In this document: positions 1 through 45,408 of the stretch, piece after piece | Position numbering within the stretch: the first letter of the stretch is position 1 | Layout: the number at the start of each line of letters is the position of its first letter | Origin: an uncultured Actinomycetes bacterium | GTDB taxonomy: Bacteria; Actinomycetota; Actinomycetes; S36-B12; UBA5976 | Length of the DNA: 45,408 bases | Reading direction: 5' to 3' | Assembly: GCA_903907835.1 (NCBI GenBank) | Contig: CAIVPQ010000199.1 | Span: 1-45,408, forward strand | Notes under the pieces: generated by a model | Database searches by the model: none | What the model was told of the DNA's origin: nothing | The model's input: the letters and a program-made list of their open reading frames with translations, nothing else | Made by a program: the position numbers and the translations under genes

Positions 1-1967
1 ATGTTGCCTTCATGTCTTTGTTCTAGATCAAGTGCCGCCAGCTCAAAACCATCATTGGTTGAAGCAACAGCAAGCAGTCGTTCTCGCGACTTGCTAAATT
101 GCGAGGCCTCGGTGACCAACAAACAAAGTCCAGCAGATTTTCCTCGACCAACTCGACCACGTAGTTGATGCAATTGGCTAATACCAAATCGATCCGAGTC
201 CATAATCATCATCATCGTTGCGTTTGGGACATCGACGCCGACTTCGATAACCGTGGTAGCAATGAGAACATCTAGACCATCAGGATCAGCAACCCCACTG
301 GCAAAACGACGCATGGCGTCATCTTTATCCGCGGCAGACATCTGCCCGTGAAGTAGCCCAACGCGTACTTGGGCCAAAGGACCATCCATGAGTTGAGGGG
401 CAATGTCCTCAAGCGCCACCGCAGGACGCTGTCCGGGATCAACAACCTTGTCCTCTTGGCTAGCAATCCGAGGAACAACTATGTATGCCTGATGTCCTGC
501 TTTAACTTCCTCAACGATTCTTTCCCAAGCGCGAATTAGATGCGCGGGTTTTTGTCCAGCATCAACGACATGAGTCACGATGGGTGATCTACCTGCCGGT
601 AATTCCGTCAGGGTCGAAATGTCTAGGGCGCCAAACGCGGTCATCGCTACAGTCCGCGGAATAGGAGTAGCAGTCATCACCAAAATGTGTGGACGACGAT
701 CGGTGCCGGCTTTTGCCACAAGAGTTGCGCGTTGTTCGACCCCAAAGCGATGTTGTTCATCGATAACTACAAGGCCGAGGTCAAAGAAGTCAACGCGATC
801 TTCAAGTAATGCGTGAGTCCCGATGACAATCCCTGCTTGACCAGATGTGATATCCAGAAGCGCTTGACGTCTGGAAGCGGTATTTAACGAACCAGTTAGA
901 AGTGTTACACCAGTACCTTCATCATGAGCGCCTAACTTTCCCCGATCAGCCAAAGGGCCAAGTAGGCCCGTAATTGCACGAAAGTGCTGGGCAGCAAGAA
1001 CTTCAGTTGGTGCCAACAAGACTGCCTGTCCCCCGGAATCGACCACAGTAAGCATGGCCCGGAGTGCGACAACTGTTTTACCGCTACCAACTTCACCCTG
1101 AAGGAGCCGATGCATTGGATGTCCAGCTGCCATCTCATCGGCAATAACTTGAGCAACCTCCTGCTGACCTTGAGTCAAGGTGAATGGGAGTCTTTCATCA
1201 AAAGCCGAAAGTAAACCGTCTTGTCGCTGTGGCCGAGCAATCGCTGGCCATTGCGCTTCTTCATAGCGCTGTTGAGCAAGCACCAACTGCAAGGCAAGAG
1301 CTTCATCCCATTTGAGCCGTTCCTGAGCTTGCGCCAGAGTCTCTTGCGACCTGGGCTCATGTACTTCGCGAATAGCGGTAGCCAAGTCCATCAGGTTGCG
1401 TTGGGAAATCAGTTCGGGTGGAAGTGGATCAACAATTTCAGCGATCGAGGCAAGGGCCAATTTCACACAGCGTTCGATAGTCCAAGTTTGGAGTTTTGCC
1501 GTGGCGGGATAAACAGGTAAAAACGCACTTGCGTATTCATCAGGGTTAATTTCTGCATTTTCATCAAGAAGTTCATATTCTGGGTGCGTAAGTTGTCTCT
1601 TGCCATTAAAGACGCTGACTTGACCAGAAAACATGGCTCGACGACCGATAGCAAGTTCCTTGTCACGCCAATGCTGATTGAAAAACATCAGAGTTACTTG
1701 GCCAGAACCATCACTAATTACAACCTCTTGGCGTGTACCTGGTCGAGATTTGTTTTTAATGCTGGTGAACTTTTTAACTTCAGCCTGCAAGGTGACATGG
1801 TCACCGATTTGCAGATTAGACATGTCTGTTAAGGCACCGCGTTGCTCGTATCGCCTGGGGTAATGCCTGAGTAAATCTGCAACTGTGGAAATTTCAAATT
1901 CTTTTTCGAATAATTGCGCAGTCTTGGCTCCCAGCAAGTCACTGAGCCCTAATTCTGAATCAGGCAT
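1..1967 (-). CDS. recG: ATP-dependent DNA helicase RecG, N-terminal ~655 codons (C-terminus lies beyond the left window edge)
   Basis: It is missing from the ORF track only because the frame has no stop inside the window. The minus-strand frame starting at ATG 1967-1965 stays open to position 1. The translation MPDSELGLSDLLGAKTAQLFEKEF... contains LLQGEVGSGKTVVA (Walker A), VVIDEQHRFGV (DEQH box), MTATPIPRT and QLHQLRGRVGRG. It lies 12 nt downstream of the yloV-like gene, as in other Gram-positives. Confidence 0.85.
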   Translation of the reverse strand, partial: MPDSELGLSDLLGAKTAQLFEKEFEISTVADLLRHYPRRYEQRGALTDMSNLQIGDHVTLQAEVKKFTSIKNKSRPGTRQEVVISDGSGQVTLMFFNQHWRDKELAIGRRAMFSGQVSVFNGKRQLTHPEYELLDENAEINPDEYASAFLPVYPATAKLQTWTIERCVKLALASIAEIVDPLPPELISQRNLMDLATAIREVHEPRSQETLAQAQERLKWDEALALQLVLAQQRYEEAQWPAIARPQRQDGLLSAFDERLPFTLTQGQQEVAQVIADEMAAGHPMHRLLQGEVGSGKTVVALRAMLTVVDSGGQAVLLAPTEVLAAQHFRAITGLLGPLADRGKLGAHDEGTGVTLLTGSLNTASRRQALLDITSGQAGIVIGTHALLEDRVDFFDLGLVVIDEQHRFGVEQRATLVAKAGTDRRPHILVMTATPIPRTVAMTAFGALDISTLTELPAGRSPIVTHVVDAGQKPAHLIRAWERIVEEVKAGHQAYIVVPRIASQEDKVVDPGQRPAVALEDIAPQLMDGPLAQVRVGLLHGQMSAADKDDAMRRFASGVADPDGLDVLIATTVIEVGVDVPNATMMMIMDSDRFGISQLHQLRGRVGRGKSAGLCLLVTEASQFSKSRERLLAVASTNDGFELAALDLEQRHEGN

Positions 1968-1979
1968 TTCTAGTCACGA

Positions 1980-3557
1980 TCATTCAACGCCGATGAGATA
2001 GGGCCACAGAGATTGTCCACCAACCACTTGAATAACATCTGCGCCCGGAAATTGTTTTCTAGCCTGATTCAAAAGCTTTTCGTCAAAATCTTCACTTGCA
2101 ACGATTGTGATTATGTCGGCACCATCGCCACCGAGTTTCGCCATGACAGCAAGTGCCATCTGCTCAGGTGAGAGTTCAGCAGAGACCGCCACCACCTGAC
2201 CAGCGACAAGGCCTAGAACATCCCCACGCACACAAGTTCCTACCGGAGTTGGAACACTGCGTTGTGCAATTGTCACCGCACCAAATTGCACATCTTTTAC
2301 AACCCGAGTCATATGCTTAACCGCAGTTTCAAGATCATCATTTTCATCAAGCACCGCTAGCGCCGCAAGTGACTGGATAATTGAAGCCGTTGGAACAACT
2401 TGTGCGCTGATGCCAAGTTTTAGAAGATCTCGCACCGCTTTGTTGGCACTACCAAAGCAATCAGAATCGCTTGGCAAAATAACGACATTCTGAGCATTAG
2501 CCTTTTGGGCTGCTGCCCGAATTTCCCAAGTTGCTGGTTCTCCGCGCGGCATGGCTTGGACCGCCATAGCGCCAGCTTGCTCAATAATCTTTACCATCTG
2601 CGAACCATGGCAAATTACAACGGCTCTAGTTGTTTGCCCTGCATCCTGTCCTTGATGATTAGTCTCGCTCGCAACCAGTGGAGTGACCACAATGCGATAA
2701 GGCGAACCCAGTCGCATAGCCGCATCAACTGCTTGAGCAGGTTCATCAATGTGAACATGGATGTTGTACGGTGCGATACTTCCCGAAACCGTGACTGAAT
2801 CACCAAATTGATTCAGAATATTCTTTAGCTCTGCGAGTGCCTCGCTGGTTCCATCAAACAAAAACATAACTTCGTTGGCTGGGCCATCGTAAGAAAAAGA
2901 ATCTAAATCGCATGTCCTGGTTGCTACATCCAACTCGGGCATAGTCACACCACTGACCTGCTCGTAGAGAGAATCATGGAAAAGGCTAAGCACTAAGGCG
3001 CCAGCATCAACTACGCCCGCTGCCTGGAGTTCTGGTAACTGCTCAGTAGTTAATTGCACTGCATTGCGCGCAGCCCTTGCCAGAGCTTTGGCGTAAGCCG
3101 GAAAATCATTTTCCACCTCAACCTCAGCCAAGACATCAGCCACAGTGAGAATAGTTCCGTCTCGAGGACTTGATACTGAAGCCCTGGCAACCTGTGCCGC
3201 ATTGCTGATTGCACGCTGCCAACCAGATGTATCCACATTCGTTGATAGGTCATCGGCAATTCCACGCAAATACTCAGAGAGAATTACGCCAGAGTTTCCA
3301 CGGGCTTGATCTCCACAAACATCAGCCACGAGTTGAGCCAATTCCTGAACGCTTCGGGTCGTGCTGTCTAAATCTAAACACCCTTGCACTGTTAGTAACG
3401 AGTTAGTTCCAGTGTCTCCATCTGGAACCGGGAAAACATTGAGGTCGTTGATTAGGGCTTCATTAGTTCGCAGGTGTCCAATGAAACGGCGCAGTGTGGA
3501 TAAATAAATCTCTGCGTCAATTGTTAGCAAGGCCTTTGAGCGCGATTTGCTAAACAT
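1980..3557 (-). CDS. DAK2-domain fusion protein, YloV family
   Basis: 525-aa ORF with an N-terminal DhaL/DAK2-type motif ([12 protein letters not shown]). It holds the conserved position between rpmB and recG. Confidence 0.8.
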
Positions 3558-3711
3558 CTGTCAAGGTTACCGCGTCGATTGCAGCAATATAGGTAAGCCT
3601 CTTTGTCCCTTAAGAACGCCTAAGAATCCCCCGAATTGGAGTTTCTGGCCAATCGGCGATAGTCTGGCAACGCTAAAGAAGCAATTTACCTCAATCTTTC
3701 AAGGAGTCATC

Positions 3712-3900
3712 GTGGCTGCTGTATGTGACGTCTGTGGCAAAGGCCCAGGCTTTGGCCACTCTATTTCGCACTCGCATCGTCGTACGAAGCGTCGCTTCAA
3801 CCCGAACATCCAGTCGGTGCGTGCAGTTGTGAAGAACACACCAAAGCGTCTTAATGTTTGCACTTCATGCATCAAGGCTGGAAAAGTTTCCCGCGTCTGA
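3712..3900 (+). CDS. rpmB: 50S ribosomal protein L28
   Basis: GTG at 3712 is preceded by AAGGAG (3701-3706). [36 protein letters not shown]... is the L28 signature. The upstream part of the 117-aa track ORF (3547-3711) is unlikely to be coding. Confidence 0.9.
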
Positions 3901-3917
3901 AGTTAAACAGAGTTTTT

Positions 3918-3951
3918 AGTAAAGCCCCGACCAATTGGTTGGGGCTTTACT
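3918..3951. terminator. Long hairpin between convergent rpmB and thiL
   Basis: AGTAAAGCCCC (3918-3928) pairs with GGGGCTTTACT (3941-3951), and the intervening ACCAATTGGT is itself palindromic. Only a weak U-tract follows on the + strand. Confidence 0.6.
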
Positions 3952-3984
3952 AATTCAATTTGAAGTAGCTTTGTGAGATTTCTT

Positions 3985-4944
3985 TTAACTCTTGAAATGA
4001 TCCCAACCACTGCTGGCATGAGGCAAGCCATCCACCAGAACTGCTGGTGACCCTGCGGAAACGCTTCCAACAATCACCCATCCTGCCGGTACATCTAAAG
4101 CATTCGAGAAAGTTGCAGCGAATGCATGATCTTCGCCACCAGTGAGAATCCATTCCAAAGCATCGCCATTGAAGGCTCCTGCTGCTGAACTTAATGGCTC
4201 AGGGATCTCAAGCAAACTCGAATCAATGTTGACTACAACATTTGAGGCACTAGCTACATGAGTTAGGTCTGATACCAAACCATCACTGATGTCAATCATC
4301 GAAGTGGCTTTAAGTCCAGCATGCGCTAGTTCATATGGAGGCGTTGGCACTCGATGAGCACCAACCAAAACCCTTGGCGAACGAAAGCCTCGTGAAAGCA
4401 TTAATAGGCCAGCAGCCGAAAATCCCAACTGACCCGCCACAGCCAGAACATCGCCAGGTTTTGCACCAGAACGCAGAATAGGTTTTGCATTTCCAAGTTC
4501 ACCGAGCGCGCTGACGCTTATTGAGATTGAGTCGGCTCGCACAATGTCGCCACCTACTACGGTCACTCCAACACTTGATGCTTCTTCACGCAGTCCATCA
4601 GCGAACTCTAGAACCCAAGCAACAGTCGTCTGTCCAGGTACTGCTAATCCAACTAAGAGCGCAGTTGGTGATGCGCCCATGGCAAAGATGTCGGCTAAGT
4701 TTGCTGCTGCCGCTTTACGACCTATGTCATTGGCCGAAGACCAATCAAGGCGAAAGTGCACACCTTGGGTCAACATGTCTAGGCAAGCAACGACTTGACC
4801 GCCTTGGGCTGAAACGACGGCTGAATCATCGCCTATTCCAACCGCAACTTGAGCAATTGCTGGATCGCGCAGTCTTTGTGCAATCAAGGCGATTAATTCA
4901 AACTCACCAATTTCAGCGACAGTCTGTCGCAAGTTCATCGCCAT
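3985..4944 (-). CDS. thiL: Thiamine-monophosphate kinase
   Basis: 319-aa ORF with the AIR-synthase-like motifs GIGDDSAVV and VVGGDIV. It starts 20 nt downstream of ddl on the same strand. Confidence 0.85.
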   Translation of the reverse strand: MAMNLRQTVAEIGEFELIALIAQRLRDPAIAQVAVGIGDDSAVVSAQGGQVVACLDMLTQGVHFRLDWSSANDIGRKAAAANLADIFAMGASPTALLVGLAVPGQTTVAWVLEFADGLREEASSVGVTVVGGDIVRADSISISVSALGELGNAKPILRSGAKPGDVLAVAGQLGFSAAGLLMLSRGFRSPRVLVGAHRVPTPPYELAHAGLKATSMIDISDGLVSDLTHVASASNVVVNIDSSLLEIPEPLSSAAGAFNGDALEWILTGGEDHAFAATFSNALDVPAGWVIVGSVSAGSPAVLVDGLPHASSGWDHFKS

Positions 4945-4964
4945 TAACTAAATCTCAACATTCA

Positions 4965-6059
4965 CTAACGAAGTCCTACGCCTCGACGAAGAGCATCTTG
5001 AATAAGCGTGTCTATTAGTTCTGGATATTCCAATCCGCTTTGAGCCCACATGCGCGGGAACATGGAGATTGGGGTAAACCCAGGCATGGTGTTTATTTCA
5101 TTTACCAAAACTTTTTCGCCAGAAATAAAGACATCAATGCGCGCAAGGCCTTCTCCCCCGATTGCATCAAAGGCTTGAATTGCAACTTGCTGAACTTTCT
5201 CGCTTAAGTGAGCGGGTAAGTCTGCGGGAACAACTAGATCAACTGAGTCATCAAGGTATTTTGCTTCAAAATCATAAAACTCGTGCCCTTCTCGAACAAT
5301 GATTTCAGCACACACGCTCGCTTTAGTTCCGGTGGCACTGCTCAATACTGCACATTCAACTTCTCTAGCGTTTTCGATACTGGCTTCAACAATGACCTTG
5401 GGATCGTGTGCGCGCGCAAGTTCAATGGCCGTTACTAATTCGCCGTAAGTTTTCACTTTGGAAATTCCGACACTCGAACCTGCGCGAGCGGGCTTAACGA
5501 AAAGCGGCAAACCTAGATTCGCGATTTGAGCAAGGACCTCATCGCGAGAATTTTGCCACTGTGAATCTGTAATTACAGCGAATTCGCCAACTGGAATCAT
5601 TGCGGCAACCATCAGGGCCTTTAAGTGTGCCTTGTCCATCGCAGCAGCGGATGCAAAAACCCCTGAGCCAACATATGGAATAGCTGCCAACTCTAAGAGG
5701 CCTTGGATTGTGCCATCTTCACCCCACGGTCCGTGGAGAACTGGAAAGACAACATCGACTTGACTTAAAAGTTGGGGCACTTCAGCCTGGACGACAAGAT
5801 GTGTCGCACTTGGATCGGGGGTAAATAAAATCGCTTGATTGGTTGAATCCACCTGCGGGAAGACACCTTCAACTGCAACAAGTCGCTGCGGAGCATCTTG
5901 CTCTAAAACCCATTTACCTTCGCGAGTAATTCCGATTGGAATCACTTCATACTTATCCCGATCAATCGCTCGAAGCACGCTACCGGCAGAAATGCATGAA
6001 ATTTCATGCTCGCTACTGCGACCACCAAAGATTACGGCAACCCGTATACGTTCTGACAT
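4965..6059 (-). CDS. ddl: D-alanine--D-alanine ligase
   Basis: 364 aa. N-terminus VAVIFGGRSSEHEISCISA, an ATP-grasp core, and the C-terminal NEINTMPGFT motif. Confidence 0.9.
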   Translation of the reverse strand: MSERIRVAVIFGGRSSEHEISCISAGSVLRAIDRDKYEVIPIGITREGKWVLEQDAPQRLVAVEGVFPQVDSTNQAILFTPDPSATHLVVQAEVPQLLSQVDVVFPVLHGPWGEDGTIQGLLELAAIPYVGSGVFASAAAMDKAHLKALMVAAMIPVGEFAVITDSQWQNSRDEVLAQIANLGLPLFVKPARAGSSVGISKVKTYGELVTAIELARAHDPKVIVEASIENAREVECAVLSSATGTKASVCAEIIVREGHEFYDFEAKYLDDSVDLVVPADLPAHLSEKVQQVAIQAFDAIGGEGLARIDVFISGEKVLVNEINTMPGFTPISMFPRMWAQSGLEYPELIDTLIQDALRRGVGLR

Positions 6060-6112
6060 AGAGATAACGCTAGTCCACTGACTGCACTTTGTTGTGGCAG
6101 TACTGTGTTCTT

Positions 6113-7258
6113 ATGTCTAATAACGTGAATCCGCCAGCCAATGAAACCTTGAATCTGGATACTGTTGCTGTTCAGGCAGGTCGCCCATCACCTAGTCCAG
6201 ATGGACCCGTGAACCCGCCGATCTTTGCATCCACAACTTTGCACGCAGGCGGTCCTGCTGGGTATCAGCGCGAATGGAATGAAACGACAAGTTACCTCGA
6301 AGACCTTTTAGGTGCATTAGACAGTGGCATCGCAACTGTCTACTCAAGTGGGATGGCTGCGGCCAATGCAATTATCGATTTAGTGCCGGTTGGTGGAGTC
6401 ATCGTGGCAAGTTCGCATTCGTACACCGGGGTTGCAATGCGACTCAAAGAATTGCAAGAAGCAGGTCGCCTTATCGTGCGCCTTGTTGATGTCACTAACG
6501 CAACCGAGATTGAAACTGCGATTCGCGGTGAAGGTACTCCCGCACATTGGGTCTGGCTCGAATCCCCTACTAATCCGTTGATGGAAATTTGCGACATTCG
6601 TGCAGCTGCGCATGTGGCGAGAGATGTTGGTGCATATCTGGTCATCGATAGCACCTTCATGACACCTGCCCGACAAAGGCCACTTGAACTTGGGGCGCAT
6701 GTTGTGATGCACAGTGTTACAAAGGGTTTGGCCGGACATTCAGATGCGCTACTTGGATCCCTAGTCACTAATGAACCAGAATTAGCGAGAATTTTCATTG
6801 AACGTCGGATTCTTATGGGAGCTGCGCCAAGCCCATTCGATGCATTTTTGGCGATACGAGGAATAAGAACCTTGGCTGTGCGAGTAGATCGCGCGGAAGA
6901 GAACGCCAAAATAATCGCTAATAGGTTGCTGGAACACCCGAGCGTTACCGCAGTTCACTATCCAGGTTTATCTAGTCACCCCAATGCACACATTCACGAT
7001 ACGCAAACCGATGGCCCGGGGACTGTGATGTCTTTCGAAGTAACAGGTGGCGCTCAAGGTGCAGAAAATGTTTGTGGGGCTGTAGCTTTGATGACTTACG
7101 CTACATCCTTAGGTGGTGTTGAGACATTAATTGAGCGTCGCCGTCGATGGCCAAATGAAAACAAAGATGTTCCCGAATCCTTGATTCGCCTTGCAGTGGG
7201 GATTGAAAATGTTGAGGATCTTTGGCGAGACTTGGCTCAAGCTTTAGAGACTGCCTGA
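6113..7258 (+). CDS. PLP-dependent Cys/Met-metabolism enzyme (cystathionine gamma-synthase/lyase family)
   Basis: PLP-lysine motif SVTKGLAGHSD and family-typical length. ATG 6113 (MSNNVNPP...) is preferred over the TTG at 6089 used by the track. Confidence 0.75.
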   Translation: MSNNVNPPANETLNLDTVAVQAGRPSPSPDGPVNPPIFASTTLHAGGPAGYQREWNETTSYLEDLLGALDSGIATVYSSGMAAANAIIDLVPVGGVIVASSHSYTGVAMRLKELQEAGRLIVRLVDVTNATEIETAIRGEGTPAHWVWLESPTNPLMEICDIRAAAHVARDVGAYLVIDSTFMTPARQRPLELGAHVVMHSVTKGLAGHSDALLGSLVTNEPELARIFIERRILMGAAPSPFDAFLAIRGIRTLAVRVDRAEENAKIIANRLLEHPSVTAVHYPGLSSHPNAHIHDTQTDGPGTVMSFEVTGGAQGAENVCGAVALMTYATSLGGVETLIERRRRWPNENKDVPESLIRLAVGIENVEDLWRDLAQALETA

Positions 7259-7269
7259 GGATTTAGTAT

Positions 7270-7980
7270 TTAACGCGCGACAACAGCCTCTAAGGAGAAT
7301 GAATCTTCTAAACCAAGTTTGTAACCAACACCACGGACTGCTACTCCAACACTTGGACCACCAGCGCTTTTTACCTTGGCGCGCAATCTTGACAAATGTG
7401 ATTCAACAGTGTGGCCATCTCCCTGCCATGAACCCCAAACATTTTCGATTAACTCATGCTTTGGGACTACTCGTCGCGGACTTTCCATCAGAGCGGCCAA
7501 CAGATCGAATTCAATTCGGGTCAAACTAACTTCGGTGCCTTCAAAGACTGCCGTTCGAGCTTCGGTATCCATAGATAGGGGTCCAACCGTCATTAGTGTT
7601 TGTGTTAGCGGGTTTCCGATACTGCGCCTAAGCATTGATTGGACCCTTGCGACAAGCACCTTTGGATAGAACGGTTTCAACATATATTCATCAGCGCCTG
7701 CTGCGAATCCCAAGAGTTGCTCCATTTCGGCAGAATGCGAAGTGAGGAAAAGAACTAGAACGTTACCGAATGATTTAAGCCTGCGACAAAGTTCGAGCCC
7801 ATCCATGTCGCCAGTTTTAAATGAAGTGATTACTAAATCTGGATGATGGGCGTGATAAGCCTGGAGTGCTTCAAATCCGCTACTGGCTTGCACTACACAG
7901 TAACCACTAGAGCGCAAACTCTCACAAATGAGAGCGCGAAGCTGGGCATCTTCATTAACAACAAGTGTGACAGCGACCAT
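7270..7980 (-). CDS. OmpR/PhoB-family response regulator with atypical (pseudo-)receiver domain
   Basis: The N-terminal receiver fold keeps the conserved T (LFLTSHS) and K (MLKPF), and the C-terminal winged helix is present (LTRIEFDLLAAL ... VRGVGYKLG). The phospho-acceptor position reads PDLVITSFKTGDMDG, Ser53 instead of Asp (codon 7822-7824). The acidic pair reads NE instead of DD. No histidine kinase gene is present in the window. Confidence 0.85.
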   Translation of the reverse strand: MVAVTLVVNEDAQLRALICESLRSSGYCVVQASSGFEALQAYHAHHPDLVITSFKTGDMDGLELCRRLKSFGNVLVLFLTSHSAEMEQLLGFAAGADEYMLKPFYPKVLVARVQSMLRRSIGNPLTQTLMTVGPLSMDTEARTAVFEGTEVSLTRIEFDLLAALMESPRRVVPKHELIENVWGSWQGDGHTVESHLSRLRAKVKSAGGPSVGVAVRGVGYKLGLEDSFSLEAVVAR

Positions 7981-8270
7981 AATTTTGAGGCTAACAAAAT
8001 CTTTTTCAACTTTTATCCAGATTTAGCAAAGTTAAAAACACAACGAGATATTCGAAAAGAACAAAGCGTTAATCGGCATAGTAAATTTCACGATCCATGT
8101 ATCAAGAACTAACCCCTCATCTAGATTTTCAACTACCTAGCCAACATGCCTGAACTCTAAATAAAAAAATGTAAACCTGATGCAAGGTTCTTGTGCAGTA
8201 AACGCAACCTCAAAGACGTTGAATGAATTTCAAGTCGCGATTCGCGCGACAGAAAATAGGAGCAATAACA

Positions 8271-8921
8271 ATGAATCAAGATTCAAAACGTGGTGGCGGC
8301 ATTCGCTTAGCCCTAATCGGTGCAATCGGTGCTTCTCTGATGACTGTTGCTGGCGTTGGAGCATTTGCAGGTCTTAATGCGACTGCATCAGCCAGTAATT
8401 CAGTAGATGCAGGGACGCTAAAACTAACTTCGACGAATAAGGGTGCTGGTTTTAGTCAGGCAGTATCCAATTTGGCTCCTGGCGATACCGTTAACCGTTA
8501 TGTCACGCTAACCAATGGTGGAACTCTTAGTGCGAAGAGTTTCTCATTGAGAATCACTTCAACAGGCACCGCGACATTGATCACCAACGGAACAGCTCCA
8601 GCCACAAACAAAGCCATTACGGTCACTGTGAACTCCTGCACTGGAACATGGACTGCAGCCACCGGCGTCTGCAGCGGAACGACCAACACTGAGATTGCGG
8701 CAGCACCATTATCAACGTTTGGTACTGCTCAATCATTTGCAAACACCACAACCTTGGCTTCATTAGCTGATCTGCCACTACAGATTCAGATCAAACTTCC
8801 AGATCAGGATGAAACGACTGTTGATGGCGTTGTTCCTGCTGTAACAGTTCAAGGTGGTTCGGTAGATCTCGACTACCTTTTCTTTGAAGCGCAACGCACT
8901 GTTGCGACAACAAATAGTTAA
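8271..8921 (+). CDS. TasA/camelysin-like secreted protein (candidate major fibre subunit), SipW-type signal peptide
   Basis: ATG 8271 has an AGGAG RBS at 8258-8262. The signal peptide is MNQDSKRGGGIRLALIGAIGASLMTVAGVGAFA, followed by DAGTLKLTS. SNLAPGDTVNRYVTLTNGGTL and the C-terminal LDYLFFEAQR match TasA landmarks recalled from memory. A SipW-type peptidase gene lies downstream. Confidence 0.7.
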   Translation: MNQDSKRGGGIRLALIGAIGASLMTVAGVGAFAGLNATASASNSVDAGTLKLTSTNKGAGFSQAVSNLAPGDTVNRYVTLTNGGTLSAKSFSLRITSTGTATLITNGTAPATNKAITVTVNSCTGTWTAATGVCSGTTNTEIAAAPLSTFGTAQSFANTTTLASLADLPLQIQIKLPDQDETTVDGVVPAVTVQGGSVDLDYLFFEAQRTVATTNS

Positions 8922-8941
8922 TAAACAAAGTTAATACCTCC

Positions 8942-8984
8942 TGTTGTGGGGTGCGCTCATCAGTTGATGGCGCACCCCACAACA
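8942..8984 (+). promoter_or_regulatory. Perfect 15-bp intercistronic stem-loop between the two TasA-like genes
   Basis: TGTTGTGGGGTGCGC (8942-8956) pairs perfectly with GCGCACCCCACAACA (8970-8984) around a 13-nt loop. No U-tract follows. An AAGGAG (8992-8997) lies just downstream. Confidence 0.6.
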
Positions 8985-9020
8985 CGGATTCAAGGAGTGG
9001 CAAAAATATGGGAGATGAAA

Positions 9021-9593
9021 ATGACAAGAATAGGCTTGCGAGTCACTCTGTTATTCCTAGTCGGTTCATTCTTTCTAGCAGCCGCTCTTGTAGTAGACGG
9101 CTATGTTTATGCGAATGCAAAGGCCAGCGCAAAAGGATCAACATCGGTCTCAGTCTTAAAGTGGGGAGCGGTGCTTGCTTCCCCATCGGCAACCCCAGCT
9201 AAAACTCCTTTTGTAATTTCTTGGGCCACTTCCCAAAATCAACAAATCGCTTACCTCGAAGTTGTTAACACGGGGTCACAGTTGATTAGTGGCCAAAGCT
9301 ATTCGATTGACACCAAAGATTCTGAAGGTTCGAGAAAAAATGACCCATCAATAACTTTTACTGCATGCACATCCGGCGTTTGGAACAAAGATACCGATAA
9401 GTGCTCTGGATCAACCAGTGTCATCGGAACAAGGTCCAATGGGACTCTCACTTCAAATTTTAGTTTGGCGCCCTTAGCGCGCCTATCACTCCGGCTTCGG
9501 TTAACGAAAGAAAACAGGGTTGCCTGGACAACCACAATCAACATGAAGATCAATCGCTCACAAATACGAACAGCTACAACAACTAACTCATAA
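9021..9593 (+). CDS. Second, divergent TasA-like secreted protein (candidate minor or accessory subunit)
   Basis: Signal peptide MTRIGLRVTLLFLVGSFFLAAALVVDGYVYANA. It shares VVNTGSQL, a C-x11-C-S-G loop and the C-terminal TTNS with the upstream gene. The start is uncertain (9015 or 9021); the track start at 8946 falls inside the hairpin. Confidence 0.6.
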   Translation: MTRIGLRVTLLFLVGSFFLAAALVVDGYVYANAKASAKGSTSVSVLKWGAVLASPSATPAKTPFVISWATSQNQQIAYLEVVNTGSQLISGQSYSIDTKDSEGSRKNDPSITFTACTSGVWNKDTDKCSGSTSVIGTRSNGTLTSNFSLAPLARLSLRLRLTKENRVAWTTTINMKINRSQIRTATTTNS

Positions 9594-9616
9594 ACCTCAG
9601 GAAGGCTTCCCCCGCC

Positions 9617-10204
9617 ATGACAATTTCGCCCATCACTACTGAGCCATCAACTCACAAACGCACAAGAGCAAAAGATTTCTGGCATGGCTTTAACACCACT
9701 TTGCTCTGGATTGTGGCTATTGGATCGGTAGTTGCAGCAGTGCTAGTTGTAAAGAATCAAATTCACTTCACTCGAGTCTTGTCGGACAGTATGGCACCGG
9801 CATTTCACCGTGGAGATGTCCTGCTTGTTAAACCTTATGCAAAGACTGAGCTTCGCCAGGGGCAGATTGTCGTGTTACCTAATGTTGATAAGGACGGCAG
9901 TCAATATGTCCATCGACTTATTAATGTCGACATCGCAGGCAAACAGGTAAGCGTGGAAACAAAAGGGGATGCGAATCAAGTTAAGGATCCTTGGACCCTA
10001 AACATCAAGTCGAACGAAGTCCCATTGGTTCTTGGACAACTGCCCACCTCCAAGTTGCCATTTGTCGAGTTGAGCCGAAATCAAATCATGCTGTTTATGG
10101 GGCTAATGCTTGTGCTCTTCATTTCGCTTTTTGTTCCAAGCAGCGCATTTCCGCGGTTCTCTCGGCCCGGACATGGCAGACACAAACCAAAGTCAAGAAT
10201 CTAA
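9617..10204 (+). CDS. Signal peptidase I, ER/archaeal (SipW-like) type
   Basis: N-terminal TM segment, Ser box SDSMAP, His in place of the P-type Lys (YVHRLI), TKGDAN box, and a C-terminal TM segment plus a basic tail. It starts 23 nt downstream of the second TasA-like gene. Confidence 0.8.
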   Translation: MTISPITTEPSTHKRTRAKDFWHGFNTTLLWIVAIGSVVAAVLVVKNQIHFTRVLSDSMAPAFHRGDVLLVKPYAKTELRQGQIVVLPNVDKDGSQYVHRLINVDIAGKQVSVETKGDANQVKDPWTLNIKSNEVPLVLGQLPTSKLPFVELSRNQIMLFMGLMLVLFISLFVPSSAFPRFSRPGHGRHKPKSRI

Positions 10205-10258
10205 AGTACGAAGGACCTTAGTTTTTTCAGAGTTAGCTTTGGCTCACTCGACAATCTT

Positions 10259-11263
10259 TTAGTCTTGACCCTCTTCAGCGCGAGTCGAACGTGCCATGAA
10301 AGATTGCAATACCTTAGCCGGACTTTTACCCTCGTGGATTACCTTGGTTACTTGCTCAGTAATCGGCATTTCAACACCGTGGCGATTTGCTAAATCAAGA
10401 ATGGAGCGACAACTCTTGACACCTTCTGAAGTTGTTCTGATTTGGGCTTGGGCTTCAGCAACACTCTTTCCTTCACCGAGGGCAACACCAAAAGTACGGT
10501 TACGGGAAAGTGGTGATTTGCAGGTCGCTACTAAGTCGCCCACTCCAGCAAGTCCTGCGAACGTTAATGGGTTGGCTCCGAGTGCTACGCCCAGTCGGGT
10601 CATTTCGGCTAGACCTCTCGTAATTAGGGCGGCTTGAGAGTTTTCGCCGTACCCAAGACCAACAGCCATGCCGTTGGCTAAGGCAATCACATTTTTTACA
10701 GCACCAGCTAGTTCGACGCCTAGGACATCGGTTGTGTAGTACGGGCGAAAATAATCCGTTGTGCACGCCTCTTGAATACGCAGGGCAGCAGGTTCATCGC
10801 TACAGGCAACCGTTGTTGCAGCCGGCTCTCGCAAGGCAATTTCGTGAGCCAAGTTCGGTCCGGATACAACCGCCACTCGATCGATATGTACTCCAGCTAC
10901 TCCAGCAATTACTTCACTCATGCGTTCGGCGGTTCCGAGTTCGACTCCCTTGATAAGCGAAACTAAAGTTGCAGATTCTGGAATTGAAATTGTCCAGGCG
11001 GCCAAAGTGCTACGCAATGTTTGAGCTGGGATCGCTAACACCACTAAGTCGGCATCGCCAAGCGCGGAAACCGGATTGGTGGTTGCAACTACCGATTGAG
11101 GCAAAACCAGTCCAGGATGATATTCAGAGTTTGTGTGTTGGGTATTTATCTCATCGGCTACCGCACGAGTGCGAGTCCATAACGACACATCGCAACCAGC
11201 ATCCGCCAAAACCATGGAGAACACTGTTCCCCATGAACCAGCACCCATAACTGCTACGCGCAT
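10259..11263 (-). CDS. gpsA: NAD(P)H-dependent glycerol-3-phosphate dehydrogenase
   Basis: Rossmann N-terminus MRVAVMGAGSWGT and family-typical length. Its start overlaps the plsC stop (TAATG). Confidence 0.9.
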   Translation of the reverse strand: MRVAVMGAGSWGTVFSMVLADAGCDVSLWTRTRAVADEINTQHTNSEYHPGLVLPQSVVATTNPVSALGDADLVVLAIPAQTLRSTLAAWTISIPESATLVSLIKGVELGTAERMSEVIAGVAGVHIDRVAVVSGPNLAHEIALREPAATTVACSDEPAALRIQEACTTDYFRPYYTTDVLGVELAGAVKNVIALANGMAVGLGYGENSQAALITRGLAEMTRLGVALGANPLTFAGLAGVGDLVATCKSPLSRNRTFGVALGEGKSVAEAQAQIRTTSEGVKSCRSILDLANRHGVEMPITEQVTKVIHEGKSPAKVLQSFMARSTRAEEGQD

Positions 11264-12033
11264 TAGCTTTCGGATCCTTTGTCTTTTGTGGATTTTTTCT
11301 CAATAGGATTTTTTGCCAGTGCAATTCTGCGATCAAGTGGCTGAGTTGGGATTGGTTCTTGGCGCTGTTCAGCCAAGATTTCGGTAATTGCTCGCATAAT
11401 TCGCTCAGTTGCTTCGCGCAGGACAGTAGCGGTGATTGGCTGATTACGCAGATCCTCAAGGTCAACAGGCGGGCCAGCCCAGATTTTCATAGTTTTGCGT
11501 GGAAAAAACTTTGGGAATTTCGAATGCAGACCAAGGATATCTTGGGGACCCCATTGCGCAGCCGGGATTACTGGACATCCAGTTGTAAGAGCTATTCGGG
11601 CCACCCCAGTTTTGGCAGTCATGGGCCAAAGCTGTTGGTCACGCGTAAGTGTTCCCTCAGGGTAAATAACTACACATTCGCCACCTTCAACAGCCTTGAT
11701 GGCCGCATGTAGCGAGGAAGTAGCATCGGCAGTGCCACGACTGACTGGAATCTGACCAGCACCTTTTAGGATGGCGCCAAAAACAGGGACTTTAAAAATT
11801 TCTGCTTTAGCCAGAAAGCGAACTGGACGACCATTGTCGTTACAAAAATGCGCCGCTGCTAATGGGTCAAACCAAGACAAGTGATTCATCGCCAAGACGA
11901 CTCCACCTGGAATCTGTAGGTTTTCGCCGCCGCGCCAATCACGCTTGGTTAAGGCCTGCAACGGGGGACGCAATACTCCCTCGAGTACTCGATACCAACC
12001 ACCCCTGGGTGATTGCGCTGCTACCTTGCTCAT
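11263..12033 (-). CDS. plsC: 1-acyl-sn-glycerol-3-phosphate acyltransferase
   Basis: HX4D motif NHLSWFDP and YPEGTLTR box. It forms an operon with gpsA. Confidence 0.85.
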   Translation of the reverse strand: MSKVAAQSPRGGWYRVLEGVLRPPLQALTKRDWRGGENLQIPGGVVLAMNHLSWFDPLAAAHFCNDNGRPVRFLAKAEIFKVPVFGAILKGAGQIPVSRGTADATSSLHAAIKAVEGGECVVIYPEGTLTRDQQLWPMTAKTGVARIALTTGCPVIPAAQWGPQDILGLHSKFPKFFPRKTMKIWAGPPVDLEDLRNQPITATVLREATERIMRAITEILAEQRQEPIPTQPLDRRIALAKNPIEKKSTKDKGSES

Positions 12034-12049
12034 TTTTTGGTTCCTGACA

Positions 12050-12096
12050 TAAAAAGATGATCGGGCTCAAAGGTTACCCTGTTGAGCCCGATCATC
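12050..12096 (-). terminator. Intrinsic terminator of hup
   Basis: A 15-bp stem, GATGATCGGGCTCAA (12056-12070) with TTGAGCCCGATCATC (12082-12096), is followed on the minus strand by TTTTT. Confidence 0.75.
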
Positions 12097-12106
12097 GAGA
12101 ACGAGA

Positions 12107-12388
12107 TTACTTGCCTGAAACGATCTTCTTGAATTCTGCGCCTGCGCGGAACTTAGGAACTGATGTTGCAGCAATCTGAACTGCAGCACCTGTCTGTGGG
12201 TTGCGGCCAGTGCGGGCTGAACGCTCGGACTTCTCGAAGATTCCGAAGCCACTTAGTGAAACCTTGTCACCAGCTGCAACAGCCTTCTTTACCGTGTCTA
12301 GAACTGCTTCTACTGCTGTAGTTGCATCTTTCTTGCTTAGACCTTCAACAGATCCAGCAACTGCATCAATTAATTCTGCCTTGTTCAT
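12107..12388 (-). CDS. hup: Nucleoid-associated protein HU (short form, 93 aa)
   Basis: MNKAELIDAVA..., with the DNA-binding arm RTGRNPQTGAAVQIAA. ATG 12388 has a GGAGGA RBS (12394-12399). The track start at 12412 is an upstream extension. Confidence 0.9.
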   Translation of the reverse strand: MNKAELIDAVAGSVEGLSKKDATTAVEAVLDTVKKAVAAGDKVSLSGFGIFEKSERSARTGRNPQTGAAVQIAATSVPKFRAGAEFKKIVSGK

Positions 12389-12600
12389 GTAAATCCTCCA
12401 TGTGTTTACCAACCCTCACGGTCGAGAGCTGGCGATTTGGATAGTAAGTGATCCGGTGACCATTTACCTGAGTTGTTCCGGGCTTCCCCGCCCGGCTCAA
12501 CCCTGACTTTGGCATACAAATCAAGGGTTTTCCCAAAGACACGCCGAAAATCTAGAAGAAAAGTGCTTATATTTAGCGTTTTTGCCAGATTTTGGCGTTT

Positions 12601-13188
12601 TTAGCGAGTTACCGGCTTAAAAGTTGGTCGTGCGGCTTCAAAGGAATTAATGGTTTCAACGTGGCGCATTGTTAGCCCAATATCATCCAAACCTTCAATT
12701 AGGCGCCAGCGAACATAATCATCTACTTCGAAAGATGCGGTGAGTTCGCCTGCGTTGACAGTGCGTGCTTCCAGATCAACTTTTACTTGAGTTTCTGGTG
12801 CCTCTTCGATTATTTGCCAAAGAGCCTCGACAACTTCTTGATCAACCACTGCGGTCAAAAGCCCTTGCTTACCGGAGTTGCCGCGAAAAATATCGGCGTA
12901 TCGTGACGAAATGATTACCTTGAATCCGTAATCCATCAAAGCCCAAACTGCGTGCTCACGACTTGAGCCGGTGCCGAAGTCGGGACCAGCAACCAAGATC
13001 GTCACACCTTGTGTCTGCGGTTGATTCAAAATGAACTCGGGATCTTTGCGCCAAGCAGCAAACAAGGCATCTTCAAAGCCGTGACGAGTAATGCGCTTTA
13101 GGTACTCGGCAGGAATGATCTGATCAGTATCGACATTGCTTGCACGCAGTGGCGCAGCCTTACCTGTATGAACTGTGAATTTTTCCAT
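12601..13188 (-). CDS. leuD: 3-isopropylmalate dehydratase small subunit
   Basis: [13 protein letters not shown] motif. It starts 2 nt downstream of leuC. Confidence 0.92.
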
Positions 13189-13190
13189 GA

Positions 13191-14603
13191 CTAACTCGCA
13201 TTCGTGATTAGGTCGGCGGGGGCAGAAAGTGTTCCGCGAATTGCTGTTGCTGCAGCAACCTGTGGGGACACAAGATGGGTACGCCCACCTGGTCCTTGTC
13301 GGCCTTCAAAATTTCGGTTTGAAGTGGACGCACTTCGCTCTCCAGGAATCAATTTGTCAGGATTCATTGCCAAGCACATTGAGCAGCCCGCCTCGCGCCA
13401 TTCGGCACCTGCTTCAAGGAAGACCTTGTCCAGTCCCTCGGCCATTGCTTCGAGGCGTACTCGCACAGAACCTGGCACAACCATGAAACGAACACCGTCA
13501 GCCACTTTGCGACCACGAACGATATCTGCAGCAGCTCGGAGGTCTTCGATTCGACCGTTGGTGCATGAGCCCAAGAACACTGTGTCGACTGCAATACTCT
13601 TCAACGGTGTTCCTGCGGTTAACCCCATGTAGGCAAGGGCTTTTGTTGCTGCTTCACGAGCTGCTGGATCAGCAAAATCTTCTGGAGTCGGTACAACATC
13701 GCTAAGTGGTGCGCCTTGTCCCGGATTAGTTCCCCAGGTCACAAATGGGCTCAGTTCGCTGGCATCAATGACAACTTCAGCATCAAACTTGGCATCTGCA
13801 TCAGATGGCAGCGTTCGCCAGTATGCAACTGCCGCATCCCAATCGGCACCCTTAGGCGCATGATCGCGACCGTTTAGATAATCAAAGGTTGTTTCATCTG
13901 GAGCAATCATGCCGGCGCGAGCGCCTGCTTCAATACTCATGTTGCAGATGGTCATCCGAGCTTCCATCGATAGTGCGCGGATTGCTTCACCACGGTATTC
14001 CAGGACGTAGCCTTGGCCACCACCGGTTCCGATTTTGGTGATAACAGCCAAGATTAGATCCTTTGCTGTCACACCTTCAGGCAGTGCACCATTTACGGTG
14101 ATTGCCATGGTCTTGAAAGGCTTGAGTGGCAATGTCTGAGTTGCCAGAACATGCTCAACTTCGCTTGTACCAATTCCAAATGCGAGTGCCCCAAATGCAC
14201 CATGCGTTGAAGTGTGTGAGTCACCGCAGACAACCGTCATACCTGGCTGAGTTAGACCCAATTGTGGACCCACAACATGGACGATGCCCTGCTCTGCATT
14301 TCCAAGTGAATAAATCGGCACACCAAATTCGGCACAGTTGTTGCGCAGCGCATCAACCTGCGCGCGACTAATTGGATCCGCGATTGGCTTATCAATGTCG
14401 ATGGTAGGCACATTGTGATCTTCGGTTGCCAGAGTTAGGTCGGGTCGGCGAACTATACGTTGTGTTTCGCGCAGGCCATCGAATGCCTGGGCGCTCGTGA
14501 CTTCGTGCACTAAGTGCAAGTCAATGAACAACAAATCTGGTTCGCCTTCAGCATGGCGAACAACATGGTCGCTCCATACTTTCTCGGCTAATGTGCGTGC
14601 CAT
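13191..14603 (-). CDS. leuC: 3-isopropylmalate dehydratase large subunit
   Basis: Aconitase-family Fe-S ligand motifs VCGDSHT, GSCTNGR and CSMCLAMN. Confidence 0.92.
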
Positions 14604-14682
14604 TTGCGCCTCCTGCTTTAAAGCTCTGGGATTTAGAGCTCTGACCTTGACATCTCACTATGCGAGATTGCAATATCAGTAC

Positions 14683-15405
14683 ATGGACAATACTAATAGC
14701 GGTGTCGGAGTTCTGGACAAAGCTGCCCACATACTGGACGCACTGGAATCAGGCCCGCTGACACTGGCTGGATTAGTCGCTGCCACCGGTTTGGCGCGAC
14801 CGACTGCACACCGGTTAGCCACCGCTCTAGAACATCACCGGCTAGTAGGTCGCGACCTTTCTGGGCGATTTGTGTTGGGTACCCGACTTAGTGAACTTGC
14901 TGTGGCTGCGGGAGAAGACAAGTTACTAGTTGTAGCTACGCCGATCCTGATTGCCTTGCGCGATGCCACAAAAGAAAGTGCACAACTATATCGGCGTCAA
15001 GGTGACCAACGTATATGTGTGGCTGCGGCTGAACGCATGACTGGACTTCGCGATACCGTGCCCGTTGGAGCAGCGATGACCATGCATGCCGGATCTGCTG
15101 CACAAATCTTGCTGGCATGGGAGGAGCCAGATCGTTTGCATCGTGGTTTGCAAGGTGCAAGATTTACCGCAACAGATCTTTCTGGTATTCGCCGTCGAGG
15201 CTGGGCCCAGTCCATCGGTGAACGCGAAACTGGAGTGGCCTCAGTGTCCGCACCTATCCGCGGAAGCGGCGGCAAAGTAATTGCTGCTGTCTCGATTAGC
15301 GGTCCGATAGAGCGGCTTACTCGCACACCTGGTCGCCTACATGGTCAGTCAGTGGCCACTGCGGCTGCTCGTATCACCGAGTTGCTTAAAGCACGCACGC
15401 AATAA
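14683..15405 (+). CDS. IclR-family transcriptional regulator, divergent from leuCD (LtbR-like position)
   Basis: MDNTNSGVGVLDKAAHILDAL... is an IclR HTH followed by an effector domain. The track ORF start (14497) overlaps leuC and is rejected. The arrangement matches the IclR regulator next to leuCD in Corynebacterium and Mycobacterium. Confidence 0.8.
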   Translation: MDNTNSGVGVLDKAAHILDALESGPLTLAGLVAATGLARPTAHRLATALEHHRLVGRDLSGRFVLGTRLSELAVAAGEDKLLVVATPILIALRDATKESAQLYRRQGDQRICVAAAERMTGLRDTVPVGAAMTMHAGSAAQILLAWEEPDRLHRGLQGARFTATDLSGIRRRGWAQSIGERETGVASVSAPIRGSGGKVIAAVSISGPIERLTRTPGRLHGQSVATAAARITELLKARTQ

Positions 15406-15421
15406 TTTGGCGGATCCGGGC

Positions 15422-15456
15422 AAAAAAAATCCGCCTTGCGGCGGATTTCTCCTTTT
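15422..15456. terminator. Bidirectional intrinsic terminator (IclR gene / tRNA genes)
   Basis: AAATCCGCC (15427-15435) pairs with GGCGGATTT (15440-15448) around a TTGC loop. It is flanked by an A8 run upstream and TTTCTCCTTTT downstream. Confidence 0.75.
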
Positions 15457-15457
15457 G

Positions 15458-15530
15458 TAGCCCCGACGGGATTCGAACCCGCGCTACCGCCTTGAGAGGG
15501 CGGCGTGCTAGGCCACTACACAACGGGGCC
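15458..15530 (-). tRNA. tRNA-Glu (anticodon CUC)
   Basis: The reverse complement GGCCCCGTTGTGTAGTGGCCTAGCACGCCGCCCTCTCAAGGCGGTAGCGCGGGTTCGAATCCCGTCGGGGCTA folds by hand into a cloverleaf. The anticodon stem is CCGCC/GGCGG with loop CUCUCAA, and the T-loop is TTCGAAT. No CCA is encoded. Confidence 0.9.
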
Positions 15531-15563
15531 CTAGCTAAAGAAGTTACGAGCACCCCTTTATTG

Positions 15564-15635
15564 CTGGGGTACCTGGACTCGAACCAAGACTAACTGAACC
15601 AGAATCAGTTGGGCTGCCAATTACCCCATACCCCA
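15564..15635 (-). tRNA. tRNA-Gln (anticodon CUG)
   Basis: The reverse complement TGGGGTATGGGGTAATTGGCAGCCCAACTGATTCTGGTTCAGTTAGTCTTGGTTCGAGTCCAGGTACCCCAG has a U1-A72 pair and a G73 discriminator. The anticodon stem is ACUGA/UCAGU with loop UUCUGGU. Confidence 0.9.
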
Positions 15636-15687
15636 TGGCATTTCGACTTATGAAGTCTAGCCCAGCAATCGCAATTGCGCGAAATGC

Positions 15688-17169
15688 CTACTTTGTGGCT
15701 GCCAAAATTCTCGCTAACGAACGCTCTTGTCCCAAAATTTCTAGTGATTCAAAAAGCGGTGGCGAGACTCGTCGACCTGTTACGGCCACTCGAACTGGAC
15801 CAAAGGCAAGTTTTGGTTTTAGCTCCATGTTTTCAATCAAAGCAACTCGCAAAGCATCTTCAATTGACTCAGTGCTCCATTCAGCAAGATCGCTCAATGC
15901 CTCATGCGCAGCTACTAGCACGGGCAGTGCATCTGGCGTTAACACTTTTTCAGCTTCACTTGGTTCAATAGCAAACTCAGGACTACCAACATCTCCATAA
16001 AAAAGGAATCCAAGCATGCCGATTCCTTGACGCAAAGTTTCCATGCGTTCTTGAACATGTGGAACTGCAGCCAACAACTTTTGCATCTGCTCGGAAGTGG
16101 GATCGTTGGTGAAAACGCCATCTTCCTTGAGAAATGGGACTAGGCGAATCGCTAAATCTTCAACAGCAATGTGCCTAATCCACTCGCCATTTATTGCCGT
16201 GCATTTTTTTAGATCAAAACGTGCTGGATTAGCGTTAACTCGGGAAATATCAAAGACGCTTGCCATCTCTTCTTTAGAGAAGAATTCGCGATCTTCGCCA
16301 AATGACCAACCAAGTAGCGCGAGATAATTAAGAAGTCCCTCGGGTAAGTAACCTTCTTCGCGATACATCAATAGTCGAGATTCTGGATCGCGCTTAGATA
16401 GTTTCTTGTTACCCTCACCCATGACATAAGGCAAGTGACCGTATAGCGGACGTTCACCTTTTGCGATGCCAATTTCTTTTAGCGCGTCATACAGAGCAAG
16501 TTGGCGCGGAGTACTGCTTAGCAAATCTTCGCCACGCAATACATGCGTAATTTCCATCAAAACATCGTCAACTGGATTTACCAAGGTGTAAAGCGGCTCA
16601 CCTGTTGCACGCACTATGACATAGTCGGGCACATGTTCATTAGCAAAGGTGACTTCCCCACGCACTAAATCAACCCAAGTGAAATCAGTATCAGGCATCC
16701 GGAATCGAACTACTGCCGCACGCGATTGCGCAACATATTCCGCGATTTGTGACTCACTTAGATCACGGCATGCACGATCGTAGCCCGGGGTCTTGCCAGC
16801 TGCTCGAGCTACTTCACGACGTTCTTCTAGTTCTTCTTGCGAGCAGTAGCACTTGTAAGCATGGCCAGTCTCTAATAACTTTGCTGCGACTTCGGCATAA
16901 ATGTCCATGCGTTGCGACTGGCGATATGGACCATGAGGTCCGCCAATTTCGGGGCCTTCGTCCCAGTCCATTCCTAACCAGCGCAAGGAATCTAAAAGGT
17001 CGTTGTAGGACTCTTCGCTATCGCGAGCCGTATCAGTGTCTTCAATGCGAAATACAAATTTGCCACCCATGTGGCGGGCGAAGGCCCAGTTGAAAAGAGC
17101 TGTGCGCACCATACCAACATGAGGATTGCCAGTTGGTGATGGACAGAAACGAACTCGTACTTGCGACAC
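15688..17169 (-). CDS. gltX: Glutamyl-tRNA synthetase
   Basis: Class I motifs [10 protein letters not shown] (HIGH-type) and KLSKR (KMSKS-type). It lies immediately upstream of tRNA-Gln and tRNA-Glu. Confidence 0.92.
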
Positions 17170-17183
17170 GATTCTCCTAGTGC

Positions 17184-17948
17184 TTAACGCGAGACTACGG
17201 GATTGGACAATGTGCCAATCCCTTCGATTGAGACATTCACAGTTTCGCCATCCTTGATTGACGCGACACCACTAGGGGTACCAGTCAAAATCACATCGCC
17301 CGGCAACAAAGTCATTACGGAGGACACGAAGGCAACAATTTCAGAAACGCTAAAAATTAAATCGCTCGTGTTCGCATGTTGACGCTCTTCATCATCAACT
17401 TCACAAGAAATATCTAAATTTGAAGGATCCAGTTCTGTTTCAATCCAAGGACCAATCGGGCAAAAAGTATCAAAGCTCTTTGCGCGAGTCCATTGCCCAT
17501 CACGCTCTTGTAGATCGCGTGCAGTTACATCGTTAGCGCAGGTGTAACCCAAAATAACTTCGTGAGCGCGCTCGACTGTGACATTTCTGCAGAGATGGCC
17601 GATGACAATGGCTAACTCCGATTCGTGGTGCACCTCAGTCGATTGGGGTGGCAGCACAATTGCCTGGCCATCGCCAATGACAGAAGTTGTTGGCTTAATG
17701 AAAATCACTGGCTCTTCAGGCGGCGTCGTACCCATTTCTGCAGCATGATCCGCATAATTTTTACCGATGCAAATCACTTTGCTTGGTAATACTGGAGCTA
17801 AAAGCTTCACATCGTCTAGGTTCAACACCGCGCCTGCCGGAACTAAATCATGAAATGGATGACCAACAAGCAGACTTATTTGATTGCCATCAACAATTCC
17901 GAAGACTGGACCTTCAATGTCTGGAACTGAAACTCGGGCAATACGCAT
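17184..17948 (-). CDS. Fumarylacetoacetate hydrolase (FAH) family protein
   Basis: Motifs [24 protein letters not shown] and [12 protein letters not shown]. An FAH gene holds the same position next to gltX in mycobacteria (recalled). Confidence 0.8.
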
Positions 17949-18039
17949 GTCTTAAGAATAGTGTGCCTAATTCTTAATTTCGCCACCAAGCCTGAACATA
18001 GAATTCCACATGAAGACAAGAAATACCCTTGACGATTAC

Positions 18040-19626
18040 CTAGTGTTCTAGCAATCCATAAAGCAGTGCATCTTCAAGTGCAAGCCAAGACGCGGCAATG
18101 ACATTTTCATGGACACCGACTGTATCCCAACGACGCGCACCTTCTGCGGTTTCAATTAGGACTCTAGTCACTGCGCCAGTGCCCTGGCCCCCATCAAGTA
18201 TTCGAACCTTGTAGTCAACAAGCTCAAGAGTTTCTAGTTGTGGGAACTTAGAAATCAAGGCCTTGCGCAAAGCATTATCAAGCGCATTGACGGGTCCATT
18301 ACCAACACCAGTTGCGACAATTTCTTCTTCGTCAACTATCAGATGCACCGTGGCTTCGCTCGATACACTCCCATCGGCCAACTGCTCTACGACAGTGCGC
18401 CATGACTTACACACAAACTTACGCAGTTCATTGGCACCTAGTGCATTGCGCAACAAAAGTTCAAATGAAGCATCTGCTGCCTCGAATGACCAACCTTGTG
18501 ACTCAAGTCGTTTTACTTGTTCAACAACTTTTGTAATGGCTTCAGGTTCTTTAGATAGGTCATAGCCGAGTTCCTTACCCTTGAGTTCAACTGATGCTCG
18601 GCCAGCCATTTCAGTAACGAGGATACGCATGTCATTTCCGACGAGCTCTGCCTCAATGTGGTTATACAACTCACTGTTAACTTTCAGCGCGCTGGCATGA
18701 AGTCCTGCCTTATGCGCAAAGGATGAAACACCTACATATGGCTGATGGGTATTTGGCGGCAGATTGGCAATCTCGGCAATTGCATGCGAAACACGCACCA
18801 TGTCTTGGAGTGAACCCTCAGGTAACACTTGCTTACCCATCTTCAATTCAATGTTTGCCACGACCGAAAAGAGATCTGCATTCCCGGTGCGCTCGCCATA
18901 ACCATTGGCAGTGCATTGCACATGAGTAGCTCCGGCTTCGACGGCAGCCATTGTGTTGGCAATCGCACATCCGGTGTCATCTTGGCAATGAATTCCGATT
19001 CTTGCCTGCGTGCGACTTGAAACATCAGCAACGATTGCCGCGATTCCAGAAGGAAGCATGCCGCCATTGGTGTCGCATAAAACAGCAACATCAGCTCCTG
19101 CATCTACGGCTGCGCGAATTACTCGGACTCCGTAATCAGAATCATGCTTGTAGCCATCAAAGAAATGTTCACAGTCGATGAAAACCCGACGACCATGTTG
19201 CACTAAATACGCGACCGTGTCGGAGATCATCGAAATGTTCTCATCCAAAGTCGTTTTCAAAGCCTGTTCAACATGCCAAACATCACTTTTGGCTACCAAT
19301 GTGATGACAGGTGCTTGCGAATCAAGCAAAGCTTTGACCTGTTGGTCATCTTCAACTGCTACCCCAGCCTTGCGAGTTGAGCCAAAGGCGACAAGTTTGG
19401 CATTTTCAAGAACTACTTCACCTGCTGCCATTCGAGCAAAAAACTCGGTGTCCTTAGGAAGCGCACCGGGCCAGCCACCTTCGATAAAGCCAACACCAAA
19501 TTCATCAAGCAACTTCGTAACAGTTAGTTTGTCTTCGACTGAATAAGTGATGCCCTCACGCTGAGCACCATCACGAAGTGTTGTGTCATAGACATGGAAA
19601 GTATCGTCGATTTGAGAAGTCATCAT
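18040..19626 (-). CDS. cimA: Citramalate synthase-type LeuA paralogue
   Basis: HMGL-like N-terminus YDTTLRDGAQ with a C-terminal LeuA-dimer-like region, 528 aa. It is distinct from the 580-aa LeuA in the same window. Its start overlaps the ilvE stop (TAATG). Confidence 0.7.
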   Translation of the reverse strand: MMTSQIDDTFHVYDTTLRDGAQREGITYSVEDKLTVTKLLDEFGVGFIEGGWPGALPKDTEFFARMAAGEVVLENAKLVAFGSTRKAGVAVEDDQQVKALLDSQAPVITLVAKSDVWHVEQALKTTLDENISMISDTVAYLVQHGRRVFIDCEHFFDGYKHDSDYGVRVIRAAVDAGADVAVLCDTNGGMLPSGIAAIVADVSSRTQARIGIHCQDDTGCAIANTMAAVEAGATHVQCTANGYGERTGNADLFSVVANIELKMGKQVLPEGSLQDMVRVSHAIAEIANLPPNTHQPYVGVSSFAHKAGLHASALKVNSELYNHIEAELVGNDMRILVTEMAGRASVELKGKELGYDLSKEPEAITKVVEQVKRLESQGWSFEAADASFELLLRNALGANELRKFVCKSWRTVVEQLADGSVSSEATVHLIVDEEEIVATGVGNGPVNALDNALRKALISKFPQLETLELVDYKVRILDGGQGTGAVTRVLIETAEGARRWDTVGVHENVIAASWLALEDALLYGLLEH

Positions 19627-20816
19627 TAAACCAATCGATGAAGCCAGTTATGCAAATCAGGTGCCTGACCTGTCTGAATGTTCACAAGAGCTTGGCGCAA
19701 TTTCATCGTGACTTCGCCTGGTTCACCATCAGCAACAATCCATGATCCACTGCTCTTACTATCGATTCGCCCGACTGGTGTAATTACTGCAGCCGTCCCG
19801 CAGGCAAAGACCTCAGAAATTTCACCAGATGCGCAACCCTCACGCCACTCTTGAACCGTTATTCGGCCCTCTTGAACTGGATAACCAAGATCGTGCGCCA
19901 AAGTTAGAACTGAGTCGCGAGTGACACCCGGCAACAATGTCCCCGTTAGTTCAGGCGTCATCAGTCGAGCATCCTCACCAGTGCCATAAACAAAAAATAG
20001 GTTCATGCCACCCATTTCTTCAACGTACCTACGTTCGATCGCATCAATCCAAACAACTTGATCGCAACCATGTTCAGTAGCCTCGGCCTGAGCCACCAAA
20101 CTAGCCGCATAGTTGCCGGCACATTTTGCCTCGCCAGTGCCACCAGGTGCAGCGCGAACGTAGTCATCAGAGATCCAAACTGAAACTGGTTTAACACCCT
20201 TGGGGAAATATGCCCCAACTGGTGAAGCCATAAGAATGAAAGTCACCTCAAGGGATGGGCGCACACCTAAAGCATTCTCTGACCCAAATTCCAATGGGCG
20301 TAGGTAAAGAGATTTTTCGGGATCGCCAGAAACCCAATTTTGATCCTGTTGCACCAGAGCCTCAATCGCTCCGATAAACAAATCGGTTGGTACCGGCGGC
20401 AGGGCAAGACGATGAGCTGAGCGCTGAAAGCGCAAAGCATTTGCTTCCGGGCGGAATGTGTAAACGCCGCCATCTGCATGACGATAGGCCTTAAGACCCT
20501 CGAAAATTGATTGGCCATAATGAAGTGCGTTGATTCCAAGACCACCAGCACTAAGGTCACTGGCTACCAATCTTGCTTGTTGCCAACCTTCGTCCTTTTT
20601 CCAGATGGCTTGGATCACATTGTCAGTGAAATATTTACCGAATCCTGGTTCAGCCAAAATGACATCGCGGTCAGCAACTGCCAATGGAAATTTGTTCGGC
20701 TCAAGCAAAATTTCTGACCCGCTACTTACACGATCGCTCTGGGGGTACAGCGTGGAACCCGATGCGACTACCTGCGCGGCAGAAACATTGAGATTCGTGT
20801 GTACAAATTCACTCAT
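19626..20816 (-). CDS. ilvE: Branched-chain amino acid aminotransferase
   Basis: Class IV aminotransferase motifs IFEGLKAYR, GGTGEAKCAGNYAAS and LLPGVTRDS. Confidence 0.88.
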   Translation of the reverse strand: MSEFVHTNLNVSAAQVVASGSTLYPQSDRVSSGSEILLEPNKFPLAVADRDVILAEPGFGKYFTDNVIQAIWKKDEGWQQARLVASDLSAGGLGINALHYGQSIFEGLKAYRHADGGVYTFRPEANALRFQRSAHRLALPPVPTDLFIGAIEALVQQDQNWVSGDPEKSLYLRPLEFGSENALGVRPSLEVTFILMASPVGAYFPKGVKPVSVWISDDYVRAAPGGTGEAKCAGNYAASLVAQAEATEHGCDQVVWIDAIERRYVEEMGGMNLFFVYGTGEDARLMTPELTGTLLPGVTRDSVLTLAHDLGYPVQEGRITVQEWREGCASGEISEVFACGTAAVITPVGRIDSKSSGSWIVADGEPGEVTMKLRQALVNIQTGQAPDLHNWLHRLV

Positions 20817-20835
20817 AGGAGAACGCTACTACTGC

Positions 20836-21879
20836 CTAGCCTGCGACCGCAGTCGCTATCGCATCGCCAATTTCACTGGTGCTTCGAGTTCCAGTGCGAG
20901 TCAACAAATCATGGGCAACCGCTTGCTCTACGCCCTTGGCTGCCTCGGTTAGACCTAAGTGATCAAGCATCATGGAAACACTCAAGATGGTGGCAGTTGG
21001 ATCTGCCTTACCTTGACCCGCAATGTCAGGAGCGCTGCCATGGACCGGCTCAAACATACTCGGATTATTACGGCTAGGGTCGATGTTTCCGCTAGCGGCC
21101 AGACCAATGCCTCCTGCAATTGCGGCGCCGATGTCAGTGATGATGTCGCCAAATAGGTTGTCCGTGACTACAACATCGAAACGTTCTGGCTGAGTTAAGA
21201 AGAACATGCTAGCTGCATCAACATGGCAGTAATCAGTTTCGATTGCTGGGTATTCTGCGGCTACATCATTGAAAGCACGCTGCCAGACATCGCCTGCATA
21301 AACCAACACATTCGTTTTATGCACAAGAGTTACCTTGCCGCGGCGCCGTGTTGCGCGATCAAACGCGTCACGAATGATTCGTTCTGCTCCGAAACGGGTG
21401 TTAATGCTTACCTCAGTAGCAACTTCATGCGCCGTTCCCTTACGCAAGAAACCGCCAGCACCGACGTATGGTCCTTCTGTTCCTTCGCGGCAAACTACAA
21501 AATCAATGTCCTTGCTGGTTTTGCCGGCAAGCGGAGATGCCACGCCTTCGAAGAGTTTGACTGGGCGAAGATTTACATGGTGATCCAGCTGGAAACGTAA
21601 TGGCAGAAGAACACCGCGCTCGAGGATCCCTGGAGCGACAGAAGGATCGCCAATGGCACCTAACAAGATGGCTTCGTGACCCTTTAGTTCGGCAACCACA
21701 CTGTCTGGCAATGTTTCGCCAGTAGCGTTGTAACGACGAGCGCCCAAGTCATACTCGGTTGTGCTGATGGTGAGGCCCACACTGGGGGCGATTGCGCGAA
21801 GGACTTTGAGCCCTTCAGCTACTACCTCAGTACCGATACCGTCGCCTGGAATTACTGCCAAAGTTATGTTGCTAGCCAT
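20836..21879 (-). CDS. leuB: 3-isopropylmalate dehydrogenase
   Basis: [23 protein letters not shown] motif and the length typical of the actinobacterial form. Confidence 0.92.
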
Positions 21880-22000
21880 GCTTCTAAGGGTATCGGGCGA
21901 ATCTGTATTACGGAAAACTCACATCTTGCGCCTTGAGACAAATACAAGGTGCCCATAAGCGACTTCATCATGGGTCGAAATCGCTGATAAGGTGAAAGCA

Positions 22001-23866
<1,866 letters not shown>

Positions 23867-23869
23867 GAA

Positions 23870-24112
23870 ATGATTCATCGTCGTTTACGTTTGACCTTTC
23901 CCGAGGCGCAAGTAACCGAGCCTGTGATTTATCACGTGGTTAAAGATTTCAATGTTGTGCCGAGTATTCGTCGTGCCGCTATTGAGAATCACTTTGGCTG
24001 GATGATCGTTGATTTTGGTGGCGAAGTTGCTGACCTAGATGCAGCTGTGGCTTACCTTGAAGGCCTTGGTGTTGAAGTTGTGAACGCCGAAGGCGACTTC
24101 ATCGCTGGCTAA
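23870..24112 (+). CDS. Stand-alone NIL-domain (MetN C-terminal-like, ACT-like fold) protein, 80 aa
   Basis: RLRLTFPEAQVTEPVIYHVVKDFNVVPSIRRAAIE..GWMIVDFGG..LDAAVAYLEGLGVEV fits the NIL-domain pattern as I recall it. The ATG is 3 nt after the leuA stop, and its AGGAG RBS lies inside the leuA 3' end (23859-23863). Confidence 0.65.
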   Translation: MIHRRLRLTFPEAQVTEPVIYHVVKDFNVVPSIRRAAIENHFGWMIVDFGGEVADLDAAVAYLEGLGVEVVNAEGDFIAG

Positions 24113-24215
24113 TTGCCCCTTTTGATAATGCTGACTAAGGCTATTTTGCCCAGCCGAGATTAGTTGAAAATTGAACTAATCTGAGTTATTCTTGTCTTGG
24201 CTACAGGAGGTCACC

Positions 24216-25175
24216 ATGCCCGCAATACAACCCGAAAACATTTTGGCTCTGCCACGAATTGTTGTAGACAATCCCCTAGCAATTGCTCGACCCGTCGCCC
24301 GATTAGTTAAAGCGCAAACTACTTTCGAAGGCGAAGGGTTCATGGTGCGTCGCCCATTCCCTGGGGGCTTGAGTATGAAAGACGTTGATCCTTTCCTATT
24401 GCTCGATCAAATGGGTGGGTTTGAAGTTGCTCCCGAAGAAGCCAAAGGCACACCTTGGCATCCACACCGTGGATTTGAAACTGTCACATACATGATGGAT
24501 GGTCAATTGCAGCACCAAGATACTTCCGGTGGCGGCGGCATGATTTCTGATGGTTCAACGCAATGGATGACCGCTGGTTCAGGTATTTTGCACATTGAAC
24601 AACCCAGCGAGAAATTGCTACGCAACGGTGGAATGATGCATGGAGTTCAACTCTGGGTTAACCTTCCAGCTGAACACAAGATGGATCCACCCAAGTACCA
24701 AGGAATTGAAGCCTCAAGCGTCAAGCTCCTCACTTCGGCAGATGGTGGCGCGGTAATCCGACTTATCGCAGGCGACCTTGGCGGCCATGTTGGACCTGGT
24801 AGCACCTTCACCCCAATTGTCTACGCACACATAACTGTTGAACCAGGTGCGAAAGTTGTCCTACCTTGGGAACCAGATTTCAACGCAATGGTCTTTGTGC
24901 TCAATGGCTCAGGAACTGTCGGCGTCGAGAAAGCACCTATGCCTGAATCTACTTTGGCTCTACTAGGTCCAGGAGACACTGTCGTTTTCCAAGCAGATGA
25001 TGCGCAACATGGGGCAGCCAAGAAACTTGATGTGTTGGTCCTAGGTGGCAAACCAATCGGTGAGCCAGTTGCACATTACGGTCCATTCGTGATGAACACT
25101 CATGCTGAGATTGTGCAAGCCGTGGAAGATTTTCAAAAGGGTCGCATGGGAGTTATCCCGCCGATTCACGCTTAG
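24216..25175 (+). CDS. Pirin-family (bicupin) protein
   Basis: Cupin metal motif WHPHRGFETVTYM. ATG 24216 has an AGGAGG RBS (24205-24210); the track TTG start at 24192 is rejected. Confidence 0.85.
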   Translation: MPAIQPENILALPRIVVDNPLAIARPVARLVKAQTTFEGEGFMVRRPFPGGLSMKDVDPFLLLDQMGGFEVAPEEAKGTPWHPHRGFETVTYMMDGQLQHQDTSGGGGMISDGSTQWMTAGSGILHIEQPSEKLLRNGGMMHGVQLWVNLPAEHKMDPPKYQGIEASSVKLLTSADGGAVIRLIAGDLGGHVGPGSTFTPIVYAHITVEPGAKVVLPWEPDFNAMVFVLNGSGTVGVEKAPMPESTLALLGPGDTVVFQADDAQHGAAKKLDVLVLGGKPIGEPVAHYGPFVMNTHAEIVQAVEDFQKGRMGVIPPIHA

Positions 25176-25186
25176 TTTTAGACATA

Positions 25187-25230
25187 AGCTAAGGCCCCTG
25201 TTGGAACTAAATCCAGCAGGGGCCTTAGCT
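25187..25230. terminator. Bidirectional hairpin terminator between the pirin gene and the serA-like gene
   Basis: AGCTAAGGCCCCTG (25187-25200) pairs with CAGGGGCCTTAGCT (25217-25230). The stem extends inward to about 19 bp. Confidence 0.8.
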
Positions 25231-25237
25231 ATTTAAA

Positions 25238-26203
25238 TTAAATGCTTAGTGTGACCTTGTCAGCGTTGAAAGCACCAGGAACTTCTTGACCGCTAAATGC
25301 TGCAACTACTGATTCAGCAACTGCGATACCAGCCTTTTCTTGGGCTTCTTCAGTTGATGCGCCAAGGTGTGGGGTTGCTGTTACCTGCTCGAGAGCAAAT
25401 AGTGGCGAATCAGTGCAAGGCTCTGATGCGTAAACATCAAGTCCAGCGCCTGCTACGCGACCTTCGACGATTGCATCGTAAAGTGCAGCCTCATCAAGTA
25501 CGCCACCGCGAGCAGCATTGATGATTCGTACTGATGGCTTGACCTTTGTTAAGGCTTCAACGCCAATTAGGCCAACGGTCTCCGGCGTCTTTGGAATGTG
25601 GATAGTGATGAAATCAGACTGGGCCAGGAGTTCATCCAGAGAAACCATTTTGATTTCTGGGCCACCAGTTGGTGCCACAGTTACGTAGGGATCGTAAGCA
25701 ACAAAGTTCACATCGAAGCCAGCAAGGCGCTTGGCAACTAGAAGGCCAATCTTGCCCATACCGATGATGCCGATGGTCTTATCTTGAAGTTCGATTCCAC
25801 CAAACTTGGCGCGCTTCCATTCACCATCTTTCAAAGTGATGTTTGCTGGCACAACGTTTCTAGCATTTGCAAGAAGCAGTGCAACCGCAAGTTCAGCAGC
25901 AGAGACAATGTTGCTAGTCGGAGCATTTACCACTAGAACGTTGGCCTCAGTTGCCGCAGGAATGTCAACGTTATCTAGCCCAACACCCGCGCGCGCAATG
26001 ACCTTTAGGTTTGGGGCAGCTGCGATGGCTTCAGCGTCTACTTTGGTTGCCGAACGGACCAAAATTGCATTAGCTTCGGCGATTGCAGGCAGCAATTCAG
26101 CACGATCAGCACCATTGCAATGGCGAATATCGAATGCGTCGCCAAGGACGCCAATGGTGGCTGGTGAGAGTTCTTCGGCGATTAAAACTACTGGTTTTGT
26201 CAT
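25238..26203 (-). CDS. serA: D-3-phosphoglycerate dehydrogenase-like 2-hydroxyacid dehydrogenase, short form without ACT/ASB domains
   Basis: NAD-binding motif GIIGMGKIGLLVAKR with catalytic-region motifs ARGGVLDE and TPHLGAST. It holds the syntenic serA position between ilvC and leuB, but is only 321 aa. Confidence 0.7.
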   Translation of the reverse strand: MTKPVVLIAEELSPATIGVLGDAFDIRHCNGADRAELLPAIAEANAILVRSATKVDAEAIAAAPNLKVIARAGVGLDNVDIPAATEANVLVVNAPTSNIVSAAELAVALLLANARNVVPANITLKDGEWKRAKFGGIELQDKTIGIIGMGKIGLLVAKRLAGFDVNFVAYDPYVTVAPTGGPEIKMVSLDELLAQSDFITIHIPKTPETVGLIGVEALTKVKPSVRIINAARGGVLDEAALYDAIVEGRVAGAGLDVYASEPCTDSPLFALEQVTATPHLGASTEEAQEKAGIAVAESVVAAFSGQEVPGAFNADKVTLSI

Positions 26204-26308
26204 ATCTAAACCTTATTAGATGTGCTTGTGAATTGTTTCACGAGGTCCCACATCTCATACAAGTTCAGCACTAATTCGCTTCCGGGGGCAATGTGCAAGG
26301 CGTTCAAT

Positions 26309-27016
26309 TTAAGGAAAGTTTGAGATGTTTTCAAAGTTGGCTACTTCTGGTGGTACTTCATTGCTTGAGTAAGTTTTCACTAAGTGCCCCCACCAAACCC
26401 ATCTACGAGCCGAACCCCACCGCGGATCGCAGGTCACCAATGACATTAAGTTGCTACTCGCGACCTGCCGGGATATCTGACCAGGCTGTTCATCTATGAC
26501 CCAAACATCTCGTGGCTTAACTTTCAAGTCTTTATCTAACACATACACAAACCAATTGTTAAATGTGCGTACATAGATGCGATCTCCACGTTGCAGGCGA
26601 TCAAAGTTGGCAAACGGTTGACCATTCGTAGCGCGATGGCCAGCCAAGGCAAAGTTGCCTCGCTCTCCTGGTAGCGCCGTGCCCAAGTAGTGGCCAACCC
26701 CAGAATTTAACTCACTAGGGTCGACTCCCTCAAGCACTGGTGTTGCCCAGACATGGTTACCCAGCCTCGGAATGTAGAGCAAGGCAAAGGCATCAGACTG
26801 TCGCACTCGGCCAGATTGTGCATAATCATGATCTTTTGTCTGACTTACTGGATCACCTTTTTCCCATTCGGCAAGGAGCCTTTGTCGCACTTCAGTCGCA
26901 CGAACATGCGAGGCATAGTTGGTCCACACGTGTTGGTGAAATGTGAACCCAACTAGCCAAAGCATGCCCGCGCCTGCAAGGACCATGGTCCAAAGCAACC
27001 ATCTGCGGTCGCGCAT
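26309..27016 (-). CDS. Sortase, probably class E
   Basis: N-terminal TM segment WLLWTMVLAGAGMLWLVGF with catalytic His (LAGHR), Cys (LVTCDP) and Arg (ARRWVWWG). The ATG is 11 nt downstream of the stop of an LAFTG-bearing substrate gene. Confidence 0.85.
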   Translation of the reverse strand: MRDRRWLLWTMVLAGAGMLWLVGFTFHQHVWTNYASHVRATEVRQRLLAEWEKGDPVSQTKDHDYAQSGRVRQSDAFALLYIPRLGNHVWATPVLEGVDPSELNSGVGHYLGTALPGERGNFALAGHRATNGQPFANFDRLQRGDRIYVRTFNNWFVYVLDKDLKVKPRDVWVIDEQPGQISRQVASSNLMSLVTCDPRWGSARRWVWWGHLVKTYSSNEVPPEVANFENISNFP

Positions 27017-27027
27017 GGCCCACTGTC

Positions 27028-30000
27028 CTAGTATTCGTAGATTCGGCGACGTCGATTAGCAAGGTAGCCCACGATAGCCAGGCCACTGAATATGACGGAG
27101 ATCAACTGCCAGTGACTTCCGTCCACGCCAGTGAAAGCAAGCTGTCCAGCACGTGGGTAACACCCTGGATCTGCTGTAATCGGGACTGGTACTCGAGTAG
27201 TGGATGTAGTGATGCGCACTTCAACAACCGCCTTTGAGTGGATGCTGTAGAACGGAGCAGAAGGGTTCAGCACCCAGCGACCATCGGATGATTTGTAGCG
27301 GCCTGGATAAGCCAAGATGGTTCCGTCTGAGGTAAAACTGACACCAGGCCAGTAGAAGAAGCCCTCAATCAACTGGCCTTGTTTCCAACCAGCTGGTGTT
27401 GTCACATAGTCCACTCTCAGGGCACCGTTAGCCAACAGTGCGGCTGTATCCATCGCATCAATATCAATGTCCTGATCTCGGTATCCACCAGGAGTCCACC
27501 AAATTAGCGCCACAGTGATAGGTGAGCCAGGACTTGCTGGATTTCCATACAGCGGGATGCTGTAATCCATAGTCAAAATGTTGTTTCGACAAGTCGCCTC
27601 AGGGTCAAGCGCGACTGCCTCAATCGGGGTGGAATCTTGCGAACAGTTGTTCTCTGTACTGACCTCGATGCCACTCGTTGATACGCACGCAATATTAATG
27701 AGGGATGGAATCGTAACTTCTGAGAAGTCGATTGGTCGAGTGATTACTGCGGTAAAGACAATTGTTGATGAAGCACCTGGCGCCAAAATTCCACTATTGC
27801 CAATATACTTGGCGGTGAAGAGCCCTAGCGTGCTGGCCGAAGTATCCCAATCCGGTGCCACAATTGAATCAAAATCAATCTCCAATGCGTCTTCAATATC
27901 ATCAGTCACAACAACATCAAGCGCGTCATCGAAACCTGCAAGTTTGCCCGAGTTGGTCACCGTTAACTCGTAGGTGATGGGGCTGGTTGACTTGCCATTG
28001 ACTGCAGAATTACCAGTTGGCACTGTGTGCTTCTTGATGATGGTCAGGTCCATCGCATTGATGTAGTGCGAGTTGTCACAGCCAGTCTCTGGTGACAACT
28101 CTGGTGGAGTCACCTCTTCATCGGAAATCTCACAATCACCACCATCGCCTGGTGTCACAAGATTTATCAGATCTAGTCCGGCGGCGTCCGCGTCAATAGT
28201 GATGACGTAATTAACAGATGTGGATTGACCTGGGGCAAGTGTCGGGATTGCCCATGTCATCGTTACGCCATCAGGCTCCATTGTTAAGCCCTGAGCTAAA
28301 GGCAATGTCAGAGCAGCCTTATCAAGCACCTGCGACATGTCATCAATAGCTGTCGCGCCAATCACTGTGGCTTGAGAGTCATTGCGAGCCGTCATTGTGT
28401 AAGTCACAACTTGGTTCGGCTCCAGCACCACGCCATTTCCGGGATCCGATGTTTTTGAAATTAAGAAGTGCGGAGTGAAGTTTTCTGTCTCACAAGATTC
28501 AACACAACTTCCACCTGTTGGGGGCGTAACAACATTTGATAATGTCACGCCGTATGCCCCTTCACTCACCGTCACGTCATATGTCAGTGTGGCTGAACTG
28601 CTCACTGCCCCTGCATTCCAAGTCAAAGTTGTCTCGGTCAGGCTTGCTTCACCTGAATCGACTTGAATGGTGCCAAAAGCAGCATGATTTAACACACTAC
28701 TTAAGTCATCGGTCACCACAACATCAGTTGGCATCGCACCTGACGTGCGAGTCAAGGTAACTGTGTAAGTTATTTTCTCGCCAGGATTAACAGGTGATCC
28801 AGTCGCAGGATCACTGGTCTTGTTTACAGTCCAAGTGGCTGGAATGGCGGTGTTGATGATTTCGCAAGACACATCCTGACCGGGTGCCACATTAACAACA
28901 TTCCCTACAACTGGCACATCGCCACAGTCCCACTGTGATGCCGTGTATCCATCAGGACCAGACTCGCTCAGAGTGTAACTACCCACTTGAACTGTGCTCT
29001 TGGTCCCTGAAGTAACACCTGTGATGTTAGTTGGACCACTTGCTGACAGGGACCAATCCGTTGCCGTGAAGGTGGCACCTGTCTCACCGTTTTCTACTGA
29101 CTTATTCAAAGTAAGCGTTGGAGCAATCGCTGTATTGGTGACCGTGCAAGTAACGTCATCACCAAGCGACATCGAAACGACATCCCCTTGCATCTCAGCC
29201 TCACCACAATCCCAGGCCGATGCGGTGTAACCATCAGGACCAGACTCACTCAATGCGTAGTCGCCGATTTTTACTGGGTTTACAGCACCAGAGGCAACTT
29301 CCTCAATTGCTGTAGGACCACTAGCCGAGAGCAGCCAATCCGCCGGTGTGCCAGCAGCACCCGTATCACCGTTATCAACGATCTTCTTCAAAGTCAGAAG
29401 TGGCGTTGTTGCAGTATTAGTAATTGTGCAAGAGATGTCTTGACCAACACCTACAACCACAACACCGGAAGTCACACTTGCACTGCCACAATCCCAAACT
29501 GAGGAAGCATAGCCAGAGGCCCCAAGCTCACTCAAGGTGTAAGAACCAACCTGGACAGTAGTTTTTGTACCGGTCAGAACACCTGAAACATTTGTTGGTC
29601 CATCTGCGGACAGTGACCAATCTGTTGACACATGGGTTGCGCCTGTATCACCGTTAACGACGACCTTGTTGAGAGTCAACGAAGATGTCTCTGCCGTGTT
29701 TGTGATTGTGCAAGAGATATCCTGACCAACTGGAACTAGAACACTACCCTCGACAACGGCTGCGTTGCCACAATCCCAATCTGATGCTGTGTATCCATCA
29801 AGTCCAGATTCGCTCAATGAGTAAGTACCAACCTGAACTGTAGTTTTAGTTCCGCTTGCAACTTGATTGATTGCAGTTGGTCCAGAAGCAGATAACTTCC
29901 AATCACTAGCTGTATGTGTTGCTCCTGTTTGCCCGTTGTCAACCACCTTGTTCAAAGTCAAGGTCGGAGCGACAGCTGTATTTGTGACCGTGCAAATGAT

Positions 30001-33000
30001 GTCTTCACCTAGCTCAACAGATACTGTGCCATCGATTATTTCCGCATCATTGCAAACCCACGTGGAAGCTGTATAACCACCAGGACCGGACTCGCTCAAA
30101 GTGTAGGTACCAATCTGAACCACTCTTTGAGTACCTGGCGATACCTGCGAGATAGCGGTTGGGCCACTAGCTGACAAGGTCCAGTCTGAAGCAACATTCG
30201 TTGCACCAGTTGTGCCATTGTCGACCGACTTATTCAAAGTCAGCGTTGAGCTTTGTGCAGTGTTAGCGACCGTGCAAGTAATTTGCTGGCCAACTCCAAC
30301 TGTTACTACACCTTCACGAATAGGGGCATCGCCACAGTTCCAAGCTGAAGCGGTATACCCAGTTGGACCAGATTCACTGAGTGTGTAGTCGCCAACTTTA
30401 ACGATTGACTTTGTCCCAGATGTCACGTCAGGAATAGTCGTTGGCCCGTTAGCCGACAGTGACCAATCAGCAGCCACTGCAGTGGCACCCGTCTGCGCGT
30501 TATCAACAGTCTTGACCAAAGTCAGGGAAGCGCTTTGGGCAATATTTGTAATCTCGCAAGTGACCTCTTGACCCACCCCAACTGTTACAACACCATCGAT
30601 CAATGTGGCAGTGCCACAATCCCAGTCAGATGCGGTGTAACCATCTGGACCTGACTCGCTCAAGGTGTAATCGCCTACCTTAACGAATGACTTTGTACCA
30701 GAGGCAACATCAGTGACCTGCGATGGGCCACTTGCAGACAAAGACCAATCATTCGCGACATACGTAGCACCGGTTTCACCGTTGTCTACATTTTTTATAA
30801 GTGTCAAAGCAGCGGATTGAGCCGTGTTAGTGACGGAACACACTATTTTTTGACCAAGGGCTACCGATATTTTGCCATCTACAACGCTGGTATTCCCACA
30901 ATCCCAGACAGAAGCCGAGTATCCGTCAGGACCTGACTCGCTCAAGGTGTATTGCCCAATTTGGACCTGCGATTCAGTGCCGCTCAATACTGAACTGACA
31001 ATTGTTGGACCATCTGCAGACAGTGCCCAATCAGCAGGAGTATAGGTTGCACCAGATGTTCCATTGTCAACGATCTTGTTCAAGGTCAAGGTAGACATTA
31101 CTGCTGTGTTCGTAATTGAACACACAACATCCTGACCCAATTCAACCGTGACAACACCATTGACCACATTTGCATCGCCACAGGCCCAATCCGAAGATGT
31201 GAAACCTATCGGACCAGACTCAGACAAGACGTAGTCACCAATTTTTACAGTTGTCTGTGTACCCGAAGTAACCCCATCGATTGCTGTTGGACCTGCCGCT
31301 GACAGCTCCCAGTCAGCAAAAGTGAAACCTGCACCTGTGTTCCCATTATCAACGACCTTGATTAAGGTCAATGACGAATCTTTGGCGACATTTGTCACGG
31401 TACAGGTGACATCCTCACCCAAGGCAACAGTCACAACTCCTGAGGTAACGTCCGCATCACCACAATCCCACAAGGACGCTGTATAACCATCTGGGCCAGC
31501 TTCACTAAGGGAGTACTGTCCAATCTCCACTGTCGATTTTGTACCGGAAGCTACGGAACTAATCGTCGTTGGACCAGTTGCAGACAAAGTCCAATCATCA
31601 ACAGTTTGAGTGGAGCCAGTTTGTCCATTATCAACTGACTTCACCAAAGTAAGCGAAGATGCGATAGCTGTATTGGTAACCGAACAAACCACATCCTGTC
31701 CCAGCGGAATGGAAACAACATTTCCCACTAAGGTTGCACTGCCACAGTCCCACGATGAAGCGCTATAACCCGATGGGCCAGATTCACTCAATGTGTAATT
31801 ACCAATTTTTGCAGTGGACTTGGTGCCCGTTGAGACTGATGTAATTGAAGTCGGACCTGTTGCTGAAAGTGACCATTCAGCGGCGGAATGTGTTGCGCCA
31901 GTGGTCCCGTTCACTACAACTTTCTCGAGAGTTAGCGATGGAGCAATTGCAGTATTCGTGATGGTACACACGATGTCCTGACCTAGTTCAACTGTCACTA
32001 CTCCGCCAACGACATTTGCACTGCCACAATTCCAAGCAGATGCCGAGAATCCACTTGGGCCAGATTCACTCAATGTGTATGCGCCACTGGCCACAAAAGT
32101 CTTCGTTCCAGGACTCACATCTGACACGGCAGTTGGGCCAGCTGCTGAAAGCGACCAGTCGGTTGCTACCTGATCTGCACCAGTATCACCATTGATAACT
32201 ACCTTGTTCAAAGTCAAAGAAGGAAGCACTGCCATGTTTGTGATTGTGCAGGTGACATCTTCGCCGGCAACGATGACAACTACATTGCTTTCAGGTCGGC
32301 CAGTGACTGGATCTTGTCCAGTACATACCCACGTACCTTCAACGGTGTAGCCATTCCACTGTGCGCTTTCCGACATGGAGTAAGAACCAGGAATAACCGT
32401 ATGGGTCACACCTGTTGCTGAATCCACAATCTGTGAGCCAGTTGAACCACCATCGGCCGACAGTGTCCAATCAGCTGAAGTCTTTGTTCCACCTGTGTTT
32501 CCATTGTTGACAGACTTCACCAATGTCAAAGTTGCGCGCTTAGGCGTGGTGTGGGTTGTCGTGCAATCAGCAAGAACTTCACACGAACCTGAATCACCTG
32601 GGGTGACAACATTCTTGATGATTGCATCATATGCATCAGATTTGACTGTCACGGTGTAACTAATGGTCTTGGTCTGACCAGCAGTCAGATTTCCAATTGC
32701 CCAGGTCAAAGTTGATCCCACCTTGGTAAGGCCAGTCGGTAAAACTCCTAGAGTTGCATCATCGAGTACATCGCTAATGTCATCGGTTGCTTGTGCTCCC
32801 AATACAAGTACATCGGTTGGGTTAGATGCGCTGAGCGTATAGGTTATTGAATCGCCAACATTGACCGTTGTGCCTGTCGTTGGCGAGGATGACTTACTTA
32901 ACTTCCATTGACCTGGCTTTTGCTTGTTGGTGAACAAGCAGGACATCGGAACATCTGGAGCACCAATGAATGTTGCCGTTGTCCCATTCATTGTTGTTTC

Positions 33001-34653
33001 AACCGAAACGCCAGCAACCGAGCATTGCGCACTTACAAATGTGTACTGCGAGTTCAGATCTTCAGTAACGGAGACTGTGGGCGTTTGGCCTGCTGGGACA
33101 CTGACGGCCGCACCAGCAAAACCATTTTGATCATTAACTTGCGCAGTAGTTGAACTAGGGTCAATCGTGCTCCCAGCCGAGATTGAGTTAGTGAAATTCC
33201 AACCATTTGTCAGTGCGGAATTTGGCAACAGCGTGCCAGTTGGATCTTGTATAACCTTTTGAATCGTCAACTGGTTGTTGCAGCTACCAGCAGCTAAATC
33301 CTGAAGAATCTGACCGAAAGATGCAGAGCTAGCTAGGTAGTAATCCTGATTCAAGGTTGCACCTGAAACAGCACGTAAGTTTTCAGTTGACCCACTCAGG
33401 CCGATACCAACACCAATGAGTGTTGAGCCACCAGATTTAATCTCATTAGCTGAAAAAATACCTTGATCAACATACTGAAAATAGGTGGAGTTGCCGACCC
33501 CGGCATTATTTCCATACGTTGTGGGAGCCCCGTCAGTAAGAAATATCACAAGGTCAAATCCCGCAGGGACCTGGTGTAATCCGGCATCCCAGTTGGTTGA
33601 ACCACTCGGCGTACCCAAATTATCAATGAAAGTGTGCAGTGGGGTTGCTGATGCGAGCGACACTGTGGACGTACTAGCAACAGAAGCGCCAACGACTGAA
33701 GAAAATGTGTAAATGGCGAGACTTGATGGAGTGCCAGTTAGCGCTGTAATAGTGTCATCCGCAGCCAACTTTAGTGCCGTCTGTTTACTACCAGACATTG
33801 ATCCTGATTGATCCAGAACAAGTGCAACATCAAGTCCGCACTTTTGGGACATGGCTGGATTATTGAGGGAAGCTGATAAGAGGCCGCTGAAGTTGTTGTT
33901 TCCTGGGTGTCTGATGTCCGAGTAGGTGCTATTTGGGTTAGCGCCAGGAACGTCGATGTTGGAAGTAACAATTCCAGTGCGGAATTCGTATGTTTCGGCA
34001 GTCAAAGTTGAAGAGCCGCCAAAATCTAAACTCGGGTTGGCGTAGTAACCACTTGGAACTGCGGATTGTGAAATATTCCAAGCAAAGCCAGATGGCACCT
34101 CAATCTCGCAGGTTCCAGTTCCACCAGTTGTTGTGCAAGTAAATGGCCCGCCAGTTGGACTGCCCGAAACAGGTGTTGCAGTAAAGATTGCTCCATTCGG
34201 CATCGCAGATACTGTGGTTGCACCAGTTCGCACTCCACCCGCGTGAACAGTAATTATGGCTGGACCTGAGTAGGTGAATGTACATGTGGCATTTCTACCC
34301 GACTGATTAGGAAAAGTTACAGTCTGAGCGGCTAAATCAAAGGTCACGTTTGAATTTCCTGTACAAACGAATGACTGCGAATAACCTGACGGCCCACCAG
34401 TAGATGTAACTGAATATGTTGCATTTCTAGCAACGCTCTTGGAATCACCTGAAGTGAATGTGTATGAGTCACCATTGTGCGTTGCCCCAAGCGCCCAATC
34501 AGCGGGGGTGGCAGTGCCACCATTAACGACATTGACAAGTGTCAAGGTTGAACAGTTTGATACACAAATAGGATCTACTGCAGCATAAGCCGGCACAGCT
34601 ACCTGGCCTGACATCAGTACTGCAAAAATACTCGCGATACTAATGCGTGCCAT
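27028..34653 (-). CDS. Giant cell-wall-anchored fibrillar adhesin-like protein (~2541 aa from ATG 34653)
   Basis: The signal peptide is MARISIASIFAVLMSGQVAVPAYA. The head holds SpaA/CnaB-like domains and a VWA domain with a DQSGS MIDAS motif. The stalk holds a DUF11-like domain, 13 tandem CnaB/SpaA-like repeats and three more DUF11-like domains. The protein ends in an unassigned ~150-aa domain and LAFTG + TM + RRRR. The start is uncertain: the frame is open up to 34764, with another ATG at 34740. Confidence 0.85.
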   Translation of the reverse strand: MARISIASIFAVLMSGQVAVPAYAAVDPICVSNCSTLTLVNVVNGGTATPADWALGATHNGDSYTFTSGDSKSVARNATYSVTSTGGPSGYSQSFVCTGNSNVTFDLAAQTVTFPNQSGRNATCTFTYSGPAIITVHAGGVRTGATTVSAMPNGAIFTATPVSGSPTGGPFTCTTTGGTGTCEIEVPSGFAWNISQSAVPSGYYANPSLDFGGSSTLTAETYEFRTGIVTSNIDVPGANPNSTYSDIRHPGNNNFSGLLSASLNNPAMSQKCGLDVALVLDQSGSMSGSKQTALKLAADDTITALTGTPSSLAIYTFSSVVGASVASTSTVSLASATPLHTFIDNLGTPSGSTNWDAGLHQVPAGFDLVIFLTDGAPTTYGNNAGVGNSTYFQYVDQGIFSANEIKSGGSTLIGVGIGLSGSTENLRAVSGATLNQDYYLASSASFGQILQDLAAGSCNNQLTIQKVIQDPTGTLLPNSALTNGWNFTNSISAGSTIDPSSTTAQVNDQNGFAGAAVSVPAGQTPTVSVTEDLNSQYTFVSAQCSVAGVSVETTMNGTTATFIGAPDVPMSCLFTNKQKPGQWKLSKSSSPTTGTTVNVGDSITYTLSASNPTDVLVLGAQATDDISDVLDDATLGVLPTGLTKVGSTLTWAIGNLTAGQTKTISYTVTVKSDAYDAIIKNVVTPGDSGSCEVLADCTTTHTTPKRATLTLVKSVNNGNTGGTKTSADWTLSADGGSTGSQIVDSATGVTHTVIPGSYSMSESAQWNGYTVEGTWVCTGQDPVTGRPESNVVVIVAGEDVTCTITNMAVLPSLTLNKVVINGDTGADQVATDWSLSAAGPTAVSDVSPGTKTFVASGAYTLSESGPSGFSASAWNCGSANVVGGVVTVELGQDIVCTITNTAIAPSLTLEKVVVNGTTGATHSAAEWSLSATGPTSITSVSTGTKSTAKIGNYTLSESGPSGYSASSWDCGSATLVGNVVSIPLGQDVVCSVTNTAIASSLTLVKSVDNGQTGSTQTVDDWTLSATGPTTISSVASGTKSTVEIGQYSLSEAGPDGYTASLWDCGDADVTSGVVTVALGEDVTCTVTNVAKDSSLTLIKVVDNGNTGAGFTFADWELSAAGPTAIDGVTSGTQTTVKIGDYVLSESGPIGFTSSDWACGDANVVNGVVTVELGQDVVCSITNTAVMSTLTLNKIVDNGTSGATYTPADWALSADGPTIVSSVLSGTESQVQIGQYTLSESGPDGYSASVWDCGNTSVVDGKISVALGQKIVCSVTNTAQSAALTLIKNVDNGETGATYVANDWSLSASGPSQVTDVASGTKSFVKVGDYTLSESGPDGYTASDWDCGTATLIDGVVTVGVGQEVTCEITNIAQSASLTLVKTVDNAQTGATAVAADWSLSANGPTTIPDVTSGTKSIVKVGDYTLSESGPTGYTASAWNCGDAPIREGVVTVGVGQQITCTVANTAQSSTLTLNKSVDNGTTGATNVASDWTLSASGPTAISQVSPGTQRVVQIGTYTLSESGPGGYTASTWVCNDAEIIDGTVSVELGEDIICTVTNTAVAPTLTLNKVVDNGQTGATHTASDWKLSASGPTAINQVASGTKTTVQVGTYSLSESGLDGYTASDWDCGNAAVVEGSVLVPVGQDISCTITNTAETSSLTLNKVVVNGDTGATHVSTDWSLSADGPTNVSGVLTGTKTTVQVGSYTLSELGASGYASSVWDCGSASVTSGVVVVGVGQDISCTITNTATTPLLTLKKIVDNGDTGAAGTPADWLLSASGPTAIEEVASGAVNPVKIGDYALSESGPDGYTASAWDCGEAEMQGDVVSMSLGDDVTCTVTNTAIAPTLTLNKSVENGETGATFTATDWSLSASGPTNITGVTSGTKSTVQVGSYTLSESGPDGYTASQWDCGDVPVVGNVVNVAPGQDVSCEIINTAIPATWTVNKTSDPATGSPVNPGEKITYTVTLTRTSGAMPTDVVVTDDLSSVLNHAAFGTIQVDSGEASLTETTLTWNAGAVSSSATLTYDVTVSEGAYGVTLSNVVTPPTGGSCVESCETENFTPHFLISKTSDPGNGVVLEPNQVVTYTMTARNDSQATVIGATAIDDMSQVLDKAALTLPLAQGLTMEPDGVTMTWAIPTLAPGQSTSVNYVITIDADAAGLDLINLVTPGDGGDCEISDEEVTPPELSPETGCDNSHYINAMDLTIIKKHTVPTGNSAVNGKSTSPITYELTVTNSGKLAGFDDALDVVVTDDIEDALEIDFDSIVAPDWDTSASTLGLFTAKYIGNSGILAPGASSTIVFTAVITRPIDFSEVTIPSLINIACVSTSGIEVSTENNCSQDSTPIEAVALDPEATCRNNILTMDYSIPLYGNPASPGSPITVALIWWTPGGYRDQDIDIDAMDTAALLANGALRVDYVTTPAGWKQGQLIEGFFYWPGVSFTSDGTILAYPGRYKSSDGRWVLNPSAPFYSIHSKAVVEVRITTSTTRVPVPITADPGCYPRAGQLAFTGVDGSHWQLISVIFSGLAIVGYLANRRRRIYEY
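27031..27141 (-). other. Cell-wall sorting signal LAFTG, hydrophobic segment and RRRR tail
   Basis: LAFTG is encoded at 27127-27141 and is followed by VDGSHWQLISVIFSGLAIVGYLANRRRRIYEY and the stop. Confidence 0.85.
28834..32532 (-). repeat. 13 tandem in-frame coding repeats (one divergent 105-aa copy plus 12 copies of exactly 94 aa / 282 nt)
   Basis: Consensus LTLxKxVxNGxTGATxxxxDWxLSAxGPTxIxxVxSGTKxxVxxGxYxLSESGPxGYxASxWDCGxAxVxxGVVxVxxGQDxxCxITNTA. Copy 2 starts at 32217 and copy 13 ends at 28834, which is 3384 nt = 12 x 282 with no indels. The copies have diverged at the DNA level; I saw no long identical stretches. Confidence 0.9.
33280..33840 (-). other. von Willebrand factor A domain with MIDAS motif inside the adhesin
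   Basis: CGLDVALVLDQSGSMSGSKQTALKLAADD..., with DxSxS encoded at 33799-13. The later LTDGAPT motif is typical of VWA domains. Confidence 0.75.
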
Positions 34654-34807
34654 TCGTTGAGATTTTCGGATTTGCTTGTGCAATTTATGCTGTGGGGCTC
34701 GTAGAGCAGATTGTTTTTTCCAGGCGCCATATATGTTCATGTGGTTGACGTTAAAACACAACAATCACAGACGACTCACGCGATTCTCACGGAAAACTCA
34801 CATTAGT

Positions 34808-34843
34808 CTCAGTTCATCAGGTGCTGATGCTTACGAAACTGAG
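34808..34843 (-). other. Nested hairpin between the nadR-like stop and the adhesin gene
   Basis: The outer stem is CTCAGTT/AACTGAG (34808-14 / 34837-43) and the inner stem is CATCAG/CTGATG (34815-20 / 34824-29). There is no U-tract, so its function is unclear. Confidence 0.3.
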
Positions 34844-34858
34844 AAACGAAAAATTGAA

Positions 34859-35932
34859 TTATTGGGCGATGTGGAAATCAAACGCTTGGGCGATAGCAAC
34901 ATCAATTGCAGCCAAGGCCAACTCGACCCGAGTTTCAACACTGCCATCCAAAGCTGCCCATGCTCGGCCTGTGCTGATTAATTCGTCCTCAAATTCTTCA
35001 GTCATACTCTCTCGCAAGTTTTCGCTATCGCGAATCTTGTCTTGAACGAATGGCACACCCTCTGGCTGAGTCACAAAATAAATGCGATTCTGTGAATTTG
35101 CCGGCATTGGCAAACTTGTTTTGGCGCCTAGATATCGACGTTCCCAGATCAAAGTCGCAAATACATCAGTGTCACAGCACACAACCGGTCCCCCAGTTCT
35201 GGCTGCCACATCTTCAAGCTGTTGTTGGACTACGGCGATTTCAACAAAGTCAGTGGGAGTCCATGGCACAGCATATTCAGAAAGGCCCATTGCTTCGGCT
35301 TGTTCCTTTTTGCGCATAGTCAGATCTCGACCATATTCACGAATCCAATTGGTCTGGCGAAAATTGGCTCCGCGAGCTATTAAAGCTGCTTGCACTGCAA
35401 GAGTCGTTGTTGTCGTGCCAGTTGATTCAGCACCAACAAATACCGCACGAATTGAAAGTAGTTCGCGAGAACCTGGACCTAATAAATGCCAGTTGCCAAC
35501 TAGGTCAGCGCGAATCTGAGTTGATGACACCGGTACCTGAGTGCGATCTATGTCAAAACTGAAATGATGAAGGCCAAGCATGTTCGCGAATGACTCACCA
35601 TTTGCCTCTGATGTAACTAGCATGTCAACAGGCGGAGTGTGGCGTAGATGAGCCTGAATCACTCGAGCGTTTGATTGTGCGACTGCTGGATTCTCTGGTT
35701 CATACGGCGTTGATTCGTAACCATGCACAATCGTCATGTTCGATTCAGTTACACCCTCAGCAATGCAGTCCTGAGCTAAGGCTTTTGCGCGATCTGGAGC
35801 GCTCACTCGATCATGTGGTTGAGCCAAGACAATAACAACAACATGGTCACGCTTTTCAATGGCAGCCTTAATTAGTTTCACATGACCCATGTGAGGTGGA
35901 TTAAATGTCCCAGTAATTAATGCAGCAGGCAT
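34859..35932 (-). CDS. NadR-like bifunctional NMN adenylyltransferase / ribosylnicotinamide-kinase-like protein (no HTH)
   Basis: The N-terminal nucleotidyltransferase motifs GTFNPPHMGH and VSSTQIR are present. The C-terminal P-loop domain reads GAESTGTTTT, with Thr where the Walker A Lys is expected. Confidence 0.7.
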   Translation of the reverse strand: MPAALITGTFNPPHMGHVKLIKAAIEKRDHVVVIVLAQPHDRVSAPDRAKALAQDCIAEGVTESNMTIVHGYESTPYEPENPAVAQSNARVIQAHLRHTPPVDMLVTSEANGESFANMLGLHHFSFDIDRTQVPVSSTQIRADLVGNWHLLGPGSRELLSIRAVFVGAESTGTTTTTLAVQAALIARGANFRQTNWIREYGRDLTMRKKEQAEAMGLSEYAVPWTPTDFVEIAVVQQQLEDVAARTGGPVVCCDTDVFATLIWERRYLGAKTSLPMPANSQNRIYFVTQPEGVPFVQDKIRDSENLRESMTEEFEDELISTGRAWAALDGSVETRVELALAAIDVAIAQAFDFHIAQ

Positions 35933-35987
35933 ATAGCGAGCCTATCTTGGGTTAGGCATAGCCCCAATTCGCGATTTTTGGTCCTCT

Positions 35988-36029
35988 ACAAAAACAACTG
36001 GCCTGTACCTTTTGGGGACAGGCCAGTTG
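35988..36029 (-). terminator. Intrinsic terminator of the ilvBNC operon
   Basis: A 12-bp stem, CAACTGGCCTGT (35995-36006) with ACAGGCCAGTTG (36018-36029), is followed on the minus strand by TTTTTG. Confidence 0.8.
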
Positions 36030-36042
36030 AGTAATTGTGAAA

Positions 36043-37080
<1,038 letters not shown>

Positions 37081-37134
37081 TTATTTCAATTGGTTGGTTA
37101 AGTCTGTCAGAACTTGCTTTAGGTTAACTAATCG

Positions 37135-37659
37135 CTATGCGGTTCGATCGGCGCTGCGCAGCGAATGATCACCCATAGCCCGGGAACCACGGGCTAATGC
37201 AACCACACCTGATTGCACAATTTCCTTGATTCCATGGGGTTGTAGCACTTCAAGAAGCGCTTCCAACTTTTCGCGAGAGCCAGTAGCTTCAACAGTTACC
37301 GCATCATTTGCCACATCGACAACTTTGGCGCGGAACAGTTCCACTACCTGTAAAACGGCAGCGCGTGAACTTTCGTCCGCGCGGACTTTTATCAGCATTA
37401 ACTCACGAGCAACAACAGACTCGTCATCAAATTCAACAATCTTGAGTACGTTGATTAATTTATTGAGCTGCTTTGTAATTTGCTCTAGAGCATGCTCATC
37501 GACATCAATAACGATGGTCATCCGGGAATGACCATCGGTTTCAGTGGTGCCAACAGCAAGCGATTCAATGTTGTAGCCGCGACGGGCAAATAGGGCCGAG
37601 ATGCGAGCAAGGACACCCGGTTGATCTTGCACTAAAACAGACAATGTGTGACGAGGCAT
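37135..37659 (-). CDS. ilvN: Acetolactate synthase small (regulatory) subunit
   Basis: MPRHTLSVLVQDQPGVLARISALFARRGYNIESL is an ACT domain. ATG 37659 lies 2 nt after the ilvB stop; the track start at 37683 is rejected. Confidence 0.9.
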   Translation of the reverse strand: MPRHTLSVLVQDQPGVLARISALFARRGYNIESLAVGTTETDGHSRMTIVIDVDEHALEQITKQLNKLINVLKIVEFDDESVVARELMLIKVRADESSRAAVLQVVELFRAKVVDVANDAVTVEATGSREKLEALLEVLQPHGIKEIVQSGVVALARGSRAMGDHSLRSADRTA

Positions 37660-37661
37660 AA

Positions 37662-39407
37662 TTAGTCTTCCTCCCGCTCCCATTTTGGCGCCAGATCGCG
37701 CGCGAAACTTATTTCATCGTTTCCTGTTCCAGCGGCAACCATTGGCCAAACCATGGCATCACGATGTACTTGGAAATCAACTACAACTGGCACGTCATTT
37801 GTTGAAAGCGCCTTCTCGATCGTCTTATCAACATCTTCAGGACGGTCACAACGCAAACCAAGGCAACCATAAGCATCGGCTAACTTAACGAAGTCAGGGA
37901 AAGTATGCGAGTGCAAATCTGTGTTGCTGTAACGCTCGTTGTAGAACAAAGTTTGCCATTGACGAACCATTCCCAGTGATGAGTTATTGATTAGCGCAAC
38001 CTTGATTGGGATGTTGTTGATTGTGCAGGTGGCTAGCTCTTGATTTGTCATCTGGAAGCAACCATCGCCATCAATCGCCCAAACAGTCTTGTCGGGGCAA
38101 CCAACTTTGGCACCCATAGCGGCTGGAACTGAGTAACCCATCGTGCCTAAGCCACCGCTATTTAACCAAGTGTTTGGATTTTCATACCCAACAAATTGTG
38201 CAGCCCACATCTGGTGTTGGCCTACGCCTGATGCATAAATGGAATCTGGACCAGAGATCTTTCCAAGCCGTTCGATTACATACTGCGGAGATAGCGTGCC
38301 ATCCGTTGGTATGTCGTAACCCAATGGATAAGTTTCGCGCCAGTGGTTTAGCGTGCGCCACCAATCAGTTAAATCCTCGCGGTTATGCGCATCAAACTCA
38401 GCAGTAACAGCAGGGATTAACTGGATTAATGCTTCGCGAACATCAGCCACGATTGGTATATCGGCTATGCGATTCTTGCCAATTTCTGCCGGATCAATAT
38501 CAATGTGGATGACCTTGGCTTTTTGCGCGAAACTATCCAAACGCCCAGTAACACGATCATCAAAGCGGGCACCCAATGTTATTAACAAGTCACTTTGCTG
38601 AAGAGCGCCTACTGCACCAACAGTTCCATGCATACCAGGCATACCCATGTGCAAAGTGTGACTATCAGGAAAAGCACCGCGCGCCATCAAAGTGGTAACA
38701 ACTGGAATTCCAGTCAGTTCGGCTAACTGGCGCAGTTCTTTGGAAGCGCGTGCGCGAATAACACCACCACCAACGTAAAGAACTGGGCGCTTAGCCTCAA
38801 CAATCATGCGCGCTGCTTCTTTAATTTGGCGACCATGCGGCTTTGTTGTCGGCTTGTAACCGGGCAAGTCAATCGTGTCTGGCCAAACAAATTCTGAACG
38901 CGCTTGCAAGGCGTCTTTCGTGATGTCAACAAGAACTGGACCAGGACGGCCTGTACTTGCTAAGTGAAAAGCTTCTTTAATTGCGCGCGGGATGTCGGCC
39001 GGATCGCGCACTAGGTAATTGTGTTTGGTAATTGGCATCGTGATTCCACGAATATCTGCTTCTTGGAACGCGTCAGTACCAATGGCCGGACCAGGGACTT
39101 GTCCAGTAATTGCAACCATAGGAACTGAATCCATGTGTGCATCAGCAATGGGAGTAACTAAGTTGGTAGCACCAGGACCACTCGTTGCCATACAAACGCC
39201 AACGCGTCCAGTAGCGGCTGCGTAACCCTCAGCAGCATGCCCAGCGCCTTGTTCATGGCGCACCAAAATGTGGCGGACTGATTTGGAATCCATCAAGGGA
39301 TCGTATGCGGGAAGGATTGCACCGCCAGGAATGCCGAATACAACTTCAACATTCGCATTTTCTAATGAGCGAACCAAACTTTCGGCGCCCGTAATTTTCT
39401 CAGCCAT
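37662..39407 (-). CDS. ilvB: Acetolactate synthase large subunit
   Basis: ThDP-enzyme motifs [17 protein letters not shown] and [13 protein letters not shown]. Confidence 0.92.
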
Positions 39408-39670
39408 GGCTGTTTCTCCGTTTCTATCGAAGGATCGCTTCGATTATTGCTCCTAATCGCGGTTGGTCTTGGATGACATCACCCCTGCGCCGACTTTTCG
39501 ACTTGTAACAAGAGCTGCTCGCGGATTGCTTGTAGCGCACCGTTTGCGTCATCACCAACGATCAAGGTATTGAGTGTTCCTAATCTATGGCAACTTTGCC
39601 CAATAAGTCATATTCGCGAGCTAAATTATGCGCAATTACGCTTTTTCTGACTTACTTGTAAAGTTGCCTG

Positions 39671-41923
39671 ATGAGTGAATTGCCAACATACAAAGACCCT
39701 GCTGCTTCGATTGATGAAAGAATCACTGACCTTATTCAGCGGATGACCCTTCCTGAAAAAGTCGGACAAATGTTGCAACTCGATGCCCGCGAGAACATAA
39801 CTGGCTTAATTGCAGATTTTCATGTTGGCTCAATTTTGCACACATCTCCTGAGGACATGATCCTTTCGGCCAAATTAGTGGCCGAAACCCGCTTACAGAT
39901 TCCGCTTCTAACCGCTGATGACTGCATCCACGGACACTCATTTTGGCCAGGAGCAACAATCTTCCCCACTCAACTTTCGATGGCTTCTTCGTGGGATTCA
40001 GATTTGATTGAGCGTGTAGCGCGCGTCACTGCAGTAGAGGTTTCTGCAACTGGTCTGCATTGGACCTTCTCCCCCGTACTTTGTATCGCTCGGGATCTTC
40101 GTTGGGGACGTGTTGGTGAGACATTCGGTGAAGACCCATTCCTTATCGGCGAGATGGGTGTTGCTATGGTTCGCGGATACCAAGGCGCTGGGCTTGATGA
40201 TGAAACGGCAATCTTGGCCTGTGCGAAACACTACGTTGGATACTCAGAAACTCAAGGTGGTCGCGATGCAACCGAAGCAGACTTGAGTCCGCGTAAGTTA
40301 CGTTCTTGGTTCTTGCCACCATTTGAGCGCGCTGCCCGTGAGGGTTGTCGTACATTCATGCTGGGCTATCAGGCCATCGATGGTGTGCCAATCACAATGA
40401 ATAAGTGGGCACTAAATGATGTGCTCAAGAATGAATGGGGTTTCACTGGAACCTTAATTACTGACTGGGACAACGTAGGTCGAATGGTTTGGGAACAACA
40501 GATTCAACCTGACCATGCATCTGCTGCAACGGCTGCAGTTCTTGCGGGCAATGACTTAGTTATGACTACACCCGGATTCTTCGAAGGTGCTCAAGAGGCA
40601 ATCTCTCGCGGAATGATTACCGAGGCTCACATTGATGCTGCGGTCACCCGAATTCTTCGTCTGAAATTTGAATTAGGTCTTTTTGAAAATCCGCGTCTAC
40701 CTGATGCAGTTCGCCAGGCAGTTGTTATTGGCTCACCGGAACACAGTGACTTGAACCTTGAGGTAGCTCGACGTTCACTTGTCCTACTCCAAAATGATGG
40801 CACTTTGCCTATTTCGCCTAGTACAACAGGTGCTAAGAAGATTGCTGTTGTTGGTCCAAATGCTCATGACCAGCATGCGCAACTTGGTGACTGGGCTGGA
40901 GCATCTGGCCAAGTTGATTGGATGCCAGATGGTCATCCGCGTCACCTAACCCAAACTGTTTTTGATGGTTTGAAACTCATTGCCCCTAGTGACTGGGAAG
41001 TCACCTACAACCAAGGTGCAGACATCGCAATCTTGACCCCAGACCCAGAAGGCGAAACATTTGCTGACGGTCAGCCACGTCCACCGATTGCCGCACCTGC
41101 ACCAGTCGATGCGGACATGATTGCCGAAGCCGTTGCTGCAGCCAATGAGGCTGACTACGTAGTAGCAGTTGTCGGCGACATGATTGCCTTGATCGGCGAA
41201 GGACGATCAACTGCGACACTGGAACTATTCGGCGCACAGAATGCTTTGCTTGATGCACTTGCCGCAACAGGCAAGCCAATGATTGTCGTGCTGATCAGTT
41301 CAAAGCCACAGATTCTTCCTGAATCTGCCCTTAACGCTGCAGCAATTATCAATGCCTTTAATCCAGGTATGCGCGGTGGAACAGCTATTGCCGAAATGAT
41401 CTTTGGCGAAATTGAACCAAGTGGACGCTTGCCGATTACCTTTGCTCGTCACGCTGGACAACAGCCGATTTATTACAACCAACTGCGTGGACAACATGGA
41501 CATCGCTACGCGGATCTGACTCAAGATCCGATGTTCGCATTCGGCGAGGGACTATCGTATTCACACGTTGAGTACAGCAACTTAGTGATTACCAAAACTG
41601 AGCTAACTCGCGCTGACACAATCGATGCGCAAATCACTTTGACTAATACTGGGTCGCGACCATCACTTGAAACTGTGCAAATCTATTTCAGCGACTTGGT
41701 AACTAGCATCACTTGGGCTGATAAGGAACTAAAGGGCTACGAGCAAGTTCTTGTCGGACCTGGTGAAACTAAAGTCATTGACCTTAAATTGCCAGTAGCA
41801 GATTGCACAATTGTTGACGCCGATTCCAACAGGATTGTTGAACTCGGGGAATTCGCGTTGTTGGTTGGTCGCAGTTCACGAAATCGTGACCTACAACGCG
41901 CTTTGTTTACAGTGACTAGTTAG
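39671..41923 (+). CDS. Glycoside hydrolase family 3 beta-glucosidase, no signal peptide
   Basis: KHYVGYSETQGGRD motif and nucleophile region GFTGTLITDW, with a C-terminal fibronectin-like domain, 750 aa. The N-terminus is MSELPTYKDPAASIDERI, with no hydrophobic leader. Confidence 0.85.
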   Translation: MSELPTYKDPAASIDERITDLIQRMTLPEKVGQMLQLDARENITGLIADFHVGSILHTSPEDMILSAKLVAETRLQIPLLTADDCIHGHSFWPGATIFPTQLSMASSWDSDLIERVARVTAVEVSATGLHWTFSPVLCIARDLRWGRVGETFGEDPFLIGEMGVAMVRGYQGAGLDDETAILACAKHYVGYSETQGGRDATEADLSPRKLRSWFLPPFERAAREGCRTFMLGYQAIDGVPITMNKWALNDVLKNEWGFTGTLITDWDNVGRMVWEQQIQPDHASAATAAVLAGNDLVMTTPGFFEGAQEAISRGMITEAHIDAAVTRILRLKFELGLFENPRLPDAVRQAVVIGSPEHSDLNLEVARRSLVLLQNDGTLPISPSTTGAKKIAVVGPNAHDQHAQLGDWAGASGQVDWMPDGHPRHLTQTVFDGLKLIAPSDWEVTYNQGADIAILTPDPEGETFADGQPRPPIAAPAPVDADMIAEAVAAANEADYVVAVVGDMIALIGEGRSTATLELFGAQNALLDALAATGKPMIVVLISSKPQILPESALNAAAIINAFNPGMRGGTAIAEMIFGEIEPSGRLPITFARHAGQQPIYYNQLRGQHGHRYADLTQDPMFAFGEGLSYSHVEYSNLVITKTELTRADTIDAQITLTNTGSRPSLETVQIYFSDLVTSITWADKELKGYEQVLVGPGETKVIDLKLPVADCTIVDADSNRIVELGEFALLVGRSSRNRDLQRALFTVTS

Positions 41924-41936
41924 TAGTTAGCAACTA

Positions 41937-43625
41937 CTAGTCGCAAACTGCGCCTTTTGATGCACTACCAACGAGCTTTGAGTACTTAGCCAGAACGCCA
42001 CGGTCATACTTGTGCGGCAAAGGCTGCCAAGTATTGCGACGTTCTTGCAGTTCGGCTTCGTCCACGAGCAAATCAAGGGTTCCACTTGGAATGTCGATTC
42101 GAATGCGATCGCCATCGCGAACTAAGCCGATTGCGCCACCATCAAGTGCTTCAGGTGAAACGTGACCAACACAAAGCCCGGTTGTGCCCCCACTAAAGCG
42201 GCCATCAGTAATGAGCAGAACATCTTTACCAAGTCCCGCGCCCTTAATCGCGGCCGTGATCATCAACATCTCGCGCATACCTGGACCACCCTTTGGTCCC
42301 TCGTAGCGGATGATTACAACGTCACCGGCTTGGATGCCACCATCTTCAAGAGCATCCATTGCTGCGCGCTCACGTTCAAAGACTTTGGCTGGACCTTCGA
42401 AGATATCAACTGGAATGCCGGCGCTCTTAGTAACTGCGCCATCAGGTGCGAGCGATCCACGCAGAACTGTGATGCCACCAACTCCACCCAGTGGGCTATT
42501 CATTGCATGCAAGATGTCGCCATCTGGATCTGGCGAATCGATGTCGGCAAGATTTTCTGCGACAGTCTTTCCAGTCACAGTCATGCAATCGCCATGGATA
42601 AGCCCAGCATCGAAAAGTGCGCGCATAATTACGGGAACGCCACCGACTCGATCTACGTCACTCATGACATATCGACCAAATGGCTTAACATCTGCAAGCA
42701 ATGGAACCTTGGCCCCGATTCTCTTGAAGTCATCGAGTGACAAATCCACATTTGCTTCATGAGCAATAGCAAGAAGGTGAAGCACTGCGTTAGTTGAGCC
42801 ACCAAATGCCATCACAACTGCAATCGCATTTTCTAGTGATTTCTTAGTAATGATGTCGCGAGCGGTGATTCCTAAACGTATGAGATTTACTACCGCTTCA
42901 CCTGAAGCTATTGCGTATCCATCACGACGACGATCTACCGCTGGTGGGGCTGCTGAACCCGGAAGTGACATTCCCATTGCCTCAGCAGCTGACGCCATTG
43001 TGTTTGCCGTGTACATGCCGCCACAAGCACCTTCACCTGGGCAGATTGCGCGTTCAATACGGTCAACATCTTCTTCGCTCATTAGTCCACGCGCACAAGC
43101 ACCTACTGCCTCAAAGGCATCAATAATTGTTACATCGCGATTTGAACCATCGGACAGAGTTACATTTCCAGGCAGGATTGAACCGGCATAAACAAAAACA
43201 CTGGCCACATCAAGGCGGGCGGCGGACATCAACATACCCGGAAGTGATTTGTCGCAACCAGCAAAGTTAACCATGCCATCAAGGCGTTCCGCATTCATCA
43301 CAGTCTCAACGGAATCTGCGATAACTTCGCGACTCACTAGGGAGAAATGCATTCCTTCGTGACCCATTGATATGCCATCGGAGACTGAAATAGTGCCAAA
43401 TTGCATCGGGAAACCGCCAGCAGCTAAAACACCTTCTTTAGACGCTTTAGCCAAACGATCAAGAGAGAGATTGCAAGGGGTGATTTCATTCCACGACGAG
43501 GCGATGCCAATTTGTGGCTTGACCCAATCGTCATCGCCCATTCCGACTGCGCGCAGCATGCCGCGTGCTGCGGTGCGTTCTAATCCATCGGTTACTTGCT
43601 TACTGCGTGGCTTCATATCTGACAT
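41937..43625 (-). CDS. ilvD: Dihydroxy-acid dehydratase
   Basis: [13 protein letters not shown] motif and IlvD/Edd-family length (562 aa). Confidence 0.93.
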
Positions 43626-43710
43626 GAGACAAATCTATCGCGTAGAGGCAGTACAACTGAATTGAACCGACTCCAGAGCCAAATGCGCCACTTTGTGACA
43701 CGATAAGCAA

Positions 43711-45153
43711 ATGAATGACCCACACATGGCCAGTGCGGATATTGGTTTTAGCAGCGCGGAAAGTTTGCTTGAGGGCTTAACCAATCGTCAGTTCACAAGT
43801 GTGGAATTAGTCAATGCATTTCTTGAACGTATCTCGGCTATTGATGCACCTGATCAAGGCTTGAATTCAATCTTGGCGCTGAATGCCAATGCCCTCGAGC
43901 AAGCCAGCGTGCTCGATAAAAGTGAAAACGTAGGCCCATTACATGGACTACCAATTGTGATCAAGGACAACATTCAGGCAATTGGACTTCCCGCGACTGC
44001 AGGTTCATTGGCTCTGGCAAATCGCCCGGTAACTCAAGATGCCGAACTTGTAGCCAGACTTCGTAAAGCTGGTGCGGTCATTTTAGGTGCGACGAATTTA
44101 TCCGAATGGGCAAACATTCGCTCGTCAATGTCCACTAGCGGTTGGTCCGCGGTTGGCGGCTTGACGGCAAATCCATGGAAATACAAATACAGCGCAGGTG
44201 GCTCATCGTCTGGATCAGGTGCAAGTGTCGCAGCGGGCTTAACACCACTGGCAGTTGGCACTGAAACCGATGGCTCGATTGTTTGCCCAGCTTCATTTAA
44301 TGGCTGCGTTGGAATCAAACCAACAGTTGGTGTCGTTTCGCGGGATGGAGTTGTGCCGATTAGTAATAGTCAAGACTCCCCCGGTTCCATGGCGAGGTCA
44401 GTAAGAGATGCTGCTCTACTCCTTGAAGTTCTAAGTGGACAGAGTGGATTTGTAGATGTTTGCGAAAATAGCGATGCGTTTCGAGTTGGCATAGTTGGCG
44501 AGTGGTTAAGTAATGACGATCAAGCCAACGCGCTTTTTGCAGACACCTGTGCTGTTTTTGCAAAAGCAGGAATACTTCTGAGCGAAATATCCATTCCTAA
44601 GATGAGTGAAGAAGTGGGTGAAGACGAGGGAACTGTTTTATTCCACGAACATGTAGAAGACCTTGACGCCTATTTATTGACACGAGCAGGTAGCGGCGTG
44701 ACTTCATTGGCCGATGTCATCGAATTCAATTCTGCGAACAGTGACGATGAACTGAAATATTTTCACCAAGATTATCTTGAGCTTGCGGCAGACTCCGGTG
44801 GTCGTAATGCCAAATACACTCAAGCCAGGAAGCGCAATCTTGATTGGGCCTTGAACAAAGTTTTGCTTCCGGCGATTTCTCAGGTAGATGTCCTAATAGG
44901 CGTTCCCTATGGGCCGGCATGGCTCAGCACATTGGGCCTGGGTGATGATTTTAGTAAGGCTGGTTGGATGACTCACGCCCCAGCAATTGCTGGTTGGCCC
45001 ATCGGTTCAATTCCGATGGGATTAGTTGATGGTTTGCCAATTGGGCTTGGTATTACCGCACGCGCACATGACGAGCATGGCTTGATAAGAGCGATGTCCA
45101 TTATGGAAAAAGCTTTAGGTTTTGGCGTGATGCGACCGAACTTTATTCGCTAA
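43711..45153 (+). CDS. Amidase-signature family amidase
   Basis: AS motif [14 protein letters not shown] with catalytic Lys context VIKDNIQ, 480 aa. Confidence 0.85.
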
Positions 45154-45408
45154 CTCCCAGACGCTCAAACAAAAGTTCGCGAACTCGCGCAGCATCTGCT
45201 TGACCTCGAGTCGCTTTCATAACCGCACCGACAACTGAGCCAGCGGCAGCGAGCTTGCCTGACTTGATGGTTTCAACAACGGCAGGATCTGCTGCCAAAG
45301 CCGCATCGATAGCTTCAATTAATGGACCATCATCAGAGACCACAGCAAGTCCACGTCCAGCCACAATTGAATCAACATCTCCTTCGCCAGCAATCAATCC
45401 ATCGAGTA
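45143..45408 (-). CDS. gatB: Asp/Glu-tRNA amidotransferase subunit B, C-terminal part (gene continues beyond the right edge)
   Basis: ...[74 protein letters not shown] matches the GatB YqeY-like tail. The frame stays open to position 45408. Its stop overlaps the convergent amidase end by 11 nt. Confidence 0.8.

Follow-up and report, generated by a model that had tools for sequence, protein, structure and literature searches.

The locus considered here lies in a 45,408-nucleotide stretch of DNA from an uncultured Actinomycetes bacterium (the window) and raises the question of whether four neighbouring genes encode a protein fibre of the kind that Bacillus builds with TasA, as an earlier note had proposed. 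For the protein scaffold of Gram-positive biofilms, TasA fibres serve as the model, and assembly of these fibres by donor strands ties bacterial to archaeal surface filaments. With a probability of roughly 70%, the locus is a horizontally movable and self-contained module that makes a TasA-type protein fibre outside the cell, with the first protein (P1) as the presumed major subunit. The features of the locus are listed in Table 1.

Table 1. Features of the four-gene locus; nucleotide positions are those of the window, residues those of the P1 pre-protein.
Feature	Position	Strand	Remarks
Inserted four-gene island (regulator, P1, P2, peptidase)	7259-10258		~3.0 kb
Regulator gene	7270-7980	minus	divergent from P1
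Divergent intergenic control region	7981-8270		290 nt, about 40% GC
P1 gene	8271-8921	plus	216 aa pre-protein
P1 signal peptide	residues 1-33		predicted cleavage AFA33/G34
P1 presumed donor strand	residues 34-47		GLNATASASNSVDA
Intercistronic stem-loop between P1 and P2	8939-8988	plus	18-bp GC-rich stem, without U-tract
P2 gene	9021-9593	plus	190 aa
Peptidase gene	9617-10204	plus	195 aa

The coordinates of the co-directional genes for P1, P2 and the peptidase, and the gaps of 99 nt and then 23 nt between their open reading frames, are exactly as the earlier note gave them. The P1 start codon (ATG, 8271) has AGGAG about 8 nt upstream and agrees with the N-termini of homologues, and GGGAG stands upstream of the P2 start codon (ATG, 9021). 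The four-gene set is an inserted island bordered by the stop codon of a metB-like gene (7258) and that of gpsA (10259). In relatives with a gpsA 61-79% identical, the gene order is plsC-gpsA-metB-ddl or gpsA and ddl are directly adjacent, the gap between gpsA and metB is only 27-120 nt, and the cassette is absent from the gpsA/metB/ddl site. The metB-like gene is ancestral at this site and lies outside the island; because it already stands between gpsA and ddl in the closest relatives, the insertion amounts to about 3.0 kb, and the insertion of about 4.2 kb between ddl and gpsA claimed before was too large. Neither ddl nor gpsA flanks the cassette in any of the other cassette loci compared.

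P1 belongs to the TasA/camelysin (CalY) family without being a TasA orthologue. It matched Pfam PF12389 (Peptidase_M73) with 36 bits (gathering cut-off 22.5, E 8.4e-9) over residues 19-96 only, and the same model was precomputed for nearly all of the 120 P1 relatives listed, while the NCBIfam TasA equivalog NF046066 gave 24.4 bits against a cut-off of 450. The P1 family profile matched TasA with E 8e-7, aligning both the N-terminal and the C-terminal stretches, and matched AbpX weakly (E 0.12). HMMER reproduced all three TasA landmarks that the earlier note had pointed out in P1: in its alignment SGTLDLSA...SNLKPGDKLTKDFQFENNGSL and QGNSIKLQFSFEATQ of TasA pair with P1 residues 45-96 and 169-214, and in the hhalign alignment (94%) the TasA cleavage site TWA/AF falls on AFA33/G34L of P1, with GVGAFA/GLNATA set against GGTWA/AFNDIK. 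The AF2 model of P1 (pLDDT 75, pTM 0.71) retrieved the TasA fibre structure 8aur_A first in a Foldseek search of the PDB (E 3.9e-5, prob 1.0, TM 0.51/0.48); it was the only entry to reach E <= 1e-3, and 5of2 and 5of1 came next. P1 has low identity to TasA, 14-17% in the structural alignment, with a TM of about 0.5. The likeness to TasA claimed for P1 is thereby borne out by both profile and structure. Other features of P1 are the pair Cys123/Cys134 and the C-terminal tail QRTVATTNS, which is invariant. The stretch directly after the predicted cleavage site (AGLNATA) and this tail, the length of which is exactly fixed, are among the best-conserved parts of the family. SipW-dependent cleavage at the predicted site and polymerisation of P1 by donor-strand exchange would be expected from homology to TasA.

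Profile comparison shows that P2 is a highly divergent paralogue of P1. The two families aligned in hhalign with 98% (E 1.4e-13, 132 columns), and the predicted mature N-terminus of P2, NAKASAKGSTSVSVLKW, is paired in this alignment with the presumed donor strand of P1, NATASASNSVDAGTLKL, with about 8 of 17 positions identical when counted by hand. The motif C-x4-W-x6-C-SG is common to both proteins, and P2 ends in RTATTTNS, so that a tail (...QRxATTTNS) is common to P1 and P2 and co-varies by lineage. P2 had no Pfam or NCBIfam match above threshold, the 34 P2-family members likewise had none in Pfam, and P2 did not match TasA directly. No TapA appeared among its Pfam/NCBIfam, PDB sequence or fold matches. 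The AF2 model of P2 is a beta-sandwich (pLDDT 78) for which Foldseek returned generic beta-sandwich matches and no specific fold. The description of P2 as TasA-like therefore stands transitively, through the P1 family profile, and fails as a direct match to TasA, to a Pfam model or to a specific fold. The P2 family comprises 361 clusters among 1.84e9 representatives. Its signal peptide is of the ordinary A-x-A type (VYA/NA), and for this reason P2 may instead be cut by the housekeeping peptidase.

The third protein of the operon is, by its sequence, an archaeal/ER-type (SipW-like) Ser-His(-Asp) signal peptidase I that appears dedicated to the cassette. It scored 67.3 bits against NCBIfam TIGR02228 (cut-off 51.85) and 35 bits against the bacterial LepB model TIGR02227, below the cut-off of 47, and it aligned with human SEC11A/C (E 3.7e-9 for SEC11C). 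The motifs SDSMAP (Ser58), YVHRL (His99) and TKGDAN (Asp118) were found, of which SDS58M, VH99RL and KGD118AN pair with SGSM, VHRV and KGDNN of SEC11A/C, in agreement with the proposal of an SipW/ER/archaeal type with His as general base. An ordinary Ser-Lys LepB is ruled out by the two model scores and the SEC11 alignment. The protein is not an orthologue of Bacillus SipW (equivalog NF046067, 42.9 bits vs a cut-off of 190). According to hydropathy it has hydrophobic segments at about 27-45 and 156-175, followed by a basic tail, and these match the two transmembrane segments described for prokaryotic signal peptidase I (bioRxiv 10.64898/2026.01.04.697558).

The combination recurs across Actinomycetota. 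An SipW-like gene adjoins P1 in 48 of the 52 loci with enough flanking sequence, in three gene orders, and this linkage is beyond chance. The cassette was found in Pseudonocardiales, Arthrobacter, Frankiaceae and MAGs labelled Nanopelagicaceae, the closest relatives being freshwater MAGs, one of them labelled Nanopelagicaceae. The computational outcomes that the earlier note had named as able to refute it, concerning P1 similarity, peptidase type and co-occurrence of the genes in relatives, thus all came out in its favour. Its wording of an uncharacterised actinobacterial system is fair for function, because no functional study of an actinobacterial TasA-type member was found in the literature; the presence of the family is no novelty, since TasA homologues in Actinobacteriota have been published (PMC9245690) and NCBI annotates the P1 relatives in Actinomycetota as 'TasA family protein' or 'CalY family protein'.

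The stem-loop that follows P1 is exceptionally stable (MFE -41.2 kcal/mol, z = -5.6), and none of 200 shuffled sequences reached this stability. At the same position, 15 other loci, including other lineages, have hairpins that are just as strong and unrelated in sequence. The scan of the locus did not call the stem-loop as a terminator, and its presumed role is that of a partial terminator, or of a stabiliser of the 3' end, by which P1 would be made in clearly larger amounts than P2 and the peptidase.

The divergent regulator combines Response_reg (PF00072, 1.8e-19) with Trans_reg_C (PF00486, 3.8e-19) and is classified from its sequence as an OmpR/PhoB-family protein with a degenerate receiver. 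When it was aligned with PhoB, MtrA and 35 regulators linked to the cassette, Ser stood at the site of the phospho-acceptor Asp (VITSFKT vs LLDWML / VVLDLNI) and NE at that of the acidic pair DD, with the receiver Thr and Lys retained; the atypical pseudo-receiver regulator described before is thus confirmed. No kinase gene stands beside it, its neighbours being the metB-like gene and P1. An OmpR-type regulator adjoins the cassette in 24 of the 52 loci, and the regulator here is accordingly read as a likely part of the module. The cassette-linked regulators of Pseudonocardiales have the Asp and a canonical receiver, and in one locus (L010) a Pfam-confirmed GAF-HisKA-HATPase kinase lies beside the regulator, with homologues suggested by blastp clustering in about 18-26 other loci. 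In the related freshwater-MAG regulators the Asp site is variously Ser, Gly or His and all other receiver and DNA-binding features are kept, a pattern that suggests a working, phosphorylation-independent regulator. The intergenic region is presumed to hold the promoters of both the regulator gene and the P1 operon; TTTTCAACT occurs in it twice, as does ATCYAGATTT, and a promoter scan of its 290 nt did not rise above shuffles. The regulator probably targets this operon.

The following mechanism is proposed. The pre-proteins P1 and P2 would leave the cell via Sec, the operon-encoded, membrane-bound Ser-His peptidase would remove the P1 signal peptide, and the same SipW-like enzyme probably also cuts P2. 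Cleavage of P1 would free its N-terminal strand (GLNATAS...), which would slot into the neighbouring P1 subunit's beta-sandwich, and repeated donor-strand exchange between P1 subunits would yield an unbranched fibre. P2, with the fold family of P1, a donor-strand-like N-terminus and the same tail, is presumed to start or cap the fibre as a minor subunit, a role likened to that of TapA in Bacillus subtilis, and less of it would be made because a strong hairpin follows P1. The OmpR-type regulator would act on the operon from the intergenic region, probably without phosphorylation, since phospho-acceptor and kinase are both missing in this lineage. This scheme follows published precedent, in which TasA residues 28-38 are the donor strand, the TasA C-terminus is ordered in the fibre, and the N-terminus of TapA is donor-strand-like and nucleates assembly (PMC9674648; PMC10151520).

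An alternative that we consider unlikely, and that deserves the most weight among the rivals, is that P1 and P2, once secreted, coat the cell or act at its surface, as adhesins or as an envelope layer; they would share only the TasA jelly-roll and be exported through the dedicated peptidase without forming a donor-strand fibre. The lineages of the Nanopelagicaceae-type relatives are, we assume, planktonic; a planktonic host would have no obvious need of a biofilm matrix, and the classic matrix would then be an unlikely use of the locus. The fold match of P1 is moderate, P2 resembles many generic beta-sandwiches, and the TasA monomer is itself soluble and stable (PMC9674648). However, the high conservation of the post-cleavage stretch and of the fixed-length tail argues against non-polymerising proteins, as both match the TasA termini that rearrange at the fibre interface (PMC9674648), and filament operons typically show a major/minor layout with a hairpin between the cistrons.

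It is quite improbable that the island is decaying or silent, with an operon no longer expressed because the regulator has lost phospho-acceptor and kinase. The degenerate regulator and the empty site in the nearest relatives would fit such decay, but all four open reading frames are intact with plausible ribosome-binding sites, identical copies of the island are present on contigs of three metagenome samples, and the freshwater-MAG regulators vary at the Asp site alone. Least credible of all is a camelysin-type surface metalloprotease (P1) with P2 as partner or inhibitor, which is recommended by the name Peptidase_M73, by the protease activity historically ascribed to CalY1 (PMC4475387) and by weak matches of P2 to cystatin (E 0.0095, 16.6 bits vs a cut-off of 22.2) and, among PDB sequences, to multicystatin (E 0.02), but the cystatin match is sub-threshold and found in 1 of 34 P2-family members, TasA and CalY are today regarded as structural proteins of fibres (PMC9674648; PMC4475387), and P1 and P2, each with one conserved Cys pair, contain no histidine and hence neither HEXXH nor another usual zinc site, so that both are unlikely to be enzymes.

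The preferred reading of a TasA-type fibre module yields testable predictions, namely cleavage at A33/G34, a donor strand at 34-47, P2 as minor subunit of a new family, a shared fixed tail and a phosphorylation-independent regulator. The cassette is widespread in a phylum whose members of it have drawn no functional study that we found, and this compact four-gene locus could be reconstituted in a heterologous host as a minimal system and could reveal whether surface fibres are made by uncultured actinobacteria of fresh water. A bolder and doubtful extension is that the strain-variable 3-kb island is a complete TasA-type fibre machine with a previously unannotated P2 family, in which the length-fixed tail (...QRxATTT[N/G]S-COOH) of both subunits forms a new inter-subunit lock, possibly covalent, and the fibre has a use other than the classic biofilm matrix; if true, it might let cells aggregate, attach to particles or be protected against phages or grazers.

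Compared with known systems, the locus is a recognisable relative of the Bacillus biofilm-fibre system and extends it, without adding a new principle. Like tapA-sipW-tasA of B. subtilis, it encodes a jelly-roll major subunit with an SipW-type signal peptide (predicted for P1), an operon-borne, dedicated Ser-His signal peptidase of the ER/archaeal type, and a less abundant (here presumed) accessory secreted protein with a donor-strand-like N-terminus; TasA is known to assemble through exchange of N-terminal donor strands (PMC9674648, PMC10151520), and the same is predicted here. Unlike in B. subtilis, the accessory P2 is a TasA-fold paralogue of P1 and no TapA homologue, the genes run in the order P1-P2-peptidase, a response regulator of the OmpR type takes over from SinR/SinI, a conserved Cys pair and a short invariant tail take the place of the long charged C-terminus of TasA, and the host is an actinobacterium.

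The B. cereus group locus, sipW-tasA(calY2) with calY1, is similar in having one SipW, two TasA-family paralogues, no tapA and a regulator gene nearby (PMC4475387). CalY1 and CalY2 each share about 35% identity with TasA of B. subtilis and are seemingly partly redundant (PMC4475387); both are recognisably TasA-like, whereas P2 is too diverged for any Pfam model, and the strong divergence of P1 and P2 suggests distinct major and minor roles. The archaeal AbpA bundling pili, AbpX and Tafi share the TasA superfamily with P1 and use donor-strand complementation, and their loci often combine a TIGR02228-type peptidase with a transcription factor and with minor or tip components, as here (PMC9245690; bioRxiv 10.64898/2026.01.04.697558). 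P1 is nearer to bacterial TasA than to AbpA or AbpX, and the peptidase has two hydrophobic segments, unlike the ten-TM form described for AbpX loci. The annotated TasA/CalY family proteins of Actinomycetota, for which no experimental work was found in the literature, are true relatives of P1 within the family; they are 47-58% identical to P1 and stand in the same P1-P2-peptidase cassette (e.g., Prauserella cavernicola P0104). The Pseudonocardiales regulators keep the Asp, with a kinase in L010, whereas in the present locus the Asp and the kinase are both gone.

P1 matched the Pfam model PF12389 (Peptidase_M73, the TasA/camelysin family) with 36 bits against a gathering cut-off of 22.5, and a profile of its family (66 relatives) retrieved B. 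subtilis TasA from the PDB (E 8e-7), followed by AbpX (E 0.12). The three TasA landmarks that the earlier note had pointed out in P1 were recovered in this alignment, which spans an N-terminal block (SGTLxL...SNLxPGD...NxGxL) and a C-terminal block (QGxSxxLxFxFEAxQ). In hhalign against the TasA pre-protein (query sequence partly checked by alignments) the probability was 94%, with TWA|AF superposed on AFA33|G34L. A PDB fold search with the AlphaFold2 model of P1 (pLDDT 75, pTM 0.71) ranked the TasA fibre 8aur_A first (E 3.9e-5, TM ~0.5), the sole match at E <= 1e-3 and ahead of the monomeric TasA structures 5of2 and 5of1, so similarity to TasA/camelysin was found at both the HMM and the structural level. 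Since P1 reached 24 bits against the NCBIfam TasA equivalog, far below its cut-off of 450, it is a member of the TasA family and not an orthologue. Mature P1 contains no His and 19% Thr, and its single pair of Cys residues (C123/C134) does not vary across the family. Conservation is highest in AGLNATA, which immediately follows the predicted cleavage point, in NLAPGDxVNRY, in LPDQxETT and at the C-terminus. For Actinobacteria, TIGRFAMs has a class of 'alternate signal-mediated exported proteins'; neither P1 nor P2 matched the NCBIfam models of this name at E <= 1, and nothing relevant on the signal-peptide families TIGR04088/04089 was found in the literature.

The peptidase scored 67.3 bits against NCBIfam TIGR02228 (archaeal-type signal peptidase I, cut-off 51.85), 42.9 bits against the Bacillus SipW model (cut-off 190) and 35 bits against the bacterial LepB-type TIGR02227, under its cut-off of 47. 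Among solved structures, human SEC11C and SEC11A come closest to it (E 3.7e-9), and its SDS58M, VH99RL and KGD118AN align with the SEC11 Ser, His and Asp motifs. Based on these scores and this alignment, a Ser-Lys peptidase is excluded, in agreement with the earlier assignment to the SipW/ER type. Two hydrophobic segments (~27-45 and ~156-175) followed by a basic tail were observed in the hydropathy profile.

No Pfam or NCBIfam match was obtained for P2 or for any of 34 relatives, and a single-sequence search with P2 returned only four proteins; P2 diverges fast. With a P2 family alignment assembled from the P2-position ORFs of related loci, hhalign matched the P1 and P2 families over 132 columns (98% probability, E 1.4e-13), and a (V)NTG(T/S) strand, a C-x4-W-x6-C-SG motif and a C-terminal R-x-A-T-T-T-N-S are common to both. 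A direct relation between P2 and either TasA or TapA was rejected: hhalign of the P2 family against TasA (query sequence partly verified) gave a non-significant 1.7% probability, PDB sequence searches for such a link returned nothing, and the fold search with the AF2 model of P2, a confident beta-sandwich (pLDDT 78), gave generic beta-sandwich matches, none at E 1e-3. The relation of P2 to TasA therefore runs solely through the P1-P2 profile match, and the description of P2 as TasA-like holds transitively, not directly; P2 is a divergent TasA-fold paralogue and not a TapA homologue. At 50% identity, ~361 clusters out of 1.84 billion representatives belong to the P2 family, nearly all of 170-200 aa. 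The signal peptide of P2 is of the ordinary A-x-A type (VYA|NA), and the P1/P2 hhalign sets its mature N-terminus NAKASAKGSTSVSVLKW against the donor region of P1, NATASASNSVDAGTLKL, with ~8/17 residues identical by hand count. The database protein P0262 (2054 aa) carries 19 repeats matching P2-profile positions 42-92, a P2-like N-terminal module reused as a repeat, and the P2 relative P0125 is named 'archaellum component FlaG' in one JGI record.

The mechanism proposed here, to which we assign a probability of about 0.72, is that P1 and P2 would be exported by Sec and cleaved by the Ser-His peptidase of the operon, that P1 would polymerise via N-terminal donor-strand exchange, with P2 giving the first strand or capping the fibre, and that the atypical regulator would control transcription of the cassette. 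The family assignments, the gene linkage, the homology between P1 and P2, the hairpin and the island were demonstrated by the analysis, and the cleavage, the polymerisation, the part played by P2 and the regulator target are predictions. That P1 and P2 are instead secreted surface proteins that do not polymerise is unlikely, and that the cassette is a silent island is markedly less likely again. A camelysin-type protease is the least credible reading, as this function of P1 is ruled out by its lack of His, P2 has no His either, and the cystatin match of P2 was rejected as sub-threshold and confined to 1/34 members.

For the favoured reading of P1 as a polymerising subunit, the C-terminus and the P1-P2 spacer are relevant. 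In all P1 relatives (74/74) the chain terminates exactly 8 residues past an invariant Gln-Arg ([YW]TFxExQRxATTT[N/G]S-COOH). P2 ends in this way too, and the tails of the two proteins vary in concert by lineage, both ending in ...TTGS or ...TTSG in Arthrobacter. The AF2 monomer model of P1 gives the tail low confidence. Since the C-terminus of TasA lacks order in the monomer and gains it in the fibre (PMC9674648) and the tail is conserved, the simplest reading, by analogy, would place it at an inter-subunit interface; it may also serve as a covalent link. Between P1 and P2 lies a perfect GC-rich stem-loop (-41.2 kcal/mol, z = -5.6, 0/200 shuffles as stable), and equally strong hairpins of unrelated sequence occupy the same position in 15 other loci from several lineages (e.g. 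L001, L006, L015, L035, L041, L045). The stem-loop has no U-tract and was not called in the consensus terminator scan. In B. subtilis, TasA greatly outnumbers TapA and SipW (PMC10151520), and the hairpin would fit a similar excess of P1, as major subunit, over P2 and the peptidase.

In the regulator of the window, the phospho-acceptor Asp is changed to Ser and the acidic pair to NE, and the Thr and Lys are retained in the alignment. The Asp site holds Gly (L001) or His (L009, L016, L025, L035, L073) in related freshwater-MAG loci, Asp is retained in L002 and L003, and the cassette regulators of Pseudonocardiales are canonical (VVVLDLNIPG). In the Prauserella cavernicola locus L010, a Pfam-confirmed cytoplasmic GAF-HisKA-HATPase kinase (10904-12232, minus strand) lies beside the Asp-bearing regulator and convergent to it, and blastp clustering suggests a similar kinase at the corresponding site of about 18-26 Pseudonocardiales loci. 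When flanking ORFs were clustered de novo, spurious antisense calls from high-GC genomes dominated, and this clustering served for kinase tracing only. Because a canonical regulator and a kinase are found in Pseudonocardiales, the regulator is an old part of the module, with kinase control lost in the lineage of the window. An additional second receiver-only gene was observed in L023, L027, L028 and L040.

The spacer between the regulator gene and P1 spans 290 nt, with ~40% GC against ~48% in the surroundings. A repeat search revealed no convincing OmpR-type direct repeats in this spacer, only short two-copy words within 8003-8134 (TTTTCAACT at 8003 and 8126, ATCYAGATTT at 8015 and 8119), and the RBS of P1 is closely preceded by a small palindrome (GTCGCG-ATT-CGCGAC); these words and the palindrome may be operator elements. 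The promoter/terminator consensus scan gave results no better than shuffles.

Features of the cassette and its surroundings in the window
Feature	Position	Strand	Remarks
ddl	4965-6059	minus	
Cys/Met-metabolism PLP enzyme gene ("metB-like")	6089-7258	plus	
OmpR-type response regulator gene	7270-7980	minus	
Palindrome	8235-8250		
P1	8271-8921	plus	AGGAG RBS upstream of 8271
Shared C-terminal tail (P1, P2)	8895-8918 and 9567-9590		in all P1/P2 relatives L001-L076
Stem-loop between P1 and P2	8939-8988		
P2	9021-9593	plus	GGGAG RBS upstream of 9021
Peptidase	9617-10204	plus	AGGAAGG RBS upstream of 9617
Four-gene insertion	7259-10258		
gpsA	10259-11263	minus	beyond gpsA: plsC, HU, leuD
Two tRNA genes	15458-15530 and 15564-15635	minus	

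The RBS is plausible at all three starts, those of P1 and P2 are backed by homologue N-termini, and the claimed gaps of 99 and 23 nt between P1, P2 and peptidase are exact. In cassette-free relatives with gpsA 61-79% identical (metagenome contigs), the order is plsC-gpsA-metB-ddl with a gpsA-metB gap of 27-120 nt (L079, L081-L084, L087, L088, L108), or gpsA directly adjoins ddl (L085, L089), and the cassette is absent from the gpsA/ddl site in all of them; ddl or gpsA is near the cassette in 0/76 cassette loci elsewhere. Because the metB-like gene sits between gpsA and ddl in cassette-free relatives, it is ancestral, and the insertion comprises four genes and ~3.0 kb, so the 4.2 kb given in the earlier note was too large. 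The island edges are very tight (11 and 54 nt), no repeats or mobility genes were seen at them, and the whole arrangement is present as identical copies in three metagenome samples; samples with this contig include ERZ27313280 and ERZ18637907. In other relatives (L090-L106), the metB-like slot holds a more distant paralogue (~36% identity) in the opposite orientation. An Rfam scan of the window matched the two tRNA genes only, far from the locus, and nothing at the locus itself.

A scan of one genome per species gave 76 cassette loci, all but one labelled Actinomycetota or a lineage thereof, the exception being L005 from a MAG record titled Acidobacteria. The hosts include MAGs labelled Nanopelagicaceae or "Actinomycetota bacterium", Pseudonocardiales (Prauserella, Lentzea, Actinosynnema, Amycolatopsis, Umezawaea), Arthrobacter, Pseudarthrobacter, Frankiaceae and Tessaracoccus. 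Among the 52 loci in which P1 is flanked by 2.5 kb or more on each side, a SipW-like gene lies on the same strand within 2.5 kb of P1 in 48, which bears out the co-occurrence of P1 and peptidase in relatives; P2 was found by tblastn in 38, an underestimate given its divergence, and an OmpR-type regulator near P1 in 24. Three gene orders were observed (regulator/P1/P2/peptidase, P1/P2/peptidase/regulator and peptidase/P1/P2). In the freshwater MAG loci L060 (2206-3607), L062 (7261-8798) and L064 (2304-3851), P1 and P2 are replaced by two to three P1-like paralogues arrayed in tandem behind the peptidase gene. In L010, a chaplin (ChpA-C) domain protein of 1076 aa is encoded ~1.5 kb upstream of the cassette (3290-6517, plus strand).

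The observation of the earlier note is thus confirmed and its interpretation supported, with corrections concerning the island size, the transitive P2-TasA homology and prior recognition in Actinobacteriota. PF12389 homologues in Actinobacteriota were reported by Wang et al. 2022 (PMC9245690), Actinomycetota sequences cluster with Bacillota TasA in a 2026 preprint (bioRxiv 10.64898/2026.01.04.697558), and NCBI names P1 relatives "TasA family protein"; the term uncharacterised therefore stands for function, as no functional study of TasA/SipW in Actinomycetota was found in the literature, and not for the family, which was already published. New here are the family formed by P2, the hairpin that recurs between loci, the C-terminal tail of fixed length, the regulator decay and the strain-variable island. 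The closest known systems are tapA-sipW-tasA of B. subtilis, the sipW locus of B. cereus, which lacks tapA and carries two TasA paralogues (PMC4475387), and the archaeal TasA-superfamily filaments, for which linkage to a TIGR02228 peptidase, to minor components and to a transcription factor is frequent (bioRxiv 10.64898/2026.01.04.697558; PMC9245690).

Follow-up and report, generated by a model that had tools for sequence, protein, structure and literature searches.

Whether the sortase encoded directly beside a giant cell-wall adhesin serves that one substrate, or is a general enzyme that merely happens to lie there, is the question raised by this locus of an uncultured actinomycete. The window (the whole stretch of DNA analyzed, 45,408 nt of contig CAIVPQ010000199.1) comes from a host whose nearest database relatives suggest a freshwater, Nanopelagicales-like actinobacterium. 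The first-pass annotation had described a giant ORF with signal peptide, adhesin-like head, repeat stalk, and an LAFTG + TM + RRRR terminus, and all of these parts were found in the sequence, on the minus strand, with a VWA/MIDAS domain in the head and 13 tandem SpaA_2 repeats in the stalk. The locus is a real, dedicated sortase-substrate cassette of a known kind (Table 1); that its two genes, sortase and stalked, wall-anchored adhesin, make up a self-sufficient module for surface display is considered likely.

Table 1. Features of the cassette and its surroundings (adhesin residues are counted from the ATG at 34653).
Feature	Position (nt)	Strand	Basis or description
Short serA-like gene	25238-26203		
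Presence/absence segment, 8,604 bp	26254..34857	.	blastn break points versus L001; junction sequences
Class E sortase, 235 aa	26309..27016	-	Pfam Sortase 104.7 bits; NF033747
Adhesin gene	27028..34740	-	2570 aa from probable ATG 34740; 2541 aa from the first-pass ATG 34653
Predicted cell-wall sorting signal	27031..27141	-	LAFTG + hydrophobic segment + RRRRIYEY; translation
Uncharacterized pre-anchor beta-sandwich domain, aa 2318-2498	27160..27702	-	AlphaFold2 pLDDT 77.7
Three more DUF7927/DUF11 (CLIPPER-like) domains, aa 1941-2312	27718..28833	-	Pfam; motifs
Stalk, 13 tandem SpaA_2, aa 709-1940	28834..32529	-	Pfam (14 SpaA_2 stretches over the adhesin, E=0); 282-nt periodicity
DUF7927 (CnaA/CLIPPER-like), aa 580-705	32539..32916	-	Pfam; Lys/Asp/Asn triad (WKLSK...TDD...NVVTP)
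Adhesive head, aa 129-575	32929..34269	-	beta-sandwich, VWA, second beta-sandwich
N-terminal degenerate SpaA_2-like domain, aa 37-128	34270..34545	-	Pfam SpaA_2 28 bits on segment; motif table
Predicted secretion signal	34582..34740	-	Basic 29-aa N-terminal extension, then MARISIASIFAVLMSGQVAVPAYA, cleavage between AYA and A; from sequence reading
Leader, ~53 nt, 5′ of probable start	34741..34793	-	Local nucleotide alignment to L099
nadR-like gene	34859-35932		
ilvC	36043-37071		

The longest minus-strand ORF (27028..34764 in the ORF listing and translation) ends with a TAG codon at 27028-27030. Its ∼2,550 open codons in DNA of 49% G+C, together with 14 recognizable domain repeats, are far beyond chance. 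The ORF was as first described, but its start had probably been placed 87 nt too far downstream. The real start is probably ATG 34740, because a 72%-identical homologue (contig L099) has Leu where the Met of ATG 34653 stands, and because the 29 codons upstream of 34653 are conserved there, with those differences inspected in the alignment of the window with L099 being synonymous. As the leader is also conserved with the L099 cassette, which lies at another genomic site, it probably belongs to the cassette itself, as a 5′-UTR or promoter-proximal stretch. At the other end, the translation (QLAFTG-VDGSHWQLISVIFSGLAIVGYLAN-RRRRIYEY, then the stop; LAFTG at aa 2505-2509, nt 27127-27141) bore out the LAFTG cargo signal; no second sorting-signal ORF was found in the window, where the adhesin is the sole carrier.

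The ATG of the sortase (27016) is separated from the adhesin stop by 11 nt (GACAGTGGGCC), as had been reported, and the enzyme has the expected N-terminal membrane anchor (aa 6-26) and His127, Cys196, and Arg205, besides Tyr110 (in VGHY). The NCBI class E model NF033747 scored 195.7 bits (cut-off 160), and all models of other classes stayed under their cut-offs, class D coming next (79.6 bits) and class C giving 58.7 bits (cut-off 160). The closest solved relatives are likewise class E, namely 5GO6/5GO5 (127 bits), which we take to be Streptomyces avermitilis SrtE3, and SrtE1 (5CUW, 83 bits). VGHY, AGHR, TC, and RW of the window enzyme align with Tyr229, His251, Cys320, and Arg329 of SrtE1, whose β3/β4-loop Tyr is the proposed selector of Ala at P3 (PMC5148588). 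By sequence, then, the sortase is class E, as the first-pass annotation had it. The His/Cys/Arg residues, the loop Tyr, the N-terminal anchor, and an LAxTG substrate are common to Streptomyces coelicolor SrtE1/SrtE2, Corynebacterium SrtF/Cg-SrtE, Actinomyces oris SrtA, and the window enzyme. In contrast to these characterized housekeeping enzymes with their many substrates, it appears to be tied to one giant cargo: in a rough neighbor-joining tree (without support values), sortases grouped by cargo type, which suggests a class E sub-clade traveling with the giant adhesin family, unlike the usual crgA/pknB-linked housekeeping gene.

Comparison of the ilvC-serA interval revealed an empty site. 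In a sister lineage (L001, VFKC01000045.1; ∼90.5% nucleotide identity), ilvBNC-nadR-serA is interrupted by just 29 unrelated nucleotides in place of the 8,604 bp, with clean break points (34858 and 26253 in the window) and both flanks intact. The nadR-like, ilvC, and serA-like neighbors had been correctly placed, but nadR had been thought to be inserted along with the cassette; it stays beside ilvC in cassette-free L001, as well as in L002 and L005, and therefore lies outside the indel. Nor did a consensus scan between ilvC and nadR find the terminator that had been ascribed to ilvC. As stated earlier, no integrase or transposase is nearby (none among the window ORFs that reach 150 aa, almost all of which were annotated); a repeat search of the segment showed neither target-site duplication nor terminal inverted repeat. 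At 0.48-0.51, the cassette matches its flanks in G+C. Its presence here and absence from L001 may reflect either gain here or loss there.

Freshwater metagenome contigs carry homologous adhesin-sortase pairs at three further sites, with L(A/P)xTG signals throughout: upstream of ilvB (L084, L085, L091, and L099; sortase 65-67% and cargo 72% identical, LAFTG), beside argH (L088-90; sortase 50% identical, head and tail alike, LAHTG), and beside leuS (L106-108; LPHTG). Repeat numbers across the homologues are about 1-2, 14, and about 20. Two of these arrangements (L088 and L107) have a divergently transcribed sortase, which shows that close coupling on one strand is not required. A collagen-like secreted protein devoid of a sorting signal is encoded near the L088 locus. 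Related sortases are coupled to another cargo, Flg_new, with LANTG or LADTG, and distant class E sortases (42-44% identity) occupy the crgA-pknB position without cargo; the class E sortase genes of S. coelicolor lie in that region, too. The idea of a self-contained cassette thus fared well, both genes being missing together from the sister lineage and found paired again elsewhere. In contrast, the strong selection for surface attachment once read from a large gene in a compact region was overstated, given a module that a close relative does without and whose position and length vary. Because the pair is absent from the sister lineage, sited elsewhere in relatives, and variable in stalk length, it is an accessory, niche-dependent surface trait, genuine and well-formed, yet fairly ordinary among such traits.

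These data also bear on the alternative that survives best, which we nevertheless regard as unlikely: that the sortase is the host's sole, general housekeeping class E enzyme, with many LAxTG substrates, and neighbors the largest of them by chance. Class E sortases have indeed been described as housekeeping enzymes (PMC8225981), the view of this genome is confined to 45 kb, so that further substrates may be encoded outside, and the collagen-like protein near L088 counts in its favor, although it lacks a sorting signal. However, sortase and cargo are jointly missing in L001, where both flanks are intact, pairs of this kind occupy four separate genomic sites, sortases group in line with the type of cargo, and the enzymes at the crgA-pknB position, which is that of canonical housekeeping class E genes, are only 42-44% identical to the window sortase, itself dispensable in the sister lineage. 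If the host has a crgA-linked housekeeping sortase, that enzyme might anchor the adhesin, which would render the adjacent one redundant.

For the adhesin itself, Pfam assigned domains much as had been foreseen (SpaA_2 ×14, DUF7927 ×3, and DUF11 ×4, besides VWA and, next door, Sortase). Its N-terminal SpaA_2-like domain lacks the Lys/Glu/Asn triad. In the head, the VWA domain (aa 275-460, nt 33274-33831) scored 29 bits when the segment was scored alone (cut-off 23.8), and its MIDAS residues (D281, S283, S285, T353, and D374) are unchanged in 17 out of 17 homologues. The AlphaFold2 model of the head (pLDDT 88.5, pTM 0.85) had RrgA (2WW8) and SpaC (6M3Y) as top Foldseek matches, at a sequence identity of only 11-14%; a structural resemblance to the VWA domain of inter-alpha-inhibitor heavy chain was also found. 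The first stalk domain comprises 104 aa, the remaining 12 exactly 94 aa (282 nt) each. Every one of them carries LTLxK...YxLSE...CxxxN and a Cys pair spaced by 20 residues (25 in the first copy), with 50-69% identity between repeats at the protein level. According to the motif table, the Lys/Glu/Asn triad is present in 13 of the 14 SpaA_2 copies and Lys/Asp/Asn in three DUF7927 copies; within aa 1941-2312, two of the three domains have clear Lys/Asp/Asn triads, and there is a weak NCBIfam match to an isopeptide-forming domain (TIGR04226, 29.9 bits; cut-off 30). Isopeptide bond formation is predicted for the SpaA_2, DUF7927, and CLIPPER/DUF11 families, which the adhesin has in common with known isopeptide-domain stalks (PMC12617251).

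Between stalk and sorting signal lies a rare domain, found in only 71 clusters out of 1.84 billion representative proteins. It contains an ALIWW motif, and its terminal cysteines C2355 and C2498 form an invariant pair. It gave no Pfam match at E ≤ 1, and its model no PDB match at E < 1e-3 (TM ≤ 0.32). All but one of the listed matches of at least 300 aa end ∼65 residues or less from the C-terminus. In relatives of this domain with a recognizable signal, P3 is Ala in 41 out of 57 and Pro in 14; the preference for Ala is a tendency, not a rule.

Taken together, the two genes would act as follows. The adhesin precursor would be exported through Sec via its N-terminal signal peptide and held in the membrane by the C-terminal hydrophobic segment and Arg-rich tail. 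The co-encoded membrane-anchored sortase, judging from family membership and from its catalytic and specificity residues, would cleave LAFTG between Thr and Gly and transfer the protein to lipid II or the peptidoglycan cross-bridge, thereby linking it covalently to the wall. The mature adhesin would be a single-chain fiber starting with the wall-proximal beta-sandwich, followed by ∼17 Ig-like domains (13 SpaA_2 and four DUF7927/CLIPPER-like), most with the triads of predicted self-forming Lys-Glu/Asp-Asn isopeptide bonds and many with a Cys pair. This stalk would project the distal, RrgA/SpaC-like VWA/MIDAS head, which presumably binds its ligand via a metal ion; particles, algae or cyanobacteria, and other cells are candidates. 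Alternatively, the fiber could be a protective or spacing coat (a shield from phages or grazers, or a means to change buoyancy or drag) or a decoy, its VWA head lacking a specific ligand. Presence/absence and length variation are typical for surface structures exposed to pressure from phages or grazers, and the host is seemingly planktonic in freshwater (as inferred from the sources of its relatives), where attachment is not the default. Still, the invariance of the MIDAS in 17 diverged homologues argues for conserved metal-dependent binding, and the nearest structures are proven adhesins, which makes this explanation rather improbable.

The same structural matches, being pilus-tip adhesins, and the SpaA-type, pilin-related families of the stalk domains could point to a sortase-assembled pilus, with the adhesin as the tip pilin being joined to shaft pilins by the adjacent sortase. 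This is very improbable: the sortase passes the class E and not the class C model, the flanks of all homologous cassettes examined are devoid of genes for shaft or base pilins, the window has no other ORF with a sorting signal, and the adhesin already possesses a stalk of its own. RrgA (Streptococcus pneumoniae) and SpaC (Lacticaseibacillus rhamnosus GG) are, like the adhesin, sortase substrates with VWA and intact MIDAS between Ig-like beta-sandwiches. However, they comprise ∼800-900 aa and are mounted by a class C sortase on a shaft of separate pilins, whereas here head and stalk share one ∼2,550-aa chain with a class E sortase predicted to anchor it. The anchored adhesin would in effect be a one-polypeptide pilus that is not polymerized. 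Periscope proteins have near-identical DNA repeats, the number of which changes within a species. In contrast, the repeats of the adhesin are old and diverged (55-66% DNA identity), and assemblies of the population agree within 1 nt; the differences in stalk length are between lineages and are no evidence for rapid, phase-like variation. The order of signal peptide, distal adhesive domain, tandem Ig-like stalk, and wall anchor is the same as in these fibrillar adhesins (SasG, Aap, and Sgo_0707; PMC8201768, PMC9210967).

Least credible of all is a long ORF produced by mis-joined repeats, or a decaying gene: despite 13 tandem copies with a 282-nt period and a short-read contig (L083) ending within the adhesin, an assembly artefact is excluded because the repeats are so diverged (longest exact DNA match 24 nt) and independent assemblies agree, the entire gene being present in two other samples (L081 and L082; one identical, the other with a single mismatch over 20.7 kb), the 3′ end plus sortase being identical in the third (at most 1 nt difference in up to 20.7 kb among the three), triad and Cys pair being retained in each repeat, and homologues of 1,329, 2,402, and 3,135 aa being intact.

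Response regulators adjoin some of the homologous cassettes; their mutual identity is 36-48%, so they are not orthologous, and they gave only generic OmpR-family matches, none at its cut-off. A comparable arrangement is the proteobacterial dedicated sortase system (sortase TIGR03784, VWA target TIGR03788, and two-component system TIGR03787/03785). As the window sortase scored 36 bits on TIGR03784 (cut-off 158), the cargo did not match TIGR03788, and the response regulators are not orthologous, the cassette is an analogue and not a member of that system, with which it shares the logic of one sortase per adjacent VWA target.

On the minus strand of the window, a long ORF spanning at most 27028-34764 was found in the ORF listing; translated from the ATG at 34653 proposed in the first-pass annotation, it encodes 2541 aa. 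Its product ends in ...QLAFTG-VDGSHWQLISVIFSGLAIVGYLAN-RRRRIYEY, and its stop codon (TAG, 27028-27030) is separated by 11 nt (GACAGTGGGCC) from the ATG at 27016 of a downstream 235-aa sortase ORF (26309-27016). The giant ORF, its LAFTG end and its close spacing to the sortase had all been described in that annotation and are present in the sequence, and its central reading, an adhesin accompanied by its own class E sortase, is right. The start codon had to be moved. Translation probably begins at ATG 34740, giving 2570 aa: a 72% identical homologue (locus L099) has Leu in place of the Met encoded at 34653 and shows conservation over the 29 preceding codons, where those differences that were inspected leave the amino acid unchanged. 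A further ∼53 nt upstream are also conserved with L099, whose cassette occupies another genomic site. A scan of the window for promoters and terminators returned no more sites than shuffled sequence, with none after the sortase and none between ilvC and nadR, an interval without a terminator-like hairpin in which the annotation had placed an ilvC terminator.

An interrupted ORF misassembled from repeats had been named among the outcomes that would refute this reading. The period of the stalk-encoding region is strictly 282 nt, and its 12 regular copies share 55-66% identity as DNA and 50-69% as protein, the longest stretch of identity shared by a pair of copies being 24 nt. Three independent assemblies (ERZ27313280, ERZ18637907 and ERR4194048) differ from the window by at most one mismatch over up to 20.7 kb, and two of the three span the entire adhesin gene. 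The divergence of the copies and the agreement of the assemblies rule out an assembly artefact.

The sortase matched Pfam Sortase (PF04203, peptidase C60) with 104.7 bits (cut-off 26.6; aa 80-213) and the NCBIfam model class_E_sortase (NF033747) with 195.7 bits (curated cut-off 160). The other class models all scored below their cut-offs (in bits, cut-off in brackets): D, 79.6 (140) and 66 (165); C, 58.7 (160); F, 22.6 (166); and GN, 36 (158). Class A and class B models were not among the NCBIfam matches. Among solved structures, it is closest to class E enzymes, namely 5GO6/5GO5 (127 bits) and SrtE1 of Streptomyces coelicolor (5CUW; 83 bits). The enzyme thus groups with neither of the classes, A and C, that would have refuted the reading, and its assignment to class E is upheld. 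The intact triad noticed earlier consists of His127 (AGHR), Cys196 (VTCDP) and Arg205 (ARRWV), which align to the catalytic residues His251, Cys320 and Arg329 of SrtE1 (PMC5148588). Tyr110 (VGHY) aligns to Tyr229 of SrtE1 (VGHY in 5CUW, LGHY in 5GO6), a residue of the β3/β4 loop through which, as Kattke et al proposed, Ala is selected as the P3 residue of LAxTG (PMC5148588). A membrane anchor occupies residues 6-26. By every criterion that can be tested on the sequence, the enzyme is thus classified as a class E member. It lies between its cargo and serA, not in the crgA-pknB housekeeping position without an adjacent substrate; that position defines the canonical housekeeping role, not class E itself. 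Looking up cluster names returned only "class E sortase" and, for the cargo, "uncharacterized repeat protein (TIGR01451 family)".

Architecture of the adhesin (residues counted from ATG 34653)
Feature	Residues	Remarks	Basis
Signal peptide, AYA↓A	1-24	basic 29-aa extension before it if the start is 34740	inspection
Degenerate SpaA_2 domain	37-128		Pfam on segment
Head: β-sandwich, VWA, β-sandwich	129-575		Pfam, alignment, AlphaFold2 model, structure search
DUF7927 domain	580-705		Pfam
Tandem SpaA_2 domains	709-1940	n = 13	Pfam, 282-nt period, motif table
DUF7927/DUF11 domains	1941-2312	n = 3	Pfam
Pre-anchor domain	2318-2498	unassigned	searches, AlphaFold2 model
LAFTG	2505-2509	followed by hydrophobic segment and basic tail	translation

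The cargo is a fibrillar adhesin of the isopeptide-stalk kind. Inspection identified the hallmarks of a sorting-signal protein at both ends, an N-terminal MARISIASIFAVLMSGQVAVPAYA with a putative cleavage site before A, and LAFTG followed by VDGSHWQLISVIFSGLAIVGYLAN and RRRR. As had been anticipated, Sortase, VWA, SpaA_2 and DUF11 were all matched by Pfam in the pair. The VWA domain (PF00092) reached 29 bits (cut-off 23.8) when its segment was scored alone, and its MIDAS (DxSxS...T...D) is complete, with D281, S283, S285, T353 and D374 invariant among 17 diverged homologues. The AlphaFold2 model of the head (pLDDT 88.5, pTM 0.85) most closely matched the pilus-tip adhesins RrgA (2WW8) and SpaC (6M3Y), followed by other vWFA domains. 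In the stalk, the motif LTLxK...YxLSE...CxxxN and a Cys pair are kept in all 13 repeats of the motif table. A survey predicted that SpaA_2, SpaA_4, DUF7927 and DUF11/CLIPPER domains form intramolecular Lys-Asn isopeptide bonds, often paired with disulfides in Actinomycetota (PMC12617251). With the family triads of SpaA_2 and DUF7927/CLIPPER taken from the same source, K/E/N was found in 13 of 14 SpaA_2 copies and K/D/N in three DUF7927 copies. Since the triads are kept in families predicted to form such bonds, the stalk most likely forms a rod of ∼17 Ig-like domains stapled by covalent bonds. An Ig-like domain is ∼4 nm long, which gives, as a rough estimate, a stalk of several tens of nanometres. 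The N-termini of three distant homologues (P0129, P0152 and P0174) start with MRTRR, continued by SSF in the first two; this resembles a twin-arginine motif, set ∼25-40 residues ahead of the hydrophobic core, an unusual spacing for a Tat signal. Unlike these, the Lys/Arg-rich 29-aa extension of the window's adhesin has no RR pair.

The pre-anchor domain had no Pfam match even at E ≤ 1, and an NCBIfam scan of the whole adhesin found no match over this region. Only 71 clusters of relatives were recovered when 1.84 billion representative proteins were searched exhaustively, and a word-indexed search with the C-terminal domain recovered just three close fragments. Among the listed hits of at least 300 aa, the match ended no more than ∼65 residues from the C-terminus in all but one, and in the 57 hits with a recognizable sorting signal the residue at P3 was Ala in 41 and Pro in 14. 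This small, unannotated family, confined almost entirely to the C-terminal end of proteins with L(A/P)xTG signals, is modestly new. Invariant or near-invariant features are an ALIWW motif and the two Cys residues C2355 and C2498, one at each end of the domain. The domain was modeled as a β-sandwich (AlphaFold2, pLDDT 77.7), for which a search of the PDB gave nothing better than E = 1.9e-3 or TM 0.32. It might, as a guess, span the wall or present the sorting signal to the sortase.

The surroundings of the pair are a housekeeping block (leuA/B/C/D, ilvE, gltX, ilvBNC, ilvD, ddl and others). Comparison of the ilvC-serA interval among relatives uncovered a cassette-free site in the nearest genome record, the MAG "Actinomycetota bacterium Bin_68_4" (L001, VFKC01000045.1), whose proteins are 97-99% and whose DNA is ∼90.5% identical to those of the window, and in which ilvB-ilvN-ilvC-nadR-serA-pirin are contiguous. 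The two are homologous up to 34858, directly behind the nadR stop, and again from 26253 on, so that 8,604 bp of the window face 29 unrelated nt in L001. From these break points, the indel comprises the adhesin, its leader and the sortase. The nadR-like gene, previously counted as part of the insertion, is not, as it is kept in L001 and two further relatives (L002 and L005). Recombinase domains, integrase or transposase, were found in none of the annotated ORFs of the 45-kb window, which include nearly all of at least 150 aa, in line with the earlier remark, and no target-site duplication or inverted or terminal repeats were found at the junctions (26254 and 34857). Without a recombinase gene, terminal repeats or a duplication, a mobile element (IS, transposon or integrative island) was rejected; a foreign origin judged by composition was rejected because the G+C content of the cassette equals that of its flanks. 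In more distant relatives, the same interval carries other, unrelated genes, which makes the nadR-serA interval a variable spot. The earlier argument that so large a gene in a compact region implies strong selection for attachment was judged to need correction.

The neighboring genes showed some features of their own. The nadR-like gene (34859-35932) encodes cytidylyltransferase-like (NMN adenylyltransferase) and AAA_28 kinase domains, with no DNA-binding domain matched; the closest relatives alone (L001, L002 and L005) have it between ilvC and serA, and L006, L011, L014 and L037 lack it. The serA-like gene (25238-26203) encodes a short, 321-aa form that covers positions 2-316 of a 525-position PGDH model (403 bits, cut-off 454) and so has no counterpart to the regulatory-domain region of full-length PGDH; the forms in the more distant L006, L014 and L037 have 528-553 aa. 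On either side of the ilvBNC(-nadR) block, close relatives differ (window 39671-41923 compared with L099 578-11428, and L091): upstream of ilvB, the window has a divergent GH3 glycosidase, and L099 and L091 have an adhesin-sortase cassette and a response regulator.

Loci with homologous sortases, their cargo and their genomic site
Loci	Sortase identity	Cargo and signal	Site
L084, L085, L091, L099	65-67%	same family, 72% identical, LAFTG	upstream of ilvB
L088-L090	50%	1329 aa, divergently transcribed, LAHTG	beside argH
L093-L095, L102	45-49%	unrelated, 1250-1350 aa, Flg_new/Big_9, LANTG/LADTG	different site
L096, L104, L105	42-44%	no cargo	crgA-(DUF881)-sortase-small ORF-GATase-pknB-pbpA-rodA-fhaAB
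L106-L108	38%	same family, 2402 aa, LPHTG	beside leuS

Homologous pairs occur at other sites. The cargo of L099 has 3135 aa and ∼20 repeats, and in loci of this type 14-15 nt separate the cargo stop from the sortase start. The cassette proteins of window and ilvB-linked loci are 65-72% identical, compared with 93% for IlvB; judged by these identities, they diverge much faster than neighboring housekeeping proteins. The cargo at argH has the same head (63%) and tail (45%) and a stalk of just one or two repeats. Where the cargo is of the Flg_new/Big_9 type, the sortase gene overlaps its stop. The crgA-pknB site is the srtE1/srtE2 position of S. coelicolor. In a rough neighbor-joining tree without support values, the sortases fall into groups by cargo type. 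Among the six sortase-linked locus types with a cargo signal, five have LAxTG (LAFTG twice, LAHTG, LANTG and LADTG) and one has LPHTG, which lends indirect support to the predicted cleavage of LAxTG. A metagenome scan with the sortase returned four loci, L099 among them, too few for statistics. The response regulator adjoining the sortase in L085, L091, L099 and L106-L108 was rejected as a part of the module because mutual identities are low (36-48%), only generic OmpR-family matches were obtained, none at cut-off, and the window's cassette has none. In L088, genes for a LuxR-type regulator and for a secreted, collagen-like protein of 350 aa (Gly-X-Y; 3609-4661) lie just past that of the adhesin homologue; the collagen-like protein was rejected as a second substrate, having no sorting signal. 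A small membrane ORF of 50-66 aa begins at the final base of the sortase ORF in L093 (10681-10833), L096 (10744-10941) and L103 (10741-10914), where its product starts MYxxxWRxLPG... and contains ...VFPxL...; ORFs matched in size and position are present in L102 (7282-7434) and L104 (10741-10941). It is present at housekeeping loci of the crgA type as well as at loci with Flg_new cargo, and is absent after the window's sortase.

From these parts and their family assignments, we infer the chemistry, wall linkage and ligand binding as follows. The precursor would be exported via Sec and retained in the membrane by its C-terminal signal; the co-encoded class E sortase would then cleave LAFT↓G and transfer the protein to a peptidoglycan precursor, and the resulting stapled single-chain fibre would display a metal-dependent VWA head for ligand binding. 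In the same-strand versions, where only 11-15 nt part the cargo from the sortase that follows it, the enzyme would be supplied whenever the cargo is made, a coupling that is not obligatory since divergent arrangements exist.

Current understanding is not overturned: sortases adjacent to their substrates, fibrillar adhesins with a VWA head and isopeptide stalks are all known already. The enzyme is of class E like known ones and differs from them by its non-canonical, non-housekeeping context. The head resembles pilus-tip adhesins, but the cargo does not belong to a class C system, which takes a class C sortase and separate genes for shaft or base pilins: the sortase scored 58.7 bits with the class C model, and the window has a single ORF with a sorting signal. 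The proteobacterial dedicated sortase system likewise combines one sortase with one VWA target. Its own parts are a TIGR03784 sortase, a TIGR03788 target and a two-component system; here, TIGR03784 scored 36 bits (cut-off 158), TIGR03788 had no match, and the window's cassette has no regulator. Periscope proteins are marked by tandem repeats of high DNA identity that differ in number among members of one species. The cargo's repeat count is identical in the three assemblies, its length varying only between diverged homologues, and the likeness is only loose, as its repeats are old and diverged. A literature search found nothing on Nanopelagicales sortases and nothing relevant on giant genes of freshwater Actinobacteria.

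In Actinobacteria, class E sortases usually figure as general housekeeping enzymes for anchoring; the accessory sub-clade that is genetically tied, here and at several related loci, to one giant cargo is modestly new. So are the presence/absence and relocation of the cassette, free of recombinases, in freshwater planktonic Actinobacteria, where both genes are gained, lost or moved together. Aquatic microbiologists gain in the cassette a concrete marker, scorable by PCR, of how strains differ in surface attachment, and the compact enzyme-substrate pair lends itself to testing LAxTG specificity. A wider reading, which we consider rather unlikely, is that such pairs are portable, recombinase-free "attachment cassettes" of genome-streamlined freshwater Actinobacteria: a lineage without the cassette could not anchor the fibre; gain, loss, relocation or a change in stalk length would switch between free-living and attached (or phage- or grazer-exposed) states; and the pre-anchor domain, with ALIWW and a terminal disulfide, would act as an element specific to this cargo, for docking or for spanning the wall, and co-evolve with the accessory class E clade.

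Elsewhere in the window, 7270-10204 may hold a second, sortase-independent surface-fibre cluster. A TasA/camelysin-like (Peptidase_M73) ORF (8223-8921) is followed by an unassigned ORF without an NCBIfam match (8946-9593) and by a SipW/archaeal-type signal peptidase I (9617-10204; TIGR02228, 67 bits, cut-off 51.85), and these ORFs are adjoined by an OmpR-type response regulator on the minus strand (7270-7980).
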